Positions 1 through 64,000 of a stretch of 64,000 nt of DNA are shown here, in pieces (positions within the stretch are counted from its first letter, which is position 1; the number at the start of each line of letters is the position of its first letter). The DNA comes from a virus (Duplodnaviria; Caudoviricetes). The translations under genes and the position numbers were made by a program. The notes under the pieces are model-generated. The model made no database searches, was not told where the DNA came from, and saw only the letters and a program-made list of their open reading frames with translations. The DNA is taken from IMG/VR virus record IMGVR_UViG_3300032226_000551, positions 32,001 to 96,000 of that record, one strand, 5' to 3'.

Positions 1-1
1 A

Positions 2-193
2 AAAGTTTTAATTGAGGTTAAACCAGAAAAACAAACTAAACCACCAACAATAACAAACAGAAAAAAACAATCCACAATACTTTACGAAAAACATAACTAT
101 GCAATCAATTTATCAAAGTGGAAATCTGCAAAAGAATGGTGTGATAAAAAGGGTTATGTTTTTTTAATTTTGAATGAAAACCATTTAAAATGA
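2..193 (+). CDS. gp4: Head completion nuclease, T4 gp4-like (5'-truncated by window edge)
   Basis: Frame 2 reads KVLIEVKPEKQTKPP...YAINLSKWKSAKEWCDKKGYVFLILNENHLK*, the typical gp4 C-terminal half; upstream of head genes. Confidence 0.85.
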   Translation, partial: KVLIEVKPEKQTKPPTITNRKKQSTILYEKHNYAINLSKWKSAKEWCDKKGYVFLILNENHLK

Positions 194-222
194 ACAAGTG
201 TAGTATAAGTAATATTATTGAT

Positions 223-894
223 ATGAGCAATACCTATAATCTATTAGTTGAATCTCCTAATTACGAATTGAAATATTTAGTTGAAGAAAAAAATAGAAAT
301 TCACCTTCCAATCTTTTTATTCAAGGACCATTTTTAATGGCAGATAGACCAAATAGAAATAATAGAATTTATCCAAGACAACAAATGGTCGAAGAGGTTA
401 ACAGATATTCATCTGAAATGATTGCAAATAGCAGATCAACAGGTGAGTTGAATCATCCAACTTCTCCCGAAGTTAATTTGGAAAGAGCTTGTCACATGGT
501 TACTGAATTAAAACAAAACGGTGACATATTTGAAGGTAAGTCCAAAATTCTTTCTACTCCAATGGGACAAATTGTTCGTTCTTTAATTATGGACGGTGTT
601 AAACTTGGAGTCTCTTCTAGAGCATTAGGACGTGTTGATGAAAATAAACAAGGTGTTGGTGTTGTTTCAGATTTCAGATTGGTTGCTATTGACGTAGTTG
701 CCGACCCATCTGTTCCTACCGCATTTGTAAATGGTATTTTAGAATCAAAGAAATGGGTTCTTGCTGATACAGGAGAATTTGAACCATTTTATGAGAAGTT
801 TGAAAAATCTATTTCTAAATTACCAAACAAAGAAAGAGATGCATATTTAAAAGAACAATTTATTACATTTATTAATGCAATAAAAAAACTTTAA
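223..894 (+). CDS. gp21: Prohead core protease, T4 gp21-like
   Basis: NRNNRIYP, GELNHP, GVSSRALG, DVVADPS motifs; start at 223 chosen because TAAGTA (206-211) precedes it. Confidence 0.95.
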   Translation: MSNTYNLLVESPNYELKYLVEEKNRNSPSNLFIQGPFLMADRPNRNNRIYPRQQMVEEVNRYSSEMIANSRSTGELNHPTSPEVNLERACHMVTELKQNGDIFEGKSKILSTPMGQIVRSLIMDGVKLGVSSRALGRVDENKQGVGVVSDFRLVAIDVVADPSVPTAFVNGILESKKWVLADTGEFEPFYEKFEKSISKLPNKERDAYLKEQFITFINAIKKL

Positions 895-927
895 TTGTGA
901 ATAAAAAAAGATAAATAATAATACATT

Positions 928-1395
928 ATGGAATTGCGAAAAGACATCTCTAAGTTTATAACACAAATTTGCGAAAAGAATTATTCTTCGGCAAATTCAA
1001 CACTTGAAACTTTAATTGAAAAAAAGTTAAAAGAAAAGGTTAAAAAAATGCACAAAGCATGTTGCGAAGAATGTGGCAAAAAGAAAAAGAAAAAGGTCGT
1101 TAAAGAAAATTTAGATGACAATGATTTCGGGGATTTCCCAGAACCTGAAGATACTCAAGATAGGATTCCAAATCTGTCAGAAGAACAACCAGAAGAAGAG
1201 GATTATATTATTAGTAGTTCCGGAACATTGGGAGGTAGAACAAGTGTCTCAATTTATGGCGGTAAACATTTAGCAACATTCGGTGACGAAGAATATGCCG
1301 AAAATTTTTTGAGAAAACGTATGGATCAAGAAAGTTTCTATCCGCGTGTTTGGTTCTTTGATGACCATGGTGGTTATACATTAAGAAAATTATAA
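928..1395 (+). CDS. Putative prohead core/internal head protein (gp67/68-like position) with extra C-terminal domain
   Basis: Between gp21 and gp22; helical charged N-terminus, acidic linker, compact C-terminal domain; late motif TAAATA 912-917. Confidence 0.5.
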   Translation: MELRKDISKFITQICEKNYSSANSTLETLIEKKLKEKVKKMHKACCEECGKKKKKKVVKENLDDNDFGDFPEPEDTQDRIPNLSEEQPEEEDYIISSSGTLGGRTSVSIYGGKHLATFGDEEYAENFLRKRMDQESFYPRVWFFDDHGGYTLRKL

Positions 1396-1435
1396 TAAAT
1401 GTCATTCTTGAAAGGTAAATAATAATATACAGCTT

Positions 1436-2338
1436 ATGAATAAATTTGCAGAAATCTTAAAACAAGTCGATGAAAGCGTAATCAACGAAGAAACCGCCAA
1501 AGCAATCACTGAAGCTTTTGATAGCGCAGTTGAAGAAAAAGTAAACGCCAGAGTTACTTTGGAAATGGAAAGTGTTTTATCAAAACAAGACGAAGATCAT
1601 GCTAACAAACTTCAAAAACTTTTGGAAGCAATCGATACAGATCACACTGAAAAATTACAACAAGTTGTAAATGCTCTTACAGAAAATCATACTGGTAAAT
1701 TAAAAAATATTATCAGCTTTTATAAAAAGGCAATCAATGAAAAAGCCGAAAAATTTTCTGGTAAGATTGTTTCCGAAATTAGCAACTATCTAGATTTATA
1801 TTTGGATAAAAATGTTCCTAATTTACAATTAGAAGAAGCTGTTCAAAATACATATGCTCGCAAGCAGCTTGATAAAATTAGAGAATTGGTTGGAATTGAT
1901 CCCGATTACATTAACGAAAGCGTTAAATCGGTTGTTTCTAAAGGCAAATCTAAAATTGATGAGCTTAATGAAAAATTAAATGAAGCATACAAAGAAAATC
2001 ATTTATTGGCTGAAAAATTAAAAGTAAATGAATCCGCTTTTCTTATTGAAAAGAAAACAAAGGGTATGCCAACAGCTAAAAAAGAATTTATTACAAATTT
2101 ATTGAACGACAAAGATTCTTCTTATATTGAAGAGAATTTTAATTATGTCGTTGAGATGTTCGAACGTGGAGAGGAAGATAAATCTTCTGATTTGGTTCAA
2201 GAAGCTAAAGAAAGAGCTTTAAGTAGAGATGCTAAGATTCCTGCTAAAAATATTATCAAAGAATCTAAATCATCATCTGTTAAAACCAAAGAATTTAATC
2301 CGGTTTCGAACTATCTTAATGAACTTAGTAGATACTAA
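1436..2338 (+). CDS. gp22: Prohead core scaffold protein, gp22-like
   Basis: Coiled-coil, E/K-rich, directly upstream of major capsid gene, ends NYLNELSRY. Confidence 0.85.
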   Translation: MNKFAEILKQVDESVINEETAKAITEAFDSAVEEKVNARVTLEMESVLSKQDEDHANKLQKLLEAIDTDHTEKLQQVVNALTENHTGKLKNIISFYKKAINEKAEKFSGKIVSEISNYLDLYLDKNVPNLQLEEAVQNTYARKQLDKIRELVGIDPDYINESVKSVVSKGKSKIDELNEKLNEAYKENHLLAEKLKVNESAFLIEKKTKGMPTAKKEFITNLLNDKDSSYIEENFNYVVEMFERGEEDKSSDLVQEAKERALSRDAKIPAKNIIKESKSSSVKTKEFNPVSNYLNELSRY

Positions 2339-2410
2339 AAATTTCCAGTTGAAGAGAAGCATCTGCTTATCTTGATTCTATATCCATAGAAAGGTAAATA
2401 AATATATATT

Positions 2411-3889
2411 ATGAGAAATGTTAATCCAGCCACAGGCTACATCGATAGATCCCGTGCTCAACAGCTAGTTGAAAAATGGTCCCCCGTACTCAATTATTCA
2501 TCCGATAAGGTTGCTCCAATTGAAGACGAACATGCCCGTTTAACAACTGCGATCCTAATGGAAAACCAAGAAAGATGGTGTATTGAAGAAGCAGGAGGTA
2601 ACTCTGCTGGTGTTGGTGGTGCTTTTGGCACACCCACTGGTTCTGCTCTTTATTCCCCACCCGGAACGGTTACAGCAGGAGATCGTTATGCAACAGGTGA
2701 CCAACGCTTACCAAAGGTTTTAATACCAATGGTTCGTCGTACATTCCCTGAGTTGATCACTAACGAAATCGTCGGCGTTCAGCCAATGAGTGGACCAGTA
2801 GGATTGGCCTTCGCTCTTCGTTACCGCTATGAGGCTGATAGCTTAGGTGCTAATGGACTTGATGGTTATGCTAATGGCAAAACCACAGTTGGAGGCGATT
2901 ATATTAATCGTTCTTACGCTACAAATTCATCTGGACCCGATGCCGGAAAAGGCAAAGAATTAGGCTATCAATACTTAGATACTAGATTTACTGGTACTAG
3001 CGCAAACTTCACCTCTATCGCAGACTTCCAAGTTTTGGATTCTGATAAAGGTGTCGCCGCTATTCTCAGTCAGTTCGAATTAACAGGCAACATTCCTCAA
3101 GTTACTGTTGAGTTCAGCAAAACAGCTGTTGAGGCTGGCACACGCCGCCTTGCTGCTCGTTGGTCTGTTGAACTTGAGCAAGACTTGAAGAACATGAATG
3201 GCCTCGATATCGACGGTGAATTAACAAACGCAATGTCGTATGAAATTCAAGCCGAAATCGACCGTGAAATGGTAATTCGTATGGTTCAAGTAGCCCTCAA
3301 TGCAGGTTCTCCGAATGGATACAGCTTCTGGTACGCCGCATCAGCTGACGCACGTTGGCTCGGTGAGCGTAATCGTGACTTCTACAGCAAAGTTATCGTT
3401 GAAGCCAACCGTATTGCTATCCGCAATCGTCGTGGTTCCGCTAACTTCATTATTGCAACACCTCGCGTGTGTGCAATTCTTGAGATGTTACCAGAGTTCC
3501 AATGGATGCCAGTAAACGGCAACGTCAACACACAACCAACAGGTATTGCCAAAGTTGGTTCACTTGGCGGACGTTTTACTGTCTACCGTGACACTCGTAC
3601 AGATGCTCAGTATCTCGATGGTCAACGTACAAACTCATTAGAATATGCCCTCTTAGGTTTCAAAGGTACAGAATATTATGACACTGGTATCGTCTATTGT
3701 CCTTATATTCCTGTCATGATCCAAAGAACAATCGGTCCTAACGACTTCTCTCCAAGAGTAGGTCTTATGACTCGTTATGGTGTAGTAGATCACATCTTCG
3801 GTGCGAATCTCTACTATCATATCATCATTGTTAAAGGTCTTGGCACTGAAGGTGCTTTTAAAGTTGATGCAGGTCGCATCTATCTCTAA
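2411..3889 (+). CDS. gp23: Major capsid protein, gp23-like
   Basis: LVEKWSPVL, ILMENQE, VRRTFP, GVQPMSGPVGLAFALR, ELEQDLK, YCPYIP, MTRYG motifs. Confidence 0.98.
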   Translation: MRNVNPATGYIDRSRAQQLVEKWSPVLNYSSDKVAPIEDEHARLTTAILMENQERWCIEEAGGNSAGVGGAFGTPTGSALYSPPGTVTAGDRYATGDQRLPKVLIPMVRRTFPELITNEIVGVQPMSGPVGLAFALRYRYEADSLGANGLDGYANGKTTVGGDYINRSYATNSSGPDAGKGKELGYQYLDTRFTGTSANFTSIADFQVLDSDKGVAAILSQFELTGNIPQVTVEFSKTAVEAGTRRLAARWSVELEQDLKNMNGLDIDGELTNAMSYEIQAEIDREMVIRMVQVALNAGSPNGYSFWYAASADARWLGERNRDFYSKVIVEANRIAIRNRRGSANFIIATPRVCAILEMLPEFQWMPVNGNVNTQPTGIAKVGSLGGRFTVYRDTRTDAQYLDGQRTNSLEYALLGFKGTEYYDTGIVYCPYIPVMIQRTIGPNDFSPRVGLMTRYGVVDHIFGANLYYHIIIVKGLGTEGAFKVDAGRIYL

Positions 3890-3915
3890 TAAGTTAGATA
3901 CAAGGTCGAAAGCTC

Positions 3916-3956
3916 AAAAAAACCCCATTTCGAAAGAAATGGGGTTTTTTATTTTT
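3916..3956. terminator. Bidirectional intrinsic terminator after gp23
   Basis: AAAAAAACCCCATTTC-GAAA-GAAATGGGGTTTTTT hairpin with A/T tails between convergent genes. Confidence 0.9.
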
Positions 3957-3979
3957 AAAAATTAAAATAAAAAAATAAA

Positions 3980-4270
3980 TTAAACTGCGTTTAATTCACT
4001 TAAAAATTCTTCAAATCTTTTTTTATAGATTGAATCTAAATAATAGTTGAATCCCTTATTTGCCTTTAATTCTTCTATAAATTTGTTTTGTGTGTCAGGA
4101 TCTTGTAATTGAGACATTGTATTTCTGATATGTTGCTTTAAACCTTCCCAATCGTTCATATACGTGTCCGTAATATGCAAGTCTATGTTTTTAACCTGTC
4201 CATCCTTTGTTGCAAATGCAGCAGTTGGTGCTTCGTTTAATAGAGATTTTACTAATTTATCAAATTTCAT
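3980..4270 (-). CDS. Hypothetical protein, putative internal head protein
   Basis: 96 aa; leader MKFDKLVKSLLNEA; late motif TAAGTA (minus, 4278-4283). Confidence 0.6.
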   Translation of the reverse strand: MKFDKLVKSLLNEAPTAAFATKDGQVKNIDLHITDTYMNDWEGLKQHIRNTMSQLQDPDTQNKFIEELKANKGFNYYLDSIYKKRFEEFLSELNAV

Positions 4271-4280
4271 ATAATAATAC

Positions 4281-4766
4281 TTATTCTTCTTTAGTGTCTT
4301 CTATTGCTACATCTATAACATCATCGTTATTTTTTTGTTTCTTGTCTCCCAAACCTTTTAATATCTCATCTCTAGATGCTATCAATATATTTGTAGTTTG
4401 TGGTATTTTAGAAGCGATCATCTTATTAGCTTCCAATTCTATTTTCTTTAATTCTAAATTACTTTTACTCTTTTTGTTTTGTAAGTTTATTTGATTTAAT
4501 GTATCTAATGCCTTCGTAGTTGCGTTTATAAGCTGTGAGAGCGCAGATATCTCTTTTGGGTCAACTCCAGTCAAAACACTATCTCTAATCGTTTGTACGG
4601 CTCCTAAACTCGCGCTAACAAGTTCTACGGACTTCTTATATACAAATGAATTTACATTATCATCTGTAACATCTTCTTTTTTATCGGTTGTAACCAAAGT
4701 GTTAGATGGAACAGAATCGCTTTTTAATTGTTCTATTATAGAATCTATTTCGTTATTATTTTCCAT
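4281..4766 (-). CDS. gp16: Terminase small subunit, gp16-like
   Basis: Helical core (PKEISALSQLINATTKALDTL) and C-terminal TTNILIASRDEILK resemble T4-type small terminase; start at MENNNEID. Confidence 0.6.
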   Translation of the reverse strand: MENNNEIDSIIEQLKSDSVPSNTLVTTDKKEDVTDDNVNSFVYKKSVELVSASLGAVQTIRDSVLTGVDPKEISALSQLINATTKALDTLNQINLQNKKSKSNLELKKIELEANKMIASKIPQTTNILIASRDEILKGLGDKKQKNNDDVIDVAIEDTKEE

Positions 4767-4800
4767 TGAATTGTAATTTGATGTAGTAAATATACTTAGT

Positions 4801-4986
4801 ATGATTACCGAAATATTTACAAACAATAATCAAGAATACCATATTCCAAGCGAATTGCCAACAAGTATATTAGCGGAATTGGATCCAGAATTGATTCAAA
4901 ATATCGATTCTGAAGAAAAATCGGATTCCGATGTACTGGAAGTAGTTTCGAAGAATTTTCAAGGTAAGCAGTTAATTATTGATTGA
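4801..4986 (+). CDS. Small acidic hypothetical protein
   Basis: 61-aa ORF filling the gap upstream of gp44. Confidence 0.45.
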   Translation: MITEIFTNNNQEYHIPSELPTSILAELDPELIQNIDSEEKSDSDVLEVVSKNFQGKQLIID

Positions 4987-5011
4987 TTTTATTGGTCATA
5001 TGCCTTAACAT
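4983..5011 (+). promoter_or_regulatory. Sigma70-type promoter abutting gp44 start
   Basis: TTGATT-N17-TAACAT; ATG at 5018. Confidence 0.5.
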
Positions 5012-5017
5012 ATAGGC

Positions 5018-5950
5018 ATGACAAAATACAATTCATTGTGGGTTGAGAAATATCGACCTTCGAAAATTACCGACATTATTTTGAATGACGGCAATAGGGA
5101 GTTTTTCAATAATTTGGATGAAAAGACTCCACATATATTTCTTTGGGGTGCACCGGGTGCAGGGAAAACCACCCTTGCTAAGATAATCGTAAACGACATA
5201 CTAAAATGTCAGTATCTCTACATCAATGCATCAGACGAAAACGGTGTCGATACTATCAGAAACAAGGTAATCTCTTTCTCTCAAACAAAATCATTGGATG
5301 GTAATATAAAAGTTATTATCTTAGATGAATCTGATGGATTAACTAATGAAAGCCAAAGAGTTCTTAGAAACGTCATGGAAGAATATTCCGAAAACGTTCG
5401 ATTCATTTTAACAGCAAATTATGCAAATAAAATAATCGAACCTATACAATCAAGATGTTTGGTTTTTAACATAAAACCAAATTTAGAAGAATCTTACAAT
5501 AGATGTTTATATATTTTACAAAATGAAAATATAAAAATCGATGATGATACGAAAACTCTATTAAAACCTTTTATTGAAAAGAGAAACTTGGATTTAAGAA
5601 GGTGTATAAATGATCTACAGAGATATTCTGTCGATGGGAAATTGAATTTAAATTCTTCTTTCTCTAATAGTAACATTCATGCACAACATATCATAAAATC
5701 ACTTTTATTAAAGGAATCTTGCTGGAATATAAGAAAATATGTTCTTTCTAATGAAATTAATTTCGATTATAATTATGGTAATCTCATGAAAGAGATGTTT
5801 GAAATATTATTCTCATCTAAAATACAAGGTAATATGAAGAAAATGATCCTATTAGAATTAGGAGAGCATATGTACCGAGATGTTTCGGTATTAGATCATG
5901 AAATTAACTTCTTTTGCTGTATTCTAGCTATAGAAAAAATTATGACTTAA
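5018..5950 (+). CDS. gp44: Clamp loader AAA+ subunit, gp44/RFC-like
   Basis: LWVEKYRP, Walker A GAPGAGKT, INASDENG, Walker B IILDESD, SRC motif. Confidence 0.95.
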   Translation: MTKYNSLWVEKYRPSKITDIILNDGNREFFNNLDEKTPHIFLWGAPGAGKTTLAKIIVNDILKCQYLYINASDENGVDTIRNKVISFSQTKSLDGNIKVIILDESDGLTNESQRVLRNVMEEYSENVRFILTANYANKIIEPIQSRCLVFNIKPNLEESYNRCLYILQNENIKIDDDTKTLLKPFIEKRNLDLRRCINDLQRYSVDGKLNLNSSFSNSNIHAQHIIKSLLLKESCWNIRKYVLSNEINFDYNYGNLMKEMFEILFSSKIQGNMKKMILLELGEHMYRDVSVLDHEINFFCCILAIEKIMT

Positions 5951-6470
5951 TTTGTACGTTTTTAGTGGGTAGAGAATTATCTTCTGGTTGATTTCCCAAA
6001 TTTATATTAATTTGTACTACCTCTGGTTTAGTACCAATTGGTTTTTCGTATTTATTTGGAACACCTTGTACTGGTGGTAAATTAACACCGAAATCTAGAA
6101 CTTCTATAACCTCAAAGTCACCGGGTACGGTAAACTCTGACATTTCCGTTGGGGTATGAACCGATCTAGGGTCGCATTTTAAAATTAAGAACACATCCCC
6201 CGAACCTTCGTTTGTGTTTGCATCTTTTACGTTTTGTTCGGAACCACCACCAACAACTCTTTTAATAAAAAAGAAATAGTCTTGATCAACCATTGCTTTT
6301 AACCATTCGCAAAAAGCACTGTGTCCACCATAATGCTTTTTAAAGTATGGTGAATTAAAAAAACCACTTTTTATCTTAACTGGTGATCCTTCTCTGAATC
6401 CACCATTAGAAAAATGTGTAAAAGCAGTTTCGAGCAATGTATCAAATCTATTAAATTTTTTCATATCCAT
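5940..6470 (-). CDS. Hypothetical protein (late, possible virion protein)
   Basis: 176 aa; leader MKKFNRFDTLLE; late motif at 6474-6479. Confidence 0.65.
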   Translation of the reverse strand: MDMKKFNRFDTLLETAFTHFSNGGFREGSPVKIKSGFFNSPYFKKHYGGHSAFCEWLKAMVDQDYFFFIKRVVGGGSEQNVKDANTNEGSGDVFLILKCDPRSVHTPTEMSEFTVPGDFEVIEVLDFGVNLPPVQGVPNKYEKPIGTKPEVVQININLGNQPEDNSLPTKNVQIKS

Positions 6471-6473
6471 ATA

Positions 6474-6491
6474 TATTTACATAAGTATTTA
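6474..6491. promoter_or_regulatory. Back-to-back divergent late promoters
   Basis: TATTTACATAAGTATTTA between divergent ATGs; identical inverted copy at 51559-51576. Confidence 0.65.
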
Positions 6492-6497
6492 CCTAAT

Positions 6498-6998
6498 ATG
6501 GCTACAGTTCGACTAGATAATTTAATAAAACCTAGAATTAGAAACTCTAAAGAAACCAATTTAAAAAACGAGTATATTGAAAAACCAGCATTATACACTG
6601 ATTTAACATTGGATATGAGTGTATCCAAATCAATCGGTTCTGGTTTAAATGTAATTGATGCGGGTGATATTGCAGTTTCTAATGATGACGAGGCTATAAA
6701 AAATTCATTATACAATATCTTTTCTACTAAAAAGGGTCAAAAAATACTAAATCCTGAATTTGGTGCATCTTTGGATCAATATCTATTTGAAAATGTAAAT
6801 TCGTTTGTTGGAAATAGTTTGGGAAAAAATATATTCGATACTATTAAAAATTATGAACCGAGAATAAGGGTCCATAAAGTAGATGTGTATCCTCTTCCAG
6901 ATTTAAACCAATATACCGTAAAAATTTATTATTATAAGGTAAACGGAGAAGGAGCATTGAGTTTAAAATTAGATAGAAGTGGAATTATCATCGAATAA
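6498..6998 (+). CDS. gp25: Baseplate wedge subunit, gp25-like
   Basis: YTDLTLD, AIKNSLYNIFSTKKGQKILNPEFGASLDQYLFE, YEPRI. Confidence 0.9.
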   Translation: MATVRLDNLIKPRIRNSKETNLKNEYIEKPALYTDLTLDMSVSKSIGSGLNVIDAGDIAVSNDDEAIKNSLYNIFSTKKGQKILNPEFGASLDQYLFENVNSFVGNSLGKNIFDTIKNYEPRIRVHKVDVYPLPDLNQYTVKIYYYKVNGEGALSLKLDRSGIIIE

Positions 6999-7009
6999 TA
7001 AGTATTGTT

Positions 7010-7447
7010 ATGTGGAAGAATATAATAGACATAGCCAAAACAGCAAAATCCATGTTAAGCAGTGGCGAAATACCTCCAAACACACCCGAAAACTATAAAG
7101 AGGATTTGAGCAAGGTAAATTTTTTAGCATCTAAAAAATTTTATGTGGTTTTTTGCTCTGTTATAATATTAAGTTTTTTCTATGCGGCGAGTATAATTGT
7201 TTTATTTTTAACCGCAGCACATCCTTCTTTAACAACAGCTTTTGTTAGTATTTTTAGCGAAACAATAAAAATATTAGCAGTAATTATAGCAAGTTATTTG
7301 GGTGTACAAACTGTTTTAGATTACAAAATGAATTCAAATTCTACTAATGAATATAAAACAAGCAATGAATATTCTAAAAAACAAATTGATGTAAACAAAG
7401 TTACCTATATTGAAACCAATTCAAAGGAAGATGATTATGAACTCTAA
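7010..7447 (+). CDS. Putative holin / membrane protein
   Basis: Two hydrophobic segments (SKKFYVVF...; ILAVIIASYLGVQ) directly upstream of an endolysin. Confidence 0.6.
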   Translation: MWKNIIDIAKTAKSMLSSGEIPPNTPENYKEDLSKVNFLASKKFYVVFCSVIILSFFYAASIIVLFLTAAHPSLTTAFVSIFSETIKILAVIIASYLGVQTVLDYKMNSNSTNEYKTSNEYSKKQIDVNKVTYIETNSKEDDYEL

Positions 7448-8054
7448 AAAACCATCTGAAAAAGCCTTAAATTTATTGTTTAAATACGAAGTAGGGGGAG
7501 GAAAGAATTATTATGATAAATATTTGTCCCACTTCACATGGCCCGGTGGGGCTTCTGGACCAACCATCGGTATCGGTATCGATTGCGCTTATTATACTCA
7601 AACAGAATTGCAAAAAATATTTGAGTTTTTACCAAGTGAACAAATAGAATTGATAAAAAAATCTAGTGGTAAAACCGGACAAGATGGGAAAGAGTATACA
7701 AAAACATTAAGACAATCCGGTATAGTTGTAGAATGGGAAGAAGCAGTTGAAATATTCAACAGTCTAACATGGAAAAAATTTTCAACATTGGCAGAAAAAA
7801 CATTCCCATCGCTAGATCAACTCTGTCCTGATGCATATGGTGCTATAGTGTCCCTCGTATTCAATCGAGGAACGAGCCTAAACGGTCCTTCTAGGCTCGA
7901 AATGAGAAAAATCAAGGAATTGATACCTTCCAAGGATTATAATTCAATAGCGAACGAAATTAGAAAAATGAAAAGGCTCTGGATGGGTAAAAATATGGCG
8001 GGACTATTAGAAAGAAGAGAATCGGAAGCTAAATTAGTAGAAAGTTGTGCTTAA
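7437..8054 (+). CDS. Endolysin, lysozyme-fold (pesticin-C/GH24-like muramidase)
   Basis: YEVGG..YY, WPGGASGPTIGIGID, AIVSLVFNRG, GLLERRESEA. Confidence 0.85.
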   Translation: MNSKKPSEKALNLLFKYEVGGGKNYYDKYLSHFTWPGGASGPTIGIGIDCAYYTQTELQKIFEFLPSEQIELIKKSSGKTGQDGKEYTKTLRQSGIVVEWEEAVEIFNSLTWKKFSTLAEKTFPSLDQLCPDAYGAIVSLVFNRGTSLNGPSRLEMRKIKELIPSKDYNSIANEIRKMKRLWMGKNMAGLLERRESEAKLVESCA

Positions 8055-8055
8055 T

Positions 8056-8307
8056 ATGGAACTTTCTGAGGTATACGCAAAAAATGTTAAAAAAACAAGT
8101 GTCAGCAACTTATGTGTTGGTGGAAATATGCCAATTATTGAAAGAGATCCAAATTTGATTAAATTGGAAAGAGAGGTTTTTGCTAAAATGTTAGAAATAT
8201 CGCCACCAGAAGAAACCCCGCCAAGCAAAACCTCTAATTTGAGTATTAAAAATGTATCATTTGAGGATGCACTAAAAGAATTAGTAAGTATTAGAAATAA
8301 TTCTTAA
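8056..8307 (+). CDS. Hypothetical protein
   Basis: 83-aa ORF immediately after endolysin. Confidence 0.55.
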   Translation: MELSEVYAKNVKKTSVSNLCVGGNMPIIERDPNLIKLEREVFAKMLEISPPEETPPSKTSNLSIKNVSFEDALKELVSIRNNS

Positions 8308-8358
8308 ATATTCAGAAGTTTTCTTAAACATTATTAATTTATTCTCTCTATAAATTCA

Positions 8359-8386
8359 ATTATAATACAGATAAAAAAAATGTCAA
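8359..8386 (-). promoter_or_regulatory. Consensus sigma70 promoter with no downstream gene
   Basis: Minus strand TTGACA-N16-TATAAT. Confidence 0.65.
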
Positions 8387-8409
8387 CTGGTTTTTTTAAA
8401 ATTCCCAAA

Positions 8410-8907
8410 CTACTTATTCATATTTTTTAATTTGTCAAGTACTTTTAATAAAAATTCTTCATCATCTCCAGTAGGATTAAGACAAGGAAAGTCTAAAAAT
8501 TTTCCAGATGTATTTAAAAATAATTTTTTATCAGTTTTTAATTCTATAAAATTCGGTAAATTCTTTTTACAAATTTTTTTACATATTTTTAATATTTTTA
8601 ATGGATCAGTAAAAAAAGAATGCCATTCTCTTGTTTCATTTGAATTAAAAAGAAATGATATTATTTTACAATTGTTATCATTTGCTATTTTTATAAAATT
8701 ATCTAATTCCGATTGTAATTTGGTTTGTATTAATTCTTTTATTAAAATATTACTACAATTAACCATTCCATTTTTTAAAAGATCCCAATCATAAACAAAA
8801 TCTAATACATGAACCGATAATTCATCTATATAGTTTGAAATATCAAAAATTAATATATTTTCTTTTAAATAATATAAAAAGTATTTTTTAACTTTTTTTT
8901 CGTTCAC
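8410..8907 (-). CDS. Hypothetical protein
   Basis: 165-aa ORF overlapping upstream gene in the same operon. Confidence 0.65.
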   Translation of the reverse strand: MNEKKVKKYFLYYLKENILIFDISNYIDELSVHVLDFVYDWDLLKNGMVNCSNILIKELIQTKLQSELDNFIKIANDNNCKIISFLFNSNETREWHSFFTDPLKILKICKKICKKNLPNFIELKTDKKLFLNTSGKFLDFPCLNPTGDDEEFLLKVLDKLKNMNK

Positions 8908-9430
8908 AACTATCTATAATAGCATCAATTAAAATTTCTTCCACTATTTCGTTAGGTAAAAATGTGTTTGCTCTATTTATAGTTTTGCTGATTTCTTGAT
9001 ATTGCTCAATCAGTCGTTTTTTTATGTTGTTTGCTTCTACATATTGTTCTTTATTCAAAGAACTAAAAGTAGGTTTACTTTGTAATTCAAAAGCTTCTAA
9101 TAGAGGTTCTCCTGAATTTGAAATTATTTCTGATAATCTTTTATAAAATCTACTTAAAGGAGTGAATTGTTTTGATGTAGAAAAACCTTTAAGTTTTTCA
9201 TACAAATAAGATAAAACACATGACTTTTTAGTTTGTTCATGAACTCTATTTAAAAATTCTGGTGATTTAACATGATTTTTACCATAAGGATTGTATATAC
9301 AACCGCTTCCCACATATTTTGAATTACAATATATGCATCTATCAGGAGAATCCATATGAACATGTGTATTGGTGGGAGAAAAAATACATCCCTTTCCATA
9401 AGATTTAGAATCGCAATAAATACATTTCAT
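8888..9430 (-). CDS. Hypothetical protein with two tandem Cys/His zinc-binding-like repeats
   Basis: CIYCDSKSYGKGCIFSPTNTH and CIYCNSKYVGSGCIYNPYGKNH. Confidence 0.7.
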   Translation of the reverse strand: MKCIYCDSKSYGKGCIFSPTNTHVHMDSPDRCIYCNSKYVGSGCIYNPYGKNHVKSPEFLNRVHEQTKKSCVLSYLYEKLKGFSTSKQFTPLSRFYKRLSEIISNSGEPLLEAFELQSKPTFSSLNKEQYVEANNIKKRLIEQYQEISKTINRANTFLPNEIVEEILIDAIIDSCERKKS

Positions 9431-9431
9431 A

Positions 9432-9872
9432 TTATATAATTACTTTATTTTTAAAATTATCCAACTCTTGTTTAGGTGCATTTCCGATTCTTACATTTAT
9501 TATACCGTTGTAAAAATCATTTCTTAAAAGAACATCATTTTCAATTTGTTCTTTTATTTCATAATAAGCCAATGCCCACTTTGAACCACATGTTCTTATA
9601 ATTTCAAATTTAAAATTTTCTTTTCCATACTTTTTAATATCATCATTCAATTCATTAGATGAACTAGTATATGTTTTCCAATCTGATTCTTTAAAACATA
9701 TACGTTTTCTGGTTTTACCTTTCAGTGGTTGTCTTTTAATTTTTGAAATACATTGTTTCTTACCTATATATTTTTTATTTGTTAAATTGTTTGTTATCAA
9801 ATATAGAAATCCAAAGGTTTCTTCATTTATATTAACATTTTCTCGTAAAATCCAATGCCCTATATCATTCAT
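9432..9872 (-). CDS. GIY-YIG nuclease, T4 endonuclease II (DenA)-like
   Basis: FGFLYLITN...KYIGKK, ESDWKTYTSSS, GKENFKFEI, FYNGII; single-domain size. Confidence 0.75.
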   Translation of the reverse strand: MNDIGHWILRENVNINEETFGFLYLITNNLTNKKYIGKKQCISKIKRQPLKGKTRKRICFKESDWKTYTSSSNELNDDIKKYGKENFKFEIIRTCGSKWALAYYEIKEQIENDVLLRNDFYNGIINVRIGNAPKQELDNFKNKVII

Positions 9873-10099
9873 TTATTTTTATTTTTCTTATTTTTCTTAG
9901 TTAAAAGTTCAGGAAATTTTCTTTTTATAACTTTTTTACCTAACAATTTAGGAGTTCTCATGTCTTTAGTAGCATAATTATCATTATTTTTAATATCAGA
10001 TGGTGGATTATATAAAGGTTCTAATGATTGACCCAATACACCGCTAACTGTATTATTTTCTAATATTTTAATTATAGTTTGTTGAAATTTATTAAACAT
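9869..10099 (-). CDS. Small basic hypothetical protein, putative internal head protein
   Basis: 76 aa; leader MFNKFQQTIIKILEN, basic tail. Confidence 0.6.
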   Translation of the reverse strand: MFNKFQQTIIKILENNTVSGVLGQSLEPLYNPPSDIKNNDNYATKDMRTPKLLGKKVIKRKFPELLTKKNKKNKNK

Positions 10100-10122
10100 A
10101 ATATATAATTTAATTAATACTT

Positions 10123-10521
10123 ATGGATTTTTTTGAAAAATATAGATTAGAAATAAACGAAGATGTTAAAATCGATCAATTAAATTTATTGGAGCGTGAA
10201 ATGCAGCATCCAGCCATACGTCACAAATGGGTTTCTAGGTTAATTCAACATAAAAAAAACAAAACTGAATTAGAAAGAAAGAAAAAAACTTTAAAACAAG
10301 AAGTATTAAAAAATATAACAGAAAAAGGAATTCCAACCGGAATTCCTAAAACTGCTATAGACAATAAAGTAGAATCATCAGAAGTGATTCAAAAAATAAA
10401 TCAAGAAATAGAAGATATTACGTTGTTAATTGATTATTTAGAAAGAGTGGAAAAGGTATTTTCGTCTATGAGTTATGATTTTGGGTCTATTAACAATACT
10501 ATTAAAATGGAAATGACATGA
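10123..10521 (+). CDS. uvsY: Recombination mediator UvsY
   Basis: DVKIDQLNL, RHKW, helical, YLERVEK; upstream of uvsW. Confidence 0.8.
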   Translation: MDFFEKYRLEINEDVKIDQLNLLEREMQHPAIRHKWVSRLIQHKKNKTELERKKKTLKQEVLKNITEKGIPTGIPKTAIDNKVESSEVIQKINQEIEDITLLIDYLERVEKVFSSMSYDFGSINNTIKMEMT

Positions 10522-10537
10522 TTTTTTTATTAAAAAA

Positions 10538-10545
10538 TATAAATA
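10538..10545 (+). promoter_or_regulatory. T4-type late promoter
   Basis: Exact TATAAATA. Confidence 0.7.
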
Positions 10546-10549
10546 TAAA

Positions 10550-10625
10550 GAATAACAAGAGTAAGAATATTTTGGCTGAAAACAAAATATTCGACTGGAA
10601 TAATACAGTTTGTCCTCTTGTATTC
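10550..10625 (+). ncRNA. Putative structured RNA leader (three-way junction) of HNH endonuclease
   Basis: P1 GAATAACAAGAG/CTCTTGTATTC, P2 GAATATTTTG/CAAAATATTC, P3 GACTG/CAGTT. Confidence 0.55.
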
Positions 10626-10634
10626 GGAATAATT

Positions 10635-11276
10635 ATGAAAAATTTAAAAGAAAACAATCAAATTTTATCTTTGGATGAAATAAAAAAACAGAAAAAGAAA
10701 GAATATTTTCAAAAAAACAAAAAAATAATAAACGAAAAGAAAAAACAATATCGTATTAAAAATAGAGATTTACATTTACAGCAATGTAAAAAATATAGAG
10801 AAAAAAACAAAGAACGTTTAAAAGAATATCATAAAAATTATAGAAAAATACATGGTGTATCTATGTATTTGAGAGAACAAAAAAATAAAAAAGAAAACTC
10901 AGATAGAGTTAAAAAATATTATAAAAAATATGTAAAAAAAAGAATTTTAAACGATGTAAATTTTAAAATTTCTTTAACCTTGAGAATATCTATAAACAAG
11001 GCATTACATAATAAAAAAATAATAAAGTCAAAAAAAACATTAGATTTATTGGGATGTTCTTTACAGGTTTTTAAAAAACATATAGAAACACAGTTTAAAG
11101 ACGGTATGTCTTGGGATAATCATGGTAAATTTGGTTGGCACATAGATCATATTAAACCAGTATCTTCATTTAATCTTATAAATGAAGATGAACAAAAAAA
11201 ATGTTTTAATTATAAAAATATGCAATCTTTATGGTGGAACGAAAACCTATCTAAAGGAAACAAAAATATATGGTAA
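10635..11276 (+). mobile_element. Free-standing HNH homing endonuclease
   Basis: K/R/Y-rich N-terminal repeats, LLGCS, MSWDNHG, WHIDHIKP, NMQSLWWNENLSKG; inserted between uvsY and uvsW. Confidence 0.85.
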
Positions 11277-12691
11277 AAATAGAATATTCTGGTAAATCTA
11301 AACAACAATTACAATTGAATTGTAATACTATTGTTTTGAACAGAATAAGAGAATATTTTTCCGCTCCAAATCCTGCTTTTAGAAGAAATTCAAGATTCTC
11401 ACAGCCTAGAATCTATGCCATCACACCATCAGGTAAATTTGAGTCTGGTTTATTGAATAATATCATATTATATTTTGATGTTAATCAAATTAAGTTTGAA
11501 ATCAACGATGATGTGTTAAAAGATCACAAAAACGGTTTCTCCTCCCCCAAATTAAAGAAATTCGATTTGGTTTACAGAGATCATCAAGAAAAATCTATAA
11601 TCAAATCACTAGAATCTGGAAAAGGTGTTGTAATAATTCCAACAGCAGGTGGTAAAACATTAATAATGGCTGGTTTGATAGAATCATTAAGAGAAAATCT
11701 TAATGATAATGATGCTTTAACATTGGTTATGGTTCCCACTATTCAATTGGTAGAGCAAACTTGTTCTGATTTCATATCATATGGAATGAACAAAGTAACA
11801 AAATGGTCCGGTAATAACAAACCAGATCCAGATGCAACTACAATAGTGGCAGGTACTCAAATATTGATGTCTGATAATACAGATTTGTCTATTTTAGATG
11901 ATGTCAAAATACTAATGATAGATGAATGTCATGGATTAAAAAAGGACAACGAAATAAATAAAATTTTAAAATTTATAAAAACCAATTTTAAATATGGTTT
12001 TACCGGAACGATGCCATCTACAAAGATTGATGAATGGAATATCATCGGAAAACTTGGTCCAATAGTATATCAAGAAAAAACAGAAGATTTAAGAAATAAA
12101 AAGTATATATCAAATTTTAAAATAGTTATCTTGAATGTTATTCATAAAAATATACCTACATTTTCTTTAAATTTTAGTAAACCCGCAGAAGCATATCAAA
12201 GTGAAATGGACTTTCTTCTACAATCAGAAAGAAGAAATGAAATTATTTGTAAATTAGCGGATAAATTAACTAATAATACGATTATAATGGTTGATAGAAT
12301 AGATCATGGAATCAATATTATTGATATTTTAAGTAAAATAACAAAAAAACAATTCTATTTCATTAGAGGGTCTACCGAAATAGAGGAAAGAGAACAAATA
12401 AGATCATTGATGGACGTAAAAAATGATGTTATAGTTGTAGCTATATCTAAAATTTTTAGTACTGGTATAAATATACCCAATTTACACAATATAATTTTTG
12501 CATCTGCTGGAAAAGCCAAAATCAAAATAATGCAATCAATAGGTAGAGCATTGAGATTACATCCAACTAAAACCATGGCAAATATATTCGATATTTCGGA
12601 TAATACCAAATATGGAAAAAAGCATGTAAAAGAAAGAAAGAACCTTTACGATTCGGAGAAATTTAATTATGAAGAAAAAACTATACAATGA
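11270..12691 (+). CDS. uvsW: DNA/RNA-DNA helicase UvsW
   Basis: PTAGGKT, IDECH, GFTGT, STGINIPNLHN, QSIGRALR. Confidence 0.95.
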   Translation: MVKIEYSGKSKQQLQLNCNTIVLNRIREYFSAPNPAFRRNSRFSQPRIYAITPSGKFESGLLNNIILYFDVNQIKFEINDDVLKDHKNGFSSPKLKKFDLVYRDHQEKSIIKSLESGKGVVIIPTAGGKTLIMAGLIESLRENLNDNDALTLVMVPTIQLVEQTCSDFISYGMNKVTKWSGNNKPDPDATTIVAGTQILMSDNTDLSILDDVKILMIDECHGLKKDNEINKILKFIKTNFKYGFTGTMPSTKIDEWNIIGKLGPIVYQEKTEDLRNKKYISNFKIVILNVIHKNIPTFSLNFSKPAEAYQSEMDFLLQSERRNEIICKLADKLTNNTIIMVDRIDHGINIIDILSKITKKQFYFIRGSTEIEEREQIRSLMDVKNDVIVVAISKIFSTGINIPNLHNIIFASAGKAKIKIMQSIGRALRLHPTKTMANIFDISDNTKYGKKHVKERKNLYDSEKFNYEEKTIQ

Positions 12692-13271
12692 AGAAGATTT
12701 AATAGATGATTTAGAAGATGATTTAGAAGAAGAAATCGTTTTGGATGAAAGTGAATCCGAAGATATTGATTCTGATGAAGAAATTTCTGATGAAATTTTA
12801 CTGGATGATGATATCATATCTTTAGATGATGTCATTAAACCAAAAAGAAGAAAAAGAGGAGCGAAAAAAGAAGAATTTTACGTTGAACCGAAAAAATTTG
12901 ACGAAGAGATTTTAAATTATTATGATACTGGTGTTCTAACAAATGAATTAGCCGATATGGTTAGTAAAATAGCTCATAAATTAAGTTATGCTTCAAATTT
13001 TATAAATTACACATATCGTGAAGATATGGTTGGTGATGCTTTAATTAGAATGTTTAAGGCATTGATGTCAAAAAAATATGATAGAGTAAAGGGAACAAAT
13101 CCTTTCTCATATTTTACCAGAATTGCATTTAATGCTTTTAGAAACAGAATCAAAAAAGAAAAACATATCAATGAAACACATTTAAAATACCAAGAAGAGA
13201 TTATGTTTATGTCCGAAAATCAAAGTCTTTATAAAAACAAAAAAAATATATACGGTAATGATCAAAAATAA
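12669..13271 (+). CDS. gp55: Late transcription sigma factor gp55 with acidic N-terminal extension
   Basis: NFINYTYREDMVGDA, NPFSYFTRIAFNAFRNRIKKEK; between uvsW and gp47. Confidence 0.9.
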   Translation: MKKKLYNEEDLIDDLEDDLEEEIVLDESESEDIDSDEEISDEILLDDDIISLDDVIKPKRRKRGAKKEEFYVEPKKFDEEILNYYDTGVLTNELADMVSKIAHKLSYASNFINYTYREDMVGDALIRMFKALMSKKYDRVKGTNPFSYFTRIAFNAFRNRIKKEKHINETHLKYQEEIMFMSENQSLYKNKKNIYGNDQK

Positions 13272-14295
13272 TAAAGTTGGATTATTCACAGATATTCACA
13301 TTGGTTTGTTTCAAGATAGTCCTGTTTGGCATGATATAGTTTTAAACTTTGCTAAATGGTCTGCTAATGAGTTTTTAAACAAGGGAATTGATGACATTAT
13401 TATATGCGGAGACATATTTCACAACAGGTCAGAAATATCGGTGGCAACATTGGACATAGCTAAGAGATTTTTTGATTATTTTAAAGATTTTCAAATATAC
13501 ATATTGGCAGGAAATCATGATAGTTATTTTAAAGATAACAGTACGGTAAATTCAATATCGATTTTTGATGGTTGGAATAACATAAAAATAGTAGATAAAG
13601 AACCGAAACAAATAAAACTCAAAGATAAAACCGCCGCATTGGTTCCTTGGGGTACAACATATCAAGATATACCAAACAGTGATATAATTTTTGGACATTT
13701 TGAGATTTCATCGTTTTACATGAATACATATAAAGTATGTGAACATGGAATGCAGTCGAGTGATCTGTTTAAGAAGTCCAAAACTATTGTATCTGGACAT
13801 TTTCACAAAAAAGATCATCGCAAATATGAAAACGGTGAAATAGTTTATTTGGGAAGTCCATATCAGCAGAATTTTGGAGATACGATGGATCAACGTGGAA
13901 TCTATATCTATGATATAGACAATAATGAATTTGAATTTATTGAAAATGATATATCACCAAAATATTTTAAACTATCTGTTAGTAAAATATTGAGTAATTC
14001 GGATGATATTAAAAATAAAATAGAAAATAACCATGTTAGCTTGGTTGTAGATTGTGAAATAGACTACGAAAACCTCAATTTACTAAGCTCAAAGCTTCAA
14101 AAACACTCGCCAGTAAATTTTAGAATAGATTATCAAGATGTAGAAACAAAAAATGACACCAAAATAGTGGAAAAAAATTTAGAATTTGTTAATATATTAG
14201 ATGATATGGAATTTTATATCAATAATATTGATATAAAAAATAAAAAAGAAGTTTTAGAATATATAAAGGAAATTTACACTCTCAAAAATACATGA
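13258..14295 (+). CDS. gp47: Recombination endonuclease subunit gp47 (Mre11/SbcD-like)
   Basis: DIHIG, CGDIFH, AGNHD, SGHFH, YLGSPYQ. Confidence 0.95.
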   Translation: MIKNNKVGLFTDIHIGLFQDSPVWHDIVLNFAKWSANEFLNKGIDDIIICGDIFHNRSEISVATLDIAKRFFDYFKDFQIYILAGNHDSYFKDNSTVNSISIFDGWNNIKIVDKEPKQIKLKDKTAALVPWGTTYQDIPNSDIIFGHFEISSFYMNTYKVCEHGMQSSDLFKKSKTIVSGHFHKKDHRKYENGEIVYLGSPYQQNFGDTMDQRGIYIYDIDNNEFEFIENDISPKYFKLSVSKILSNSDDIKNKIENNHVSLVVDCEIDYENLNLLSSKLQKHSPVNFRIDYQDVETKNDTKIVEKNLEFVNILDDMEFYINNIDIKNKKEVLEYIKEIYTLKNT

Positions 14296-15077
14296 ACAAT
14301 AACGAAATAGGAATAGGAATAATTGATGTTTATTCGGATGAAGATTTACAAAATTGTATTTCTTCTATACCACAAGAATTTAAAGATAATATTGTAACAG
14401 TTTCAAATAAACGGAAACCTTCAATAGTTTGTAATAGACACTATTCTAATGATATACCATTTGCTACACTTAGAAATTATCTATTAACACAATTAAGAAT
14501 CAAAGGATTTAAATATTATTTTATTTTAAATTCAAATATTAAAATAAAAAATCCTGATATATTCAATAATACAATAAAACTTGCCAATACCTTTGGCACT
14601 TGGTTTATTACAGGACATGGCGATAAAAATGTAACACTAGAAGACGATTCAAACAACTTGTCTTTGAATATTAGTCCAACATTGAATACAAATTTTATAT
14701 TTTTATACTCTGGTATAATTAAAAATTTTGGTTTCTTTGACGAAAGATTTTTTGATACAAAAGATTTGGATGTTTTAGATTATATATTAAAACTTAGAAG
14801 AAAAGAAGTATATCCCCCGAATCATTATAACCCAACAATCGATTCTTCTGATGTTGAAGAATCTTCATCCGAAATCGAAAAAATAAATTTTAAAGATTTT
14901 AGCACAATTCAAAAAAATAATGGAAATATGCAAAAATCATTGGAAATGACTTTTGCATATTTCTATCATGAACACAAATATATACCAAATCAAAATGATC
15001 CAGTTGGTGTAACTCAAGATGAATTGTTTAAATTCATGGAAAAATTACAAGCGCAATATGGAAACAGTCAAAAATAA
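14292..15077 (+). CDS. Degenerate GT-A/GT2-like protein
   Basis: IGIGII start and GFFDERF align with the next two GT2 genes, but FILNSN replaces the acidic EDD motif. Confidence 0.55.
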   Translation: MNNNEIGIGIIDVYSDEDLQNCISSIPQEFKDNIVTVSNKRKPSIVCNRHYSNDIPFATLRNYLLTQLRIKGFKYYFILNSNIKIKNPDIFNNTIKLANTFGTWFITGHGDKNVTLEDDSNNLSLNISPTLNTNFIFLYSGIIKNFGFFDERFFDTKDLDVLDYILKLRRKEVYPPNHYNPTIDSSDVEESSSEIEKINFKDFSTIQKNNGNMQKSLEMTFAYFYHEHKYIPNQNDPVGVTQDELFKFMEKLQAQYGNSQK

Positions 15078-15882
15078 AATTGGTTGCGCTTTAATAACCT
15101 GTGACAGATTGGATTTTTATAAAAAATCCTGTGGTTCTTTGTTAAACTCTATTAAAGATAAAAACATAGAGTGTGTTGTAGTAAACGATGGTATCGAGAA
15201 AATAAAAGAATGTGAATGTTCTTATATAGAAACTACTGGAAAGTGTGGTGTTTCTGTTGCTAAAAATAAAGGATTGGATTTTTTAATTAAAAGCGGATGC
15301 GAACATATATTCTTAATGGAAGACGATATTCAAATTACAAATGGAGAAGTTTTCCAAGCATACATTGATGCATCCAAAAAAACCGGAATAAAACATTTTA
15401 ACTATGCCTTACATGGTAATCACAATTTAAACCGCTTTGGAGAACCAGATATAAGAAAAACTGTAAAATACCCAAACGGAATAGAGGTTGATCTATATAG
15501 TAATGTTTTGGGAGCATTTAGTTATTATCATATCGATGTATTAAACGGTATAGGACTATTTGATGAAGGCTATTATAACGCAATGGAGCATGTTAAGCAT
15601 ACCTATGATGCATCATTAAAGGGTTATACTACGCCTTGGAGATGGTTTGTTGATATACATAATTCATCCACTTATTTGAAAGACATTGTACCCGATCATC
15701 AGCAATCTAAAATAAGAAACGATTCAGATTTTCAAAATACTTTTAAAAAAGGTTTGGATAGGTTTATCGAACAAACCGGATTTAGTGTGGTGCATGGATA
15801 TGGTAAATCGGAACCAATTATATCAGAAGAAGAATGTTTAAAGAATTTAAGAGAAATATGGAAAAAATATCATCAGGAATAG
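15058..15882 (+). CDS. Glycosyltransferase family 2
   Basis: IGCALITCDR, VVVNDG, GVSVAKN, HIFLMEDD, GLFDEGY. Confidence 0.85.
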   Translation: METVKNKIGCALITCDRLDFYKKSCGSLLNSIKDKNIECVVVNDGIEKIKECECSYIETTGKCGVSVAKNKGLDFLIKSGCEHIFLMEDDIQITNGEVFQAYIDASKKTGIKHFNYALHGNHNLNRFGEPDIRKTVKYPNGIEVDLYSNVLGAFSYYHIDVLNGIGLFDEGYYNAMEHVKHTYDASLKGYTTPWRWFVDIHNSSTYLKDIVPDHQQSKIRNDSDFQNTFKKGLDRFIEQTGFSVVHGYGKSEPIISEEECLKNLREIWKKYHQE

Positions 15883-17336
15883 GTGTTGCAATTATAACAT
15901 ATAATAGACCCGACTATTATAAAAGGGTATTAGAATCGATACCTAGAAATATGATAGACTTCTTGGTTGTTGTGAATGACGGTTACGACATTTATACAAA
16001 AGATAACGATGCGGAAATTGTAATTCAAACTAACAAGCAAATGGGTGTTGCTGTTTCAAAGAACTATGCAATCAAAGTGTTGGTGGAGAAATTTAATTGC
16101 GAGCATATCTTCTTAATAGAAGACGATATCATAATAAAAAGACCTGATGTGTTTGAAGCATATATAAAAGCTGCAAATTCAACAGGGATTCATCATTTGT
16201 GTTATGAAAAGGTTGCAGGAAACGAAAAGTCCTTGAAATATACATTAGAACAACCGGATGGTGTTAAATTGGGCTTTTATCACAATCCTCAAGGTGCTTT
16301 TATGTATGTAAATGCGAATATTCTTAAAAAAATAGGATATTTTGATGAAAATTATGTAAATGCGTTTGAACATATAGATTTTGCTTATTCTTTGATACAA
16401 AAAAACGTAGCTCCCCCATTTTGGTATTTTCCTGATCTGCTAAACAGTGAAGATTATATAACAGATATAGAAGGAAGTAATCAAAATTCATCAATAACCA
16501 ATAAAGAGGGATATAATCATAATTGGCAAAGATCCGCTCAATATTTTATAAAAAAATGGGGGAAATTTACAAACGAAATTATAGATGAAGGTATAGATAA
16601 TTTAAAAAACAATATAATTTTCTTACAAACAAATTATAGCAGGAAGAAAAATGTCAATAAGAATCAAAAATTGACCATTGTTGTTCCATATAGAGATAGA
16701 AAGGTAGCATTGGATATATTAATACCGAATTTGATAGGTTATGTTGGAAAACAAGTGGAAAATTATGAAATTATCGTTGTAGAACAAGATGATAACAACC
16801 CTTTTAATAAAGGAAAATTGAACAATATAGGATTTAAACTTAAATCGGAAGATTCTACGTATGTATGTTTTCATGACGTAGACTTAATTCCTGAATTTTC
16901 TGATTATAGTTATCCAGAAAGACCATCACATTTAAGTAGTCATTGTAGCCAGTTTGCATACATTAATATACCAGACAAAATAATGGGGGGTGTAATAACG
17001 TTTAAAAATGAACATTACGAACAAGTAAACGGTTTTAGTAATGAATATGAAGGATGGGGAAAAGAAGACGATGATTTATATTTAAGATGCGAAAGAGATA
17101 ATATAATACCATATAAACATCCATTTGGTAGATATTTTAGCGTTCCGCACAAGTTGAGACTGTCGGACGATAATGAAAAGGAAATGCATAAAATAAATGG
17201 TAAAAGATATACAGAATTTTCAGAAGGAAAAATTGATATAAAAAATGATGGAATAAATACAATATCGAATTATAAAATAAATGAGGTGATTAATATAAAT
17301 CCATTTACAAAACATTATAAAATTAAATATGCATAA
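15858..17336 (+). CDS. GT2 fused to GT7 (beta-1,4-galactosyltransferase-like) domain
   Basis: N-domain ITYNR/HIFLIEDD; C-domain VPYRDR, FNKGKLNNIG, FHDVD, NGFSNEYEGWGKEDDD. Confidence 0.85.
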   Translation: MEKISSGIGVAIITYNRPDYYKRVLESIPRNMIDFLVVVNDGYDIYTKDNDAEIVIQTNKQMGVAVSKNYAIKVLVEKFNCEHIFLIEDDIIIKRPDVFEAYIKAANSTGIHHLCYEKVAGNEKSLKYTLEQPDGVKLGFYHNPQGAFMYVNANILKKIGYFDENYVNAFEHIDFAYSLIQKNVAPPFWYFPDLLNSEDYITDIEGSNQNSSITNKEGYNHNWQRSAQYFIKKWGKFTNEIIDEGIDNLKNNIIFLQTNYSRKKNVNKNQKLTIVVPYRDRKVALDILIPNLIGYVGKQVENYEIIVVEQDDNNPFNKGKLNNIGFKLKSEDSTYVCFHDVDLIPEFSDYSYPERPSHLSSHCSQFAYINIPDKIMGGVITFKNEHYEQVNGFSNEYEGWGKEDDDLYLRCERDNIIPYKHPFGRYFSVPHKLRLSDDNEKEMHKINGKRYTEFSEGKIDIKNDGINTISNYKINEVININPFTKHYKIKYA

Positions 17337-17413
17337 AAAATACAATTTCACTATAGATTATTCGATTAAAGATGTTAATTTTGATAAATGAATAATGTTT
17401 TTTTAAAAGATAT

Positions 17414-18964
17414 ATGACAACTAAAATTTTAATTAAATTTCCAACCAGAGAAAGACCTGAAAAATTCTTTCAAGTATTGAACCTATATTATCAAAAATCA
17501 AAAGATATCAATAATATAGAATTTTTAATATCATGTGACTCGGATGATTCTACCATGAATAATCCAGTAGTAATTAAAAAACTGGAAAATGCTAAAAAAC
17601 ACATCAATTTAAATTATTATTTTGGAAATAGTAAAAGTAAAGTTGAGGCTATCAATTCTGATATTGAAAAAATTAAAAATTGGGACATACTATTATTAGC
17701 TTCCGACGACATGATACCAGTTTGTGATGAATATGATCAAATTATAAGAGATGATATGCTCACATATTATAAAAATGGCGATGGAGTTCTTTGGTATAAT
17801 GATGGTAATAGAAATGACCTTATTACGCTGTGTATTTTTGATAAAAAATATTATGAAAAATTTAATTATATATATAATCCGGAATATACTAGCCTGTGGT
17901 GTGATAATGAATTTACCGATGTTTGTTTATTTTTAAAAAAATGTACAAAAATAAATAAAACTATAATAGAACATGCTCATCCCGCTTATCAAAAAGCAAA
18001 TTTTGATAAATTATATGTTAAAAATGAATCTTTTTTTAAAAAAGACGAAGATATTTATAATAAAAGAAAAATTAAAAATTTTGATTTGTGCATAGATATA
18101 TGCACAGTCGCAGATTCAAAATATTTTCTTCAGGGATTAACATTATTTGAATCTATAAAACAAAAATCATCAATATCTTTCAAGTTTCATTTTTTGTGTA
18201 TAAATGAAGAAGATTACTTAAAACATAAAGACAAATATGAAAATATTATATTTTATAATGCTAAAGATTTTTTAGATAAAAGTAAATTATTATATAATCA
18301 TTACATAAATGATTATAGATATTTTTGTTGGTCATTAGCTTCATTTTTTTCATATTTTTTATTGAAATATGAAAATAAAAATAGTGTAATTTATATAGAT
18401 AGTGATATATGTTTTTATAAAGACATTAAAATTTTATATGAAAAAATAAAAAATAAAGATTGTGCTATATTTAGACATAGACAATTTTCTTTAAATGAAA
18501 ATAGAATGGATGGATTGTTTAATGTTGGTGTTGTTTATTTCAACAACACACCAAACGGCGTTAATGTACTCGGTTGGTGGGCAGATGCTGTTTTAAATAA
18601 AAAATACCCGCATTTAGCTACATGCGGGGATCAGAAATATCTGGAAGCATTTCCTCAAATAGTAGGAGAAGATAATATTTTTATTGATGGTGATATAGGT
18701 CACGGAGCACCGTGGATGTGGCAATTATATGATTTATCAAAAATTAATGATGGTTACATAACTTGGAATGGCGAAAAACAAGAATATTATTTTAGTCATT
18801 TTTCTCAATTTAGTTATGATATAGAAAATAATAAATTTAAACATAGTACATTACACGAACCATATACTAATAATAATCAAATTTTTACTAATCCAGTTTT
18901 AGATCAGCATTATAAAGAATATTTTAACATCATTAAACAAACTAAAAATAAATACAATTTATGA
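17414..18964 (+). CDS. Two-domain glycosyltransferase (GT2-like + GT8/GT77-like)
   Basis: KFPTRER, LLASDDMIP, SLWCDNE; second domain YIDSDI, FNVGVVYF, GDQKYL, FSHFS. Confidence 0.75.
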   Translation: MTTKILIKFPTRERPEKFFQVLNLYYQKSKDINNIEFLISCDSDDSTMNNPVVIKKLENAKKHINLNYYFGNSKSKVEAINSDIEKIKNWDILLLASDDMIPVCDEYDQIIRDDMLTYYKNGDGVLWYNDGNRNDLITLCIFDKKYYEKFNYIYNPEYTSLWCDNEFTDVCLFLKKCTKINKTIIEHAHPAYQKANFDKLYVKNESFFKKDEDIYNKRKIKNFDLCIDICTVADSKYFLQGLTLFESIKQKSSISFKFHFLCINEEDYLKHKDKYENIIFYNAKDFLDKSKLLYNHYINDYRYFCWSLASFFSYFLLKYENKNSVIYIDSDICFYKDIKILYEKIKNKDCAIFRHRQFSLNENRMDGLFNVGVVYFNNTPNGVNVLGWWADAVLNKKYPHLATCGDQKYLEAFPQIVGEDNIFIDGDIGHGAPWMWQLYDLSKINDGYITWNGEKQEYYFSHFSQFSYDIENNKFKHSTLHEPYTNNNQIFTNPVLDQHYKEYFNIIKQTKNKYNL

Positions 18965-19041
18965 ACACATTTAATAATGAAATTATTGATAATTCAAGCC
19001 CTCGACTATATCAATGCTTTTGTACAAAATAACAAAAAAAT

Positions 19042-19764
19042 ATGAAATTATCATTCAATCAAACTTATAGCAATGATCGCAAGATATTATTAGAAGCAAG
19101 ACTTAGGGATAAAAAGTTTATAGAGTTTCTTTCTTTTTTTGATATTAATATTTTCTCATTCCATAACTGTAATGATAATATTCTTGATTTTTTTAAGAAT
19201 ATTAAAAATAAAATACCTAATGTTAAAATACATATTAATAATAATATTAGTTATACACAATGTATAAGAAGATTGCTACGGATAGTAGAAACTCTTAATG
19301 TAAAACATTTTTTCTTTTATCAGGATGATACATTTAGTTGCGATAATAATATATCATTCGATGGTTTGTTAAATTATGTTTTTAAACAAAATGATATAAT
19401 GTTGACATTATATGAAAGAAAAGAATTTTTTGAAGATGGAACTGTACTACTGGAATCGTTTGATGATTTAGATTTATATTCAAATAATACAGAAAATTTT
19501 GTAAAACATAACAGATGGTCTTTTGATGATTCACCATATATATGTACTACTAACTATTTATCGCAAATATATGATGAGAATTATTTGAATCATTCCGATG
19601 TATGGTCAGCCGAATGTTATAATAATTTTAAATTTAAAACTTCACCTATTAATCGTTATATAACTAATAAATCTTTATTTAAAAATTATAATTTTATAGG
19701 TCGTAATAATTGGAATAAAGATGAAGAAATTAAAACACTTAAAGAAAAAAATATACTACCTTAA
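19042..19764 (+). CDS. Putative GT-A-fold protein
   Basis: FFYQDD acidic motif; located in glycosylation island. Confidence 0.45.
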   Translation: MKLSFNQTYSNDRKILLEARLRDKKFIEFLSFFDINIFSFHNCNDNILDFFKNIKNKIPNVKIHINNNISYTQCIRRLLRIVETLNVKHFFFYQDDTFSCDNNISFDGLLNYVFKQNDIMLTLYERKEFFEDGTVLLESFDDLDLYSNNTENFVKHNRWSFDDSPYICTTNYLSQIYDENYLNHSDVWSAECYNNFKFKTSPINRYITNKSLFKNYNFIGRNNWNKDEEIKTLKEKNILP

Positions 19765-19798
19765 TTTTTTTTTAAAAAAATAGTTGCAAATTAAAAAT

Positions 19799-20683
19799 AT
19801 GAAAATAGCATTCGGAATGATTGTTTTTGAAGGTGATTATGTTCTAAAAGAATGTTTAGAACAAGTATATCCTTTTGCTTCACAAATTTTAATAGCAGAA
19901 GGTCCGGTAAATTATTGGCAGAGGCAAGGCAGAACTACTTCTTTAGATCAAACTAATGAAATCTTAGATAATTTCCCAGATCCAGAAAATAAAATTAGAA
20001 TAGTGCATGGTCAATTCAATGAAAAAGATGATCAATGCAAAGCTTACATGCAATATATCAATGATGATATAGATTATATTTGGAATTTAGATTCTGATGA
20101 AATATATAAATCAGAGGATATACAAAAAATTATTAATATATTAAACGAACATCAACCCACTAGTATAGGTGTAAGAAGCTGTTCTTTTTATGGAAGTTTT
20201 GATCATTATTTGACTGGATTTGAACTTAATACAGATAATTTTTTAAGAATTTTTAAATATATCAAAGGTTCTACTTGGCAAACCCACAGACCTCCTACCG
20301 TTCAATACCCTACAGGATCTAATATAGAGAGAAAACATATCAATAGTGATACATTATATAACACATTTGGAATTCAAATGTATCACTATTCTTATGTTTT
20401 TCCTGATCAGGTATACAAAAAAGTTAATTATTATAAAGATAGTGTGAGCAGGGATAATTGCATAGACAATTATTTTAATGAAATTTATTTGCCTTGGGTC
20501 AAAGGTTCTGAACAAGATAAACAAAATATAGAGTCGAAGTTCATTGGTGTACACGAATTTAAACCTCATGTTAGGGGAGAATGTTACACCGCTAAATTTG
20601 AAAATGTTCATCCAGAAGCAATAGAAAAGAATATTTTAAATTTAAAAGAAAAATTTAATTCTCAGCTTAAAAAATATGAATGA
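19799..20683 (+). CDS. Glycosyltransferase (GT2-like)
   Basis: IAFGMIVFEG, IAEG, WNLDSDE DxD motif, MYHYSY. Confidence 0.75.
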   Translation: MKIAFGMIVFEGDYVLKECLEQVYPFASQILIAEGPVNYWQRQGRTTSLDQTNEILDNFPDPENKIRIVHGQFNEKDDQCKAYMQYINDDIDYIWNLDSDEIYKSEDIQKIINILNEHQPTSIGVRSCSFYGSFDHYLTGFELNTDNFLRIFKYIKGSTWQTHRPPTVQYPTGSNIERKHINSDTLYNTFGIQMYHYSYVFPDQVYKKVNYYKDSVSRDNCIDNYFNEIYLPWVKGSEQDKQNIESKFIGVHEFKPHVRGECYTAKFENVHPEAIEKNILNLKEKFNSQLKKYE

Positions 20684-21602
20684 TAAACCTTTAGATTTTT
20701 TTGTTGTGGATTTTGAGTCTATATTAAAAGACGTAAAAATAGAATGTGTTGATAGTCATATCAAAGAATATCTAGAAGGTGGTAGACAAGATATTTTAGA
20801 AAATATTGATTTGTTTTGTGAGAATGTAAGATCTGTAGACAAACCCTTTAAACAATTTGAATTATTTAACAAAATTGATTCAATCAATTCGGATACTATT
20901 ATTGTAATAAGTTTATATTTAGAATTACTACAATACTGGGGTAGACATAATAAAATAAAAGAATTATGTGGATATTATTGCAACAAATATCCAAACAATA
21001 AAATAGTAGTCCATTGGAATCATGATACAGATGCAAAACAAATTTTTAATTTTATAGATGATTATAAAAATTTATATGTATTAAATTTTAATACTAGTTT
21101 GAACCACGAAAGATTTATTATTTTACCTTTTTGGTGTATAAATGATTCTTTTGTAGAAGCTTCTAAAACAAAATTTGCTAACTTGATTTGTTCTCTAAAT
21201 AACGAGTTAAGGTATGAATTATATAATACATTAAATGGTGATCCAAATTTTTATGTTTCACAAAGAGTAGAATATTCAGAATACGAGAATGTATTAAGTT
21301 CTTCTGTTTTTACATTTTGTCCAAAAGGAGTTGGATTATCATCTTATAGATTTTTTGAATGTTTTCATTTGAATACAATACCGATTCTAATTGCAGACGA
21401 TGTTATATTACCTTTTGAAAAGGATTTAGATTATAAAAATTTTATTGTTAAGATACCAGAAAACAAAATTTTAGATTTAAATTATATAAAAAATATATTA
21501 TCTCAAATAAATCAAAATGAATTTTTAGATAAAATAAAAGAAGTAAAAGAATTTTTTACTTTAAAAGGAGCACAAAAAGAAATTTATAAAAAATTAAAAT
21601 GA
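20676..21602 (+). CDS. Exostosin-like (GT47) glycosyltransferase
   Basis: SVFTFCPKGVGLSSYRFFECFHLNTIPILIADDVILPF. Confidence 0.8.
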   Translation: MNDKPLDFFVVDFESILKDVKIECVDSHIKEYLEGGRQDILENIDLFCENVRSVDKPFKQFELFNKIDSINSDTIIVISLYLELLQYWGRHNKIKELCGYYCNKYPNNKIVVHWNHDTDAKQIFNFIDDYKNLYVLNFNTSLNHERFIILPFWCINDSFVEASKTKFANLICSLNNELRYELYNTLNGDPNFYVSQRVEYSEYENVLSSSVFTFCPKGVGLSSYRFFECFHLNTIPILIADDVILPFEKDLDYKNFIVKIPENKILDLNYIKNILSQINQNEFLDKIKEVKEFFTLKGAQKEIYKKLK

Positions 21603-22411
21603 TACCTGTAATTTTTATTCACACTGGTTTGCAAGAGTATTTGTTTTATACGTTAAAACAAGCAACTAAATTTAATGACAATGTATATTTAATTGGTGAT
21701 ATTAATCCTAATTTAAATGCAATTAATTTTTTTAATATGCAAGAATATAATCAAGAATTTGATTTTTTTGAAAAGAATTACATTCATTTAACAACTACTC
21801 CATTTAATTATGAATTATTTTGTTATAAAAGATGGTTTGTTTTAAAGAATTTTATGGAGTCTAAAAAAATAGATGTAGTTTTTTATTGTGATTCTGATGT
21901 ATTGTTATTTTCTAACATAGAAAAAGAATGGATCAATTTTAATCAATATGATTTGACTTTATTACACCGGACAGCACCAGTTTCTTCTTTTATAACTTAT
22001 AGAGGGATTACAAATTTTTGTAATATGTTACAAGAAATATATAATAATAAAAATTCTTATCATTACAAAAAGATAGCTTCTCATTATGATGTAAGAAAAG
22101 AATTTAATCTACCAGGTGGAGTTTGTGATATGACCTTATTTGAATACTTTCATTACAATCATGACTTGGGAGGTGGTCCCGGAAGAGTGGGTGAAATGAT
22201 GGGTATTATCAATGACTCTACCTATGATCATAATATAAACACTTCAGATCAAGATTTTTCAATGAAAAATGGATTAAAAAATGTAAAAATAAAAGATGGC
22301 ATTCCTTACGTATATAATGAAAAATTAAAAAAAGACATAAAATTTAATTCTTTACATTTTCAAGGTGGTTCTAAATATTTTATAAAAATGGCTTATGAAA
22401 AATGTAATTGA
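21599..22411 (+). CDS. Putative nucleotide-sugar transferase (GT-A)
   Basis: CYKRWFVL, YCDSDVL, VCDMTL, SLHFQG. Confidence 0.65.
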   Translation: MIPVIFIHTGLQEYLFYTLKQATKFNDNVYLIGDINPNLNAINFFNMQEYNQEFDFFEKNYIHLTTTPFNYELFCYKRWFVLKNFMESKKIDVVFYCDSDVLLFSNIEKEWINFNQYDLTLLHRTAPVSSFITYRGITNFCNMLQEIYNNKNSYHYKKIASHYDVRKEFNLPGGVCDMTLFEYFHYNHDLGGGPGRVGEMMGIINDSTYDHNINTSDQDFSMKNGLKNVKIKDGIPYVYNEKLKKDIKFNSLHFQGGSKYFIKMAYEKCN

Positions 22412-22997
22412 CTCTTGGAAAAATAAAGAGGTTTTTTTAAAACAGCTAAATTTCAATTTAAATGAAATATTATGCACAGACAATTATCCTGAGCATTGGA
22501 AATCATTTATAGTCTTATTAGATAATTTTAAAAATAAAAAAATATTAGATATTGGATGTGGTTGTGGAACATATTATCAAATATGCAAGAAGCACTTTCC
22601 TCATATAGAATATACCGGAATAGATTATGCCGAAGAAGCAATTTCCTTAGCAAAATCTGTATGGAATTATGACAATTTTTATGTTAAGAATTATACAGAC
22701 TTAACTCCAGATTATGTTAGATCTTTCGATTTAATACATTTAGGAGCAGTATTAGACGTATTACCCAACGGTGATGAAGCTCTTGAATTTATACTAAACC
22801 TTTCAGCTAATAACATTCTCATAGGAAGAATGAAATTAACTGATAAAGAAAGTTATTATGAAATATATCAAGCATATGGTGAAATAGAAACATGCGCTTA
22901 TTACCACAATAAACAAAAATTTATTGATATAGCAAAACAATATAACTATTGTATATATAATATAGAAGATAATTTTTACTTAAAAAAACATGAATGA
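22395..22997 (+). CDS. Class I SAM-dependent methyltransferase
   Basis: ILDIGCGCG, YTGID. Confidence 0.85.
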   Translation: MKNVIDSWKNKEVFLKQLNFNLNEILCTDNYPEHWKSFIVLLDNFKNKKILDIGCGCGTYYQICKKHFPHIEYTGIDYAEEAISLAKSVWNYDNFYVKNYTDLTPDYVRSFDLIHLGAVLDVLPNGDEALEFILNLSANNILIGRMKLTDKESYYEIYQAYGEIETCAYYHNKQKFIDIAKQYNYCIYNIEDNFYLKKHE

Positions 22998-23757
22998 TAA
23001 CATAAGCAATATATTTCCTCAGAAATGGGAAAGGGATGATTTAATTTCTTATTTGGATGAATTTTATGAGTTATATAATTCAAGACCTATAAAAGATAAT
23101 AATGGAGGAATGAAGTCGCCTCATATGTTTTCTGCTTGGTATATAATTAAGAAGCTAAAACCAAAATATTTAATAGAAAGTGGAGTTTGGAAAGGCTTAG
23201 GAACTTGGTTTTTTGAAAAGGCTAGTCCAGAAACTAAAATAATATCGATAGACCCATATCCTCATTATAGAGAATATACCAGTCCTAATGTAATTTATCG
23301 TACAGAAGATTTTTTGATAACTAATTGGAGTAAATTTCCTAAAGAAGACACTTTAATATTTTTTGATGATCATCAAAATTTTTTAGAAAGATTAAAAAAA
23401 GCTCAAGAATGGGGATTTAAAAAGATAATGACAGAAGACAATTATCCATATCAACAAGGTGATTGTTACACTCCAAAAAAAATATTATCTAAAAAGGATT
23501 ATGTGATAGATAATGCTGGTCAAAAACAATGGTTTAATCATAACTTAGAGGATTATAATTATTTTATTAATAATATTAGTATATACCAAGAAATGTATCC
23601 TATATTCAAATCAAATATCACAAGATGGGGAGATTCATGGAATGATGAATATCCTACGCCAAAAGCTTTGTTGGATGAATCTTTTAAAGAAAAATATCCA
23701 GTATATTATAAAGAAAAATTAGATTATACATGGATTTGTTATTTAGAATTGAAATAA
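22990..23757 (+). CDS. Putative methyltransferase (Methyltransf_24-like)
   Basis: LIESGVWKGLGT, ISIDP, FFDDHQ, EDNY. Confidence 0.6.
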   Translation: MNDNISNIFPQKWERDDLISYLDEFYELYNSRPIKDNNGGMKSPHMFSAWYIIKKLKPKYLIESGVWKGLGTWFFEKASPETKIISIDPYPHYREYTSPNVIYRTEDFLITNWSKFPKEDTLIFFDDHQNFLERLKKAQEWGFKKIMTEDNYPYQQGDCYTPKKILSKKDYVIDNAGQKQWFNHNLEDYNYFINNISIYQEMYPIFKSNITRWGDSWNDEYPTPKALLDESFKEKYPVYYKEKLDYTWICYLELK

Positions 23758-23782
23758 TTAAAAAAGGATAATTTAAACATAT

Positions 23783-23819
23783 TATTATAGTTGAAATTCC
23801 ATAAGTTTCGACTATAATA
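23783..23819 (+). promoter_or_regulatory. Sigma70-type promoter inside a 14-bp inverted repeat
   Basis: TTGAAA-N16-TATAAT; arms TATTATAGTTGAAA / TTTCGACTATAATA. Confidence 0.6.
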
Positions 23820-23826
23820 TATCTAT

Positions 23827-24306
23827 ATGTTTGTAAGCAATGATGAAGAAACTTTCTTTTTCTCTTTTTTAAAAGATGATCTAACAGTTTTAGAATATGG
23901 TTCTGGAAAGTCAACCACTCAAATAAGCCAAAAAGTTAAACACTTGGTTTCTGTTGAACATCAGAAACAGTGGTTTGAAGAAGTTATTAAAGCAATACCT
24001 AAAAATTGTTCTTTAATGTTAAAAGAACCTTCAGAATTGTATATAGAAGGAGGTCAGGATGGATCTTATTCTCAGTTTAAAGATTACATAGAAGCACCCA
24101 TAGAACAAGGCCCTTATGATATTATCTTTATAGATGGAAGAGCGCGAGTAGGTTGCGCCTCTGTCTGCCATCTAATGTCTCATGAAAATACACACATTTT
24201 TATTCACGATTTTCATAGGCCAGAATATCAAGAAGCTTTAAAATATCTTGAATTAAAACAAAGAGTAGGTGAAATGGCTCTTTTTAAAATTAAAAAAAAT
24301 GATTAA
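23827..24306 (+). CDS. Putative glycan O-methyltransferase
   Basis: VLEYGSGKST, SVEH, IFIDGRAR, FIHD. Confidence 0.7.
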   Translation: MFVSNDEETFFFSFLKDDLTVLEYGSGKSTTQISQKVKHLVSVEHQKQWFEEVIKAIPKNCSLMLKEPSELYIEGGQDGSYSQFKDYIEAPIEQGPYDIIFIDGRARVGCASVCHLMSHENTHIFIHDFHRPEYQEALKYLELKQRVGEMALFKIKKND

Positions 24307-25225
24307 TTTATTTAATTTAAATAAACATATTTTAGATACCTCAAATTATCAAAATCTTTTACATGATAAGATTGTTACTGATTTTGAAAATGTTATTAAA
24401 AAATACGTAGGAGCTAAACATGCAGTATCTTTTAATAGTGCCACTAATGCTATATTTTTAGCACTTTTAAATAAAAACGTAACAGTCGAAGTACCTAGTA
24501 TGATACCATCCGTGGTACTAAATGCTATTATTACTTCTAATAATCAATATAAATTTACAGATGACACAGAATGGATAGGTAATTCTTATATACTACATAA
24601 ATTTAAAAATTATAAGATAGTAGATTCCGCTCAAAAATTAGAAAAAGATCAATTTAAAAAAGAATGTGATCCTAATGATTTATTAATTTTTAGTTTTTAT
24701 CCTACAAAACCAGTAGGAGGTTGTGATGGAGGAATGATAGTTTCCGATGATGAAGAGAAAATCAATTATTTAAGAGAGATGGCATTCAATGGAATGTCTT
24801 ATGCTAATAATAACTGGGAAAGAGTAGTAAAATATACGGGATATAAAATGTATATGAATAGTATACAAGCAGACATAGCTCTAAGAAATTTTAAATTGTA
24901 TAATAATAAACTTAAAAAATTAAAAAAAATAAGAAATTTATACAACAAAAAATTGGGATATACTAATTCCAGTAATCATTTATATAGAATAGATGTAGAT
25001 GATAGAAATGGATTTATTAAATATATGAAAGATAATGGTGTATTATGTGGTATTCATTACGAAGCAGCACATTTGAATCCGGTTTATGCTCTTTCTGAAT
25101 CAAAATGTCCAATTTCAGAAATTAAATCCACAAAAACCGTATCAATACCTTTCCATGAAAATTTGACAGAACAAGATATATATTGTATATTAGAACTAAT
25201 ATGTCAATGGAACCATATAAATTAA
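24299..25225 (+). CDS. DegT/DnrJ/EryC1/StrS-family sugar aminotransferase (FdtB/QdtB-like)
   Basis: FNSAT, IVDSAQ, FSFYPTK (PLP Lys), GYKMYM, GIHY, SIPFH. Confidence 0.85.
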   Translation: MINLFNLNKHILDTSNYQNLLHDKIVTDFENVIKKYVGAKHAVSFNSATNAIFLALLNKNVTVEVPSMIPSVVLNAIITSNNQYKFTDDTEWIGNSYILHKFKNYKIVDSAQKLEKDQFKKECDPNDLLIFSFYPTKPVGGCDGGMIVSDDEEKINYLREMAFNGMSYANNNWERVVKYTGYKMYMNSIQADIALRNFKLYNNKLKKLKKIRNLYNKKLGYTNSSNHLYRIDVDDRNGFIKYMKDNGVLCGIHYEAAHLNPVYALSESKCPISEIKSTKTVSIPFHENLTEQDIYCILELICQWNHIN

Positions 25226-25602
25226 AATCTTTCGATGATGAAAGAGGTTCTTTATTGCCTCTAGAATTTAGCTCTATTCCTTTTGAAGTTAAAAGGATAT
25301 TTGTAGTTAATAACGTACCTATTAATGTTTTAAGAGGTAATCATTCACATTATAAAACCAAACAATTAATTGTTTGTACTAAGGGTAAGGTTAATGTTAT
25401 ACTTCATGATGGAAAAAAAGAAAAAATATACAATCTTAATAAATTTCAAAATATATTAGTACCTGAACTGATTTGGGATTCTCAAATCTTCTTAACCGAA
25501 GATACAGAACTTTTAGTTTTATGCTCTACCCCATATGATAAAAACGATTATATATTCGATTTTGACTTTTTTTTAAAAATTAAAAACAATGAAAAAAATT
25601 AA
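25201..25602 (+). CDS. dTDP-4-keto-6-deoxyglucose 3,4-ketoisomerase (FdtA/QdtA cupin)
   Basis: DERGSL, IPFEVKRIF, RGNHSH, YDKNDYI. Confidence 0.85.
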   Translation: MSMEPYKLKSFDDERGSLLPLEFSSIPFEVKRIFVVNNVPINVLRGNHSHYKTKQLIVCTKGKVNVILHDGKKEKIYNLNKFQNILVPELIWDSQIFLTEDTELLVLCSTPYDKNDYIFDFDFFLKIKNNEKN

Positions 25603-27388
25603 TTTTAAAAATATTTGTATTAAAAACTTTTTATCAGTAGGTGATAAAAAAATAGATATAGATTTTCAAACTGGCATAAATCTACTAACAGGTATTAATA
25701 AAGATAATAATACAAGAAATGGTGTTGGTAAATCATCCATAATAGAATCTGTATATTGGTGTTTGTTTGGTAGTACTATAAGAGATATAAAAAACGATAA
25801 AATAATTCACAACCAACAAAAAAAAGGATGTGATGTAACATTAAGTTTTGATGTTATTGGTGTAGACTCTGATAAAAACTCATATCAGCTAATAAGAAGC
25901 TTGGGACCGAGTAAAATTCAGTTATTAAAGGATAATGTAGACATAACCTTATCAACGATTCCAGCAAATGATGAATTCATACAAAATTTAATAGGTGCTA
26001 CACCAGAAGTATTCAATAATGCTGTCATCATGACAGCTAACAATACACTTCCCTTCATGGCACAGAAGAAGATAGAGAAAAGAAAATTCATAGAAGGCAT
26101 CTTGAACTTAAATATCTTCACGGAAATGCTTTTAAAGGCAAGATCTGATTTCAATGACACCAAAAAACAAAATGATATTCTTTCTAATAATTTTTTAAAC
26201 CAACAAAAGAATCTAGACATTTTTGAAAGCCAAATTGTAAAAAATAAACAAAAAAAGAAAGATAAGATTGATAGTATCAATGTTACAATTCAAAAAATTA
26301 AAGATGATATAGCATCAACCGAAAAAATAAATGTATCTTTGGATGACATATTAGTAAAAATTAAAGAAAATGATACAAAACTTATTAAATTAGAAACCGG
26401 ATTGACTAAACTAGATGAAGACATCTTAGAATATTCCAAAAAACAAATAGAATATAAAACATATATTCAAAATGAAAAAAATAAGTTAAAAGAATTTGAT
26501 AAAAAGAAAGATTTCTGTCCAACCTGTAATAGAAAATTCGAAAATTTAATAGAAGATAATCACAAATGTTTAAAAGAAGATTGTTTATTGATTATAGAAA
26601 AAAATGAAATGCTTTTAACTGATATCAACGACAAAATTAATGTCAAAAACACAAAAAAACAAGAAATAAAACAATTTATTTTTGGCATAAAAGACAAAAA
26701 TAAAAAATTACAAGAAGAAAAAAATTCCGTAGAGTTAAAAAACCAAAAGATAAACAATTTTAAGGATAAAATAAAAGAATACGAGAGTCAGATAGAAGAA
26801 TTAATAAACGAAAAGGATGCAACTGACGAACAAATAGAAGTAATTAAAAAAGAAATTTGTAAGATAGAAAAAGATTTAGAAAATGTTAAAAAGGAACTGT
26901 CCATTTTAGAAGAAATAAAATTTGTTTTATCAGAAGAAGGCGTGAAAACACATATTATTAAAAAGTTATTAACCTTATTCAATCAAAAAATCAATTTTTA
27001 TTTAAAATCTATGGATGCACCATGCACATGTGAATTTGATGAGATGTTTGAAGAGAAAATTATTAATGTATATGGTAACGAATGCTCTTATTTCAATTTT
27101 AGTGGCGGGGAAAGAAAGAGAATAGACATTTCTGTACTATTTGCATTCCAAGATATTTTAAGATTGTATTCAGGTACATCTTTTTCATTGAGTATTTACG
27201 ATGAATTGTTTGATTCGGCTATAGATGAATCCGGAATAGAGAAAATAATGAATATTTTGAAAAAAAGAGTGGAAGATTATAATGAGTGTATATACATAGT
27301 TTCTCATAATAAGAGTTCTATTAAAAGTAATTTTGATAATATACTGGAAATAGAGAAATATAAGGGAGAAACAAGTTTAAAAACTTGA
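25589..27388 (+). CDS. gp46: Recombination ATPase gp46 (Rad50/SbcC-like)
   Basis: NFLSVG, NGVGKSS, zinc hook CPTC, FSGGE, YDE, VSH. Confidence 0.95.
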   Translation: MKKINFKNICIKNFLSVGDKKIDIDFQTGINLLTGINKDNNTRNGVGKSSIIESVYWCLFGSTIRDIKNDKIIHNQQKKGCDVTLSFDVIGVDSDKNSYQLIRSLGPSKIQLLKDNVDITLSTIPANDEFIQNLIGATPEVFNNAVIMTANNTLPFMAQKKIEKRKFIEGILNLNIFTEMLLKARSDFNDTKKQNDILSNNFLNQQKNLDIFESQIVKNKQKKKDKIDSINVTIQKIKDDIASTEKINVSLDDILVKIKENDTKLIKLETGLTKLDEDILEYSKKQIEYKTYIQNEKNKLKEFDKKKDFCPTCNRKFENLIEDNHKCLKEDCLLIIEKNEMLLTDINDKINVKNTKKQEIKQFIFGIKDKNKKLQEEKNSVELKNQKINNFKDKIKEYESQIEELINEKDATDEQIEVIKKEICKIEKDLENVKKELSILEEIKFVLSEEGVKTHIIKKLLTLFNQKINFYLKSMDAPCTCEFDEMFEEKIINVYGNECSYFNFSGGERKRIDISVLFAFQDILRLYSGTSFSLSIYDELFDSAIDESGIEKIMNILKKRVEDYNECIYIVSHNKSSIKSNFDNILEIEKYKGETSLKT

Positions 27389-27412
27389 TATTTTACTAAT
27401 TTATAATAAAAT
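27385..27412 (+). promoter_or_regulatory. Sigma70-type promoter abutting start codon
   Basis: TTGATA-N16-TAAAAT; ATG 27420. Confidence 0.5.
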
Positions 27413-27419
27413 ATAGTAT

Positions 27420-28727
27420 ATGGCTTTAAAAATAAAAAATTCTTCTGACACTAATAATGGAAATAATGTAGTATATGAATATCAGCCAGTTAAAAGTGGA
27501 GTTCCCTCATTACCACTCGGATGTCCAGTTGGAATGCCAACATATTCGTATGTTGGTTATAAACCAGTCAGAATTCCCTCCGCGCCACCTGTTGAGATGC
27601 CAGAAAGCAATCTACCTAGAGCATTAAATTATTATGCAGACTATGGTGGATGTGGATTCTGGAGAATGATATGGCCTGAATACGTTTTAAATGGTTATCA
27701 GAAGGCATGTATTTCTGGAATGACACAGATGATATTAGATTTGCGTTTTTATGGTTCATTAAAATCCATAAGAATGCAAAGACAGGCAACTCCCGCACAA
27801 AACTCTTTTATAAAAGAACTGCATAAAGTTAAATCTCAAACCGGATATAGATTAATATACGAAATTGATGATATAGTATTTAAAGACGATATCCCCGATT
27901 ATAATAGATGCAAAGATGCATTTGTCGATGAAAACATAGTAAAGAGTATTATGGAAATTATGGGAATGATGGATGAGATTACCGTTACCTGTAAATACAT
28001 GAAGGAATACTATATTTCTAAAACTGGAAATAAAAATGTCACAGTCATTCCCAACTATCCTCCAAAATTTTGGTTAGATAAATTCCATAATAGAGAAAGA
28101 TTACAAAAAACATACGAACAAAATAAGAAAAGACCTAGAATTTTATATTCTGGATCGGGAACACACATCGATGTATTGAATAAAACAGGACTCAATGACG
28201 ATTTCAAGCATGTTACCGATGCTATCATTAAAGCCAGAAAGAAATTTAAATTTGTTTGGAAGGGTTGTTATCCATTAGTAATGAAACCATTTATTGATAA
28301 TGGTGAAATGGAATATATTGATTGGTCGCCTCTATTGGAGTATCCACAAGGATTATATGATGCTAATTGTAATGCGGTCTTTGCTTCGTTACAAGATAAT
28401 GTGTTTAATAAATCCAAGAGTAATATTAAAATGATAGAATCGGGAGGATTAGGACTACCCGGTGCGTTTCAAGACTTGTGTACATACGAAGAAGCAGACT
28501 TCAAATTTAAATCCGGTGATGATTTAATAAATCAGTTGGAACATTTAACTTCCGACTTTGATCGTTACATGAAATATTCCGATAAATCTAGAAAATTCGT
28601 AGAAGGATTATGGTTGGAAGATCATATACAAGAATATGAGGCGATATACTTTACTGCATTTGGTAGTAAAGAAAGAAATGCAATGTCGCCAAGACTTATT
28701 GAGTTGAATCCCGATCAAAAGATATAA
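27420..28727 (+). CDS. GT-B fold glycosyltransferase
   Basis: GGCGFWRMIWP, YEIDD, VIPNY, SGSGTH, NVFNKSKSNIKMIE. Confidence 0.8.
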   Translation: MALKIKNSSDTNNGNNVVYEYQPVKSGVPSLPLGCPVGMPTYSYVGYKPVRIPSAPPVEMPESNLPRALNYYADYGGCGFWRMIWPEYVLNGYQKACISGMTQMILDLRFYGSLKSIRMQRQATPAQNSFIKELHKVKSQTGYRLIYEIDDIVFKDDIPDYNRCKDAFVDENIVKSIMEIMGMMDEITVTCKYMKEYYISKTGNKNVTVIPNYPPKFWLDKFHNRERLQKTYEQNKKRPRILYSGSGTHIDVLNKTGLNDDFKHVTDAIIKARKKFKFVWKGCYPLVMKPFIDNGEMEYIDWSPLLEYPQGLYDANCNAVFASLQDNVFNKSKSNIKMIESGGLGLPGAFQDLCTYEEADFKFKSGDDLINQLEHLTSDFDRYMKYSDKSRKFVEGLWLEDHIQEYEAIYFTAFGSKERNAMSPRLIELNPDQKI

Positions 28728-28732
28728 ATTTC

Positions 28733-28760
28733 TTGATTTTTATTCCAAAAACATTATTAT
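28733..28760 (+). promoter_or_regulatory. Sigma70-type promoter abutting DNA polymerase start
   Basis: TTGATT-N16-TATTAT; ATG 28767. Confidence 0.5.
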
Positions 28761-28766
28761 AATCTC

Positions 28767-31343
28767 ATGGGTTATCGCAATGTTTATTATAATGCCAAGG
28801 ATGAATGTATTCACCTTTGGACATGGGATGAAAGTGGCAATAGAATCAAAACAGAAAGCAGTTTTGAGCCATTTTTGCTTGTTGAATCACCAGATGGTAC
28901 TGATGGAGTCTCTGTTTTTGATACAAAACTTAAAAAAATAAAGTTCAAGAATCAATTCGAGAGAAGTAAATTTTTAAATAGTACTACAATAACCAGATTG
29001 TTTCATAATCTGAATGTAGAACAGCAATTTTTACTGGAAACTTTTAAAAAGGAATCGGAAAAGGAAGATTTTAGCAAAAACAAGTTAAAGATTTTCTATA
29101 TAGATATTGAAACATATGGTAGAGATGGATTTTCTACACCAGAAGAGGCTAGAGATCCAATAAATTTGATTACTGTATATGATTCTTTTTCTGAACACTA
29201 TTATACATGGGGTACTGGTGGCTCTTATGTTTCAAAAAATTCAAATGAGACATATGTTAAGTGTTCAAACGAAGAAATTCTACTTAAAAAGTTTTTAGAT
29301 TTCTGGGAATCTGATTATCCTGATGTTGTTAGCGGATGGAATATTTGTGGATACGATATTCCCTATATTATAAATCGTTTGGCTATCATATTCGATGACC
29401 AAGAGGCAAAGCGATTGTCTCCTGTTTCAAAATTAAGATTTGTTGAGAACTTATCTCTAAACAAAATGGGAAAGAGAATGGATAGATGGTACATATGTGG
29501 ATTAAGCATTATTGACTATATGGAAGTCTATAAAACTTTTTCTTTGGGTGATAGGGAATCATATAGTTTGAATTACATTTCGGATTATGAACTAGGAGAT
29601 TCTAAAATTGCTTATGTTGCATCATCTTTGGCAGATTTGGCTGATCAAGATTGGAATACTTTCGTAGATTACAACATACAAGACGTTAAACTTCTTATTA
29701 AGTTGGAAGATAAATTAAAGTTTTTGAAATTGGTTAGAAATCTTTCTTATAGAGGATTCATACCATTTGAAAAATCTATGGGAAAGGTGTCGTTGATTAC
29801 TGGTGCGGTAGCAAATCAAGCACAAAAACAGGGTGTTTATATTCCAACATTTAATGTTGAAAACGTGAAACAAAAATTTGCAGGAGGTTTTGTAATGGAA
29901 CCCAGACCGGGTCTGTACGAGGATGTAGTAACCTACGATGCAAACAGTCTATATCCGAATACCATTATTACTCTGAATATTTCACCAGAAACAAAAATTG
30001 GTAAAGTTCTAAAAATAGAAAATGACAAATACACATTAAAGCTATCGAATAATAAAAATGTGGTGTTAGAAAAAGAAAAATTTGATAAGTTGGTTCAAAA
30101 AGAAAAACTATCAATATCAGAGGCTAATGTTTTATATACACAAAAGATTAAAGGTGTTGTTCCCAATCTAATTGATGGTCTATATAAGGAAAGAGTTGCG
30201 GCAAAAAATAAAATGGGTGATGCAATTAAGAAGTTAAGCACCACAACTGATCAAAAAGAGATACAAAAGTTAAAAGAAGAAATAAACGACAATGATACAT
30301 TGTCAAATGTGTATAAGGTAATATTGAATTCTATTTATGGGGTATTCTCACAGATATATTCCCCTCTCTTTGATATAGATCATGCGGAAAGTGTTACATT
30401 AACAGGTCAATCGGTTGTTAAAAAGGGATCAGAGATCGTATTCCAATACCTAAAAGAGAAAGGATTTAATGGTTCTATTGATGATGTTTGCATATATCAA
30501 GATACAGACAGTGAATTTTTCTCATTTAAAAAGGTATTTGATTCTAAAGGTGTATCTTTAACAGATGAATCGAATAATATAACATTTGAAGCCAACAGTC
30601 TGATAGAAGAATATGGTAAAGTTTTAAATACCAAAATTAACGAGTGGGCGGCATCGAAATTTAATTCAATAGATACACGATATTTCTTTAAAAGAGAAAA
30701 GATATGTGATGTGGCAGTATTACAGAAAAAGAAATATTACATAATGCATATTTTGGATAGTGAAGGTACTAAGGTTGACAAGTTTTTGTATAAAGGAATC
30801 GAAGTTGCTAAATCTATTCTATCGAAAGAGACAAAAAATCTGATCAAAAAAATTATTGAATCGGCAATTATTTCTAAAAACCGAAAAGTAGCGAATGGTT
30901 TATTCCAAGATGGATTTGAAGAGTATTGTAATATGAGTCCAGAATTGATTTCATCTAGAAAAAAGGTAAACAATTACGAGAAGTATATAAATTCTGTTGA
31001 TAAGGATGGTAAATTCGGAAAGGGAACACCCAACCATGTTAAATCTGCTATAAATCACAATAAACTAATAGATGTTTTAAAAATAACAGATAGGTATCAA
31101 CATATTTCTAGCGGAGAAAAGATTAAAACTCTATATTGTTTAAAAAATAGTTTGGGATTCGATACAATTGCTTTTGCAAATGATTTTCCAAAGGATTTTT
31201 ATCAATATATAAAACCGGATTATCGGAAGATGTTTGAAAAAAATATAATTCCTCCAATTAGTAGAGTGTTTCAAATAATCGGTTGGCCATTACCAGCAAT
31301 AGGATGTGAACAAGTTACTGATTTAACCGAACTCTTTTCTTAA
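28767..31343 (+). CDS. gp43: Family B DNA polymerase gp43
   Basis: Exo DIET, GWN..GYDIPY, YNIQD; Pol DANSLYP, KVILNSIYG, YQDTDS, KKKY. Confidence 0.97.
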   Translation: MGYRNVYYNAKDECIHLWTWDESGNRIKTESSFEPFLLVESPDGTDGVSVFDTKLKKIKFKNQFERSKFLNSTTITRLFHNLNVEQQFLLETFKKESEKEDFSKNKLKIFYIDIETYGRDGFSTPEEARDPINLITVYDSFSEHYYTWGTGGSYVSKNSNETYVKCSNEEILLKKFLDFWESDYPDVVSGWNICGYDIPYIINRLAIIFDDQEAKRLSPVSKLRFVENLSLNKMGKRMDRWYICGLSIIDYMEVYKTFSLGDRESYSLNYISDYELGDSKIAYVASSLADLADQDWNTFVDYNIQDVKLLIKLEDKLKFLKLVRNLSYRGFIPFEKSMGKVSLITGAVANQAQKQGVYIPTFNVENVKQKFAGGFVMEPRPGLYEDVVTYDANSLYPNTIITLNISPETKIGKVLKIENDKYTLKLSNNKNVVLEKEKFDKLVQKEKLSISEANVLYTQKIKGVVPNLIDGLYKERVAAKNKMGDAIKKLSTTTDQKEIQKLKEEINDNDTLSNVYKVILNSIYGVFSQIYSPLFDIDHAESVTLTGQSVVKKGSEIVFQYLKEKGFNGSIDDVCIYQDTDSEFFSFKKVFDSKGVSLTDESNNITFEANSLIEEYGKVLNTKINEWAASKFNSIDTRYFFKREKICDVAVLQKKKYYIMHILDSEGTKVDKFLYKGIEVAKSILSKETKNLIKKIIESAIISKNRKVANGLFQDGFEEYCNMSPELISSRKKVNNYEKYINSVDKDGKFGKGTPNHVKSAINHNKLIDVLKITDRYQHISSGEKIKTLYCLKNSLGFDTIAFANDFPKDFYQYIKPDYRKMFEKNIIPPISRVFQIIGWPLPAIGCEQVTDLTELFS

Positions 31344-31611
31344 AAAAATCTTTAAATGATTCAGGCATATGTATTTTTTCTCTTGCTTTAGCAAATCCAG
31401 AAGCAAGTTCGTCATCATTTAAATATTTTTTTGGTTTTTGGGGTTTAGGAAGAATATTAATTTCATTATTTATATCTTCTAATCTTGAATTTATTAATGA
31501 TGCAACTTCATCATCAGTCATTTCATTAAACAATTCATTATCAATACTTATTGGTAATGAACTATGAACCCACTCGTTAGTTTTTCCATTATATCTAAAA
31601 TCATCTTTCAT
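31315..31611 (-). CDS. Hypothetical protein
   Basis: 98 aa; late motif TAAATA (minus, 31618-31623). Confidence 0.55.
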   Translation of the reverse strand: MKDDFRYNGKTNEWVHSSLPISIDNELFNEMTDDEVASLINSRLEDINNEINILPKPQKPKKYLNDDELASGFAKAREKIHMPESFKDFFKKRVRLNQ

Positions 31612-31629
31612 TTTTTATATTTACACTAG

Positions 31630-31657
31630 TTGACATTTTAATACATCGTATTAAAAT
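31630..31657 (+). promoter_or_regulatory. Sigma70-type promoter
   Basis: TTGACA-N16-TAAAAT; ATG 31667. Confidence 0.65.
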
Positions 31658-31666
31658 ATATAAGAT

Positions 31667-32074
31667 ATGAGTAATACAACAGAAACAACAAACAATACAA
31701 CGACACCAATTATCTTTTTAGATACTGTAGGAAGAACCATCATGGCACTTCCTGATGCATCTAGTGATGATAGTGTTTTAACTGTAAAAAATCCGGTAGT
31801 TATCATGGTAGGTGGAGATAACAGCGGAAAAATGTCGGTACAACTATTCCCACTATTCTTCAGAGAGTTTCTAGCCGATAAGAATGCAGATGTGACATTC
31901 TCTTATAAGAAGGATTCCATCACATTGAGCAATATCGAAGCGATTGATTTTAGATTGCAAGCTCAGTATTCACAAATGTTCTCAAAGACAAATTCCTTTG
32001 TTGCACCAGAACAACAACAGCAACCACAGCAAGCAACTGAGCAAAAGGTAGTTAACTTATTCGATGACAATTAA
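31667..32074 (+). CDS. Conserved-type hypothetical protein between gp43 and uvsX
   Basis: 135 aa; LTVKNPVV small beta domain, Q-rich tail ending VVNLFDDN. Confidence 0.7.
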   Translation: MSNTTETTNNTTTPIIFLDTVGRTIMALPDASSDDSVLTVKNPVVIMVGGDNSGKMSVQLFPLFFREFLADKNADVTFSYKKDSITLSNIEAIDFRLQAQYSQMFSKTNSFVAPEQQQQPQQATEQKVVNLFDDN

Positions 32075-32175
32075 TTATAACAAATAATTTTAAAATATAA
32101 AAAAGGTACAATTTATATATTTATACGTCATGATAATTTGTTTGACGAATAGTAAGTTGGTATAAACATAATAAA

Positions 32176-32212
32176 AACAAACCCGAAAAGTTTTTGACTT
32201 TTCGGGTTTGTT
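32176..32212. terminator. Intrinsic terminator hairpin overlapping uvsX promoter
   Basis: AACAAACCCGAAAAGT-TTTTG-ACTTTTCGGGTTTGTT perfect 16-bp stem. Confidence 0.8.
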
Positions 32213-32222
32213 GCTTTATACT
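32194..32222 (+). promoter_or_regulatory. Sigma70-type promoter of uvsX
   Basis: TTGACT-N17-TATACT; ATG 32232. Confidence 0.7.
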
Positions 32223-32231
32223 ATAAAACAT

Positions 32232-33344
32232 ATGGCTAAAACAAAAAAAGAAAACACAGAAGATCAAGAAACAACAGGAACAATCGAGGAAGCATTTAAA
32301 ATTCTAGATGATCTCAATCCAGAGGCATCATTTTTAGATGAAAACAGTCTTTCAACAGTAAAAGAATGGATTGATACTGGATCAATGGCACTCAATGCAA
32401 TTATTTCTGGTTCTTTGTATGGGGGAATTCCTATGGGAAGACTTTCTGGTTTTATCGGACCAGAATCGTGCGGAAAAACTCTAATCGCTAATAAAATAAT
32501 GGCAAATGCTCAAAAGAAAGGTATGCATGTCGCATATTTTGATACAGAAGGAGCATTGGATGAAGATACAGCAAAAAGATTGGGTTGTGATCCATCGAAA
32601 ATCAAACATGCACCAACGGAATTGACCGAGCAATGTAGAAATCAAATTGTGAAGTTCTTGGATACTGTTATTGAAAAGAAATTACAGGGAAAAGTATTGA
32701 TTGTTATCGATTCACTCGGAAATCTTATTACAACACAGGAAAAAAAGAAGATCGATGAAGGTAGCGACACACCAGACATGGGAAATAGAGCAAAAGCATT
32801 GAAGAGTATGATGAGAGCTATTACACATTCTGCTGCAAAGGCAAATTGTCCTATTGTTTTCACCAATCACATCTATGATGATCCATCACAGTTGCATCCA
32901 ACAGCAATTAAAAAGCAAGCAGGAGGTTCTGGACCTCTTTATATGGCATCGGTTATTGTTCAAATGGCAAAGAAAGTAGAAAGAGCCAGCGATAGTAAAA
33001 ATAAAGATTCGAATGAAACTACAACATCATTGGCTAAAGACATAAACGGTCTTACTTTGAGAGCATTTACAACAAAGAACCGTTTTGTTGTTCCATTTCT
33101 TGAGACAGAGATGTATTTGAACTTTAAAACTGGTCTAAATAAGTATTCGGGACTCCTTGAAATGGCAGAAGGATATGGTGTTCTTGAAAAACAAGGTCAT
33201 CGTTACGCATTAAATGGAGAATTGTTGGGATTCTTTAAAGACTTCAAAGATAATCCAGAAGTTTGGGACAAAATCTTACCTTTACTTGAGGCTAAACTTA
33301 GTGCAGAATTGTCATTTAAGAATGAAAACACACAAAGTATTTAA
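32232..33344 (+). CDS. uvsX: RecA-like recombinase UvsX
   Basis: IDTGSMALN, GPESCGKT, YFDTE, IDSLGNL, DMGNRAK, TNH, KNRF. Confidence 0.95.
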   Translation: MAKTKKENTEDQETTGTIEEAFKILDDLNPEASFLDENSLSTVKEWIDTGSMALNAIISGSLYGGIPMGRLSGFIGPESCGKTLIANKIMANAQKKGMHVAYFDTEGALDEDTAKRLGCDPSKIKHAPTELTEQCRNQIVKFLDTVIEKKLQGKVLIVIDSLGNLITTQEKKKIDEGSDTPDMGNRAKALKSMMRAITHSAAKANCPIVFTNHIYDDPSQLHPTAIKKQAGGSGPLYMASVIVQMAKKVERASDSKNKDSNETTTSLAKDINGLTLRAFTTKNRFVVPFLETEMYLNFKTGLNKYSGLLEMAEGYGVLEKQGHRYALNGELLGFFKDFKDNPEVWDKILPLLEAKLSAELSFKNENTQSI

Positions 33345-33352
33345 TTTTTTAA

Positions 33353-34753
33353 ATGATTAAAAACCTACCTCTTGATTTGGAGCTTTATGAGAGCATTGTT
33401 CTATACAATGCTCTCCTTGATCAAGGATATTTAGAGACAATTATTCATCATACAAAGCCTACTTTCTTTAAGAATAAGAATTATAGGACGGTTTTTGAGT
33501 CTATTGTATCGTTTTATTCTGAATATAGAAAAATTCCTAACACAACCGAACTAAAAACACATCTTATAGACCAAGAAAAACGTGATGCATTAAAAGAAAC
33601 TATTTTATCTTTTAAAAATATTGATAAAAAATACGATAAAGATGTTTTATTAAAAAATACAGAGCGTTTTATTAAAGAAAAGTCAGTATTGACTACTGTA
33701 TTAAAGACTTCTTTGGACATACAAACCGGAAATATCGATCCTTCCAAGATATTGAAGGAGTTCGAGAGTGCTTGTAATATATCTTTAATCGATAATAATG
33801 GTTTTGATTATCTAGAATCCATTGATAAACATTGTGAAGACTTGCAAAAGGTTTTTAATGTGATTCCAACTGGCTGGAAATGGCTGGATGAGAAACTGGG
33901 TGGTGGTCTTATGGCAGAAGGAAGGGCATTGTATGTATTTTTCGGTGTTACCAATGTTGGTAAATCAATATTTTTGGGAAATATGGCAACCAATCTACTA
34001 AGCCAAGACAAAACGGTTGTTTTAATTTCATTGGAAATGCCAGAACAGATATATGCAAAGAGAATAAGTTCACAGTTATCACAAATACCATTTTGTGATC
34101 TGAAACTACAGACAGATTCTCTTAAAAAACATCTAAACCAATATAAGGTTCATAATAAAAATGCAAAGTTGATAATAAAAGAATTTCCACCAAAGACTGT
34201 AACACCCGCAAATCTAAAATCATATTTGGATAAGCTTGTAAGAAGTGGAATCAATCCAGATGCGGTAGTATTGGACTATTTAAACTTGCTTTCTCCTAAT
34301 ACAAATGGTTTAAATTCTTATGAAGCGGTTAAAGAGATTACGGAAAGTGTGAGAGCATTATCATATCACTTCAGTTGTCCTGTTATTTCTGCGACACAAG
34401 CAAATAGAAGTGCATTTTCAACTCCAAATCCAGATATGGATATGACCAGTGAATCTATGGGTCTTTCTCATACGGTAGATGCACAGATTTCTATTTGGAC
34501 AGAGAAAGAAGACTTTGATTTGGGTATTATACACATGGGAATTGTCAAAAATCGATTTGGTCCAAGGCAATGTCATACTGTTTTGGAGATAGATTATGAT
34601 ACATTGTCACTAAAAGATCCCGATGAAGTATCAAAATCGTTTACTGTAAAAAATCCAAAAAAACAAGTCATGTCAACTGATGGTGATTTGAATGAATCGG
34701 TTATAAATACATTGGATTTGATAGAAAGTTTAAGTTTAAATGATGAAAATTAA
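33353..34753 (+). CDS. gp41: Replicative helicase gp41 (DnaB-like)
   Basis: TNVGKS, ISLEM, IIKEFP, DYLNL, SATQANR, SESMGL, KNRFG. Confidence 0.95.
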   Translation: MIKNLPLDLELYESIVLYNALLDQGYLETIIHHTKPTFFKNKNYRTVFESIVSFYSEYRKIPNTTELKTHLIDQEKRDALKETILSFKNIDKKYDKDVLLKNTERFIKEKSVLTTVLKTSLDIQTGNIDPSKILKEFESACNISLIDNNGFDYLESIDKHCEDLQKVFNVIPTGWKWLDEKLGGGLMAEGRALYVFFGVTNVGKSIFLGNMATNLLSQDKTVVLISLEMPEQIYAKRISSQLSQIPFCDLKLQTDSLKKHLNQYKVHNKNAKLIIKEFPPKTVTPANLKSYLDKLVRSGINPDAVVLDYLNLLSPNTNGLNSYEAVKEITESVRALSYHFSCPVISATQANRSAFSTPNPDMDMTSESMGLSHTVDAQISIWTEKEDFDLGIIHMGIVKNRFGPRQCHTVLEIDYDTLSLKDPDEVSKSFTVKNPKKQVMSTDGDLNESVINTLDLIESLSLNDEN

Positions 34754-34775
34754 AGACATGTGATTAAATAGTGAT

Positions 34776-35666
34776 ATGTGCAGTGATACATATCATATTT
34801 TTACACACAAGGATTTGGATGGTGCGGCGAGTTTATTGACTTTTATTTGGTCTAAGCCAAATGAGACTGTATCATTTAATGAAATAACAAATTTAGAAAC
34901 AGATAAAATCAAACAAATAGTAAAAAGATTATCTAATCCTAAAAATGTTTATATTTTCGATTTAGCTTTAAGAAAAGATTTCCTCCCCGAACTTGATCAG
35001 CCATACATTACCATAATCGATCATCATAAAAGATCAGAAGAATATGTAAAAGATTTTAAAAAATCAAAAATATTACATAAAGAATATTCTTCAAATTGTC
35101 TTTTGCTAAAAAGATTGTTTTGTGATGACAAAATAGAATTAACCGATTCACAAAAAAAATTAATTGAATTGGTAGATGATTATGATTCAAATTCTATGGT
35201 TTTTAACGAGTCTTATGATCTGAATGTTCTTTTTTGGATGGATTATAAAGACAATTTTCCAAAATTTATAAACGATTATAAGTCGGGATACAAAGAACCA
35301 TCTTTAGAACAAAGAAAAAAAATAGATTTTGCTAAAAATGTAGCATATAAAGAAGCATCTAATGTTCAAATATATAAAGGATCATTGAACATAAAGGGTA
35401 AGGTTAAAAGTACCATAGGTGTACAGGTTAATTCTTTTAACAATCTAACAATAGATGCGATTACAAAAAAATATGACTCGGATTTATACTTTTTTATAAA
35501 TCCAAAAACAAATAGAGTCGTTATAAGACAAAAAAAATCAGATGATCCTATAGACTTGCAAAAATTTGCCGAAAAATTTTGTGATGGGGGAGGAAATACA
35601 CATTGTGCATCAGGAAAATTGACTCCATTGTTTATGGAATTGACAAAAAATTTAAAACCATTATGA
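34776..35666 (+). CDS. DHH-family phosphoesterase
   Basis: HKDLDG, FDL, IIDHH, DDYD, GGGN..ASG (DHHA1-like). Confidence 0.85.
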   Translation: MCSDTYHIFTHKDLDGAASLLTFIWSKPNETVSFNEITNLETDKIKQIVKRLSNPKNVYIFDLALRKDFLPELDQPYITIIDHHKRSEEYVKDFKKSKILHKEYSSNCLLLKRLFCDDKIELTDSQKKLIELVDDYDSNSMVFNESYDLNVLFWMDYKDNFPKFINDYKSGYKEPSLEQRKKIDFAKNVAYKEASNVQIYKGSLNIKGKVKSTIGVQVNSFNNLTIDAITKKYDSDLYFFINPKTNRVVIRQKKSDDPIDLQKFAEKFCDGGGNTHCASGKLTPLFMELTKNLKPL

Positions 35667-35968
35667 TAATAACATCATCACAACAATTAGAAGAAAGATC
35701 AAACCCATCAGATGCTCTAAATTTAGAAGAATTTGAAGATATAACATTAAAATTTGGTTCTTTTGTTTGTATTTCAAAAGGTAAGAAGTTAAATTATTTA
35801 AATTTTCTAAAATTTCTAGTAGACGATCCAAAAACTCAAAAAATATACTTCAATTTATTAAACGAACACAACCTACAAACTATAATAACCGCATATTTAA
35901 AATCAACACCCAATATATACAAAAAAATATTTAGATCAAAATTAAACCCAAAAAATAAAAAAACTTGA
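35663..35968 (+). CDS. Hypothetical protein
   Basis: 101-aa ORF with ATGA overlap to the DHH gene. Confidence 0.65.
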   Translation: MIITSSQQLEERSNPSDALNLEEFEDITLKFGSFVCISKGKKLNYLNFLKFLVDDPKTQKIYFNLLNEHNLQTIITAYLKSTPNIYKKIFRSKLNPKNKKT

Positions 35969-36639
35969 ACGAATTTCAAAAAAAAATATACAACTGCTTT
36001 TTAAAAAACTCTAGAAAAGGAAAACCCTTTCAACCAAGAAAGGATTTTTCGGATATGTCCGAAGAAACTCTAACATATTTGACAAAAATGGAATTGTTTT
36101 TTCAAAAATATTCACATATAAACATAGAAGAATATTTTGAAGCACCAAATTGTCTTCATCCTGATGACAAATATCCAAATTTACAATATTTCTTTACTAG
36201 ATCTGCGATAAAAACCTATACAGTCTATAAAAATATAAAGGAAGACGAAAATCCAGAAAATCAATTTGATAAAATCAAAGAGAGTATTTGTTTTATAGGA
36301 AAATTTTGTTTGGATAATGGTATAGAATTAAAAAACTATCTGAATTTCCGAAATGGCTACATGTATTCTTGGATAAATCACTACAGGGAACATAGAATCA
36401 ATCCATATTCAATCATGGAACTTGGAAATTTTGAAAAAATTTTATTTTCTTTGTTGGAAGAGGAAAGAGATATGTATGCCAGCAATTTGGTTGAAAAGAT
36501 TGATTCCTTTAAGGTTAGATACCACAATTCCTATAAAACAAAAACATTCGTTAAGACCGCAACAAAAAAAATTGAAAATTTCGTAAAAGAAAACTTGCAA
36601 AACAAAACATCAAATGCTAATATAAAAAAGTATGAGTAA
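35965..36639 (+). CDS. Hypothetical protein, possibly gp59-like helicase loader
   Basis: 224 aa, basic/aromatic, directly upstream of gp32 as gp59 is in T4; no firm motif. Confidence 0.35.
   Translation: MNEFQKKIYNCFLKNSRKGKPFQPRKDFSDMSEETLTYLTKMELFFQKYSHINIEEYFEAPNCLHPDDKYPNLQYFFTRSAIKTYTVYKNIKEDENPENQFDKIKESICFIGKFCLDNGIELKNYLNFRNGYMYSWINHYREHRINPYSIMELGNFEKILFSLLEEERDMYASNLVEKIDSFKVRYHNSYKTKTFVKTATKKIENFVKENLQNKTSNANIKKYE
36595..36623 (+). promoter_or_regulatory. Sigma70-type promoter of gp32
   Basis: TTGCAA-N17-TAATAT with TG extended -10; ATG 36632. Confidence 0.55.
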
Positions 36640-37489
36640 ATACACAACATCACTATTCGAATCCATCAAGGATGCGATCAACAAAAACAACAACACATCA
36701 ACAGAAAGTTCTTTTAAGGACTTTATGAAGCTAGAGATCGACAAGACTTACATTGTAAGACTTGTTCCATTGGTAACAAATCCAGAAAGGACATTCTTCC
36801 ACTATTATAGTCATATCTGGAAGAGTATTTCGACAAACAATATCGTTTCGGTTCTCTGTCCAAATACATATGGAGAGAAATGCCCAATCGATGAATACCG
36901 TTCAAAGGTATATGCATCAAAGAATGATCTGGAGATCGAAAAGATTCGACCAATTAAGAGGAACGAGAATTGGCTGGTAAATGTTTTGGTTATAAAAGAT
37001 CCAACCAATCCAGAAAATCAAGGAAAGGTAAAGATCCTTCGATATGGTAAGCAACTCGCAAAGATCATTGATTCTGCTATCACAGGAGATGACTCTGATG
37101 AATTCGGTGCAAAGGTTTTCGATCTTTCTGAAAGCGGATGCAACCTTAAAATCAAGGTAGAGAAAAACGAAGGTGGTTATGCCACTTATGTAGGTTCTAA
37201 GTTTATGTCACCATCAAAGGTTGATGGTATCGATAATATCGATGAAGTTTATAATTCGGCAAATGATTTGGATGCAATCTTTGATCACAAGTCTTATGAT
37301 GACATTAAGAAATTGTTGAATACACATTTCTTGGGTAAGAATGACCAAACAGAAGTTGTAGAAACAGAAGTACAGGAAGATTTTGACAGTTATGCTGAAA
37401 TCGTTTCGACTGCTGGTAAGACAACATCATCTTCTTCTGAAGACTCTGACGAAGATAGAAAAATGCAGGAGATTTTGAACGATCTATAA
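36632..37489 (+). CDS. gp32: Single-stranded DNA-binding protein gp32
   Basis: H...CPNTYGEKCPI, NVLVIKDPTNPENQGKVKILRYGK, GCNLKIK, acidic tail. Confidence 0.92.
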   Translation: MSKYTTSLFESIKDAINKNNNTSTESSFKDFMKLEIDKTYIVRLVPLVTNPERTFFHYYSHIWKSISTNNIVSVLCPNTYGEKCPIDEYRSKVYASKNDLEIEKIRPIKRNENWLVNVLVIKDPTNPENQGKVKILRYGKQLAKIIDSAITGDDSDEFGAKVFDLSESGCNLKIKVEKNEGGYATYVGSKFMSPSKVDGIDNIDEVYNSANDLDAIFDHKSYDDIKKLLNTHFLGKNDQTEVVETEVQEDFDSYAEIVSTAGKTTSSSSEDSDEDRKMQEILNDL

Positions 37490-37490
37490 T

Positions 37491-37970
37491 ATGAGTCCAC
37501 AAGAAGAAGCACTAGAAGCTGCTAAATTAGCAAAGGCTGTTAGTTCTCAACTTGGATTGATTGATAAATTATCGACTGAAAGACCCGAAAGACCAGCAAA
37601 TCAAATAGACATTAATAGTTTTATTTCTAGAGTTGTTGATCCTAGTCGTAATAGAAATGCAGCAAGTTCCTCTGGTTATGTACCGGAGGAACTTGTTCAA
37701 TCTCTTGTTCCAGAACCAAAATACGCATTTCCACAATCTCCTGTGAGTGAAAATACAGTAAAAGAACCAGTAATTCATCAATTACCACAAATTGGTAAAA
37801 GAGAAACAAAGAATCAAAAGAGCGAACCTGTAATTTTGACATCGGAAGATAAAAACATCAAAAAGATTGCTAATTCTTTGGAAAGAATTGCAAAAAGTTA
37901 TGAGAAATATGTTGAATGTTTTATTAATTGTAATACAATCAATAAACAAACAAATATTTTAAATGAGTGA
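37491..37970 (+). CDS. Hypothetical protein
   Basis: 159-aa ORF in replication operon. Confidence 0.65.
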   Translation: MSPQEEALEAAKLAKAVSSQLGLIDKLSTERPERPANQIDINSFISRVVDPSRNRNAASSSGYVPEELVQSLVPEPKYAFPQSPVSENTVKEPVIHQLPQIGKRETKNQKSEPVILTSEDKNIKKIANSLERIAKSYEKYVECFINCNTINKQTNILNE

Positions 37971-38718
37971 TAAAATTTTACCTGTACCAAAAACCATTCT
38001 AGAGAAAATACTAAAACCTGTTAGTAAAATAACAGAAAGTTGTATTTTAAAAATATCTAAAGATGATTTGTACACAATATGTACACCATCCGACAATTCT
38101 TTGATATTGTATGCAAAGACAAAATTGCCGTTTGAATTGAGTGATTTTAAAATCAACATCATAAACATTAAAAAACTATTAACAGGTTTGGATTGTTTGG
38201 GTGATGATGGTGAATTTACTATATTTTTAAACGAAAACAATATTGAATGTCATAGTAAAGATGTAAATTCTGGAGAAAACACGCATTTTAAATACCATTT
38301 AGTAGATGATGGTATAATAAAAGAATCATCGGTGAATGTTCAAAAGATAGCAAAATTAAATTTTGATACAGAATTTGAAATTTCACAAGATAAGATAAAA
38401 AGAATAATGACCGCATATTCTTTCGTATCGGATGTTAATAAAATATACTTCTTTACGGAAGAGGGAAAGGTAAAATGCGAAATAAACGATAAGACTATGC
38501 AAAATGTCGATAACTTATCGATGGTTTTGACCGATAAGGTAATTGGAGATGAGATATTAAAACCTATACCTGTAAACATTGAGGTTTTTAAGAATTTAAT
38601 ATCTAGTAAAACTAATATTAAAGTAAAAATAAACAATGAATACAAGGTTTTCATATTCCAAACACAGGAAGATGAAAATGTAGACCTAAAATATATAGTT
38701 TCTGCACTTGTCAAATAA
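37963..38718 (+). CDS. gp45: Sliding clamp gp45-like
   Basis: 251 aa two-domain beta-rich pattern, NIINIKKLL, FKYHL, terminal LKYIVSALVK. Confidence 0.75.
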   Translation: MSDKILPVPKTILEKILKPVSKITESCILKISKDDLYTICTPSDNSLILYAKTKLPFELSDFKINIINIKKLLTGLDCLGDDGEFTIFLNENNIECHSKDVNSGENTHFKYHLVDDGIIKESSVNVQKIAKLNFDTEFEISQDKIKRIMTAYSFVSDVNKIYFFTEEGKVKCEINDKTMQNVDNLSMVLTDKVIGDEILKPIPVNIEVFKNLISSKTNIKVKINNEYKVFIFQTQEDENVDLKYIVSALVK

Positions 38719-38741
38719 CCTATATCAAGTAAGTTTTTAAT

Positions 38742-39062
38742 ATGGCTAATAATAAAATAACAACTATAAGTTACTTCATCAAAAGACTAAGAGATAGTGG
38801 ATATGTTGCTGATAAAGTATTCAGTGAATATGGTAAACAAGACCCTAGATGTTGGACTGTTGTTGTTGATCCAAAATTCTCATCGGTTATGATAACATAT
38901 TTTAACAATCATAATTATATGGGTGAAGAATATTTTAGCATAAACGATGGGGGTCAATTTTTTCCAGAAAATTTTAAACTAAAGACAAGTTCCATAGAAG
39001 TTGTTATTGAATATTTGGTCAAGTTTGGAATCAATAACAAGTCTGATACATATAAGGACTAA
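38742..39062 (+). CDS. Hypothetical protein
   Basis: 106-aa ORF. Confidence 0.7.
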   Translation: MANNKITTISYFIKRLRDSGYVADKVFSEYGKQDPRCWTVVVDPKFSSVMITYFNNHNYMGEEYFSINDGGQFFPENFKLKTSSIEVVIEYLVKFGINNKSDTYKD

Positions 39063-39063
39063 T

Positions 39064-39435
39064 ATGGCTATTCCAAAAAAAAGAAACACCTCAAAAAAGA
39101 CAACTACCGAAAATTTATCTAGTGTAAACGATGAAGTTGCGATGAAAGAGGTTGCCGAAAAAATTTTCGGACAAATAAACAACAAAGAACTTGAAAAAAG
39201 TTTAGATAGATGGCTAAAAGAAAATGGCAATAGAAATGCAATAGCATTAAGGGATTTGGATTTATTAAAATCCATAATCACCGAATATTTAGATACATTT
39301 ATCGTATTTGGTTATAATGTTGAAGGGGAAAGAATCATTCTTCAACATTATACAACCGCCAGAGATAGGGATGCCATTATGGAATTTCTAAAAACAATTT
39401 TTATTAAACAACAACAAGATAATTTTCTAGATTAA
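39064..39435 (+). CDS. Hypothetical protein
   Basis: 123-aa ORF from MAIPKK. Confidence 0.7.
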   Translation: MAIPKKRNTSKKTTTENLSSVNDEVAMKEVAEKIFGQINNKELEKSLDRWLKENGNRNAIALRDLDLLKSIITEYLDTFIVFGYNVEGERIILQHYTTARDRDAIMEFLKTIFIKQQQDNFLD

Positions 39436-39439
39436 AGAT

Positions 39440-40309
39440 ATGGCAGAATATAAAAATCCAAATTATAATTCAAAATATTTTCCCCCACATGTTAATTCTA
39501 TTGAGGAATTGCAAGAATTTTTAAAATCAACTAGTGCAGATAAACCACTAGGTAATTTTGATGCTATTCCATATCTTTGTTCTTTAGTAAGAAGATCAGA
39601 TTCTGATGATGACGTAATATATAGTGGTGATGGATTTGATTATGACAATCATTTACAATCTTATTATAAACAATTAACTGCGATTGGAGACGGTAGAGTT
39701 AATTTTTATGAAGTTTGGAAATATATAGAAAAAAATATTATACCGAGAGCAAAAGCACAAACTGAAGTTTTACAAACTGGTGGTTGCACAATAATAGATG
39801 ATTATTTATGCGATACGGTTACTGGACAAAAAATAAAACAATTTAAAAATACATGTAATGTTGCTTTATCAGAACCAATAACATTCGATGAAATATCATC
39901 TACTGTTAATACAATAATAAAAGTTAAAAGAGAATTACATGCGGATTCATTTATTGAATATTTAAAAACCAATTATATTGATAAAGGTTGGTCTGTTAAA
40001 TTAGTTTACTATTCTTCAATATTTATATTTTATGTAGAATTGACAAAAAAAGAATTAAAAGATGGTTCAGAAACCGAATATAATACATTTTATGAAGTTA
40101 TAAAATACTATTCAGATGTTAAAGATTATATATCAGAAAAATTAAAAATAGATTTAACTATTATAGATTCTATTTTTATAGACTTTAGTAGTAGTCCAGA
40201 TTCACTAGAAATAGGTAAAAAAGTAATCTCTAATTTTTCTAATGGAAAAATACCAGACTATTCTAATGGAGAAATTCCAGAATATTATGATGGAATTTTA
40301 TCCGAATAA
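39440..40309 (+). CDS. Hypothetical protein
   Basis: 289-aa ORF; ends with tandem SNGKIPDY/SNGEIPEY. Confidence 0.7.
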   Translation: MAEYKNPNYNSKYFPPHVNSIEELQEFLKSTSADKPLGNFDAIPYLCSLVRRSDSDDDVIYSGDGFDYDNHLQSYYKQLTAIGDGRVNFYEVWKYIEKNIIPRAKAQTEVLQTGGCTIIDDYLCDTVTGQKIKQFKNTCNVALSEPITFDEISSTVNTIIKVKRELHADSFIEYLKTNYIDKGWSVKLVYYSSIFIFYVELTKKELKDGSETEYNTFYEVIKYYSDVKDYISEKLKIDLTIIDSIFIDFSSSPDSLEIGKKVISNFSNGKIPDYSNGEIPEYYDGILSE

Positions 40310-40314
40310 AAGAT

Positions 40315-42345
40315 TTAACAATCTTTTTTACTGTCAGACTCTGTAAAATTGGTATCAGAGGGACAATCAAACCCTAGACTTATATTAACTAAATCTTTAG
40401 GTGTTATATTTCCATCTTCATCATATCCAAAGTTACCTGATAGTGGAGTGGTGTTAACAAAATCATATTGTCCATATGCATCATCACCAACTATACCGAA
40501 TCTAGCATTTCTATTTCTTCTTGCTTTAGAAGCTCTGCTGTTAGGATCAGCAAATACATTGTATCCACCTCCTCCGCCACAAGCTCCACCAAGACCTCTA
40601 GGACCGGGTACTGGACCCATTGCAGTAGAACTAGCAGGGGTTGGGATATTACTAGCATCTGTTCTCGCTCCACCCCAATCTTCCGGTGTTCTATAGTAAT
40701 CACCTTTCAATGCTTCGTGTTCATGCTGGTGAGGACATGGTGTTAAACCATGATTATGTTTAAAATTCCAAATTGGACCAACTATAGGAACACCCGCTAC
40801 CATAAGCATGAATATACCAGTTGGTGCTGGTCCTTCTAACATGGTTAAATTTAAAGTAGAGTTAAATTCCTCCCAAGTAGTTTTAAATATATTTTGTGGT
40901 TGCAACCACCAACCCGGATTTATCCAACAATTTACTCCTTGAACTATTTTATCTGCTGCATCCATAGCTTGGCATGTACCCAACCAATTTGCAGCATTTA
41001 CAATAGTTTTACTAGAACTACTTTCACCAGTTTGCATTCTCATGGATCTTCCTATTATATGACTCGCACAAAGATTTCCATTAACCGAAAGACCACCAAT
41101 CACTGTTGCATTACCATCAACGTTTAATGCACCATGAACTCTAGTGTGATTTGATTTTATTGCAACACCACCACTTCCGCTTCTGTCATCAGCATCAATC
41201 TTTACAACTTTTCCTTTTATAGTGGTTTGATTTGCGGATGTTACAACCATTTCACCTTCTGTTGCTGCCAATAACACAGAACCACAAGCTATATGAGCAT
41301 GACCACTTGATAATATATCTAAACCACAATTTCCGGTTTTTAATAATAATTTACTGTTTACATTAACGGTTAAAAACCCTTTACCCGGATACGGAGCAAC
41401 GAATATTTTATTTTTTATATCGCCTTTACCACATGGAACACTTAAATGTGGTGATTTTTCACTTTTTTTATACTGAATTGATATATTTTTAAATGTACCA
41501 TCCTCAACATATGACGATTCTTTGTTAGAAGTAGGAGGTCCAAAATTAATAGCAGTATCTCCCGCAAAATTCAGAACGCTATCAGATTTACTAAATTTAT
41601 CTTCTAATTTTGTTATTTTATCTGCATTTTCTTCTAAAATTTTTTGTGCTGCTTTATTACCAGCATCAATTTTAGAAGAAGATGATTCAATCATTCCATC
41701 TTTACAACCTTTTGAACCACATGTTCCTCCCAATTCTCCTTTTGTGTCAGTTATACTGAGTATGGGGGCATAGAAAAAATTTAATACCTCAAAAAGAGTA
41801 TCTACAGCATTGCTCTGGTATGCCCATTTAAAATATTTGTTTACGGTATCTCTCAATCTTATTACAAATCCTTCTTTTTTATTAACCAAACTTTGTTGAG
41901 CACAAATTTCACAAGGAACCATATCTCCTTTAGTGGATTTCATCGCATCCTTTTGAGATTTGAGTGCCTTATCCATTATATCGGTCAATTGTTGCTGTGC
42001 TTTTACTATTTCGTCGTTAACTCTTCCTTTTTTATCTATGACATCACCTTTAATTTCATATATTAAATTATTTTCAGATTTAAATGTAATATCTCCTTTT
42101 GATTCCACATCAAATTTAGTACTTTTGAAAAAAACATTTGTAGTGAAAAACGTAATAGCATTTTTAAAAAACGTAATAGCATTGGTTCCATTTGTAATAG
42201 TTGCTGTGCTTTTATCAGCAGCAAATGGAATCTTGTTTTTCATTTCATGAATTAAATTAGATGTGATTCTAAATGGACCTAAATTTAGATCATTGTTTTC
42301 GGTTCTAATATTAGGGTTATTTTGATTTTTAGTAGATTTAAGCAT
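40315..42345 (-). CDS. Baseplate spike-like protein (C-terminal half of split gp5)
   Basis: Beta-helix-like G/V/N repeats (VHGALNVDGNATVIGGLSVNGNL), His cluster HNH...HQHEH, immediately downstream of gp5 OB-fold gene. Confidence 0.6.
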   Translation of the reverse strand: MLKSTKNQNNPNIRTENNDLNLGPFRITSNLIHEMKNKIPFAADKSTATITNGTNAITFFKNAITFFTTNVFFKSTKFDVESKGDITFKSENNLIYEIKGDVIDKKGRVNDEIVKAQQQLTDIMDKALKSQKDAMKSTKGDMVPCEICAQQSLVNKKEGFVIRLRDTVNKYFKWAYQSNAVDTLFEVLNFFYAPILSITDTKGELGGTCGSKGCKDGMIESSSSKIDAGNKAAQKILEENADKITKLEDKFSKSDSVLNFAGDTAINFGPPTSNKESSYVEDGTFKNISIQYKKSEKSPHLSVPCGKGDIKNKIFVAPYPGKGFLTVNVNSKLLLKTGNCGLDILSSGHAHIACGSVLLAATEGEMVVTSANQTTIKGKVVKIDADDRSGSGGVAIKSNHTRVHGALNVDGNATVIGGLSVNGNLCASHIIGRSMRMQTGESSSSKTIVNAANWLGTCQAMDAADKIVQGVNCWINPGWWLQPQNIFKTTWEEFNSTLNLTMLEGPAPTGIFMLMVAGVPIVGPIWNFKHNHGLTPCPHQHEHEALKGDYYRTPEDWGGARTDASNIPTPASSTAMGPVPGPRGLGGACGGGGGYNVFADPNSRASKARRNRNARFGIVGDDAYGQYDFVNTTPLSGNFGYDEDGNITPKDLVNISLGFDCPSDTNFTESDSKKDC
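42146..42183. repeat. 17-bp direct repeat (21-bp period) within spike gene
   Basis: AAAAACGTAATAGCATT twice, encoding NAITFF twice. Confidence 0.7.
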
Positions 42346-42350
42346 GTGTA

Positions 42351-43772
42351 TTATTCTTTTAGTTTTTTAACAGCTGTTATATTATTATTAACGATTGTAA
42401 GTTCATATTTATCAGTAGTACCATCTAAAGTACCGATATATATACCACTATCATCTTCTTTAATATTTGTAAATTTTGATGCAGGATTTTCGCCATCATT
42501 AAATTCTAATTCCTCCGATACTGGTAGAGAATTAATTTCTTCTCGATTTGTATTACCCGAAACACCTTCTCCGATACTGTGTGTACTGCTACTACTAGTA
42601 GAAGTAGAAGTTGAAGTATTTACTGATACATTATTGTGTGCGCGTGTTTCATTTGGCGGTAAACTATATGCAAAAAATACAGGGGTTTGTACATCGCCAC
42701 CATAAAAAAATAACCATACTCTTGAAAGTATTTTAGTAGTAGACCGAGTACCTGATGGTACACCCTCACCGGGTGATGAGGAACGAGGGACCTCTGGAAC
42801 ACTTGTAGCAGTTCCTTCAGGTACTGTTGTAGTTGTACTAGTAGAACCATCTTCGGTTGTAACATCTTGTGATGGACTTTCAGGTGTTGCGGAAGCAGGT
42901 GAAATTTCCGAAATAGGACTAACGAATCTATCATCTTTAAATGTTCTTATTTGTCCTCTTTTAAATTGATTTCCTATATTTTGAAACCATGTTGGAGATC
43001 CAGATAAATTAGTATTTACATTTCCACCCGAATTTCTCCAAAAAACATTTTTTTTATCGTCTCTTCTAAATCCAATATGTATATGATCTCCTTCCCATCC
43101 AATTTCAGTAGCACCGTTTTGCATCCACCATTGTATAATACTTTCTTGTTCTGTTGGTGAAACTGGCATACGTATATCAATAGCTCTTGATAATTTTGTA
43201 TAATTACCATTTTTATCTTTTTCTGCATTGTGTAAACTACCTGCACTAGATCCTGTTACGACACGACCATCAGATCCTCTAACAGTATTAGTTGCTGCAT
43301 CATATGTTCTTACTGTACTAGTTATAGTAGATTTTGGAAATTCCTCTTTAAAACTTGGTAATAGATTTTTAATATTTGAATCTAAACCATCAGTGGGTTT
43401 TCCGTCTATGTTATCACCAGTAAAGACAGGAGCTTCGTTATTAGTTCCAACTGGAACAATATAATAAGAAGGTTCTATAGGAACTGATGCTGCACCTCTA
43501 TTTTCTTGGTGATACATAGCCGTACCGGGTCCGATTAAAGGGGTCGCCTTTTCTGCCCAAGGTAAAACACTACGTAATTTTTTTAATATTTCTTCATTTA
43601 AAGTAAAAGTTGAACCTATATCCATACCTATACTTTTATTGGTATTATTGTTGTTCCAATTATCGTATATGGTATTAGTTACACCTGGTACATAAATCTG
43701 AACTCTGTCTCTTCCCTCTGGATCTTGATCATTTACAACCAAACCTAAATAATTTCCATAATATTTTTCCAT
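42351..43772 (-). CDS. gp5: gp5-like N-terminal OB-fold protein with inserted M15-type peptidase
   Basis: YLGLVVNDQDPEGRDRVQIYVP, LPWAE, VWLFFYGGD..PVFFA; insert STVR...SLH...AIDI...HIHIG. Confidence 0.7.
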   Translation of the reverse strand: MEKYYGNYLGLVVNDQDPEGRDRVQIYVPGVTNTIYDNWNNNNTNKSIGMDIGSTFTLNEEILKKLRSVLPWAEKATPLIGPGTAMYHQENRGAASVPIEPSYYIVPVGTNNEAPVFTGDNIDGKPTDGLDSNIKNLLPSFKEEFPKSTITSTVRTYDAATNTVRGSDGRVVTGSSAGSLHNAEKDKNGNYTKLSRAIDIRMPVSPTEQESIIQWWMQNGATEIGWEGDHIHIGFRRDDKKNVFWRNSGGNVNTNLSGSPTWFQNIGNQFKRGQIRTFKDDRFVSPISEISPASATPESPSQDVTTEDGSTSTTTTVPEGTATSVPEVPRSSSPGEGVPSGTRSTTKILSRVWLFFYGGDVQTPVFFAYSLPPNETRAHNNVSVNTSTSTSTSSSSTHSIGEGVSGNTNREEINSLPVSEELEFNDGENPASKFTNIKEDDSGIYIGTLDGTTDKYELTIVNNNITAVKKLKE

Positions 43773-43775
43773 ATT

Positions 43776-45266
43776 TTATTTTTTGGAATCTACACATTCA
43801 GGTGATACTAAAGATAAATCTCCTCCCAATCCGGTTTTTTCTACTTCTTCTTGGGTTTTTGCAGAACTCATCATGTATTTCAATGCATTTTGTGGAGCAT
43901 TTGATAGATATTCTGCCTCTTTTCCTACTTGTTTTACAGAATCTCCGATTCCTGTAAATGCTTCTTTTAAGTTTGCTTCAACTTTATCACCAGTCCTTTT
44001 AATTATTTTAAATGAACCAGCTATAGGATTAAGATTATAATCAAGTGCTGGTTCATCGTCCGTACCGGGTATCAAAGTGGGACTTACTTTAGAAGGTTCT
44101 TTACATTGTTGCATTATTTCAGAACTAAATCTATTTAAATATGATGCTATAGCAGGTATAGCCTTATGCTGTTTTCCAAATTTTGCAATTAAAGATTCCA
44201 TGATATTTCCTTCCAATGCATCTGCAACATAACTCATACCATAATTTGATAATTGATCGGATAAAAATCCACTAGGATCGGAACCAATTTCATCTACCAT
44301 GTCTATAATTTCTTTAACCTGTGGTGGTAAATAAGACATAATAGTATCTAAAGGATTTGCTAATTTATTTGCAAATCCAGAAGCTATATTGACATAACTT
44401 TGAATTTGATTTAAATAATTAAAAATCGATCCAGATTGTGTAAAAAGAGAAGTAAAAAAACCAACATCATCTAATAATACTTGTACCGCTTCCAATATTA
44501 AACATATTAAATCCAAAGGTATAATACGTTCAATTATATTCATTAATATTATATTAATTAATTTTAATATACCATTTATATAAGAATAATATTGTTGTAT
44601 TATTCTTATAGCACCTTGATATATTGCATAAATTGCTCTTTGAAAAGATTTAATAACACCATTTAATCTTGCCACAACACGTTGTAATGATCCAAATGCC
44701 ATAGCGGGTAATGCTAAATATGATCTGGATCTAATCATATTACAAAATCTTTCTATATTCTCTGTAAACTTTGGACTTAGTTTATTTAATAAATCTTCAC
44801 AAACGGATGGTGTATTTTTTGCTGGTCCGGTTATTGGACTACCGTTCACCATAGCTGCTAAAGATGCTAATGAACCAACACCAGACCAACCAACCGGATT
44901 TTCATATTCACCATCATTCGTTAATAATTTCCAACCGGGTGTTTTAGTGATAACCGAATAGTATGTAATCTCTTCTTGTTTTTGTGTTTTTTCGTTGATT
45001 CCAAGAAATACAAGAGTTGGTAATGTGTTTATTACATAATCATAATCTGTTTTTGTTACTGTATATGATGATCCAGCTTCAAATTTGAATGTATAATTTT
45101 CTTCCAATGGTTTATACCCATCGGCTAAAATTGACAAGTATGCTGCAAATTTATTATCGTTGTTGCAAAGAGTTCTCAACGATCTATAAGCATCACTAGA
45201 AATTATAGCTAAACGACTTGTTTCTGTTATATAATTAAAATCGTCTAAATTTTTTATTATTGTCAT
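43776..45266 (-). CDS. Hypothetical structural (baseplate/tail-associated) protein
   Basis: 496 aa, amphipathic helices, late motif at 45273-45278, upstream of gp5. Confidence 0.55.
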   Translation of the reverse strand: MTIIKNLDDFNYITETSRLAIISSDAYRSLRTLCNNDNKFAAYLSILADGYKPLEENYTFKFEAGSSYTVTKTDYDYVINTLPTLVFLGINEKTQKQEEITYYSVITKTPGWKLLTNDGEYENPVGWSGVGSLASLAAMVNGSPITGPAKNTPSVCEDLLNKLSPKFTENIERFCNMIRSRSYLALPAMAFGSLQRVVARLNGVIKSFQRAIYAIYQGAIRIIQQYYSYINGILKLINIILMNIIERIIPLDLICLILEAVQVLLDDVGFFTSLFTQSGSIFNYLNQIQSYVNIASGFANKLANPLDTIMSYLPPQVKEIIDMVDEIGSDPSGFLSDQLSNYGMSYVADALEGNIMESLIAKFGKQHKAIPAIASYLNRFSSEIMQQCKEPSKVSPTLIPGTDDEPALDYNLNPIAGSFKIIKRTGDKVEANLKEAFTGIGDSVKQVGKEAEYLSNAPQNALKYMMSSAKTQEEVEKTGLGGDLSLVSPECVDSKK

Positions 45267-45312
45267 ATTATATATTTACTTTTGAAGTAAAAATGTTATT
45301 ATTATATAACTT

Positions 45313-45912
45313 ATGCAAAATAATTCAAAATTCCACAAAATCATAGGAATAGCAGGTGCTTCTAGGTCTGGAAAAGATACTCTATGTCGATCATTGATAC
45401 GAATTTTGAATGAAAAATACAACGTAGAAGCAGAAAGAAGGTCTATAGCAGGAGATTTGATCAAAAAAAACCTGAGAAGCATTATAATCAATAGCGTTGG
45501 AATAGATTCATTTACCGAAAACACAGAAGAAAAGGAATTAATTAGACCATTATTGGTAGAATATGGAAAATTGATGAGAAATAATACAAAAGCTAGATAT
45601 TTTGTTGAAAATTTTGAAGTTGTAAAAGAAAAAACTCTAATAATTCCGGATATAAGATATGCCGAATACTTAAAAGACGAAATTCACTGGATTAAAAATG
45701 AAGTAGATGGATATTTAATCTTTTTAGAAAGAGAAAACATCAAAGATGCTAATGAAACAGAAAAAATTAACAACAAAAAGTTGAAAATTCTTTCAAATTG
45801 CTGTATTCGTTGGGGGAAATTGGACGAAAATAACAAAAGTGATAGAAAAATTATAGATGATTATTCTATAAAAATTTTAAATGATATATTTCAGTCTACC
45901 ACTTCCCAATAG
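45313..45912 (+). CDS. Deoxynucleoside monophosphate kinase (gp1-like)
   Basis: IIGIAGASRSGKDT, RPLLVEYG, IIPDIRY..E. Confidence 0.8.
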   Translation: MQNNSKFHKIIGIAGASRSGKDTLCRSLIRILNEKYNVEAERRSIAGDLIKKNLRSIIINSVGIDSFTENTEEKELIRPLLVEYGKLMRNNTKARYFVENFEVVKEKTLIIPDIRYAEYLKDEIHWIKNEVDGYLIFLERENIKDANETEKINNKKLKILSNCCIRWGKLDENNKSDRKIIDDYSIKILNDIFQSTTSQ

Positions 45913-46210
45913 GACATTTTTCTGCCTTCAAATATGTCTTAATCGCCATATTACATCCACATTTGGTACATCTTTCCGCAGATTTATTAAAAAATTCGCA
46001 TCCATTGCAAATTTCTAATCTTTTTTTTGCTTGTTCGTTGTTTTCGGTTAATGGATTTCCAGCGGCTACGCTTTTTATGTTTCGCACAATAGAATTTCCC
46101 AAGTTTTTTGCCATTTGTGTATTAGAAGGATAGTTATTATCCTTATAACCCTGTAAACTTCTAATTTTAGAAGCATCTAATCTAGCTTTTAATTGTTCTT
46201 TGTCTATCAT
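45896..46210 (-). CDS. Small Cys-rich protein (DUF6171-like)
   Basis: RLEICNGCEFF...RCTKCGCNM..KT....KCPIGKW. Confidence 0.7.
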   Translation of the reverse strand: MIDKEQLKARLDASKIRSLQGYKDNNYPSNTQMAKNLGNSIVRNIKSVAAGNPLTENNEQAKKRLEICNGCEFFNKSAERCTKCGCNMAIKTYLKAEKCPIGKW

Positions 46211-48048
46211 AAATTTTTATCCTCCACATCCCAAATTTTTTGAAATGCATCAACCTTTGTTGCTATAACTTCTGTTACATAACTACTCTTTGTGAATAGA
46301 TGGACAACTTTTGTCATTATCCATTGACCTAAAAATCGATCATTGAATGCGTTTCTTTTTCCGTTTGATCCGGTGCTGTCGATGAATATAAACCGACCGG
46401 GTGCTCGTATGGTTAATCCATTACTCACAAATGAAATTGCCTGATTCAAAAACAATAAATTTTTCATCATTTCAATTTGTGGTAAATTATTTGGAAAAAA
46501 TGAACGATATGCCAATGCAGGTTTTGTTGCTATTCCTTTTTGTTTGGTTTGATTTAAATTTGCTAATATATGAGCATCTTTGTTTATTTCAAATGAATAT
46601 AAACTATCTTTTGCTGCTTCTGTAAATTTATCAATCACATCTTTTGCCGTATTGTTTTCTGATAATATATTAAAAGTCCCTTCGTTGAAATTATAATAAT
46701 GTAAAGGTCTGTTTACAATTTTCATGTCATCCAAACTAACCATTGGTGAGAATTTATATGATTTTATTCGGGATGCTATACCAGAAGTAAAATTCTGTTG
46801 CATGAAATTTTCTATATCTTCTCCATATAACGGTCCCCTATTAAAATATGGTTGTTTTGTAAGAATATTATCTTCAATAATCAATCTTTCAACCTGTTCT
46901 GTTTTAGATCTTTCAAAAATAGTTTTCAAAGAAACCAATTCCCATTGTTTATTTCTTGTATTTTTAGATTCACCGTCTATATAATCACCAGAATTTCTAC
47001 TAAACCTCAAAAATACCGGATAACCTTCACTGGAACATGCATTTTGCATAACATAGTCCAGATCTTGCAAAACATTAGAATTTGCAGGAGATGTATAGAA
47101 AATATGATTGTTATTTTTTGGATCATTATTAACATATCCATTTTCCCAAAATAGACTAAATCTATTGAGTGGTATATTCGGGTTATCTATTGTACCCTTC
47201 CCTTCGGTATATCCAATATTAACTACTTTTCCTTTTTTATTTTCATATTTTGGATCTATCAATGCCGCAGTTTCAATTATTGATTTAACTGCAATATTTG
47301 CTGGAATAGAACTTTCAAAATCATCCAATTCCCATGGTTCTTTATCTCTGAGATAGTTCATAGTTCCACTTTCTTCAAAAGTTGAAATATATGTGTCTAT
47401 TCCTTGTAATCTAGATGACCATTCGATGTTTCTTTCTAGGAAAAATTGATACCTCTCATCCCAAAAGTAATACTTTCTTAATTTATTTTGATTATCACCA
47501 ACAGGCATGTCCTCTATGTCATAAATAACACAATCGAATGCCATTTCCCATTGTTCTTTCGGTAAAGTTTGCTCTCCCAAAGATGCACCGAAACTATTTT
47601 TTTTATTATTTTCTATTGGATATATTTTAAAAGATATTCTATTTCTTCCATCGCTTCTAAAAATATAAGGTGGTTTTATATCATTTTTATCTGCGGCACT
47701 ACCTCTTGTCAAAACTTCGAATTTATCGTCAAATACTATCCATCCTTTAACATTCCAATCACTCAAAGATTCCTCAAATGCCATAGAATGCACAAATAAA
47801 AATGGAACAGCAAAAGGTTTTTGTTCATCTAATTGATTATACATCATTATTTCAATATAATATAATTGATCTCTAATTTGATGTATAAATCCACTTCTAT
47901 CCATATCGCTCAATACGGATTCAATAGGAGTTGTTTCGGTTTGCGTTTTTCCTATTGTTTTATCACGAAGATCTTGCATATAAGGCGATTCTTGTGAATC
48001 AATAAGAGGACTTCCAACTGGTGTATCATATAAACTAACAGGATCCAT
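46207..48048 (-). CDS. Baseplate hub protein, gp27-like
   Basis: FEESL..W..KG near N-terminus; C-terminal GQWIMTKVVHLF..SYVTEVIATK typical of hub proteins. Confidence 0.6.
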   Translation of the reverse strand: MDPVSLYDTPVGSPLIDSQESPYMQDLRDKTIGKTQTETTPIESVLSDMDRSGFIHQIRDQLYYIEIMMYNQLDEQKPFAVPFLFVHSMAFEESLSDWNVKGWIVFDDKFEVLTRGSAADKNDIKPPYIFRSDGRNRISFKIYPIENNKKNSFGASLGEQTLPKEQWEMAFDCVIYDIEDMPVGDNQNKLRKYYFWDERYQFFLERNIEWSSRLQGIDTYISTFEESGTMNYLRDKEPWELDDFESSIPANIAVKSIIETAALIDPKYENKKGKVVNIGYTEGKGTIDNPNIPLNRFSLFWENGYVNNDPKNNNHIFYTSPANSNVLQDLDYVMQNACSSEGYPVFLRFSRNSGDYIDGESKNTRNKQWELVSLKTIFERSKTEQVERLIIEDNILTKQPYFNRGPLYGEDIENFMQQNFTSGIASRIKSYKFSPMVSLDDMKIVNRPLHYYNFNEGTFNILSENNTAKDVIDKFTEAAKDSLYSFEINKDAHILANLNQTKQKGIATKPALAYRSFFPNNLPQIEMMKNLLFLNQAISFVSNGLTIRAPGRFIFIDSTGSNGKRNAFNDRFLGQWIMTKVVHLFTKSSYVTEVIATKVDAFQKIWDVEDKNL

Positions 48049-48050
48049 AA

Positions 48051-48650
48051 TTAACAAGTCTCCTCATCTACGTTTTTTAGTAAATCAACATCCAATTGAT
48101 TGAATGCAAAAGATGCAGTACATGATATTTCAGATGGATCTTGGTGCGAAAAATTTATTTCTGATAACGAAACAGGAAAAACATGATTATATTTAAATGC
48201 TACAATTTTTTTATTATATTCATCCAATGCATATATGGTAAATCTTGATACAAGTTCTGACATTGGAGTTTCCAATGTTGGTTTTTTACTTGTTGACATC
48301 AATTCCATACGAACATCCGACTTAGATGTTTGTGAATCATTAAAACTATTTAACCATTTCCAAATTATCCAATAGTTTTTATAACCATTATCAACAAAAA
48401 ACCTGACATTTAATGGTTGATATGCGGGTCTGGACAAAGAAGATGCTTTATAAAATTGATTATCGAATGCAACATCAATAGAAGGAACATTTACACTAGG
48501 AATAGGAGAACCATATGTAGTAAATTGAATCTGATCGGGATGATAATTTTCATTTAAAATGTTATCATATTTCTTTTTTAAGAATATCGGAAGATCCAAT
48601 ATCATTAAAAATTTATCATTACGTGTTTTATTTAAAATTGCTTGATTCAT
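48051..48650 (-). CDS. gp3: Tail tube terminator/completion protein, gp3-like
   Basis: YQPLNVRFFVD...NY..IWKW, FPVSLSEINF, CTASFAF. Confidence 0.7.
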   Translation of the reverse strand: MNQAILNKTRNDKFLMILDLPIFLKKKYDNILNENYHPDQIQFTTYGSPIPSVNVPSIDVAFDNQFYKASSLSRPAYQPLNVRFFVDNGYKNYWIIWKWLNSFNDSQTSKSDVRMELMSTSKKPTLETPMSELVSRFTIYALDEYNKKIVAFKYNHVFPVSLSEINFSHQDPSEISCTASFAFNQLDVDLLKNVDEETC

Positions 48651-48651
48651 A

Positions 48652-51552
48652 TTAAAAAATTACAATTGGTCTATATTCTTCTTGTGTTCTTTCCTCTTCT
48701 ACTTCTCTTTTTGGTTCTGGTTTACTTCCCCATCTTAATAACCAACCTGCTAAATCGGATTGTTCTTGGGATAGAGTTATAGGTTCTTCTACATTAAACT
48801 TACCAACAAATGAGAATTTTACATTACTGGATGCTGTTTTTTTGTATTGAGATACGGAACCACTTAATAATGGACTTTTCTTCAACAATTCCGAATTATC
48901 TGAGAAAGGTTTTATTTTTAGTGGTTTTCCTTGATCATCCGTGTCCAATATTACATAATATTTCGATGCTATAGATGGTTCCAGCATGAAAATTCCCCAT
49001 ATTAAAGACAATACCCTGTCATCCAAGTCATCATCTTTTCTTTTGCTATATGTGTAATTCTCATGTCTAACAAAATTACTAAGTTCCAGTAAAGTATCTA
49101 GGTCATATAGTCTAACAGCATTTAAACTGTTTACCCAATATCTGAAATTTGTAACACCTCTATATTTTGTATTCGTGTGATTATGTATACCAAACCTATG
49201 TTCTGTATTATAGTGTTTACTGAATCCCTCAAAATGATAAGAAACCACAGATTCATAGTTATGTGTATGACAAAGCACATCCAATACTTGTTGACCATTG
49301 TTGTTGTTCTCTACAAGTATAGGAGGACGCCCCCAATCCTCTAAAATCCCCATTAAACGTGTTCCAAAGTGAAAAGGACTCATTGTGTTGGTTGCATATA
49401 TAGCAACCTGTTTTATATTGGTTAAATCAGATAGGTCTAAAATTTGAGCAACAGTATTTGATCGACCGATACCTTCACCGACATCGACTCCAATGGCATA
49501 AAATGATTCAGGATTTGGTTCCTCGAAAATTTTATAATTTCCGTTATCCATTACAAGTATGGGTTCTTTACATTGAGCTTTTAATTCGGCTAAAAGATTT
49601 GGATCGATTGCGGTTTTATTTGGATCATGGAATACATTGGCAAATTCTTGATCGAAATCTTCTTGAGAACCCATAGCGGATATGGTTTCTTTTTTCCATG
49701 CCTCGTCACGACCGGGCACATCCCACCAATTCACCACCTCCAAGTGCCAATCACTATTTGGTTTTTGGGATTCTTGATACAATTCATAAAATTTATTATC
49801 CGTACCATTTGGTGTACTAATAATAACCAATTGTGATTTTTTAGAAGAAGAAATAATAGGAATAGCAGACTTCCAGAGTTCATTCATCAATTCATTTGGA
49901 CAATGTGCCATTTCATCAATAATAAGAAGGTTACTAGTAGATCCGCGAGGTCCAGCAGATGATGTTGTACTAATTTTGATAGAAGAATCGTTTGCTAATT
50001 GAAATCCGTCCTTTCTCCAAGATTTCACACTGGGTTTCATCCAAACAGGAAGTTGTTCAAATGCCATTTTTATTCTTTCGAATATTTCTTTTGCGGTGGA
50101 TTCTTTATTTGCAACAATTGTTATTCGTTTATCTGATTGGAAACAAACAATCCATAGTGCATAAATTGTTATGGTAGTGGTATTATGAGTTGGTATTAAT
50201 GTATTTCCACAAAGATATAAAGAATCTGGACTATTAACTGTTATACATCTAACTGGTACACTGTCTACTTTTTTTACATTTTTTATATAATGAAATTGAT
50301 TTCTATTAGATTCTGATATTTTACTTATATTGTTTCTCAGTCTATCAGCCTTAAATGGAAGTTTAACAACCATTTCTCTAGGTTTAAAGTATACAGAACC
50401 AACCAATCCACACTCAACACCATTAATTTTTGCTATTTTTTCTTTATAAAATGCTTTATATCCTAAACTTATTATGAGTTTTTGTACTTCTTTTACTAGT
50501 TTTATGTTAGTGTTGTAAAAATATGCATGACCTTTGGTGGTTATATACCCATCAGAATCCATTAACCCCATTAACAGTTCAAGTCTTTGTTCCCTAGAAG
50601 ATAAAAAATAAGATTCTGGTATGTGTTTATTTCCCAAAAGATTGTTAATTCGTAATATAGTATGTAAAGAGTCAACTTTTCTTTTTTCATTTGTAAGATT
50701 TAAAGCAAAAACACCTCTTTTATCTTCTTGTACTTTTAAAATTTTAAATTGTTCATTGTTCTTTAATATTCTAATAGTATCTTCTATATCTCTTTTACCT
50801 ATTGTTATTCTAGATCCTTCAGTAGCACCATCTCCTAACCATAACCCAAGAACATAAGGTGTAATTGGCAATTCTTTTTTACTATATTCAATACCATTTA
50901 AACACATCGGTATTCTATGATTCGGCTCTCCGTTTGTATCAATTAAAGTATCAAATATATCCTTTGTTGTTTTTACACTTCCGTTTTTATCATATTTTCT
51001 TTTTCTATCGGTCTTGGTTTGAGTGTACCATAGATGTTCTGCGTCTGCTATTATTTCTTCCCCATTATCAAATGTAACACTATAACATTCTTTATTATAT
51101 AAAACATCATGTGCCTTTTTTACATTATAAATTTTACCATCTAAACCATATATATTATCACCATCTTTTAAATCTCCCATATTAACAAAACCTTTAGGAG
51201 TTGGTATAGGTGTATCTAAAGCCAACGCTTTTCCGCTTTGGCGAGAACTTAATACGATATTGAACCTTTCATTCTTAAATGCTTTTAAAAGTCTTTTTTG
51301 ATATTTGTATAATTCTATTTTCTTTTTACCTTCGTCCAAAGTTGTTATGTAAAAATATTGTTCTGCAAAATGTAATATGCTTTTATTACACAATTTCAAT
51401 TCTTCGATCATGGACTCTGTCCATTTGAATTGAGAATTTCCTCTTAAAAGATTTTCATTTCCTTTATAGAAAGAACCGTCTACAATAATATCCTCTGGAT
51501 CTATATCATCGACGTTTTGCTCTAACTCTTCATTCTTTTTTCTTCTTCCCAT
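48652..51552 (-). CDS. gp17: Terminase large subunit gp17 containing an intein
   Basis: YKGNENL, LYKYQ, SRQSGK|TT Walker A, IIDEMA Walker B, ISTPNG, FDQEF, GVDVGEG, VENN, DDRV. Confidence 0.95.
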   Translation of the reverse strand: MGRRKKNEELEQNVDDIDPEDIIVDGSFYKGNENLLRGNSQFKWTESMIEELKLCNKSILHFAEQYFYITTLDEGKKKIELYKYQKRLLKAFKNERFNIVLSSRQSGKALALDTPIPTPKGFVNMGDLKDGDNIYGLDGKIYNVKKAHDVLYNKECYSVTFDNGEEIIADAEHLWYTQTKTDRKRKYDKNGSVKTTKDIFDTLIDTNGEPNHRIPMCLNGIEYSKKELPITPYVLGLWLGDGATEGSRITIGKRDIEDTIRILKNNEQFKILKVQEDKRGVFALNLTNEKRKVDSLHTILRINNLLGNKHIPESYFLSSREQRLELLMGLMDSDGYITTKGHAYFYNTNIKLVKEVQKLIISLGYKAFYKEKIAKINGVECGLVGSVYFKPREMVVKLPFKADRLRNNISKISESNRNQFHYIKNVKKVDSVPVRCITVNSPDSLYLCGNTLIPTHNTTTITIYALWIVCFQSDKRITIVANKESTAKEIFERIKMAFEQLPVWMKPSVKSWRKDGFQLANDSSIKISTTSSAGPRGSTSNLLIIDEMAHCPNELMNELWKSAIPIISSSKKSQLVIISTPNGTDNKFYELYQESQKPNSDWHLEVVNWWDVPGRDEAWKKETISAMGSQEDFDQEFANVFHDPNKTAIDPNLLAELKAQCKEPILVMDNGNYKIFEEPNPESFYAIGVDVGEGIGRSNTVAQILDLSDLTNIKQVAIYATNTMSPFHFGTRLMGILEDWGRPPILVENNNNGQQVLDVLCHTHNYESVVSYHFEGFSKHYNTEHRFGIHNHTNTKYRGVTNFRYWVNSLNAVRLYDLDTLLELSNFVRHENYTYSKRKDDDLDDRVLSLIWGIFMLEPSIASKYYVILDTDDQGKPLKIKPFSDNSELLKKSPLLSGSVSQYKKTASSNVKFSFVGKFNVEEPITLSQEQSDLAGWLLRWGSKPEPKREVEEERTQEEYRPIVIF
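50182..51228 (-). mobile_element. Class 3 intein (Ala1, W-C-T signature) with LAGLIDADG endonuclease
   Basis: ALALDTPIPTP...DAEHLW...LGLWLGDG...LLMGLMDSDG...VRCITV...IPTHN|T; 349 aa. Confidence 0.9.
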
Positions 51553-51558
51553 ATACAA

Positions 51559-51576
51559 TAAATACTTATGTAAATA
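51559..51576. promoter_or_regulatory. Back-to-back divergent late promoters
   Basis: TAAATACTTATGTAAATA, reverse complement of 6474-6491. Confidence 0.65.
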
Positions 51577-51960
51577 ATGAAAAAATTAAACTTCGAAGAT
51601 TGTTTTAGTAAGACTAAAATAAATAAAAATTATGATTATGTCTTTGATTATAAAACAAATTGGAAATTTTATAAGTTAAATTTAAATAAAAAAGACAGTT
51701 TATGGTATAAATTACAAAAAAAAATAGATAGTATTTGCGATGATAGCGAAATAACAACAGAAGATATTGAAAAATTTTTAGATGAAAATCCAGATATTGA
51801 ATTCGAATTTGAATTTTTTAATGAAATGATGCCTCATATATTCTTTTTTAAAACTGAAGGTAGAATATATTGTTATTCTTGTGATATAGTAGAATCAGAA
51901 AATAAAAATTTAACACACACTATGGCTAGATTTTATTTTGATATAGAAAAATTTTATTAA
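51577..51960 (+). CDS. Hypothetical protein
   Basis: 127-aa ORF. Confidence 0.6.
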   Translation: MKKLNFEDCFSKTKINKNYDYVFDYKTNWKFYKLNLNKKDSLWYKLQKKIDSICDDSEITTEDIEKFLDENPDIEFEFEFFNEMMPHIFFFKTEGRIYCYSCDIVESENKNLTHTMARFYFDIEKFY

Positions 51961-52319
51961 TTTTTAATCTGCTTTTTAATTTCGTTTATTATGATATAAA
52001 CATATTCAGATTTTAAATATTTTATCTTTGTTCCTGCTTCTGGCATCTTTATAGGATTTATTATTTGGTTATATGAACACAGCAACCACCATAAATCCAT
52101 ATTACCATATATTTTATATGATATGGAAACCCATGTGTCATTATAATCTACAACATATGTTCCTTCTATTTGTGTATTATCAGCAGGAAATATATTAATG
52201 TTTCTTAAAAGATTATAATATCTCATATCACTTTCTTCATCATTATAAATATTGAAAAAATTTTCATATCTATATACCGAAAGTTTTGGTAAATCGTTTA
52301 TGTTATTTTGTGTTTCCAT
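51957..52319 (-). CDS. gp53: Baseplate wedge protein gp53-like (LysM-like)
   Basis: DTWVSISYKIYGNMDLWWLLCSYNQIINP. Confidence 0.8.
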   Translation of the reverse strand: METQNNINDLPKLSVYRYENFFNIYNDEESDMRYYNLLRNINIFPADNTQIEGTYVVDYNDTWVSISYKIYGNMDLWWLLCSYNQIINPIKMPEAGTKIKYLKSEYVYIIINEIKKQIKN

Positions 52320-52328
52320 TATTAATGA

Positions 52329-53357
52329 TTATTGTTGTGGTGTAGCACCAGCATTTGTAGCAACTGTTGTAGCAGCTTGTTTAAGCAAATCTGCACCTTC
52401 TCCTATTGCTCTTTTTGCTGCATTAAATCCTGCCTCTAAATTTTCTGTTACTACATTTTTAATACTTCCAATAACATTTACCGAATTTTCTCCAATAGCT
52501 CCAGCAAATATATTTGAACTAGTTGCTACCAATTGAGTTATTGTTATTGATACTTTATATGCTTCTGGTATTAATAATGTAGTATTTCCAAATTCTGATA
52601 GTTCTCTAGTAGTTCCAATACTCTCTATGTCCAAACTTGAAATATATGCTGCTGGCCAATCCAAACCACCTAAACAATTTTGTGTTTTTACTTTATATAT
52701 TTTTGGTGGAATATAAGTCAAAAATGTATTTCGAGTTTTTAAATTTTGAAAAGTTAATAAAGAAACTAGCATATAGTTATCATATGCTTCTTTTAAAGTT
52801 ACTGTATTATATAAAGGAAACGTAACGGTTAAAGATTCTGCCAGAGTTCCTGTAAATGTTTGAGCTTCTTCAAATCCCATGTCTCCCATAAAACCAACTG
52901 CTAATGATAAACCTACTCCTAAAGCTGTTCCCACATTATTTTGAGGGGTTTTTCCATTTCCTTTTAAAATTTCTTCTAATGAAAAATTAGTTTTTCCCCA
53001 ACTGTTTCTTATACTTCTTATTTTATCTCCACTTTTTATTAAAAGTGGTAAGTTATACTCAAATCCTGTTGGATTTCCATTATATAATATGGAATATGGA
53101 TCTAGTTCACCATCCCTAAAGGTAGCAACTGCTGTATTAGCAATTCGGGCTAACATTTGTGTCCATACACCAAATTCTAATTCATATTCTTTTAAAGCAA
53201 CAGAAGGAACCTCTTCGGTACTACCTGAATTTTTCCATCTAAAACCATCTACAACATTTATTCTTCCACTACCAGTTGGAACAGCCTGTAAAGGACTCTT
53301 AGATATATTAATATATGGGATTTCTATAGGAAATGGTTTTGATTCTAAACGAAACAT
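52329..53357 (-). CDS. Baseplate/tail tube cap protein, gp48-like
   Basis: TVTFPLYNT, YIPPKIY, AYISSLDIES, IPEAYKVSITIT; position. Confidence 0.55.
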   Translation of the reverse strand: MFRLESKPFPIEIPYINISKSPLQAVPTGSGRINVVDGFRWKNSGSTEEVPSVALKEYELEFGVWTQMLARIANTAVATFRDGELDPYSILYNGNPTGFEYNLPLLIKSGDKIRSIRNSWGKTNFSLEEILKGNGKTPQNNVGTALGVGLSLAVGFMGDMGFEEAQTFTGTLAESLTVTFPLYNTVTLKEAYDNYMLVSLLTFQNLKTRNTFLTYIPPKIYKVKTQNCLGGLDWPAAYISSLDIESIGTTRELSEFGNTTLLIPEAYKVSITITQLVATSSNIFAGAIGENSVNVIGSIKNVVTENLEAGFNAAKRAIGEGADLLKQAATTVATNAGATPQQ

Positions 53358-53368
53358 ATATATACTTA

Positions 53369-55672
53369 TTAAGCAAACTCTCCTTGTATCGACCTTCTAA
53401 AGTTATAGATAGAATCTGGTCTAGTTCCACTTAAAATAACATCCATCATATTAGATCTTTCCCCTGAATTGTTTGACACTACTACAGGTGATGACTCGGT
53501 ATTTATATTTTCTAATTTTTCTGGTATTTTATAAATTCCTTTGTTTATAGATTTTGCCAATTCGGTTAATTCCTTTAATGCTCTATCAAATACTTCATCG
53601 GTTTTATATGCCAATATATTATCACCTTGATCCAACACATTTGCTGTGTTTGTTTTATTATCAAATAATATAGAATTTGATTGTGTGCTTGTCATTAAAT
53701 TTCTAAATGAAAAGTCTTGTTGTTTTTTTTCTTGAACGCTTTGATCTACTTGTAAATTTAATAATTGATTTTTTCTTTCTCTGATTGATTTTAATGTTGT
53801 TTCCTGAACATCTAATTGTTGTTTCAGTTCTCTTTCAGTATGACTAGTTCCTTGCCAGTTTGCTCTATCAAGCATAGCTTCGGATACTCTTTCATCTCTT
53901 GATTTATCATGAATAAATGGTATAGATGGACCTATTCTATTTTTTATTTCTGCTTCTAATTGTTCTTTTAATTGTTGTACTTTATTTACTTGATCATCTA
54001 TTAGTTTCTGTGTATTATCTAATTGTTCTTGACTAAATTTTGATACGGGTTTTTCTGTTACATTTTTTAAATGTTTTCTAGCACGTATTTGTTCTGGTGA
54101 TAACGCTTCTCCATTTTCTCCTACTAGATAATCTTCATCAATTTCTAAATTTCCGGTGTTATCATCATATTTAACTCCTAACCATGCCGCTACTGCACCT
54201 CTAAGACCACCTATTTTTGGTATAAAACTACACATCCATCTAAACATACTTTTTCTAATTTCATCACTAAATGTATCCCATGAAAAATTTTCATTTCCTT
54301 CTGTTCCAAATAAATTTGAATTAACAAGAGCTTGTAATATAGCTGGAAAAGGTCCAAGGAAAGGCGTTTCAGTTAAATAATTCAAAGCACCTTTCCAATT
54401 TCCCTTACCCAATTCCCAAAAACCTCTTCCCCATTTAATAAGACCACCAACAATAGGAATTTCTTGAATATATTCAACTATCTTATTAACATAATCCATT
54501 TTTATAGCTTGCTTTTCTTCCATTGTATTTGCTCCACCCGCTTTATAATCTAAAAATGCATTCAAAGCCGATGCACCAATAGATAAAGGTAGTGCCAAAG
54601 GTGCAAGTGGTGTAAATACCAATAGATTTGAAATACCACCAACAAGTTCAATTATACCTGCTATAGTATCATCGTTTTTAAAACGATCCCATGCATTATA
54701 AAAACTTATTAAGCTACCAATAATAGGAATAGATTTAAAAGCAACTGCACCAACTCCTTTAAACAAACCACCAGCTATCCTTGGTATTAGTGTTTTCCAA
54801 GCTGCTGGAGCGGCGGTAGCACCAGCTTTTACTACATCATCACCAAATCCAAGTTTAAAAATAGCTTTTAATCCACCTTCTAATATATCACCAAATGTTG
54901 TAAATGCTTTTCCTACTAAATTAAAAAACCATCCACTTGTTATTTTGAGTCCACCCATAGTAAAAAATTTTCCAATACCTTCTACTACTCCTTCAAATTT
55001 ATCAAAAACATCAAGATTTAAATTTAATTTAGATTCTAACCAAGGTTTGATATGTTTATCCCAAAATGCAGATATTAATAATGCACCAACACCACCAGCT
55101 AATAACAATGCACCCAATGTTCCTAGTAATCCACCTCCATCTCCACTACTTTCTTCTTGTGATACTCTATTACCCGATCTTTTTAAATTTTCGGCGTTTA
55201 TTCCACTCAAAACTCCACCTAATTTATCTACAGTTTCATCTGATAGTGAAACAGTTGGTGTTTTTTCGGTTAATGTTTGCTGTTCCGATAAAGAATTTCT
55301 AGTAGAAATTGAATTATTACTATCTAATTTTAAATTTAAATCCAATTTATCTAAATTCTTTTTAAGAATTTCTTCGGATTTCTTTTTATACTCATCTCTT
55401 AGTTCTTTTAATCCTAATGGATCATTAATATGATTTAAAACATCCTTACTAGATGTTGGATCATCTATTTTTTTTCCTATTTTGGAATAATAATCTTTTG
55501 CTTTATTGAATGTTGGTGTTACATACCTATCTTTAAAGTCTTTTTTTAAATTTTGTAAAAAATCTATACCAGTTTCATCAGAAGTTAATAATAATTTTAT
55601 TACTTCTGTCGAATCTACTTCATTAGCTACGAACTTTGATAATACATCATCAATAGAAACTGTATTTGTCAT
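53369..55672 (-). CDS. Tape-measure-like / gp29-like baseplate hub protein
   Basis: 767 aa, G/A-rich hydrophobic helices (IPIIGSLIS), coiled coils, VVVSNN near C-terminus. Confidence 0.6.
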   Translation of the reverse strand: MTNTVSIDDVLSKFVANEVDSTEVIKLLLTSDETGIDFLQNLKKDFKDRYVTPTFNKAKDYYSKIGKKIDDPTSSKDVLNHINDPLGLKELRDEYKKKSEEILKKNLDKLDLNLKLDSNNSISTRNSLSEQQTLTEKTPTVSLSDETVDKLGGVLSGINAENLKRSGNRVSQEESSGDGGGLLGTLGALLLAGGVGALLISAFWDKHIKPWLESKLNLNLDVFDKFEGVVEGIGKFFTMGGLKITSGWFFNLVGKAFTTFGDILEGGLKAIFKLGFGDDVVKAGATAAPAAWKTLIPRIAGGLFKGVGAVAFKSIPIIGSLISFYNAWDRFKNDDTIAGIIELVGGISNLLVFTPLAPLALPLSIGASALNAFLDYKAGGANTMEEKQAIKMDYVNKIVEYIQEIPIVGGLIKWGRGFWELGKGNWKGALNYLTETPFLGPFPAILQALVNSNLFGTEGNENFSWDTFSDEIRKSMFRWMCSFIPKIGGLRGAVAAWLGVKYDDNTGNLEIDEDYLVGENGEALSPEQIRARKHLKNVTEKPVSKFSQEQLDNTQKLIDDQVNKVQQLKEQLEAEIKNRIGPSIPFIHDKSRDERVSEAMLDRANWQGTSHTERELKQQLDVQETTLKSIRERKNQLLNLQVDQSVQEKKQQDFSFRNLMTSTQSNSILFDNKTNTANVLDQGDNILAYKTDEVFDRALKELTELAKSINKGIYKIPEKLENINTESSPVVVSNNSGERSNMMDVILSGTRPDSIYNFRRSIQGEFA

Positions 55673-55700
55673 ATACTAATACTTAGATTAATATATGTTT

Positions 55701-56531
55701 TTAATTCAAAAATAGTACACTATCAATATTTAAAATCTTTGTATATGTCTTACCTTCTTCTACCGTGGAAATAGTTAAAACAGAATCAATTTCACTTTTC
55801 CATTTTGAAACAACCGACAATATTTTTTGTAAAATCCCACTTGGAAGTTTTTCAACCAATTTAATCTTTTTTAAGAAATCAACATTCTCAAAATTTAGAT
55901 TATTATCGTTAATATAAATGTTTTTGATGTATTTTGTGGTTTCTCCTATGAATGCTTCTGATACAATTCGTTGTATCTCGTCATTATCCTTAATATCATC
56001 AACCTTTTTTTCCTTTTTATGAATTTGTTCTTCGTATTGCAACTCTTTTTCAATAGTAGGGACCGTTAATTCTAACTTTATTCTAAAATTTTGATTATCA
56101 ACCTCTAAAATTTCATCTTTTGGTGTTTCAAACGTCTTAAACTTTTCAATTATTGGTTTTAGACTGATTTTTTTAACGATATTGTTCTTTTCATCGAATG
56201 TAACAGATGTTTCTTCGGAAATTTTATCTTTTAATGAGATCGCAATAGCAAATTTATCAAAAACAGTAAAATCATTCAATTCTTTTACGTTTTCTTTGTC
56301 TAAAAAGTTAGAATTTAGTATATTATACAAGTTTTTTACAAAATTTGTGTTGTAAATAGAAGAATTCATCGCAGAACTGAGCATATTCTTCTGTTGTTTT
56401 GCATCAATTTCTTTAAATGTGTATTCCTTTTTCTTAGATGGTATCCAAACACTTACATTAAATGTCTGTGAAACACTATCTAATGCTCTTAAAGCATCTT
56501 CAAAGTTTAAAATATTATTATCTTCTTCCAT
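55701..56531 (-). CDS. Baseplate hub assembly protein, gp26-like
   Basis: VWIPSKKKEYTFKEIDAKQQKNML, LELTVPT, KLVEKLP. Confidence 0.6.
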   Translation of the reverse strand: MEEDNNILNFEDALRALDSVSQTFNVSVWIPSKKKEYTFKEIDAKQQKNMLSSAMNSSIYNTNFVKNLYNILNSNFLDKENVKELNDFTVFDKFAIAISLKDKISEETSVTFDEKNNIVKKISLKPIIEKFKTFETPKDEILEVDNQNFRIKLELTVPTIEKELQYEEQIHKKEKKVDDIKDNDEIQRIVSEAFIGETTKYIKNIYINDNNLNFENVDFLKKIKLVEKLPSGILQKILSVVSKWKSEIDSVLTISTVEEGKTYTKILNIDSVLFLN

Positions 56532-56536
56532 ATACA

Positions 56537-57529
56537 CTAATTAGGGGGAATGTCACCAAATTCAACAGCTAAATCTTCAACAGATCTTCCTTTTTTCATG
56601 TTTTCCATGTCATTTTCTATCACATCAGTATTATCTTGCTTACTTTTTTGCTGTTGTTTGATAAATGATATGTAAATACTTCTTTCTGATGGTGATAATT
56701 TCATAACATAATCAGAATTAACATGAAAATTTGATAAAATATAAATCTCTTCGTATATATTTTTTGCATTTTGTGAAAACAATACTCTTAAAAGATCAAT
56801 AAAAAACAAATTGTAAAAGTTTATTTTTTGATCTTTAAACATTTCGATATTAAATATGTCATTTGAACCAATTTTAGTAATGCAATCTATTATTATTTTC
56901 TCGGTTTTGTCTTTTAAAGACACCGGAAATGATTCATATGCTTTTAATTTTTGTTCATACGAATAACCATCAAAATTTATTACTTCGTTTTTTATTTTTA
57001 TATTTTTTATAAAATATGGCAAAGAATCTAAAACTTTTTGTCCGATTTCTTTATCACTTATCATATTTTCGTAGAAAAATTTAACCGAAGATATTTCTGG
57101 ATAACCTATTGCTATTAGCATATCTCTTTTTTCATCATAAACATAACAATTTTCCAATGCGTTTATAGATAAATTTAATAAATTTTCCATCAATTCCGTT
57201 AAATCTATTTTGATTTTCATGTTTTGAACATCTTCTCTATCAGATTTAATATTAAATTCTATATCATTACCAATGCTAATAATTCTTAATTTTATACAAA
57301 ACAAAACATATTCAATTATATTTAAATTATCAAAATCTTCTTTGTTTTCGACACATTCTTTTATAATTTTTATAAAATTTTCATGATAATCTAAATAAAA
57401 ATCAGGAGTTTGTGGATAGTATATATTTATTTTTTGTATATTTAATTGATTTACGGTATCGAGTTCTTTAAAGCTTAAAATTTTGTCGGAAAAAGGAAAA
57501 TCTGCTCTATATAAAAACATATTAGACAT
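56537..57529 (-). CDS. gp26-like protein fused to gp51-like C-terminus
   Basis: IEYVLFCIKLRIISIG (gp26-like); YEEIYIL...MKLSPSERSIYISF (gp51-like). Confidence 0.6.
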   Translation of the reverse strand: MSNMFLYRADFPFSDKILSFKELDTVNQLNIQKINIYYPQTPDFYLDYHENFIKIIKECVENKEDFDNLNIIEYVLFCIKLRIISIGNDIEFNIKSDREDVQNMKIKIDLTELMENLLNLSINALENCYVYDEKRDMLIAIGYPEISSVKFFYENMISDKEIGQKVLDSLPYFIKNIKIKNEVINFDGYSYEQKLKAYESFPVSLKDKTEKIIIDCITKIGSNDIFNIEMFKDQKINFYNLFFIDLLRVLFSQNAKNIYEEIYILSNFHVNSDYVMKLSPSERSIYISFIKQQQKSKQDNTDVIENDMENMKKGRSVEDLAVEFGDIPPN

Positions 57530-57564
57530 GAATATAATTAACCAATAATGAAAAAATGCAAATT

Positions 57565-58377
57565 TTAAATATTGAAATCAACTTCCTTATATTCATTTCT
57601 TCTATTGTTTTTGTTTATATCTAGTCCAGTAAAGTTTTTAAATATAGAATTATCGGTAACAATCATTCTTGATGTATCAACCTCTTGAACAAAGTAACCA
57701 TCATATGCAAATGTAACATTACTGTATTTTAAACCATCTTGTGCATAAGAATATTCTTCACTATCTATAGATATTGGTGCTAGATTATAAAATCTATATA
57801 ATTTTCTTATTAACATTGGTCTTTTTGTTCCAGATTTTGCCAACATTACAACATCAGCAAATCTACATTTAACCGATTTAGGAGAATCTACCGCTCTTGC
57901 AACTAATCCATTATATCCTACTAAAATAACCCATGGTCTTATCACTAAATCCAAAAATGATGCATTGGTTTCTAGAAACGTAACATTAAAAGTGTTATAT
58001 TTTTGTCTATTTGATGCGGTTGCTGGTGCTTGAAAACCACCATAATCCAATCCATTATTACCAGCATCTATTTTTTCTGATGGAAGAGTTACTTGTTTTG
58101 CAAAAACACATCCGGTTAATGTTTGATCGGAGTATTGTAAACTACCATCTAATAAATGACCTACTGTTGAGTCTGAAATAGACCATCCATTTCTACCAAA
58201 ACTAGATTCTCTATTCCTAAGTTCGTATGATATTGTGCTATTTAATGCATTTACCGAACTAAAATCAAAATATACAAACCATTGACTAGCTAATGCTATA
58301 TTGGTTGACCATTTTCCTAATAAACTTAAATAATAAGAATATGGACTGTTTTCTTGATTAAAATATGATAGAGGCAT
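57565..58377 (-). CDS. Tail tube initiator gp54-like
   Basis: Tube-fold motifs VTLPSE, FNVTFLET, FYNLAPISI, VTFAY; downstream of gp19. Confidence 0.6.
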   Translation of the reverse strand: MPLSYFNQENSPYSYYLSLLGKWSTNIALASQWFVYFDFSSVNALNSTISYELRNRESSFGRNGWSISDSTVGHLLDGSLQYSDQTLTGCVFAKQVTLPSEKIDAGNNGLDYGGFQAPATASNRQKYNTFNVTFLETNASFLDLVIRPWVILVGYNGLVARAVDSPKSVKCRFADVVMLAKSGTKRPMLIRKLYRFYNLAPISIDSEEYSYAQDGLKYSNVTFAYDGYFVQEVDTSRMIVTDNSIFKNFTGLDINKNNRRNEYKEVDFNI

Positions 58378-58399
58378 ATATTATATTTATGCCTCTATC
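58367..58399 (-). promoter_or_regulatory. 12-bp perfect hairpin covering the gp54-like start codon and containing a late promoter
   Basis: GATAGAGGCATA-N9-TATGCCTCTATC; TAAATA (minus) at 58384-58389. Confidence 0.65.
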
Positions 58400-58406
58400 T
58401 TTATTA

Positions 58407-58985
58407 TTAATTAGAAACTGGGGACAATCTCCAATATTGATATGCTAGAGTTACTTGCTGTTTCATTATTTCACCAGCAGTTGTGATATCAAGATTAACA
58501 TCGCCAACATTTTGACAATATACACCATAAAATGTATATTCTCTTAAAGCCTGACCACCTTTATCGATTAAAACCATCGTCATTTGATTGGCAGAACTGT
58601 TATTTGGAATACTATAATCACCAGAACTATCAATATCATTGAAAATTTCTCTAGACCATTGTTCAAATTTTCTTCTTACGGATAAACCTTGTGGGATTCT
58701 GAAGGTTAAGTTGAATGCACCACTGTTGTTGTAGGTTGCCGTACCGGGTACGTTGAATACCAATCCCATAAATGGAACCTGAATGTTGGTAATCGACCTA
58801 CCGGGTAGCGTTGTGGACTCCACATACAACAATTCATCGGTTTCAAATCTAGTTCCACCCAATTGTGTAATTCTAAATAAATTTGTTCTTGCAAAATCGT
58901 TTTTAGAAGCTGCACTATAAAAATTTTCTATTCCATATTTGTCCAAATATTTTGAACTTCTTTTAGTATATTCTGGTATATTCAT
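58407..58985 (-). CDS. gp19: Tail tube protein gp19
   Basis: ARTNLFR, TLPGR, VPFMG, RRKFEQW, VTLAYQYW. Confidence 0.9.
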   Translation of the reverse strand: MNIPEYTKRSSKYLDKYGIENFYSAASKNDFARTNLFRITQLGGTRFETDELLYVESTTLPGRSITNIQVPFMGLVFNVPGTATYNNSGAFNLTFRIPQGLSVRRKFEQWSREIFNDIDSSGDYSIPNNSSANQMTMVLIDKGGQALREYTFYGVYCQNVGDVNLDITTAGEIMKQQVTLAYQYWRLSPVSN

Positions 58986-59002
58986 AATTTTAAATATTTA
59001 TC

Positions 59003-61213
59003 TTAGGAAACTAGTTCTTCGAAATTTACTCCCGTTCTAGTTGCAATGAAATCTGCTAATATAAATTCAGCAGTTCTAACTGGTTGAATGTATATAGAAA
59101 CTCTCATTTCATTGTTGTCAATTGTTGATGGAGGATTGTTTCTTTCATCACATACAATTGTATAATCATATAAACCATCATTTAATCTAGCTTCATCAAA
59201 AAGAGGAGTCAATGATCCAATAACTCTGCTTCTGGTTGTAAAAGAATTAGGTTCGAATACAAACATTTTTAAAAGTTCTTGTGTTGTTTTTTCCAATGTT
59301 AAGAAAAGTCTACGAACATTAATTCTATCGAATGCGGATGGTTTACGATATAATGTTTTTTGTCCAAAGATAACATTTCCATCGTTTTGGAAGAATGCTA
59401 TTGGATTAATATTGATTTTATACATTAAATCTCTTTGTTTTTGAGTTGGATTTATTGCAATATCAATAACATTAGTCAATTTACCTCTAGTAAAACCAGC
59501 AGGAGCAGACCAAGGATATGATGTTTGAGCGGATTCGGCAAAAATAGCTGCAACATAACCAGATGCTGGAATCCAACACAATGAATCTGATGCAGAATCA
59601 CCAGTTTTTATCCAGTTACCATATGTTGCAACATAACTCGATTCAATACCACCATAAAGGTTTTTTAATGCCCAATAAATTTGCTGTGAGAAATTGAATT
59701 TTTTATTTTTTGATAATTTAGTATTTGATCCTTGAACAAATATGTTTCTTAATGGATCGGAAATAAACACATGGTCTTTTTTAGTCTTATCTGCAAATGT
59801 ATAAAATTGATTTATAACTCTTAAATACTCGTCTCTTGCTTTACAACTTGGATTTTGTCCAGTTGTATCATATAAACCAGTATTATCTCCTGTACCAGCT
59901 GTTAAATCTAAATTGTATAAATCATCGAAAATAGTTGGTTCAGATGAAAAAATAGGATCTTGTTTTCTAGTTCTAGCACTAGACCATATAGTGCCTAGTC
60001 CAGCTTCTACAACTACATCTAATTTTATGTTATCATCATTTTCCAAACATCTTAAAACTCTTTCAAGTTTATTAGGAATTTCTCCAACATCTTTAGAATT
60101 CTTATCTGTATCAGAGATATATACACCAATACCATATAAATTTCTAGCACCATTTGATACTCTTACTTTTTTAGATGGTATACCGCTACCATCAATCCAA
60201 CTACCAGTAGTTGAAATATAAGGGTTGGTTATAATTCTTATATTGTTAGATGTTGTATTTACAACATTATCTAAAAACGATGTTTTAGGTGTTCCACCAT
60301 TTGGATTATTCAATTGTCTTAAAGAATATAAAGAACCACTATGAGCTTCACTTACAATATAATCCAATGTAACGGTATCTTGTTTATAGATAGATGGTCT
60401 TATTTTGAAAAGCATTGTGGTTAAATAATCATTAAAAACATTAGATGAAAAATCATAACCACTTGGATAATTTTCTAGTATTTCTGATATGCTACCATTA
60501 GAATTAGAAACACCAGACAATGCAAAATTTAATCTATTCGTTGGAACAGTTACAAAATTTTGTGTAGTTCCATTCCCAGAAGCAAATGCTTTCATTCCTG
60601 TTATTGCATCAAAATTTGTATATGGATTATTATTATTGTTATCTGCAATACCAATATAATAACCATCATAAATATTGTTTATTGTTGTTTTTGCTTCATT
60701 TAATACGACAATACCACCATATCCAATTTTATTAAAATCTGTAATTGTTCCGGTATTATAACTACTTAACCATGCAACATCATTTGTTACTAACTTTTCA
60801 TATTGATCATCATCTAATAAAATAGAAACCGGATTTAAAATTTGATATTCCGTAGCCAATGAATAATCGGAGTTATTATTTGCACATATAGGAAATACTA
60901 ATGCACTATATTTATTAGAAAATCCATCTCCATAATTTTCTCCATATGGAAGTCTTGTTATTAAAAGATTAGCAGGGGATGTTGTTAAAATTTGTTTAGC
61001 GGAATGATATAAATATCTTTCAGCTGCATTAGTAGGTAGACCGAAAATAGATTCAAATTCAGATACACTAGTAATATTAACAACTTCGTCAGTTGGTCCT
61101 TGTGATGTAAAACCAGTAATGAAAATATTTGTTTCTCCTGTTGGTCTTGCTATTGCACTTAAATCAACTTCGTTAATTTGTACGCCGGGTGATGATATTG
61201 TTCTTGCTGCCAT
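59003..61213 (-). CDS. gp18: Tail sheath protein gp18
   Basis: SPGVQINEVDLS, PWSAPAGFTRG, FGQKTL, SAFDRINVRRLF, VCDERNN, IQPVRTAEFI. Confidence 0.97.
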   Translation of the reverse strand: MAARTISSPGVQINEVDLSAIARPTGETNIFITGFTSQGPTDEVVNITSVSEFESIFGLPTNAAERYLYHSAKQILTTSPANLLITRLPYGENYGDGFSNKYSALVFPICANNNSDYSLATEYQILNPVSILLDDDQYEKLVTNDVAWLSSYNTGTITDFNKIGYGGIVVLNEAKTTINNIYDGYYIGIADNNNNNPYTNFDAITGMKAFASGNGTTQNFVTVPTNRLNFALSGVSNSNGSISEILENYPSGYDFSSNVFNDYLTTMLFKIRPSIYKQDTVTLDYIVSEAHSGSLYSLRQLNNPNGGTPKTSFLDNVVNTTSNNIRIITNPYISTTGSWIDGSGIPSKKVRVSNGARNLYGIGVYISDTDKNSKDVGEIPNKLERVLRCLENDDNIKLDVVVEAGLGTIWSSARTRKQDPIFSSEPTIFDDLYNLDLTAGTGDNTGLYDTTGQNPSCKARDEYLRVINQFYTFADKTKKDHVFISDPLRNIFVQGSNTKLSKNKKFNFSQQIYWALKNLYGGIESSYVATYGNWIKTGDSASDSLCWIPASGYVAAIFAESAQTSYPWSAPAGFTRGKLTNVIDIAINPTQKQRDLMYKININPIAFFQNDGNVIFGQKTLYRKPSAFDRINVRRLFLTLEKTTQELLKMFVFEPNSFTTRSRVIGSLTPLFDEARLNDGLYDYTIVCDERNNPPSTIDNNEMRVSIYIQPVRTAEFILADFIATRTGVNFEELVS

Positions 61214-61293
61214 AATTGTATATCTATATTTATCTTTATTTTTTACCACTTTCCCAATAAATGTTTTATTCGTATTGTAGAGTAAGTAATAAT

Positions 61294-61575
61294 ATGAATA
61301 AATTCGATTTATGTGTATCAAAAATTTTAGAAGAAGCTGCAAAATGCACTGGACCTACTAAGAAAGCATCATCTGATCGTAAAGGTAAGAAATGGACTAA
61401 ATGTGCTAAACAATCTGATGGTTCTTATAAACGAATCCACTGGGGTCAAGCTGGTGTTAGAGTAACAGGAAAATCCGGAAACACAAAACGTAAAAAATCG
61501 TTTAAAGCGAGGCATAATTGTAGTCATGCTAAAAAAGGATCTCCCCAAGCAGCCGCTTGCTCAGATTGGCGATAG
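61294..61575 (+). CDS. Small basic protein, putative internal head/DNA-binding protein
   Basis: Leader MNKFDLCVSKILEEA; KRKKSFKARHNC motif; late motif 61283-61288. Confidence 0.7.
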   Translation: MNKFDLCVSKILEEAAKCTGPTKKASSDRKGKKWTKCAKQSDGSYKRIHWGQAGVRVTGKSGNTKRKKSFKARHNCSHAKKGSPQAAACSDWR

Positions 61576-61584
61576 CATTTGACG

Positions 61585-62391
61585 TTAAATAGGATTTATT
61601 TGTTTTGATATAAAAAATCCTTTATGTTTACATTGATTTCCTTTTTTATTAAATTTATTAAAAGTGTTTCTTAAATTTTTATAATCTATATCATTTTCTT
61701 TACAAAAAATAATTAATTTTCTAACTGCCACCAAACTTCCATCCGGTTTACAAACAGTGTAATATTTTGATCTAGAATTTGTTTTTTTTCTATTTTTTTC
61801 TCGTAATTCGTTTAAATGTTCCTTTATTCTTTTTTGTTTTCCACTATAATTCATTTTTAAATTATATTTTTTAATCCATTCCCTTAAAGTATTAGTAGTT
61901 AAGTTTAAGTTATCTGCTATATGTTTTAACATTACACCTTGATTTAGTTGATCTTCTAAAATTTTTATTTTATTTTCATTTCTTTTATATGTAGTTTTTA
62001 TCATAGTTTTTGCTTGTCTATCTTTCATATCTTTATAAAAATCTTCTCCGTATATTTTTTTTATTTCTTCTACATTTAATGGCTGAGTTCCACCATCCAA
62101 TAAATTACATAATGTTCCCTTTCCTTCTATTCTTTTACCATACGAATTTATTAATTCTAATTCCTTTTTTAATGCTTCTTGTTCTGTTAAATCATTTATT
62201 ATTATTTTTTCAGTAAAATCGAAACCATTATTAAAAATAGATTTTATTTTACAATATAAAAAGTAATTTGTAACCTTTCCCATTTTATAATTTTTTCTAT
62301 GATTTTTATATCTTTTATCTGTTCCTTTACCTATATAAAAAATTACACCATTTTCATCAAAAAGACCATACACATAATATTTTTTGTTCAT
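61585..62391 (-). mobile_element. Free-standing GIY-YIG homing endonuclease (Seg-like)
   Basis: YYVYGL...FYIGKG..R, EALKKE..LI, LCNLLDGG, HTH and C-terminal DNA-binding modules. Confidence 0.8.
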
Positions 62392-62475
62392 GAAAATACT
62401 TACCAATCTTTACAGGCAATATTTTATTTTTTTTTAAAAAAATGGAAATATAACATATAAACGATAAATAATATC

Positions 62476-62856
62476 ATGAATATGTTCGATTCAATTTTGG
62501 AAAAATATTTAAATGAAAATAATATTTTACAACAAATAGATGATTTAAAAAAAAGAGTATCACAAGCTCCACCTTTACAACAAAATGTGATTGGTGCTGC
62601 TGCTGAAGCAATGTCAGATGCTTCATCTAAAAAAGATCCAAAATTATTAGAACTAGCAAATAGCATTCAGGATAAAATTTTAAATAATAAACAAATCACA
62701 CCAGAAGAATTAGAAGTTTTAAGTAAAATTTTTCCAAAGGACGAAGAACAAACAGAAGATGAAAACGAAGAAGAAAGTTCATCAGTAATTAAATCTACCC
62801 CAAACATAAAAACATCACCATCATCTATTACAAATTCGACTAGTTATAAAGTATAA
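62476..62856 (+). CDS. Hypothetical protein, putative internal head protein
   Basis: Leader MNMFDSILEKYLNE; late motif 62465-62470. Confidence 0.6.
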   Translation: MNMFDSILEKYLNENNILQQIDDLKKRVSQAPPLQQNVIGAAAEAMSDASSKKDPKLLELANSIQDKILNNKQITPEELEVLSKIFPKDEEQTEDENEEESSSVIKSTPNIKTSPSSITNSTSYKV

Positions 62857-62861
62857 ATTTT

Positions 62862-63677
62862 ATGAGTAAAAAACGCCCCGTTAAAGGGATAGGAACAGCT
62901 GAAACGACTGCTGTTCAAAACGAAGATAATTCACCTTATGTTTTTCAAAAAGAAAAAATAAATTATGAATTACAAATTAAAGATTTGCCTTGGACAGACA
63001 AGCAAAAAGAAATAATAGCTACTTTTCTAGATAAAAAAACCAAAGTTTTACTATTAAAAGGACCAGCAGGAACATCCAAAACAACATTGGCAATGTATTG
63101 TGGGTTGACTCTTTTAAACAAAAAAAGAATTTCTGATCTTGTATTGGTTCGTTCGGCGGTAGAATCTTCGGATTCTAAACTTGGGTTTTTACCCGGTGAC
63201 ATCATGGACAAGTTTAATGTTTATCTAACACCATTTCACGATAAATTTTCAGAATTATTGAATAAATCTCAAGTCGATAGATTACAAAAAGACAATAGGA
63301 TTACTATTTGTCCTATCAATTTCGCAAGAGGTTTACATTTTTCTGCAAAATTTGTGTGTGCAGATGAGATTCAAAATTTTTCAAAAAGAGAGATTCACAC
63401 AATTATGAGCCGTATCGGTGAATTTTCTAAAGTTTTCCTATGTGGTGATCCAGAACAAAGCGATTTACCTGCTGGTAAATCTGGATTTAATAAAGTATAT
63501 GACCTTTTTAACAATGAAGAGGGAAGAGAACATGGTATTTTTTGCATGGAATTGACCGAAGAAGATATTGTTCGTTCCGAATTGTGTAAATATATCACAC
63601 AAAAATTTAAAGAATTACAGACAATCGATCAACAAAAGCAAGATAAAGATTGTTGGAAACCCTCTGAAGGAAAGTAA
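62862..63677 (+). CDS. phoH: PhoH-like ATPase
   Basis: GPAGTSKT, LGFLPG, FARG, ADEIQN, RIGE.SK...GDPEQSD, DIVRS. Confidence 0.92.
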   Translation: MSKKRPVKGIGTAETTAVQNEDNSPYVFQKEKINYELQIKDLPWTDKQKEIIATFLDKKTKVLLLKGPAGTSKTTLAMYCGLTLLNKKRISDLVLVRSAVESSDSKLGFLPGDIMDKFNVYLTPFHDKFSELLNKSQVDRLQKDNRITICPINFARGLHFSAKFVCADEIQNFSKREIHTIMSRIGEFSKVFLCGDPEQSDLPAGKSGFNKVYDLFNNEEGREHGIFCMELTEEDIVRSELCKYITQKFKELQTIDQQKQDKDCWKPSEGK

Positions 63678-63685
63678 ATATAACT

Positions 63686-63841
63686 ATGAATAACAATAAA
63701 CCAGAACATAAAACACTATCCAATATTCCAATCGGATGTACATTTTGCGGTGCAACGGTGCATGGTAAATTGGTAGCAAATCAAATTAGATGGGTGTGTC
63801 CTAGATGTTCAAATTTGGTTAAAGTCGGAAAACCAGAATAA
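63686..63841 (+). CDS. Small zinc-ribbon protein (51 aa, not in ORF track)
   Basis: MNNNKPEH...GCTFCG...WVCPRCSNLVKVGKPE*; TAAATA 63675-63680 five nt upstream. Confidence 0.65.
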   Translation: MNNNKPEHKTLSNIPIGCTFCGATVHGKLVANQIRWVCPRCSNLVKVGKPE

Positions 63842-64000
63842 TGATCGATTTGAAGAAAATATTAAACGAAGACGTTGGTAGTATCTGGTCGCCCAGACAG
63901 TATCAGGCTAGTAGTATGGCTCCCAGAAAGGATCAGGGACCATTATTTTCTCAAAAGGACGGAAAGAATTATCCGTATCAGAATAATTTCCCCGGTACGG
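63841..64000 (+). CDS. Hypothetical protein (3'-truncated by window edge)
   Basis: MIDLKKILNEDVGSIW... open to the end; TAATG overlap with previous ORF. Confidence 0.55.
   Translation, partial: MIDLKKILNEDVGSIWSPRQYQASSMAPRKDQGPLFSQKDGKNYPYQNNFPGT

Follow-up and report, generated by a model that had tools for sequence, protein, structure and literature searches.

Between uvsY and the gene for an HNH endonuclease, an uncultured T4-like phage carries 117 nt that we tentatively read, with a probability of roughly 0.45, as a segment with two uses, by which a free-standing HNH homing-endonuclease cassette would control its expression in the style of phage T4. Three separately unlikely features come together in these 117 nt, namely a late-promoter box, a fold with a z-score of -5 and an open in-frame bridge into the endonuclease gene. 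Depending on where the RNA starts, the segment would be either a translated bridge or a structured leader.

Genome context and start-codon environment

The stretch of 64,000 nt analysed here (the window, to which all coordinates refer) belongs to a 114-kb IMG/VR record that has 29% G+C and represents an uncultured T4-like phage. The record spans window coordinates -32000 to 82347, and its closest DNA matches are Flavobacterium phages. On the + strand, the genes around the element are uvsY, an ORF ending at 11276, uvsW and the gene for late sigma factor gp55. The genome is compact, with a median intergenic gap of 8 nt and gaps of at least 100 nt in just 7 of 115 cases, and ATGA coupling, along with gaps of +1, is its most frequent same-strand junction. 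The initial description of the element as a rare long leader agrees with these figures. One further gap, at 17329-17417, is spanned in the sequence by two mini-ORFs (20 and 9 codons) that are ATGA-chained to the next gene.

Across the whole record, a Shine-Dalgarno signal is absent upstream of 116 starts, where GGA, AGG and GAG occur at background frequency. G is depleted (4-10% at -11 to -1), A accounts for 42-60% over most of this region and T for 59% at -1. As judged from base composition, these start contexts and the missing Shine-Dalgarno signal point to a host with Shine-Dalgarno-independent initiation. The GGA next to helix P1 of the fold described below is no evidence of a ribosome binding site, because the genome shows no Shine-Dalgarno use. 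For a genome of this kind, the contrast that had been drawn with simple hairpins occluding ribosome binding sites needs care.

Within 45 nt upstream of starts, three heptamers are enriched in the record: TAAGTAT (23-fold, 12 genes), GTAAATA (17-fold) and ATAAATA (10-fold). The first of them may be a -10-like element of another promoter class.

The cassette and its uvsY allele swept across diverged backbones

In about 75 related IMG/VR loci, whose UvsW proteins are 58-99% identical, uvsY (10123..10521 in the window, + strand; Pfam UvsY, E 5e-8) directly adjoins the uvsW helicase gene (11270..12691, + strand). In these cassette-less relatives uvsW starts 0-5 nt from the uvsY stop, in several of them with an ATGA overlap. 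Five records, i.e. the window and four other contigs, carry a 748-nt insert between the two genes. The block 10123-11276, comprising uvsY, the 117 nt and the HNH gene, is 96-100% identical in four contigs, whereas its flanks reach just 64-88%. The tract of identity begins at about 10117-10128 and ends at 11281 (contig L005) or 11443 (L004). UvsY itself is 98.5-100% identical among four cassette-bearing contigs as compared to about 43-64% at the amino acid level with cassette-less relatives, and in L087 a UvsW that is 99% identical is found next to a UvsY of 52% identity, with the cassette absent. Thus, the claim that the structured segment travels with a mobile gene is strongly supported.

Both presence/absence polymorphism and co-conversion of the flank, the marks of a free-standing homing endonuclease cassette, are found at this locus. 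In terms of sequence comparison, the pattern is characteristic of a recent homing event accompanied by co-conversion, uvsY being the co-inherited, linked allele. As uvsY and the cassette move as one 1.16-kb unit and UvsY of every cassette-less relative reaches no more than 43-64% identity, uvsY or the DNA next to it may contain the homing target. The sole difference in 181 nt among the near-identical copies sits in the loop of helix P2 (L005); since the whole block swept recently, however, these copies are uninformative on selection.

Two other features of the region should be mentioned. Within uvsW, a patch of 400 nt (11471-11870) is 64% identical to L003/L004 while uvsW on both sides of it is 91-93% identical, which indicates a mosaic exchange inside the gene. 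On the minus strand, 250 nt from uvsY, lies a gene for a SegE-like GIY-YIG endonuclease (9432-9872; Pfam E 5e-32). This gene lacks a leader and is joined to the one upstream of it by ATGA coupling; at 83-96% identity among the contigs it falls outside the sweep.

The inserted gene codes for an HNH nuclease

From its family-typical start, the inserted ORF (10635..11276, + strand) encodes 213 aa, and its stop overlaps the uvsW start. The protein matches PHROG 1035, annotated as "endonuclease VII" (E 8e-6), while searches of Pfam (including Endonuclease_7) and of PDB sequences were blank. Among 80 homologues, residues W207, D210, H211, N234 and N243 are invariant and H208 is near-invariant. AlphaFold2 (AF2) models the HNH body at a pLDDT of 94-98 and places strands at 207-211 and 235-239, followed by a helix at 240-246, with pLDDT above 90. 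Foldseek matches in the PDB are weak (E 0.7 or worse), and nearly all of them are HNH nucleases. By sequence and model, the product is an HNH (beta-beta-alpha-metal) nuclease with the His/Asn motif in a predicted beta-beta-alpha core. Distant homologues begin at the column of M40 (MNNTKENN, MMVNKEQ etc.), and none of them has a related extension.

The segment folds into a three-way junction

Downstream of the box TATAAATA at 10538-10545, the sequence-only reading had drawn a three-way junction, with an ATG 9 nt past its closing helix. Box and ATG (10635-10637) are present in the sequence as described, so that the end coordinate was right, and RNAfold, applied to 10546-10640, returns precisely this junction on the + strand (10550..10625). 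P1 pairs 10550-54 and 10556-61 with 10615-25 (11 bp, A10555 bulged), P2 consists of 10 perfect bp between 10565-74 and 10583-92 enclosing an 8-nt loop, and P3 comprises 5 bp including one G.U pair between 10593-97 and 10606-10. The strands joining the helices are UAA (J1/2), 0 nt (J2/3) and UUGU (J3/1). The junction is both the minimum free energy and the centroid structure at -24.3 kcal/mol (z -5.0), none of 200 dinucleotide shuffles folds as well, and P1 to P3 persist in every transcript context tried. Because nearly all pairs in the helices are of the Watson-Crick type, the minus strand reaches a fold of almost the same stability (-20.7 kcal/mol).

In a scan of both strands of the 114-kb record with 90-nt windows, the junction takes rank 48 of 15,236 windows, or rank 18 when loci are counted, and many equally or more structured loci of the genome sit within ORFs. 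Hence, the fold is real yet not unique, and a strong local fold alone does not imply that the region is non-coding.

Two known types of structure were considered for the junction and ruled out. A terminator would be followed by a T-run, and there is none after P2 and no terminator-like site on the + strand; for a hammerhead-like RNA, the junction strands UAA, 0 nt and UUGU differ from the conserved core. The sole terminator-like site between 9800 and 11500 is a perfect palindrome on the minus strand within uvsY (10326-10347; AGGAATTCC..GGAATTCCT), which is followed by a T-run on that strand and ranks 9th among the loci of the genome by degree of structure. Judged by its orientation, it would act on antisense transcripts across uvsY.

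An open frame of 39 codons crosses the junction

The 117 nt at 10518..10634 (+ strand) can be regarded as a leader of 113 nt following the uvsY stop, and a non-coding leader is what had been proposed. However, the segment is an open frame of 39 codons that is continuous with the HNH ORF and whose ATG overlaps the uvsY stop (ATGA). The frame stays open in only 2.1% of dinucleotide shuffles (P 0.021), and the gene callers of several sources give 252 aa for the HNH ORF. Among 5.8 billion proteins there is a single diverged lineage (78% identical), which consists of P0002 (ENA) and its cluster mate P0121 (Logan). These proteins are likewise called as 252 aa, and their extension is 80% identical to that of the window, with one extra in-frame codon. 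Given this frame and its preservation, the proposal of a non-coding leader lacks support in its original form. Conservation of the 39-aa extension at the protein level, one half of an outcome that the sequence-only reading had named as counting against itself, is seen inasmuch as P0002 and P0121 keep the frame and 80% of the amino acids.

Other properties of the extension are less typical of coding sequence. Codon usage of the 39 codons falls at the 5th percentile of the genome's coding segments and resembles that of stop-free non-coding windows. A protein search with residues 1-40 returned only P0001 and P0002, the extension occurring in no other protein. AF2 of the 252-aa form assigns a pLDDT below 50 to residues 1-25, where the alignment is shallow; because only four sequences cover the extension, this result is uninformative. 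In sum, an open frame with a credible start is kept in diverged relatives, and coding-like codon usage combined with homology or a confident fold is absent, there being no homologue outside the lineage.

Promoter-like sites and predicted masking of the start codon

The box TATAAATA at 10538..10545 (+ strand) is of the T4 late-promoter type. From the modal spacing of 6 nt between box and ATG at other genes and from knowledge of T4, its transcription start is predicted at about 10551-10552. In the window, the complete octamer does not exceed expectation (11 occurrences versus 19.4 +/- 4.4 expected), and it is the core ATAAATA that shows the 10-fold enrichment upstream of starts mentioned above. 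The core is usually located 3-15 nt from the ATG, with the mode at 6 nt, a spacing that fits near-leaderless late mRNAs. Since ATAAATA is normally this close to the start codon, a box 89 nt from the ATG at 10635 is exceptional.

Just ahead of uvsY, a sigma-70-type promoter-like site is present at 10082..10109 (+ strand; TTGAAA-16-TATAAT, 11 of 12 consensus positions), which by its sequence is the likely source of a polycistronic uvsY-HNH-uvsW RNA. No terminator-like site was found on the + strand between this site and the HNH gene. Therefore, read-through RNA that extends into the endonuclease gene is plausible.

RNAs that start upstream of the box are predicted to form an additional weak A-U helix, putative P0, in which 10538..10546 (+ strand) pairs with 10629-10637 including the AUG. 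The partners in this helix are TATAA from the box and the UUAUG that includes the start codon, which together would make an A-U extension stacked beneath P1. The predicted probability that AUG 10635 is unpaired amounts to 0.07-0.13 on box-containing RNAs versus 0.72 on RNAs with 5' ends at or beyond 10546. However, this masking is not significant, as 8% of shuffled 5' flanks achieve the same (p 0.08) and the AUG is even less accessible in 13% of the genome's genes.

Searches for related RNAs and preservation of the helices

Rfam covariance models run over 9800-11400 with E-values up to 10 yielded two chance-level matches, both outside the element, and ARAGORN found nothing at the element. A covariance model of the junction, built from this single lineage, recovered only the junction itself from 75 homologue loci plus the window, and the same was true of the complete 114-kb record. 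In IMG/VR, patterns representing exact P2 and the back-translated peptide DWNNTVCPLVF hit only the four near-identical contigs. Two scans of JGI metagenomes for diverged copies retrieved only the parent contig of one of the near-identical contigs, and a scan of GTDB genomes for such copies retrieved none.

Upstream of 43 distant homologues, 7 regions fold with z-scores of -3 or lower, but their shapes are unrelated and share no motif. This argues that structured 5' regions are a habit of the family and not a shared motif. Three of these upstream regions illustrate the variety. In L009 (about 2655-2730) a hairpin buries the ATG of the HNH homologue; in L023 (about 2705-2845) a long-range helix over the AUG closes two inner hairpins, forming a multi-branched domain; and in L012 (about 2836-2925; identical in L019) the 3' arm of a multi-branched fold extends into an ATAAATA box at a distance of 10-16 nt from the ATG. 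Structural conservation upstream of homologues, as an RNA motif belonging to the endonuclease element would lead one to expect, is thus not found. Of the idea of an undescribed RNA motif it holds true that no described family matches; that the junction is a new motif is not established, with no copy upstream of the 75 loci.

The diverged lineage offers another view of the fold. Nine replacements could be placed from the protein differences in P0002/P0121, assuming minimal nucleotide changes, together with the one change seen in L005. Of these nine, three precede P1, three are in the loop of P2, one comes just after P1 and two fall in the 3' arm of P2. The latter two are A-to-G changes opposite U that convert the pairs to G.U, so that none of the nine breaks a pair (p 0.013-0.024). 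These helix-sparing replacements, in a comparison that covers mainly amino acid differences, lend modest support to a maintained RNA fold of the + strand.

Discussion

In this low-GC T4-like phage, which makes no use of Shine-Dalgarno sequences, the cassette is one that spread recently with its own uvsY allele across diverged phage backbones. If our preferred reading is correct, the 117 nt would play two roles. In a polycistronic RNA starting ahead of uvsY, the segment would be an open bridge of 39 codons: ribosomes that terminate at the uvsY stop may reinitiate at AUG 10518, which overlaps it, and continue into the HNH frame, and the overlap between the HNH stop and the uvsW start would let the relay continue to uvsW. 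As the bridge is open into HNH and the HNH stop overlaps the uvsW start, the ancestral coupling of uvsY to uvsW would remain unbroken. On this long RNA the fold might act as a brake, with TATAA of the box pairing with the internal AUG 10635. If the box is active as a promoter, RNA starting near 10551 would carry the segment as an 84-nt leader whose 5' end is locked in P1. AUG 10635 would then be free, and the family-typical protein of 213 aa could be made late in infection. Thus, either start codon might be used depending on the transcript, and the fold could influence yield or timing of the endonuclease.

Several observations speak against such a dual use. The masking of AUG 10635 is weak, consists of A-U pairs only and lacks significance, and TATAAATA as a complete octamer shows no enrichment. 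Ribosomes translating from 10518 would unfold the junction and cancel any masking. A recent exchange of the 5' part, instead of constraint, could explain why 80% of the extension is conserved in P0002, because similarity is higher still over the first 74 residues of the HNH body. Finally, a comparable degree of structure is reached at eighteen loci of the genome, and many of these are within ORFs.

The simplest alternative is that the phage makes a 252-aa endonuclease from the ATGA-coupled AUG 10518, with a lineage-specific extension, and that fold and TATAAATA are incidental. An open frame (p 0.021) that is kept with an in-frame indel and at 80% identity in P0002/P0121, the 252-aa calls of several gene callers and the great compactness of the genome would all be accounted for, as would a strong fold, given those inside other ORFs, and an octamer that is not enriched. 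Nonetheless we regard it as rather unlikely: the codon usage ranks at the 5th percentile, distant homologues start at the M40 column without a related extension, residues 1-25 are modelled with a pLDDT below 50 (on a shallow alignment), all nine replacements avoid breaking helices, and box, fold and open frame, each separately unlikely, would coincide in 117 nt by accident. The segment could also be a functionless leftover, in part the 5' end of an older uvsW allele, that is carried along by the cassette. ATG 10518 indeed occupies exactly the position at which uvsW starts in relatives with an ATGA junction, and the first ~19 residues (MIFLLK..KNNK..I) resemble the N-termini of UvsW proteins such as MIFLDLKNN in L159, with a score against a UvsW N-terminus profile that beats 97-99% of shuffles (p 0.01-0.03); the recent sweep of the block, moreover, means that identity does not show selection. 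However, at 3.5-5.1 bits this resemblance is weak, aligning the nucleotides with 76 junctions gives no better score than shuffled sequence does, and a relic would not be expected to fold with a z-score of -5 or to keep its helices through nine replacements, so that we consider a hitchhiking remnant unlikely.

Stability and branching of a fold that belongs to no Rfam family and travels with the gene might instead speak for a new functional RNA, be it a binding site for the endonuclease (autoregulation) or for another protein, a processing site or a small self-cleaving RNA. The replacements spare the helices, and the two A-to-G changes opposite U are tolerated only in RNA of the + strand. Against this, no relatives turn up in the 75 homologue loci, the phage's own genome, IMG/VR, JGI metagenome contigs or GTDB genomes, the junction strands UAA, 0 nt and UUGU do not look like those of a conserved ribozyme, and the open frame argues that ribosomes cross the element; overall, a new RNA of this kind appears improbable. 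There is a similarly small chance that the mobile element maintains the junction as an RNA module in its own right beside the overlapping frame, for instance as the endonuclease's own binding site for translational autoregulation or as a processing element. Least of all do we expect function at the level of DNA, with the perfect 10-bp inverted repeat of P2 as an operator or recognition site, for instance of the endonuclease itself. For such an element one may cite the minus strand, which folds nearly as well (-20.7 versus -24.3 kcal/mol), and the precedent of I-TevI, which binds an operator over its late promoter (PMC2988022). P2 also contains GAATATTTTGG, which resembles GAATATTCTGG at uvsW codons 5-8, but a match of 10 out of 11 positions is expected by chance in AT-rich DNA (about 0.3 by our own estimate) and we judged it to be fortuitous. 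Furthermore, the repeat does not overlap the TATAAATA box, and A-to-G in the 3' arm of P2 creates an A.C mismatch in a DNA palindrome and a G.U pair in RNA.

Should the dual-use reading hold, a selfish endonuclease gene would have entered a translationally coupled operon of a phage whose host does not rely on Shine-Dalgarno sequences, while keeping the ribosome relay open through itself, and it would carry its own late box and a fold governing its output. This would extend the T4 paradigm, established with hairpins masking Shine-Dalgarno sequences in phages of E. coli, to a different translation regime. The sweep of the 1.16-kb unit of uvsY and cassette across backbones diverged by 12-36% is a clear case, among uncultured phages from freshwater, of homing accompanied by co-conversion in nature. 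If, on the other hand, the junction were a self-contained RNA module, it would be a new kind of RNA associated with homing endonucleases, in phages of hosts lacking Shine-Dalgarno use. As an RNA discovery the element is modest: found in one lineage and without relatives, it looks like a lineage-specific variant of known endonuclease control and not like a new RNA class.

Comparison with known systems

Structured RNA beside an HNH gene is also known from HEARO, i.e. the omega RNA of IscB, and from other HNH-linked Rfam families. The present element gives no match to them at E-values up to 10 in 9800-11400, and its size and architecture are unrelated. A further likeness is offered by seg43(25) of Aeromonas phage 25, in which a very stable hairpin of unresolved function lies immediately upstream of the start region and does not sequester it (PMC2988022). 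In both cases, the stable structure stops immediately ahead of the translation start region and leaves it uncovered; seg43(25), however, belongs to the GIY-YIG family and has a simple hairpin, and a sequence relation is not expected.

Among the closest known parallels in terms of regulation are the endonuclease genes I-TevI, I-TevII, I-TevIII, segB and mobE of Aeh1, which combine a late promoter with structures masking the start site (Edgell, Gibb and Belfort 2010, PMC2988022). Unlike the masking hairpins of T-even phages, the structure described here is a three-way junction, the predicted +1 precedes the whole of its core, which late RNA would retain, and the AUG would be masked only by the weak A-U extension with the box, which is not statistically supported. 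In addition, there is no Shine-Dalgarno sequence to sequester, and the segment is at the same time an open in-frame extension. What it has in common with the T-even genes is a position within a putative polycistronic unit of a T4-like phage, a box of the T4 late type just upstream, a stable fold between box and start codon, and a start codon for which pairing is predicted on long RNAs and exposure on those initiated at the box.

For gene 49 of T4 (endonuclease VII), nested products from long and late transcripts are reported (Barth et al. 1988, cited in PMC2988022). The PHROG matched by our HNH ORF bears the label endonuclease VII, yet Pfam Endonuclease_7 gives no match, and orthology with gene 49 is not implied. 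The resemblance would rather be one of design: two in-frame starts with a late promoter between them, both of which may be used in the present phage, and an RNA structure that would choose the start for each transcript.

Follow-up and report, generated by a model that had tools for sequence, protein, structure and literature searches.

The stretch between gp47 and gp46 of this uncultured, low-GC relative of T4 (14292-25602 of the 64,000-nucleotide DNA analysed, hereafter the window) is occupied by a two-tier island and not by a recent insertion, as its first few genes are common to all relatives while the remainder is swapped. The locus is a fixed feature of a clade of uncultured T4-like myoviruses with genomes of approximately 200 kb. 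The best explanation, which we advance tentatively, is that the island specifies a cytoplasmic assembly line placing a glycan, with a conserved core and a variable decoration that is methylated and contains amino-deoxy sugar, on a protein encoded by the phage, probably one of the virion.

Layout and conservation of the locus

The thirteen open reading frames of the island (i01 to i13) all lie on the + strand and are closely packed, with gaps of only 78, 78, 20 and 70 nt. The start of i01 overlaps the gp47 stop codon (ATGA) and gp46 starts 14 nt inside i13, which bears out the description, in an earlier note made from the sequence alone, of thirteen co-oriented genes coupled to gp47 and gp46. 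The island is located in an early/replication gene block, with uvsW and gp55 upstream and gp43 downstream, near sigma-70-like promoters and apart from the late structural genes. Its border gene gp47 is approximately 30% identical to cyanophage gp47, while gp46 is 47-79% identical to that of relatives. The promoter upstream of i11 (Table 1) is regarded as a lead, since the scan as a whole gave no enrichment over shuffled sequences.

Table 1. Features of the gp47-gp46 locus, in window coordinates.
Feature	Coordinates	Strand	Evidence or remark
gp47, SbcD/Mre11-like nuclease subunit, left island border	13258..14295	+	Pfam Metallophos 4e-08
i01, degenerate GT-A paralogue, DxD and NDG lost, clade-conserved	14292..15077	+	phrog_2456 E 0.0015 only
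i02, GT-A with EDD motif kept	15019..15882	+	phrog_2456 5e-20
i03, GT-A (N, i02 paralogue) + GT7 beta-1,4-galactosyltransferase-like (C)	15834..17336	+	Pfam Glyco_transf_7N 1e-20, 7C 3e-17
i04, GT-A N domain + GT8/GT77-like C domain	17414..18964	+	phrog_14945 1e-18
Swappable cassette, i04 C domain to i13	18088..25549	+	No DNA similarity to nearest relatives
i05, GT-A-like, virus-restricted family	19042..19764	+	Structure-level evidence only
i06, GT2 glycosyltransferase	19784..20683	+	Pfam Glycos_transf_2 3.5e-07
i07, GT47 exostosin-like (GT-B)	20676..21602	+	Pfam Exostosin_GT47 6e-18, RXYLT1_C 2e-4
i08, uncharacterised family of ~270 aa, candidate GT	21599..22411	+	Invariant DSD, GGVCDMT, HFQGG motifs
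i09, class I SAM methyltransferase	22395..22997	+	Pfam Methyltransf_31/12/23/25/11, E 3e-12 to 1e-7
i10, probable CmcI/rhamnosyl-O-methyltransferase-like	22990..23757	+	Weak: Pfam Methyltransf_24 E 0.064
Sigma-70-like promoter TTGAAA-16-TATAAT, 70-nt gap 5′ of i11	23791..23818	+	11/12 match
i11, small class I methyltransferase-like, weak	23827..24306	+	Pfam Methyltransf_24 E 0.0074
i12, DegT/FdtB/QdtB-type PLP sugar aminotransferase	24269..25225	+	Pfam DegT_DnrJ_EryC1 2e-34
i13, dTDP-4-keto-6-deoxyglucose 3,4-ketoisomerase, QdtA/FdtA type	25183..25602	+	Pfam FdtA 9e-35
gp46, SbcC/Rad50-like, right island border	25589..27388	+	Pfam SMC_N and AAA_23, ~1e-13
x435, GT-B (GT4-like) with Pro-rich N-terminal extension	27420..28727	+	phrog_7162 7e-20

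Among related viral contigs with enough sequence, i01 adjoins gp47 in all 41 loci, an i02-like gene is found in 37 of 37 and a third GT-A glycosyltransferase (GT) in 35 of 35. The word 'inserted', which the earlier note had applied to the island, is therefore misleading, because the slot is filled throughout the clade. Island size is 11.3 kb here as against 4.3-9.7 kb in 17 relatives, the smallest (L029) comprising the first tier only. In blastn comparisons with L007, L013 and L062 similarity ends at 18087 and resumes at 25549-25619, the left break of the cassette coinciding with the domain junction within the i04 glycosyltransferase. The gene set of this cassette recurs in near-collinear order in an unrelated phage contig (L144), at 46-75% amino acid identity, and shuffled in L154, while the variable parts of relatives encode GT2, GT6, GT7, GT11 and GT47 enzymes, FkbM, CmcI, O-methyltransferases, a C-methyltransferase and a GDP-mannose dehydratase. 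A recently captured, decaying host LPS locus, the scenario that the earlier note had set against its own proposal, was rejected because the genes are all intact, their GC content is that of the phage and the proximal genes are clade-wide.

Clusters of GT/LPS type have already been published for aquatic T4-like phages (PMC7029224, PMC12801897), at slots other than gp47-gp46, and the phrase 'undescribed system' was thus too strong; this kind of cluster is known, and it is the gp47-gp46 slot and the two-tier architecture that are unpublished.

Enzymes of the two tiers

The first tier, conserved in all relatives, would consist of i01, i02, both domains of i03, the N domain of i04 and x435, and may assemble a core chain of approximately 5-6 sugars from ordinary host NDP-sugars. 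The EDD motif of i02 and of the i03 N domain is replaced by NSN, TSN or HSD in all 12 aligned i01 orthologues, and the degenerate i01 may have no catalytic role and instead assist the other enzymes by binding the acceptor or acting as a scaffold. Retention of EDD makes i02 an active-looking glycosyltransferase; its AF2 model (pLDDT 89.6) gave Foldseek matches to B4GALNT1, POMGNT1, TarP and GnT-I, with E values as low as 1.5e-9, and its BFVD matches include GTs of Bandra megavirus and Terrestrivirus. For i03, the PDB match is beta4GalT7/T1 (2e-24), while similarity to gp98 of Mycobacterium phage Pacc40 (E 3e-11) lies in the N domain. The N domain of i04 (aa 1-225) is clade-conserved and its C domain forms part of the variable cassette; structure matches in the Atlas assign residues 3-225 to a viral GT and 226-516 to GT8/Nucleotid_trans, and Pfam matches of orthologues are GT8 (9e-5), Nucleotid_trans (1e-3) and GT2 (5e-4). 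Located past gp46, beyond the island as first delimited, x435 probably belongs to the same system and is 66-98% identical across the 80 loci kept from 295 matching viral stretches. Its model, with a pLDDT of only 64.9, aligned in VIA-align with sucrose-phosphate synthase (Z 18.4), BshA (Z 18.0), T4 alpha-gt (Z 13.8) and beta-gt (Z 11.0).

The second tier (18088-25549), a cassette exchanged between phages, would here add GT8/77-like, GT-A-like, GT2, GT47 and candidate GT activities together with one firm and two probable methyltransferases. No Pfam or PHROG match was obtained for i05, but its Atlas model resembles viral clusters of the GT2 and HtrL families in structure (TM score 0.67-0.72); the L144 orthologue of i06 is 75% identical. 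Neither Pfam nor PDB, profile search included, gave a match for i08, and none of its at least 226 metagenomic homologues carries a Pfam domain; its motifs, and a distant homologue lying between GT2 and GT4 genes in an O-antigen-type cluster of Kosakonia, make it a candidate GT. The earlier count of about ten GT or GT-like domains is matched by our own count of ten, of which one is degenerate (i01) and one is assigned by motif and context alone (i08). As to the three methyltransferases also claimed, i09 is clear, its best PDB matches, BpumL and BamL (3e-7), suggesting that it is possibly an N-methyltransferase, whereas i10 and i11 gave weak matches only. A profile of three i10 orthologues had CmcI as its top PDB match (E 0.16), and the translation displays a glycine-rich SAM motif and FFDDH; the Methyltransf_24 match of i11 is full-length (1-104/105), and its L144 orthologue is 61% identical.

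The claimed aminotransferase and ketoisomerase are both firm. The former, i12, also matches NCBIfam PseC (8e-27), contains the lysine motif SFYPTK and likely starts at the ATG at 24299, while i13 matches QdtA (2e-22) and FdtA (2e-16) in the PDB. Together these enzymes would convert host dTDP-4-keto-6-deoxyglucose into dTDP-3-amino-3,6-dideoxyhexose, and as the island gene set includes no N-acyltransferase, the amino group may remain unsubstituted or undergo N-methylation. The proposal of a cytoplasmic line building a methylated oligosaccharide is supported, the predicted product including a 3-amino-3,6-dideoxyhexose.

The acceptor of the glycan

In agreement with the reported lack of an obvious membrane anchor or flippase, none of the 13 ORFs contains a membrane segment (no 19-residue window exceeds a Kyte-Doolittle value of 1.6), and WbaP-type, WecA-type and Wzx families were not found in the phage's own contig or in four near-complete relatives. 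Membrane segments are also missing from the peripheral GTs that act in the synthesis of LPS core and O-antigen, and solubility is therefore compatible with a lipid-linked host acceptor. Remodelling of the host LPS/LOS is the main rival, if a rather unlikely one, with phage GTs acting at the inner membrane face on lipid A-core (LOS) or Und-PP units; host MsbA, Wzx or ABC exporters would carry the product outward. If true, the surface of the infected cell would be altered, and the benefit might be, for instance, that superinfection is blocked or that progeny do not re-adsorb to debris. Such host-surface modification has been proposed for pelagimyophage and cyanomyophage clusters of GT/LPS type (PMC7029224, PMC12801897), and early-gene placement suits a takeover function. 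Pathways for LPS and O-antigen typically employ the GT8, GT2, GT4-like and FdtA/DegT families, the Kosakonia homologue of i08 lies beside Wzy, and x435 resembles membrane-associated GT-B enzymes of the WaaG, WbnH and PimA type (Z 14-16). However, no initiating phosphoglycosyltransferase, flippase or polymerase was found in five genomes, the LPS of Gram-negative bacteria does not usually involve GT7, GT47, GT6 and GT11 together with densely methylated sugars, and an invariant core of approximately 6 GT domains in a diverse clade would poorly suit strain-variable host acceptors. Another soluble acceptor in the cytoplasm, be it a small molecule or a non-structural protein of phage or host, is improbable; the product might then be, for instance, a glycosylated metabolite, or the modification might be regulatory and comparable to Skp1 glycosylation in eukaryotes. 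All island enzymes are soluble, the degenerate i01 might be a subunit specialised for binding the acceptor, and Atlas clusters of related viral GTs join GT7 domains with PF11397, the GlcNAc-transferase family to which the cytoplasmic enzyme acting on Skp1 belongs. An internal regulator would nevertheless account less readily for the hypervariable outer cassette than would an exposed surface or a molecule targeted by defences.

DNA, which the earlier note had offered as a target, is disfavoured and is the least probable of the acceptors considered. An oligosaccharide on a modified base would counter restriction and CRISPR, elaborating the alpha/beta-glucosylation of T4, and the gp55-gp47-gp46-gp43 block does parallel that of T4, where alpha-gt lies, as had been noted, beside gene 47, between 55 and 47. 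The GT-B fold of x435 is like that of both T4 enzymes, DNA GTs of phages have been recruited from LPS/teichoic-acid enzyme families, building up to trisaccharides (10.1101/2023.12.21.572611, PMC13326640), and hypervariability would suit an arms race with modification-dependent nucleases. Yet x435 has no sequence relation to alpha-gt (hhalign probability 0.6%), and a chain built by 6-10 GT domains would far exceed the DNA glycans described in those studies and would presumably burden DNA packaging. The hydroxylation routes named for DNA glycosylation (10.1101/2023.12.21.572611, PMC13326640) are 5hm/5ho-pyrimidine synthases homologous to ThyA, TET/JBP dioxygenases and C5-methyltransferases; a search of the kind the earlier note had suggested found neither PF00303 nor PF12851 (a family that the control genomes also lacked) nor PF00145 in the phage's own contig (54% complete) or in four relatives of 92-100% completeness. 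Phage proteins look a more likely acceptor than DNA.

For the favoured glycosylation of a phage-encoded protein, the constancy of the core enzymes while the decoration varies suggests that the acceptor is constant and probably encoded by the phage itself. When the records of 50,697 cultured phages were searched with i02 and the i03 N domain, Mycobacterium phages made up 311-321 of approximately 350 matches, among them Myrna and members of cluster F, for example Pacc40 (gp98); glycosylation of capsid and tail tube has been reported for the cluster F phage Che8 and for Myrna (PMC12363180, PMC11256854, PMC12619734). This is a lead pointing towards a protein target, limited to one GT-A domain at 25-31% identity and not extending to Che8 gp108-110 (no BLASTP match at E<0.01). 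The location of the island in the early block, away from late structural genes, counts against a virion protein, although the mycobacteriophage GT genes are likewise distant from structural genes. A Ser/Thr-rich C-terminal tail is absent from the major capsid protein, and mucin-like stretches occur only in a gp5-like baseplate hub and in fibre-like proteins, which often contain linkers of this kind in any case. As in the machinery of giant viruses, soluble multi-domain GTs are combined with sugar methyltransferases, and a virion acceptor is plausible. Glycosylation of a virion protein in the cytoplasm, either while particles assemble or earlier, would then give these phages a variable surface glycan similar to those of glycosylated mycobacteriophages and chloroviruses.

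Gene content and layout of the gp47-gp46 locus

The window belongs to an IMG/VR viral contig of 114 kb, with a CheckV completeness of 54% and a GC content of about 28%. The phage is T4-like but remote from cultured ones: for gp47, the DNA polymerase and the major capsid protein the best matches, mostly in cyanomyophages, show ~30-35% identity. T4-like core genes are present alongside clustered glycosyltransferases (GTs) and NDP-sugar-modifying enzymes, and the gene order was established to be HNH gene, uvsW, gp55, gp47, 13 plus-strand ORFs (i01 to i13, the island), gp46, x435 (a 435-aa GT-B ORF) and gp43. The 13 ORFs fill the interval between gp47 and gp46 with just four short gaps, the first overlapping the gp47 stop and the last being overlapped by the gp46 start, and this tight packing together with these overlaps means that the island is real, a chance arrangement being impossible. 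GC content is even throughout the island, and a megablast of window positions 13000-26000 against cultured phages returned no match. Promoter and TATAAATA scans gave no enrichment over shuffles in this AT-rich DNA, so that expression timing was judged solely from two good sigma-70-like sites and the order of the genes. These two near-consensus promoters lie 8-14 nt ahead of the i11 start codon and of that of the ORF at 10123, which would leave both genes with almost no leader.

Features of the gp47-gp46 locus, of the wider window and of related records
Feature	Position	Strand	Assignment	Evidence and remarks
Island (i01-i13)	window 14292-25602	+	13 ORFs between gp47 and gp46	
i01		+	GT-A paralogue	DxD and NDG motifs lost; kept at 37-98% identity
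i02		+	confident GT-A fold	pLDDT 89.6; structural neighbours B4GALNT1, POMGNT1, TarP, GnT-I
i03		+	GT-A paralogue fused to GT7 beta-1,4-galactosyltransferase-like domain	Pfam 1e-20, PDB 2e-24
i04		+	virus-type GT-A fused to GT8/GT77-like domain	
i05		+	GT-A-like	structure-level evidence only
i06		+	GT2	
i07		+	GT47	
i08	window 21599-22411	+	putative GT (candidate family)	~270 aa; DSD (invariant), GGVCDMT and HFQGG motifs; no Pfam model
i09		+	clear class I methyltransferase	closest solved structures (PDB) are N-methyltransferases
i10		+	methyltransferase, weak call	
i11		+	methyltransferase, weak call	
i12		+	DegT aminotransferase	DegT 2e-34; PLP lysine visible in translation
i13		+	QdtA/FdtA 3,4-ketoisomerase	FdtA 9e-35, QdtA 2e-22; His pair visible in translation
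Distal 7.5 kb (cassette)	window 18088 to ~25549		i04 C domain through i13	left break at the i04 domain junction (residue 225)
x435	window 27420-28727	+	GT-B/GT4-like fold	between gp46 and gp43; phrog_7162 7e-20
Promoter ahead of i11	window 23758-23826		sigma-70-type	TTGAAA-16-TATAAT
Promoter ahead of ORF at 10123	window 10082-10109		sigma-70-type	TTGAAA-16-TATAAT
gp5-like baseplate hub	window 42351-43772	-	OB fold apparently split by M15-type peptidase-like insert	assigned by eye
Large terminase	window 48652-51558	-		968 aa, unusually long; PHROG matches in two blocks, 42-726 and 459-861
gp55 interruption	L005 2437-3434		likely mobile element	~1 kb insertion in a close relative
gp55 interruption	L010 1970-2967		likely mobile element	~1 kb insertion in a close relative
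Extra DNA between gp55 and gp47	L007 9086-10016		likely mobile element	~0.9 kb more than in the window
Phapecoctavirus GT genes	L143 (Escherichia phage nepoznato), record 104046-107190		four adjacent GT genes	beside the genes for DNA polymerase and primase/helicase

The earlier tally, which counted some ten GT-like domains and three methyltransferases besides one aminotransferase and one ketoisomerase, holds, with i05 and i08 (as GTs) and i10 and i11 (as methyltransferases) weakly assigned, and the impression that no membrane anchor is obvious was borne out, as no membrane-spanning segment was detected in any island protein. Retention of i01 without its catalytic motifs suggests that it probably has a non-catalytic role, e.g. 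in acceptor binding or scaffolding. The fold of i02 was considered as a guide to the acceptor and rejected, since its generic GT-A neighbours use protein, lipid and teichoic-acid acceptors alike. For i05 the best feature-match cluster is mostly from Nucleocytoviricota, while sequence-only PDB searches of i04, of the profile of i02 and the i03 N domain, of x435 and of i08 returned nothing useful.

The i08 family was found in many phage contigs (loci L157-L186), and relatives at 23-43% identity occur in Bacteroidota, Verrucomicrobiota, Kosakonia and other genomes, the distant Kosakonia homologue lying between GT2 and GT4 genes, beside Wzy, in an O-antigen-type polysaccharide cluster. As hhalign found no relation between i08 and the GT-A profile, its GT status draws on motif and context only, and on that footing i08 is a candidate for a putative, unclassified GT family. 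An identical i08 protein is encoded on a 213,079-base contig, and a near-complete assembly of the same phage therefore probably exists.

Signs of inserted elements were encountered elsewhere. The additional DNA that interrupts the gp55 match in two close relatives, and that separates gp55 from gp47 in a third locus, likely represents mobile elements (homing endonuclease, intron or intein), and the two-block match of the large terminase ORF suggests an inserted element such as an intein.

A clade-wide core and an exchangeable cassette

A gp47 scan of viral contigs yielded 54 related loci (47-94% identity). An i01 orthologue directly follows gp47 in all 41 loci with enough downstream sequence, an i02-like gene is then present in 37 of 37, and a third GT-A in 35 of 35. 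The locus is thus a fixed slot with two tiers rather than an insertion, and the description of the island as inserted between gp47 and gp46 had to be abandoned, the slot being occupied across the clade. The distance from gp47 to gp46 is 4.3-9.7 kb in 17 loci as compared to 11.3 kb here, and the smallest island comprises i01, i02, i03 and a two-domain i04-like protein and nothing else.

At the DNA level the nearest relatives match the window at 90-96% identity as far as i03 extends and at 80% within the i04 N domain, after which the distal 7.5 kb cannot be aligned to them and similarity returns just before gp46. In another phage contig (L144) this cassette recurs nearly collinearly, its proteins being 46-75% identical, and there it adjoins phoH with no gp46 or gp47 nearby, and the same cassette genes are found in shuffled order in another (L154). 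Enzyme sets differ among the islands of relatives, whose variable parts include GT2, GT6, GT7, GT11, GT47, FkbM, CmcI, O- and C-methyltransferases, GDP-mannose dehydratase and epimerases. Recent capture of a decaying host LPS locus was considered and rejected owing to the uniform GC content, the intact overlapping genes and the clade-wide core.

The core extends to x435, which lies beyond the stretch described in the earlier note. Of 295 matching stretches 80 loci were kept, in which x435 is 66-98% identical, a conservation exceeding that of gp46 in the same loci; no relatives were found in the bacterial genomes scanned. The protein carries a Pro-rich N-terminal extension of ~65 aa, and its structural model, of middling confidence (pLDDT 64.9), matches generic GT4-like enzymes. 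A distant homologue (~24% identity) is one of the four adjacent GTs of Phapecoctaviruses, another set that lies inside a replication module.

Sugar supply and acceptor of the glycan

In the proposed pathway the core enzymes would use common host NDP-sugars, as the minimal islands carry no sugar-modifying genes. Host dTDP-4-keto-6-deoxyglucose would be converted by i13 and i12 to a dTDP-3-amino-3,6-dideoxyhexose, the amine of which may remain free or be methylated by i09, given that there is no N-acyltransferase, and sugars would be O-methylated by i10 and i11. Five genomes were searched: the contig of the phage itself, at 54% completeness, and those of four relatives, at 92-100%. Thymidylyltransferase (PF00483) was found in none of the five, while 4,6-dehydratase (PF16363) is lacking on the phage's own, incomplete contig and is present only in the islands of two relatives (G002 and G003); with RmlA and RmlB absent from this incomplete contig the 3-amino-sugar precursor probably comes from the host. 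The adjacent, here overlapping, ketoisomerase and DegT aminotransferase genes resemble the QdtA/QdtB and FdtA/FdtB pathways of S-layer and O-antigen glycans, from which the present set differs in having neither N-acyltransferase nor, on the incomplete contig, RmlA/RmlB.

It is conceivable that such a glycan is placed on phage DNA. In T4 the order is 55, a-gt, 47, 46, confirming the statement in the earlier note that the alpha-glucosyltransferase lies beside gene 47, and here, too, GT genes accompany gene 47 in the replication block. This positional parallel is real, but it is the one point in favour of DNA. The GT-B fold of x435 is shared with T4 alpha-gt (Z 13.8) and beta-gt (Z 11.0), although many GT4 enzymes rank above both against this middling model, and hhalign detected no sequence relation between x435 and alpha-gt (probability 0.6%). 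The DNA glycosylation pathways described in two reports (10.1101/2023.12.21.572611; PMC13326640) start from a hydroxyl-bearing pyrimidine, which in one route is the product of a thymidylate-synthase homologue (hmC, hmU, 5-hydroxycytosine) and in the other that of a C5-methyltransferase coupled with a TET-type dioxygenase. In contrast to the DNA-glycan clusters of T4 and other phages, the five genomes contain no ThyA-homologue 5hm/5ho-dNMP synthase (PF00303), no C5-methyltransferase (PF00145) and, in a search run without a positive control, no TET/5mYOX dioxygenase (PF12851). The GT domains of the island, moreover, far outnumber those of any DNA glycan pathway in these two reports, and the DNA hypermodification previously proposed is accordingly regarded as very unlikely. 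A glycan built on the host envelope (LPS/LOS) is a stronger alternative, albeit still an unlikely one. Solubility is likewise a property of the GTs of LPS core and O-antigen, the exporters of the host could serve, and this is the reading favoured, without experiments, for similar clusters (PMC7029224, PMC12801897). On the other hand, these phages encode no initiating transferase or flippase, the families for initiating phosphoglycosyltransferase and flippase (PF02397, PF00953, PF01943) being absent from all five genomes, in agreement with the earlier observation that no flippase was apparent. Host surface glycans also differ by strain, whereas some six invariant core GT domains imply an invariant acceptor, a requirement that the inner LPS core would satisfy.

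A conserved core beneath a variable cap fits an invariant, phage-encoded acceptor, and a phage (virion) protein is the acceptor to which we incline, at somewhat short of an even chance. Nine in ten of the matches to i02 and the i03 N domain among 50,697 cultured phage records are from Mycobacterium phages, including cluster F and Myrna, and GTs of cluster F mycobacteriophages and of Myrna are the nearest cultured-phage homologues of both. For Che8 (cluster F), Corndog and Myrna, cytoplasmic glycosylation of the capsid and tail tube by the phages' own GTs has been reported (Freeman et al. 2023, as summarised in PMC12363180, PMC11256854 and PMC12619734); as here, these GTs are soluble and their genes lie apart from the structural ones. 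As a pointer to a protein acceptor this sequence homology is only a lead, for the match amounts to 25-31% identity over a single GT-A domain; by BLASTP only Pacc40 gp98 matches, at 3e-12, and no island protein matches Che8 gp108-110 (E<0.01). The mycobacteriophages carry 2-4 GT genes, as compared to about 11 GT domains here, and in them the glycan acceptors are tails that extend the capsid and tail tube proteins at the C terminus, whereas the capsid protein of the present phage has no Ser/Thr tail, its ~15 extra C-terminal residues not being Ser/Thr-rich. A search for Ser/Thr-rich tails and collagen-like repeats yielded no convincing acceptor motif, the only mucin-like stretches being linker-like ones in the gp5-like hub and fibre-like proteins, and these were rejected as acceptor evidence. 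The hub itself contains two Ser/Thr/Pro-rich stretches of this kind, one at aa 285-345 with 34 such residues in 60 and a poly-Ser/Thr one at 370-400, possibly a glycan acceptor or simply a linker.

Giant viruses glycosylate autonomously, with multi-domain GT-methyltransferases in chloroviruses and fibril glycan clusters in mimivirus. The island shares with them soluble multi-domain GTs, sugar methyltransferases, rare-sugar enzymes, eukaryote-type GT7 and GT47 domains and, as an idea, a conserved core with variable decoration, and fold matches of i02 (BFVD) include megavirus and Terrestrivirus GTs; here, by contrast, the bearer is a tailed bacteriophage whose capsid glycan is hypothetical, and the homology is at the fold or family level only. 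Taken as a whole, and quite tentatively, the proposal would be that an entire T4-like clade performs giant-virus-style protein glycosylation autonomously in the bacterial cytoplasm: the six or so invariant GT domains would furnish a phage (virion) protein with a core oligosaccharide, the dead GT-A i01 acting as acceptor-recognition subunit and x435 as GT-B initiator, and the traded cassette would cap this core with methylated and amino-deoxy sugars, giving lineage-specific surface glycotypes. In this complete form it is doubtful, if possible.

Relation to other aquatic phages and significance

Clusters of 'LPS' or cell-wall genes in hypervariable regions have been described in pelagimyophages (PMC7029224) and in the cyanomyophages S-SCSM2R, S-SCSM1 and P-SSM2 (PMC12801897), and like these the present locus combines many GTs with NDP-sugar-modifying enzymes and varies in content among relatives. 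A hypervariable glycan-gene cluster in an aquatic T4-like phage is of an already published kind. In pelagimyophages most such genes fall within the host-recognition cluster, which spans VrlC to gp14, and smaller groups are dispersed along the genome (PMC7029224), whereas the island occupies the gp47/gp46 slot in the replication block and not the structural, host-recognition region. The S-SCSM2R cluster comprises ORFs 236-310, and just one small gene separates its gp47 and gp46; in T4 this slot holds two genes. The island further differs from the aquatic clusters in its invariant core, which consists of three GT-As (one of them degenerate), a GT7 domain and the GT-B after gp46, and in the break of its cassette at a domain junction, and neither these features nor the use of the gp47/gp46 slot were found in the literature searched.

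If the acceptor is a virion protein, virion glycosylation would reach well beyond the few cases (mycobacteriophages) in the literature consulted into an abundant, uncultured aquatic myovirus clade, a core-plus-antenna design with cassette exchange would be shown, and the system would bear on phage-host recognition, on the grazing and aggregation of particles and on the evolution of phage 'serotypes'. Should host LPS/LOS be the acceptor instead, the locus would provide the first defined case of a lytic phage that rebuilds the host surface by soluble enzymes only. Either way the locus offers many unstudied GTs, including a conserved degenerate GT-A and the Pfam-less candidate GT family of i08, which also occurs in bacterial O-antigen clusters, and it is a clean natural experiment on how glycans evolve by modules.
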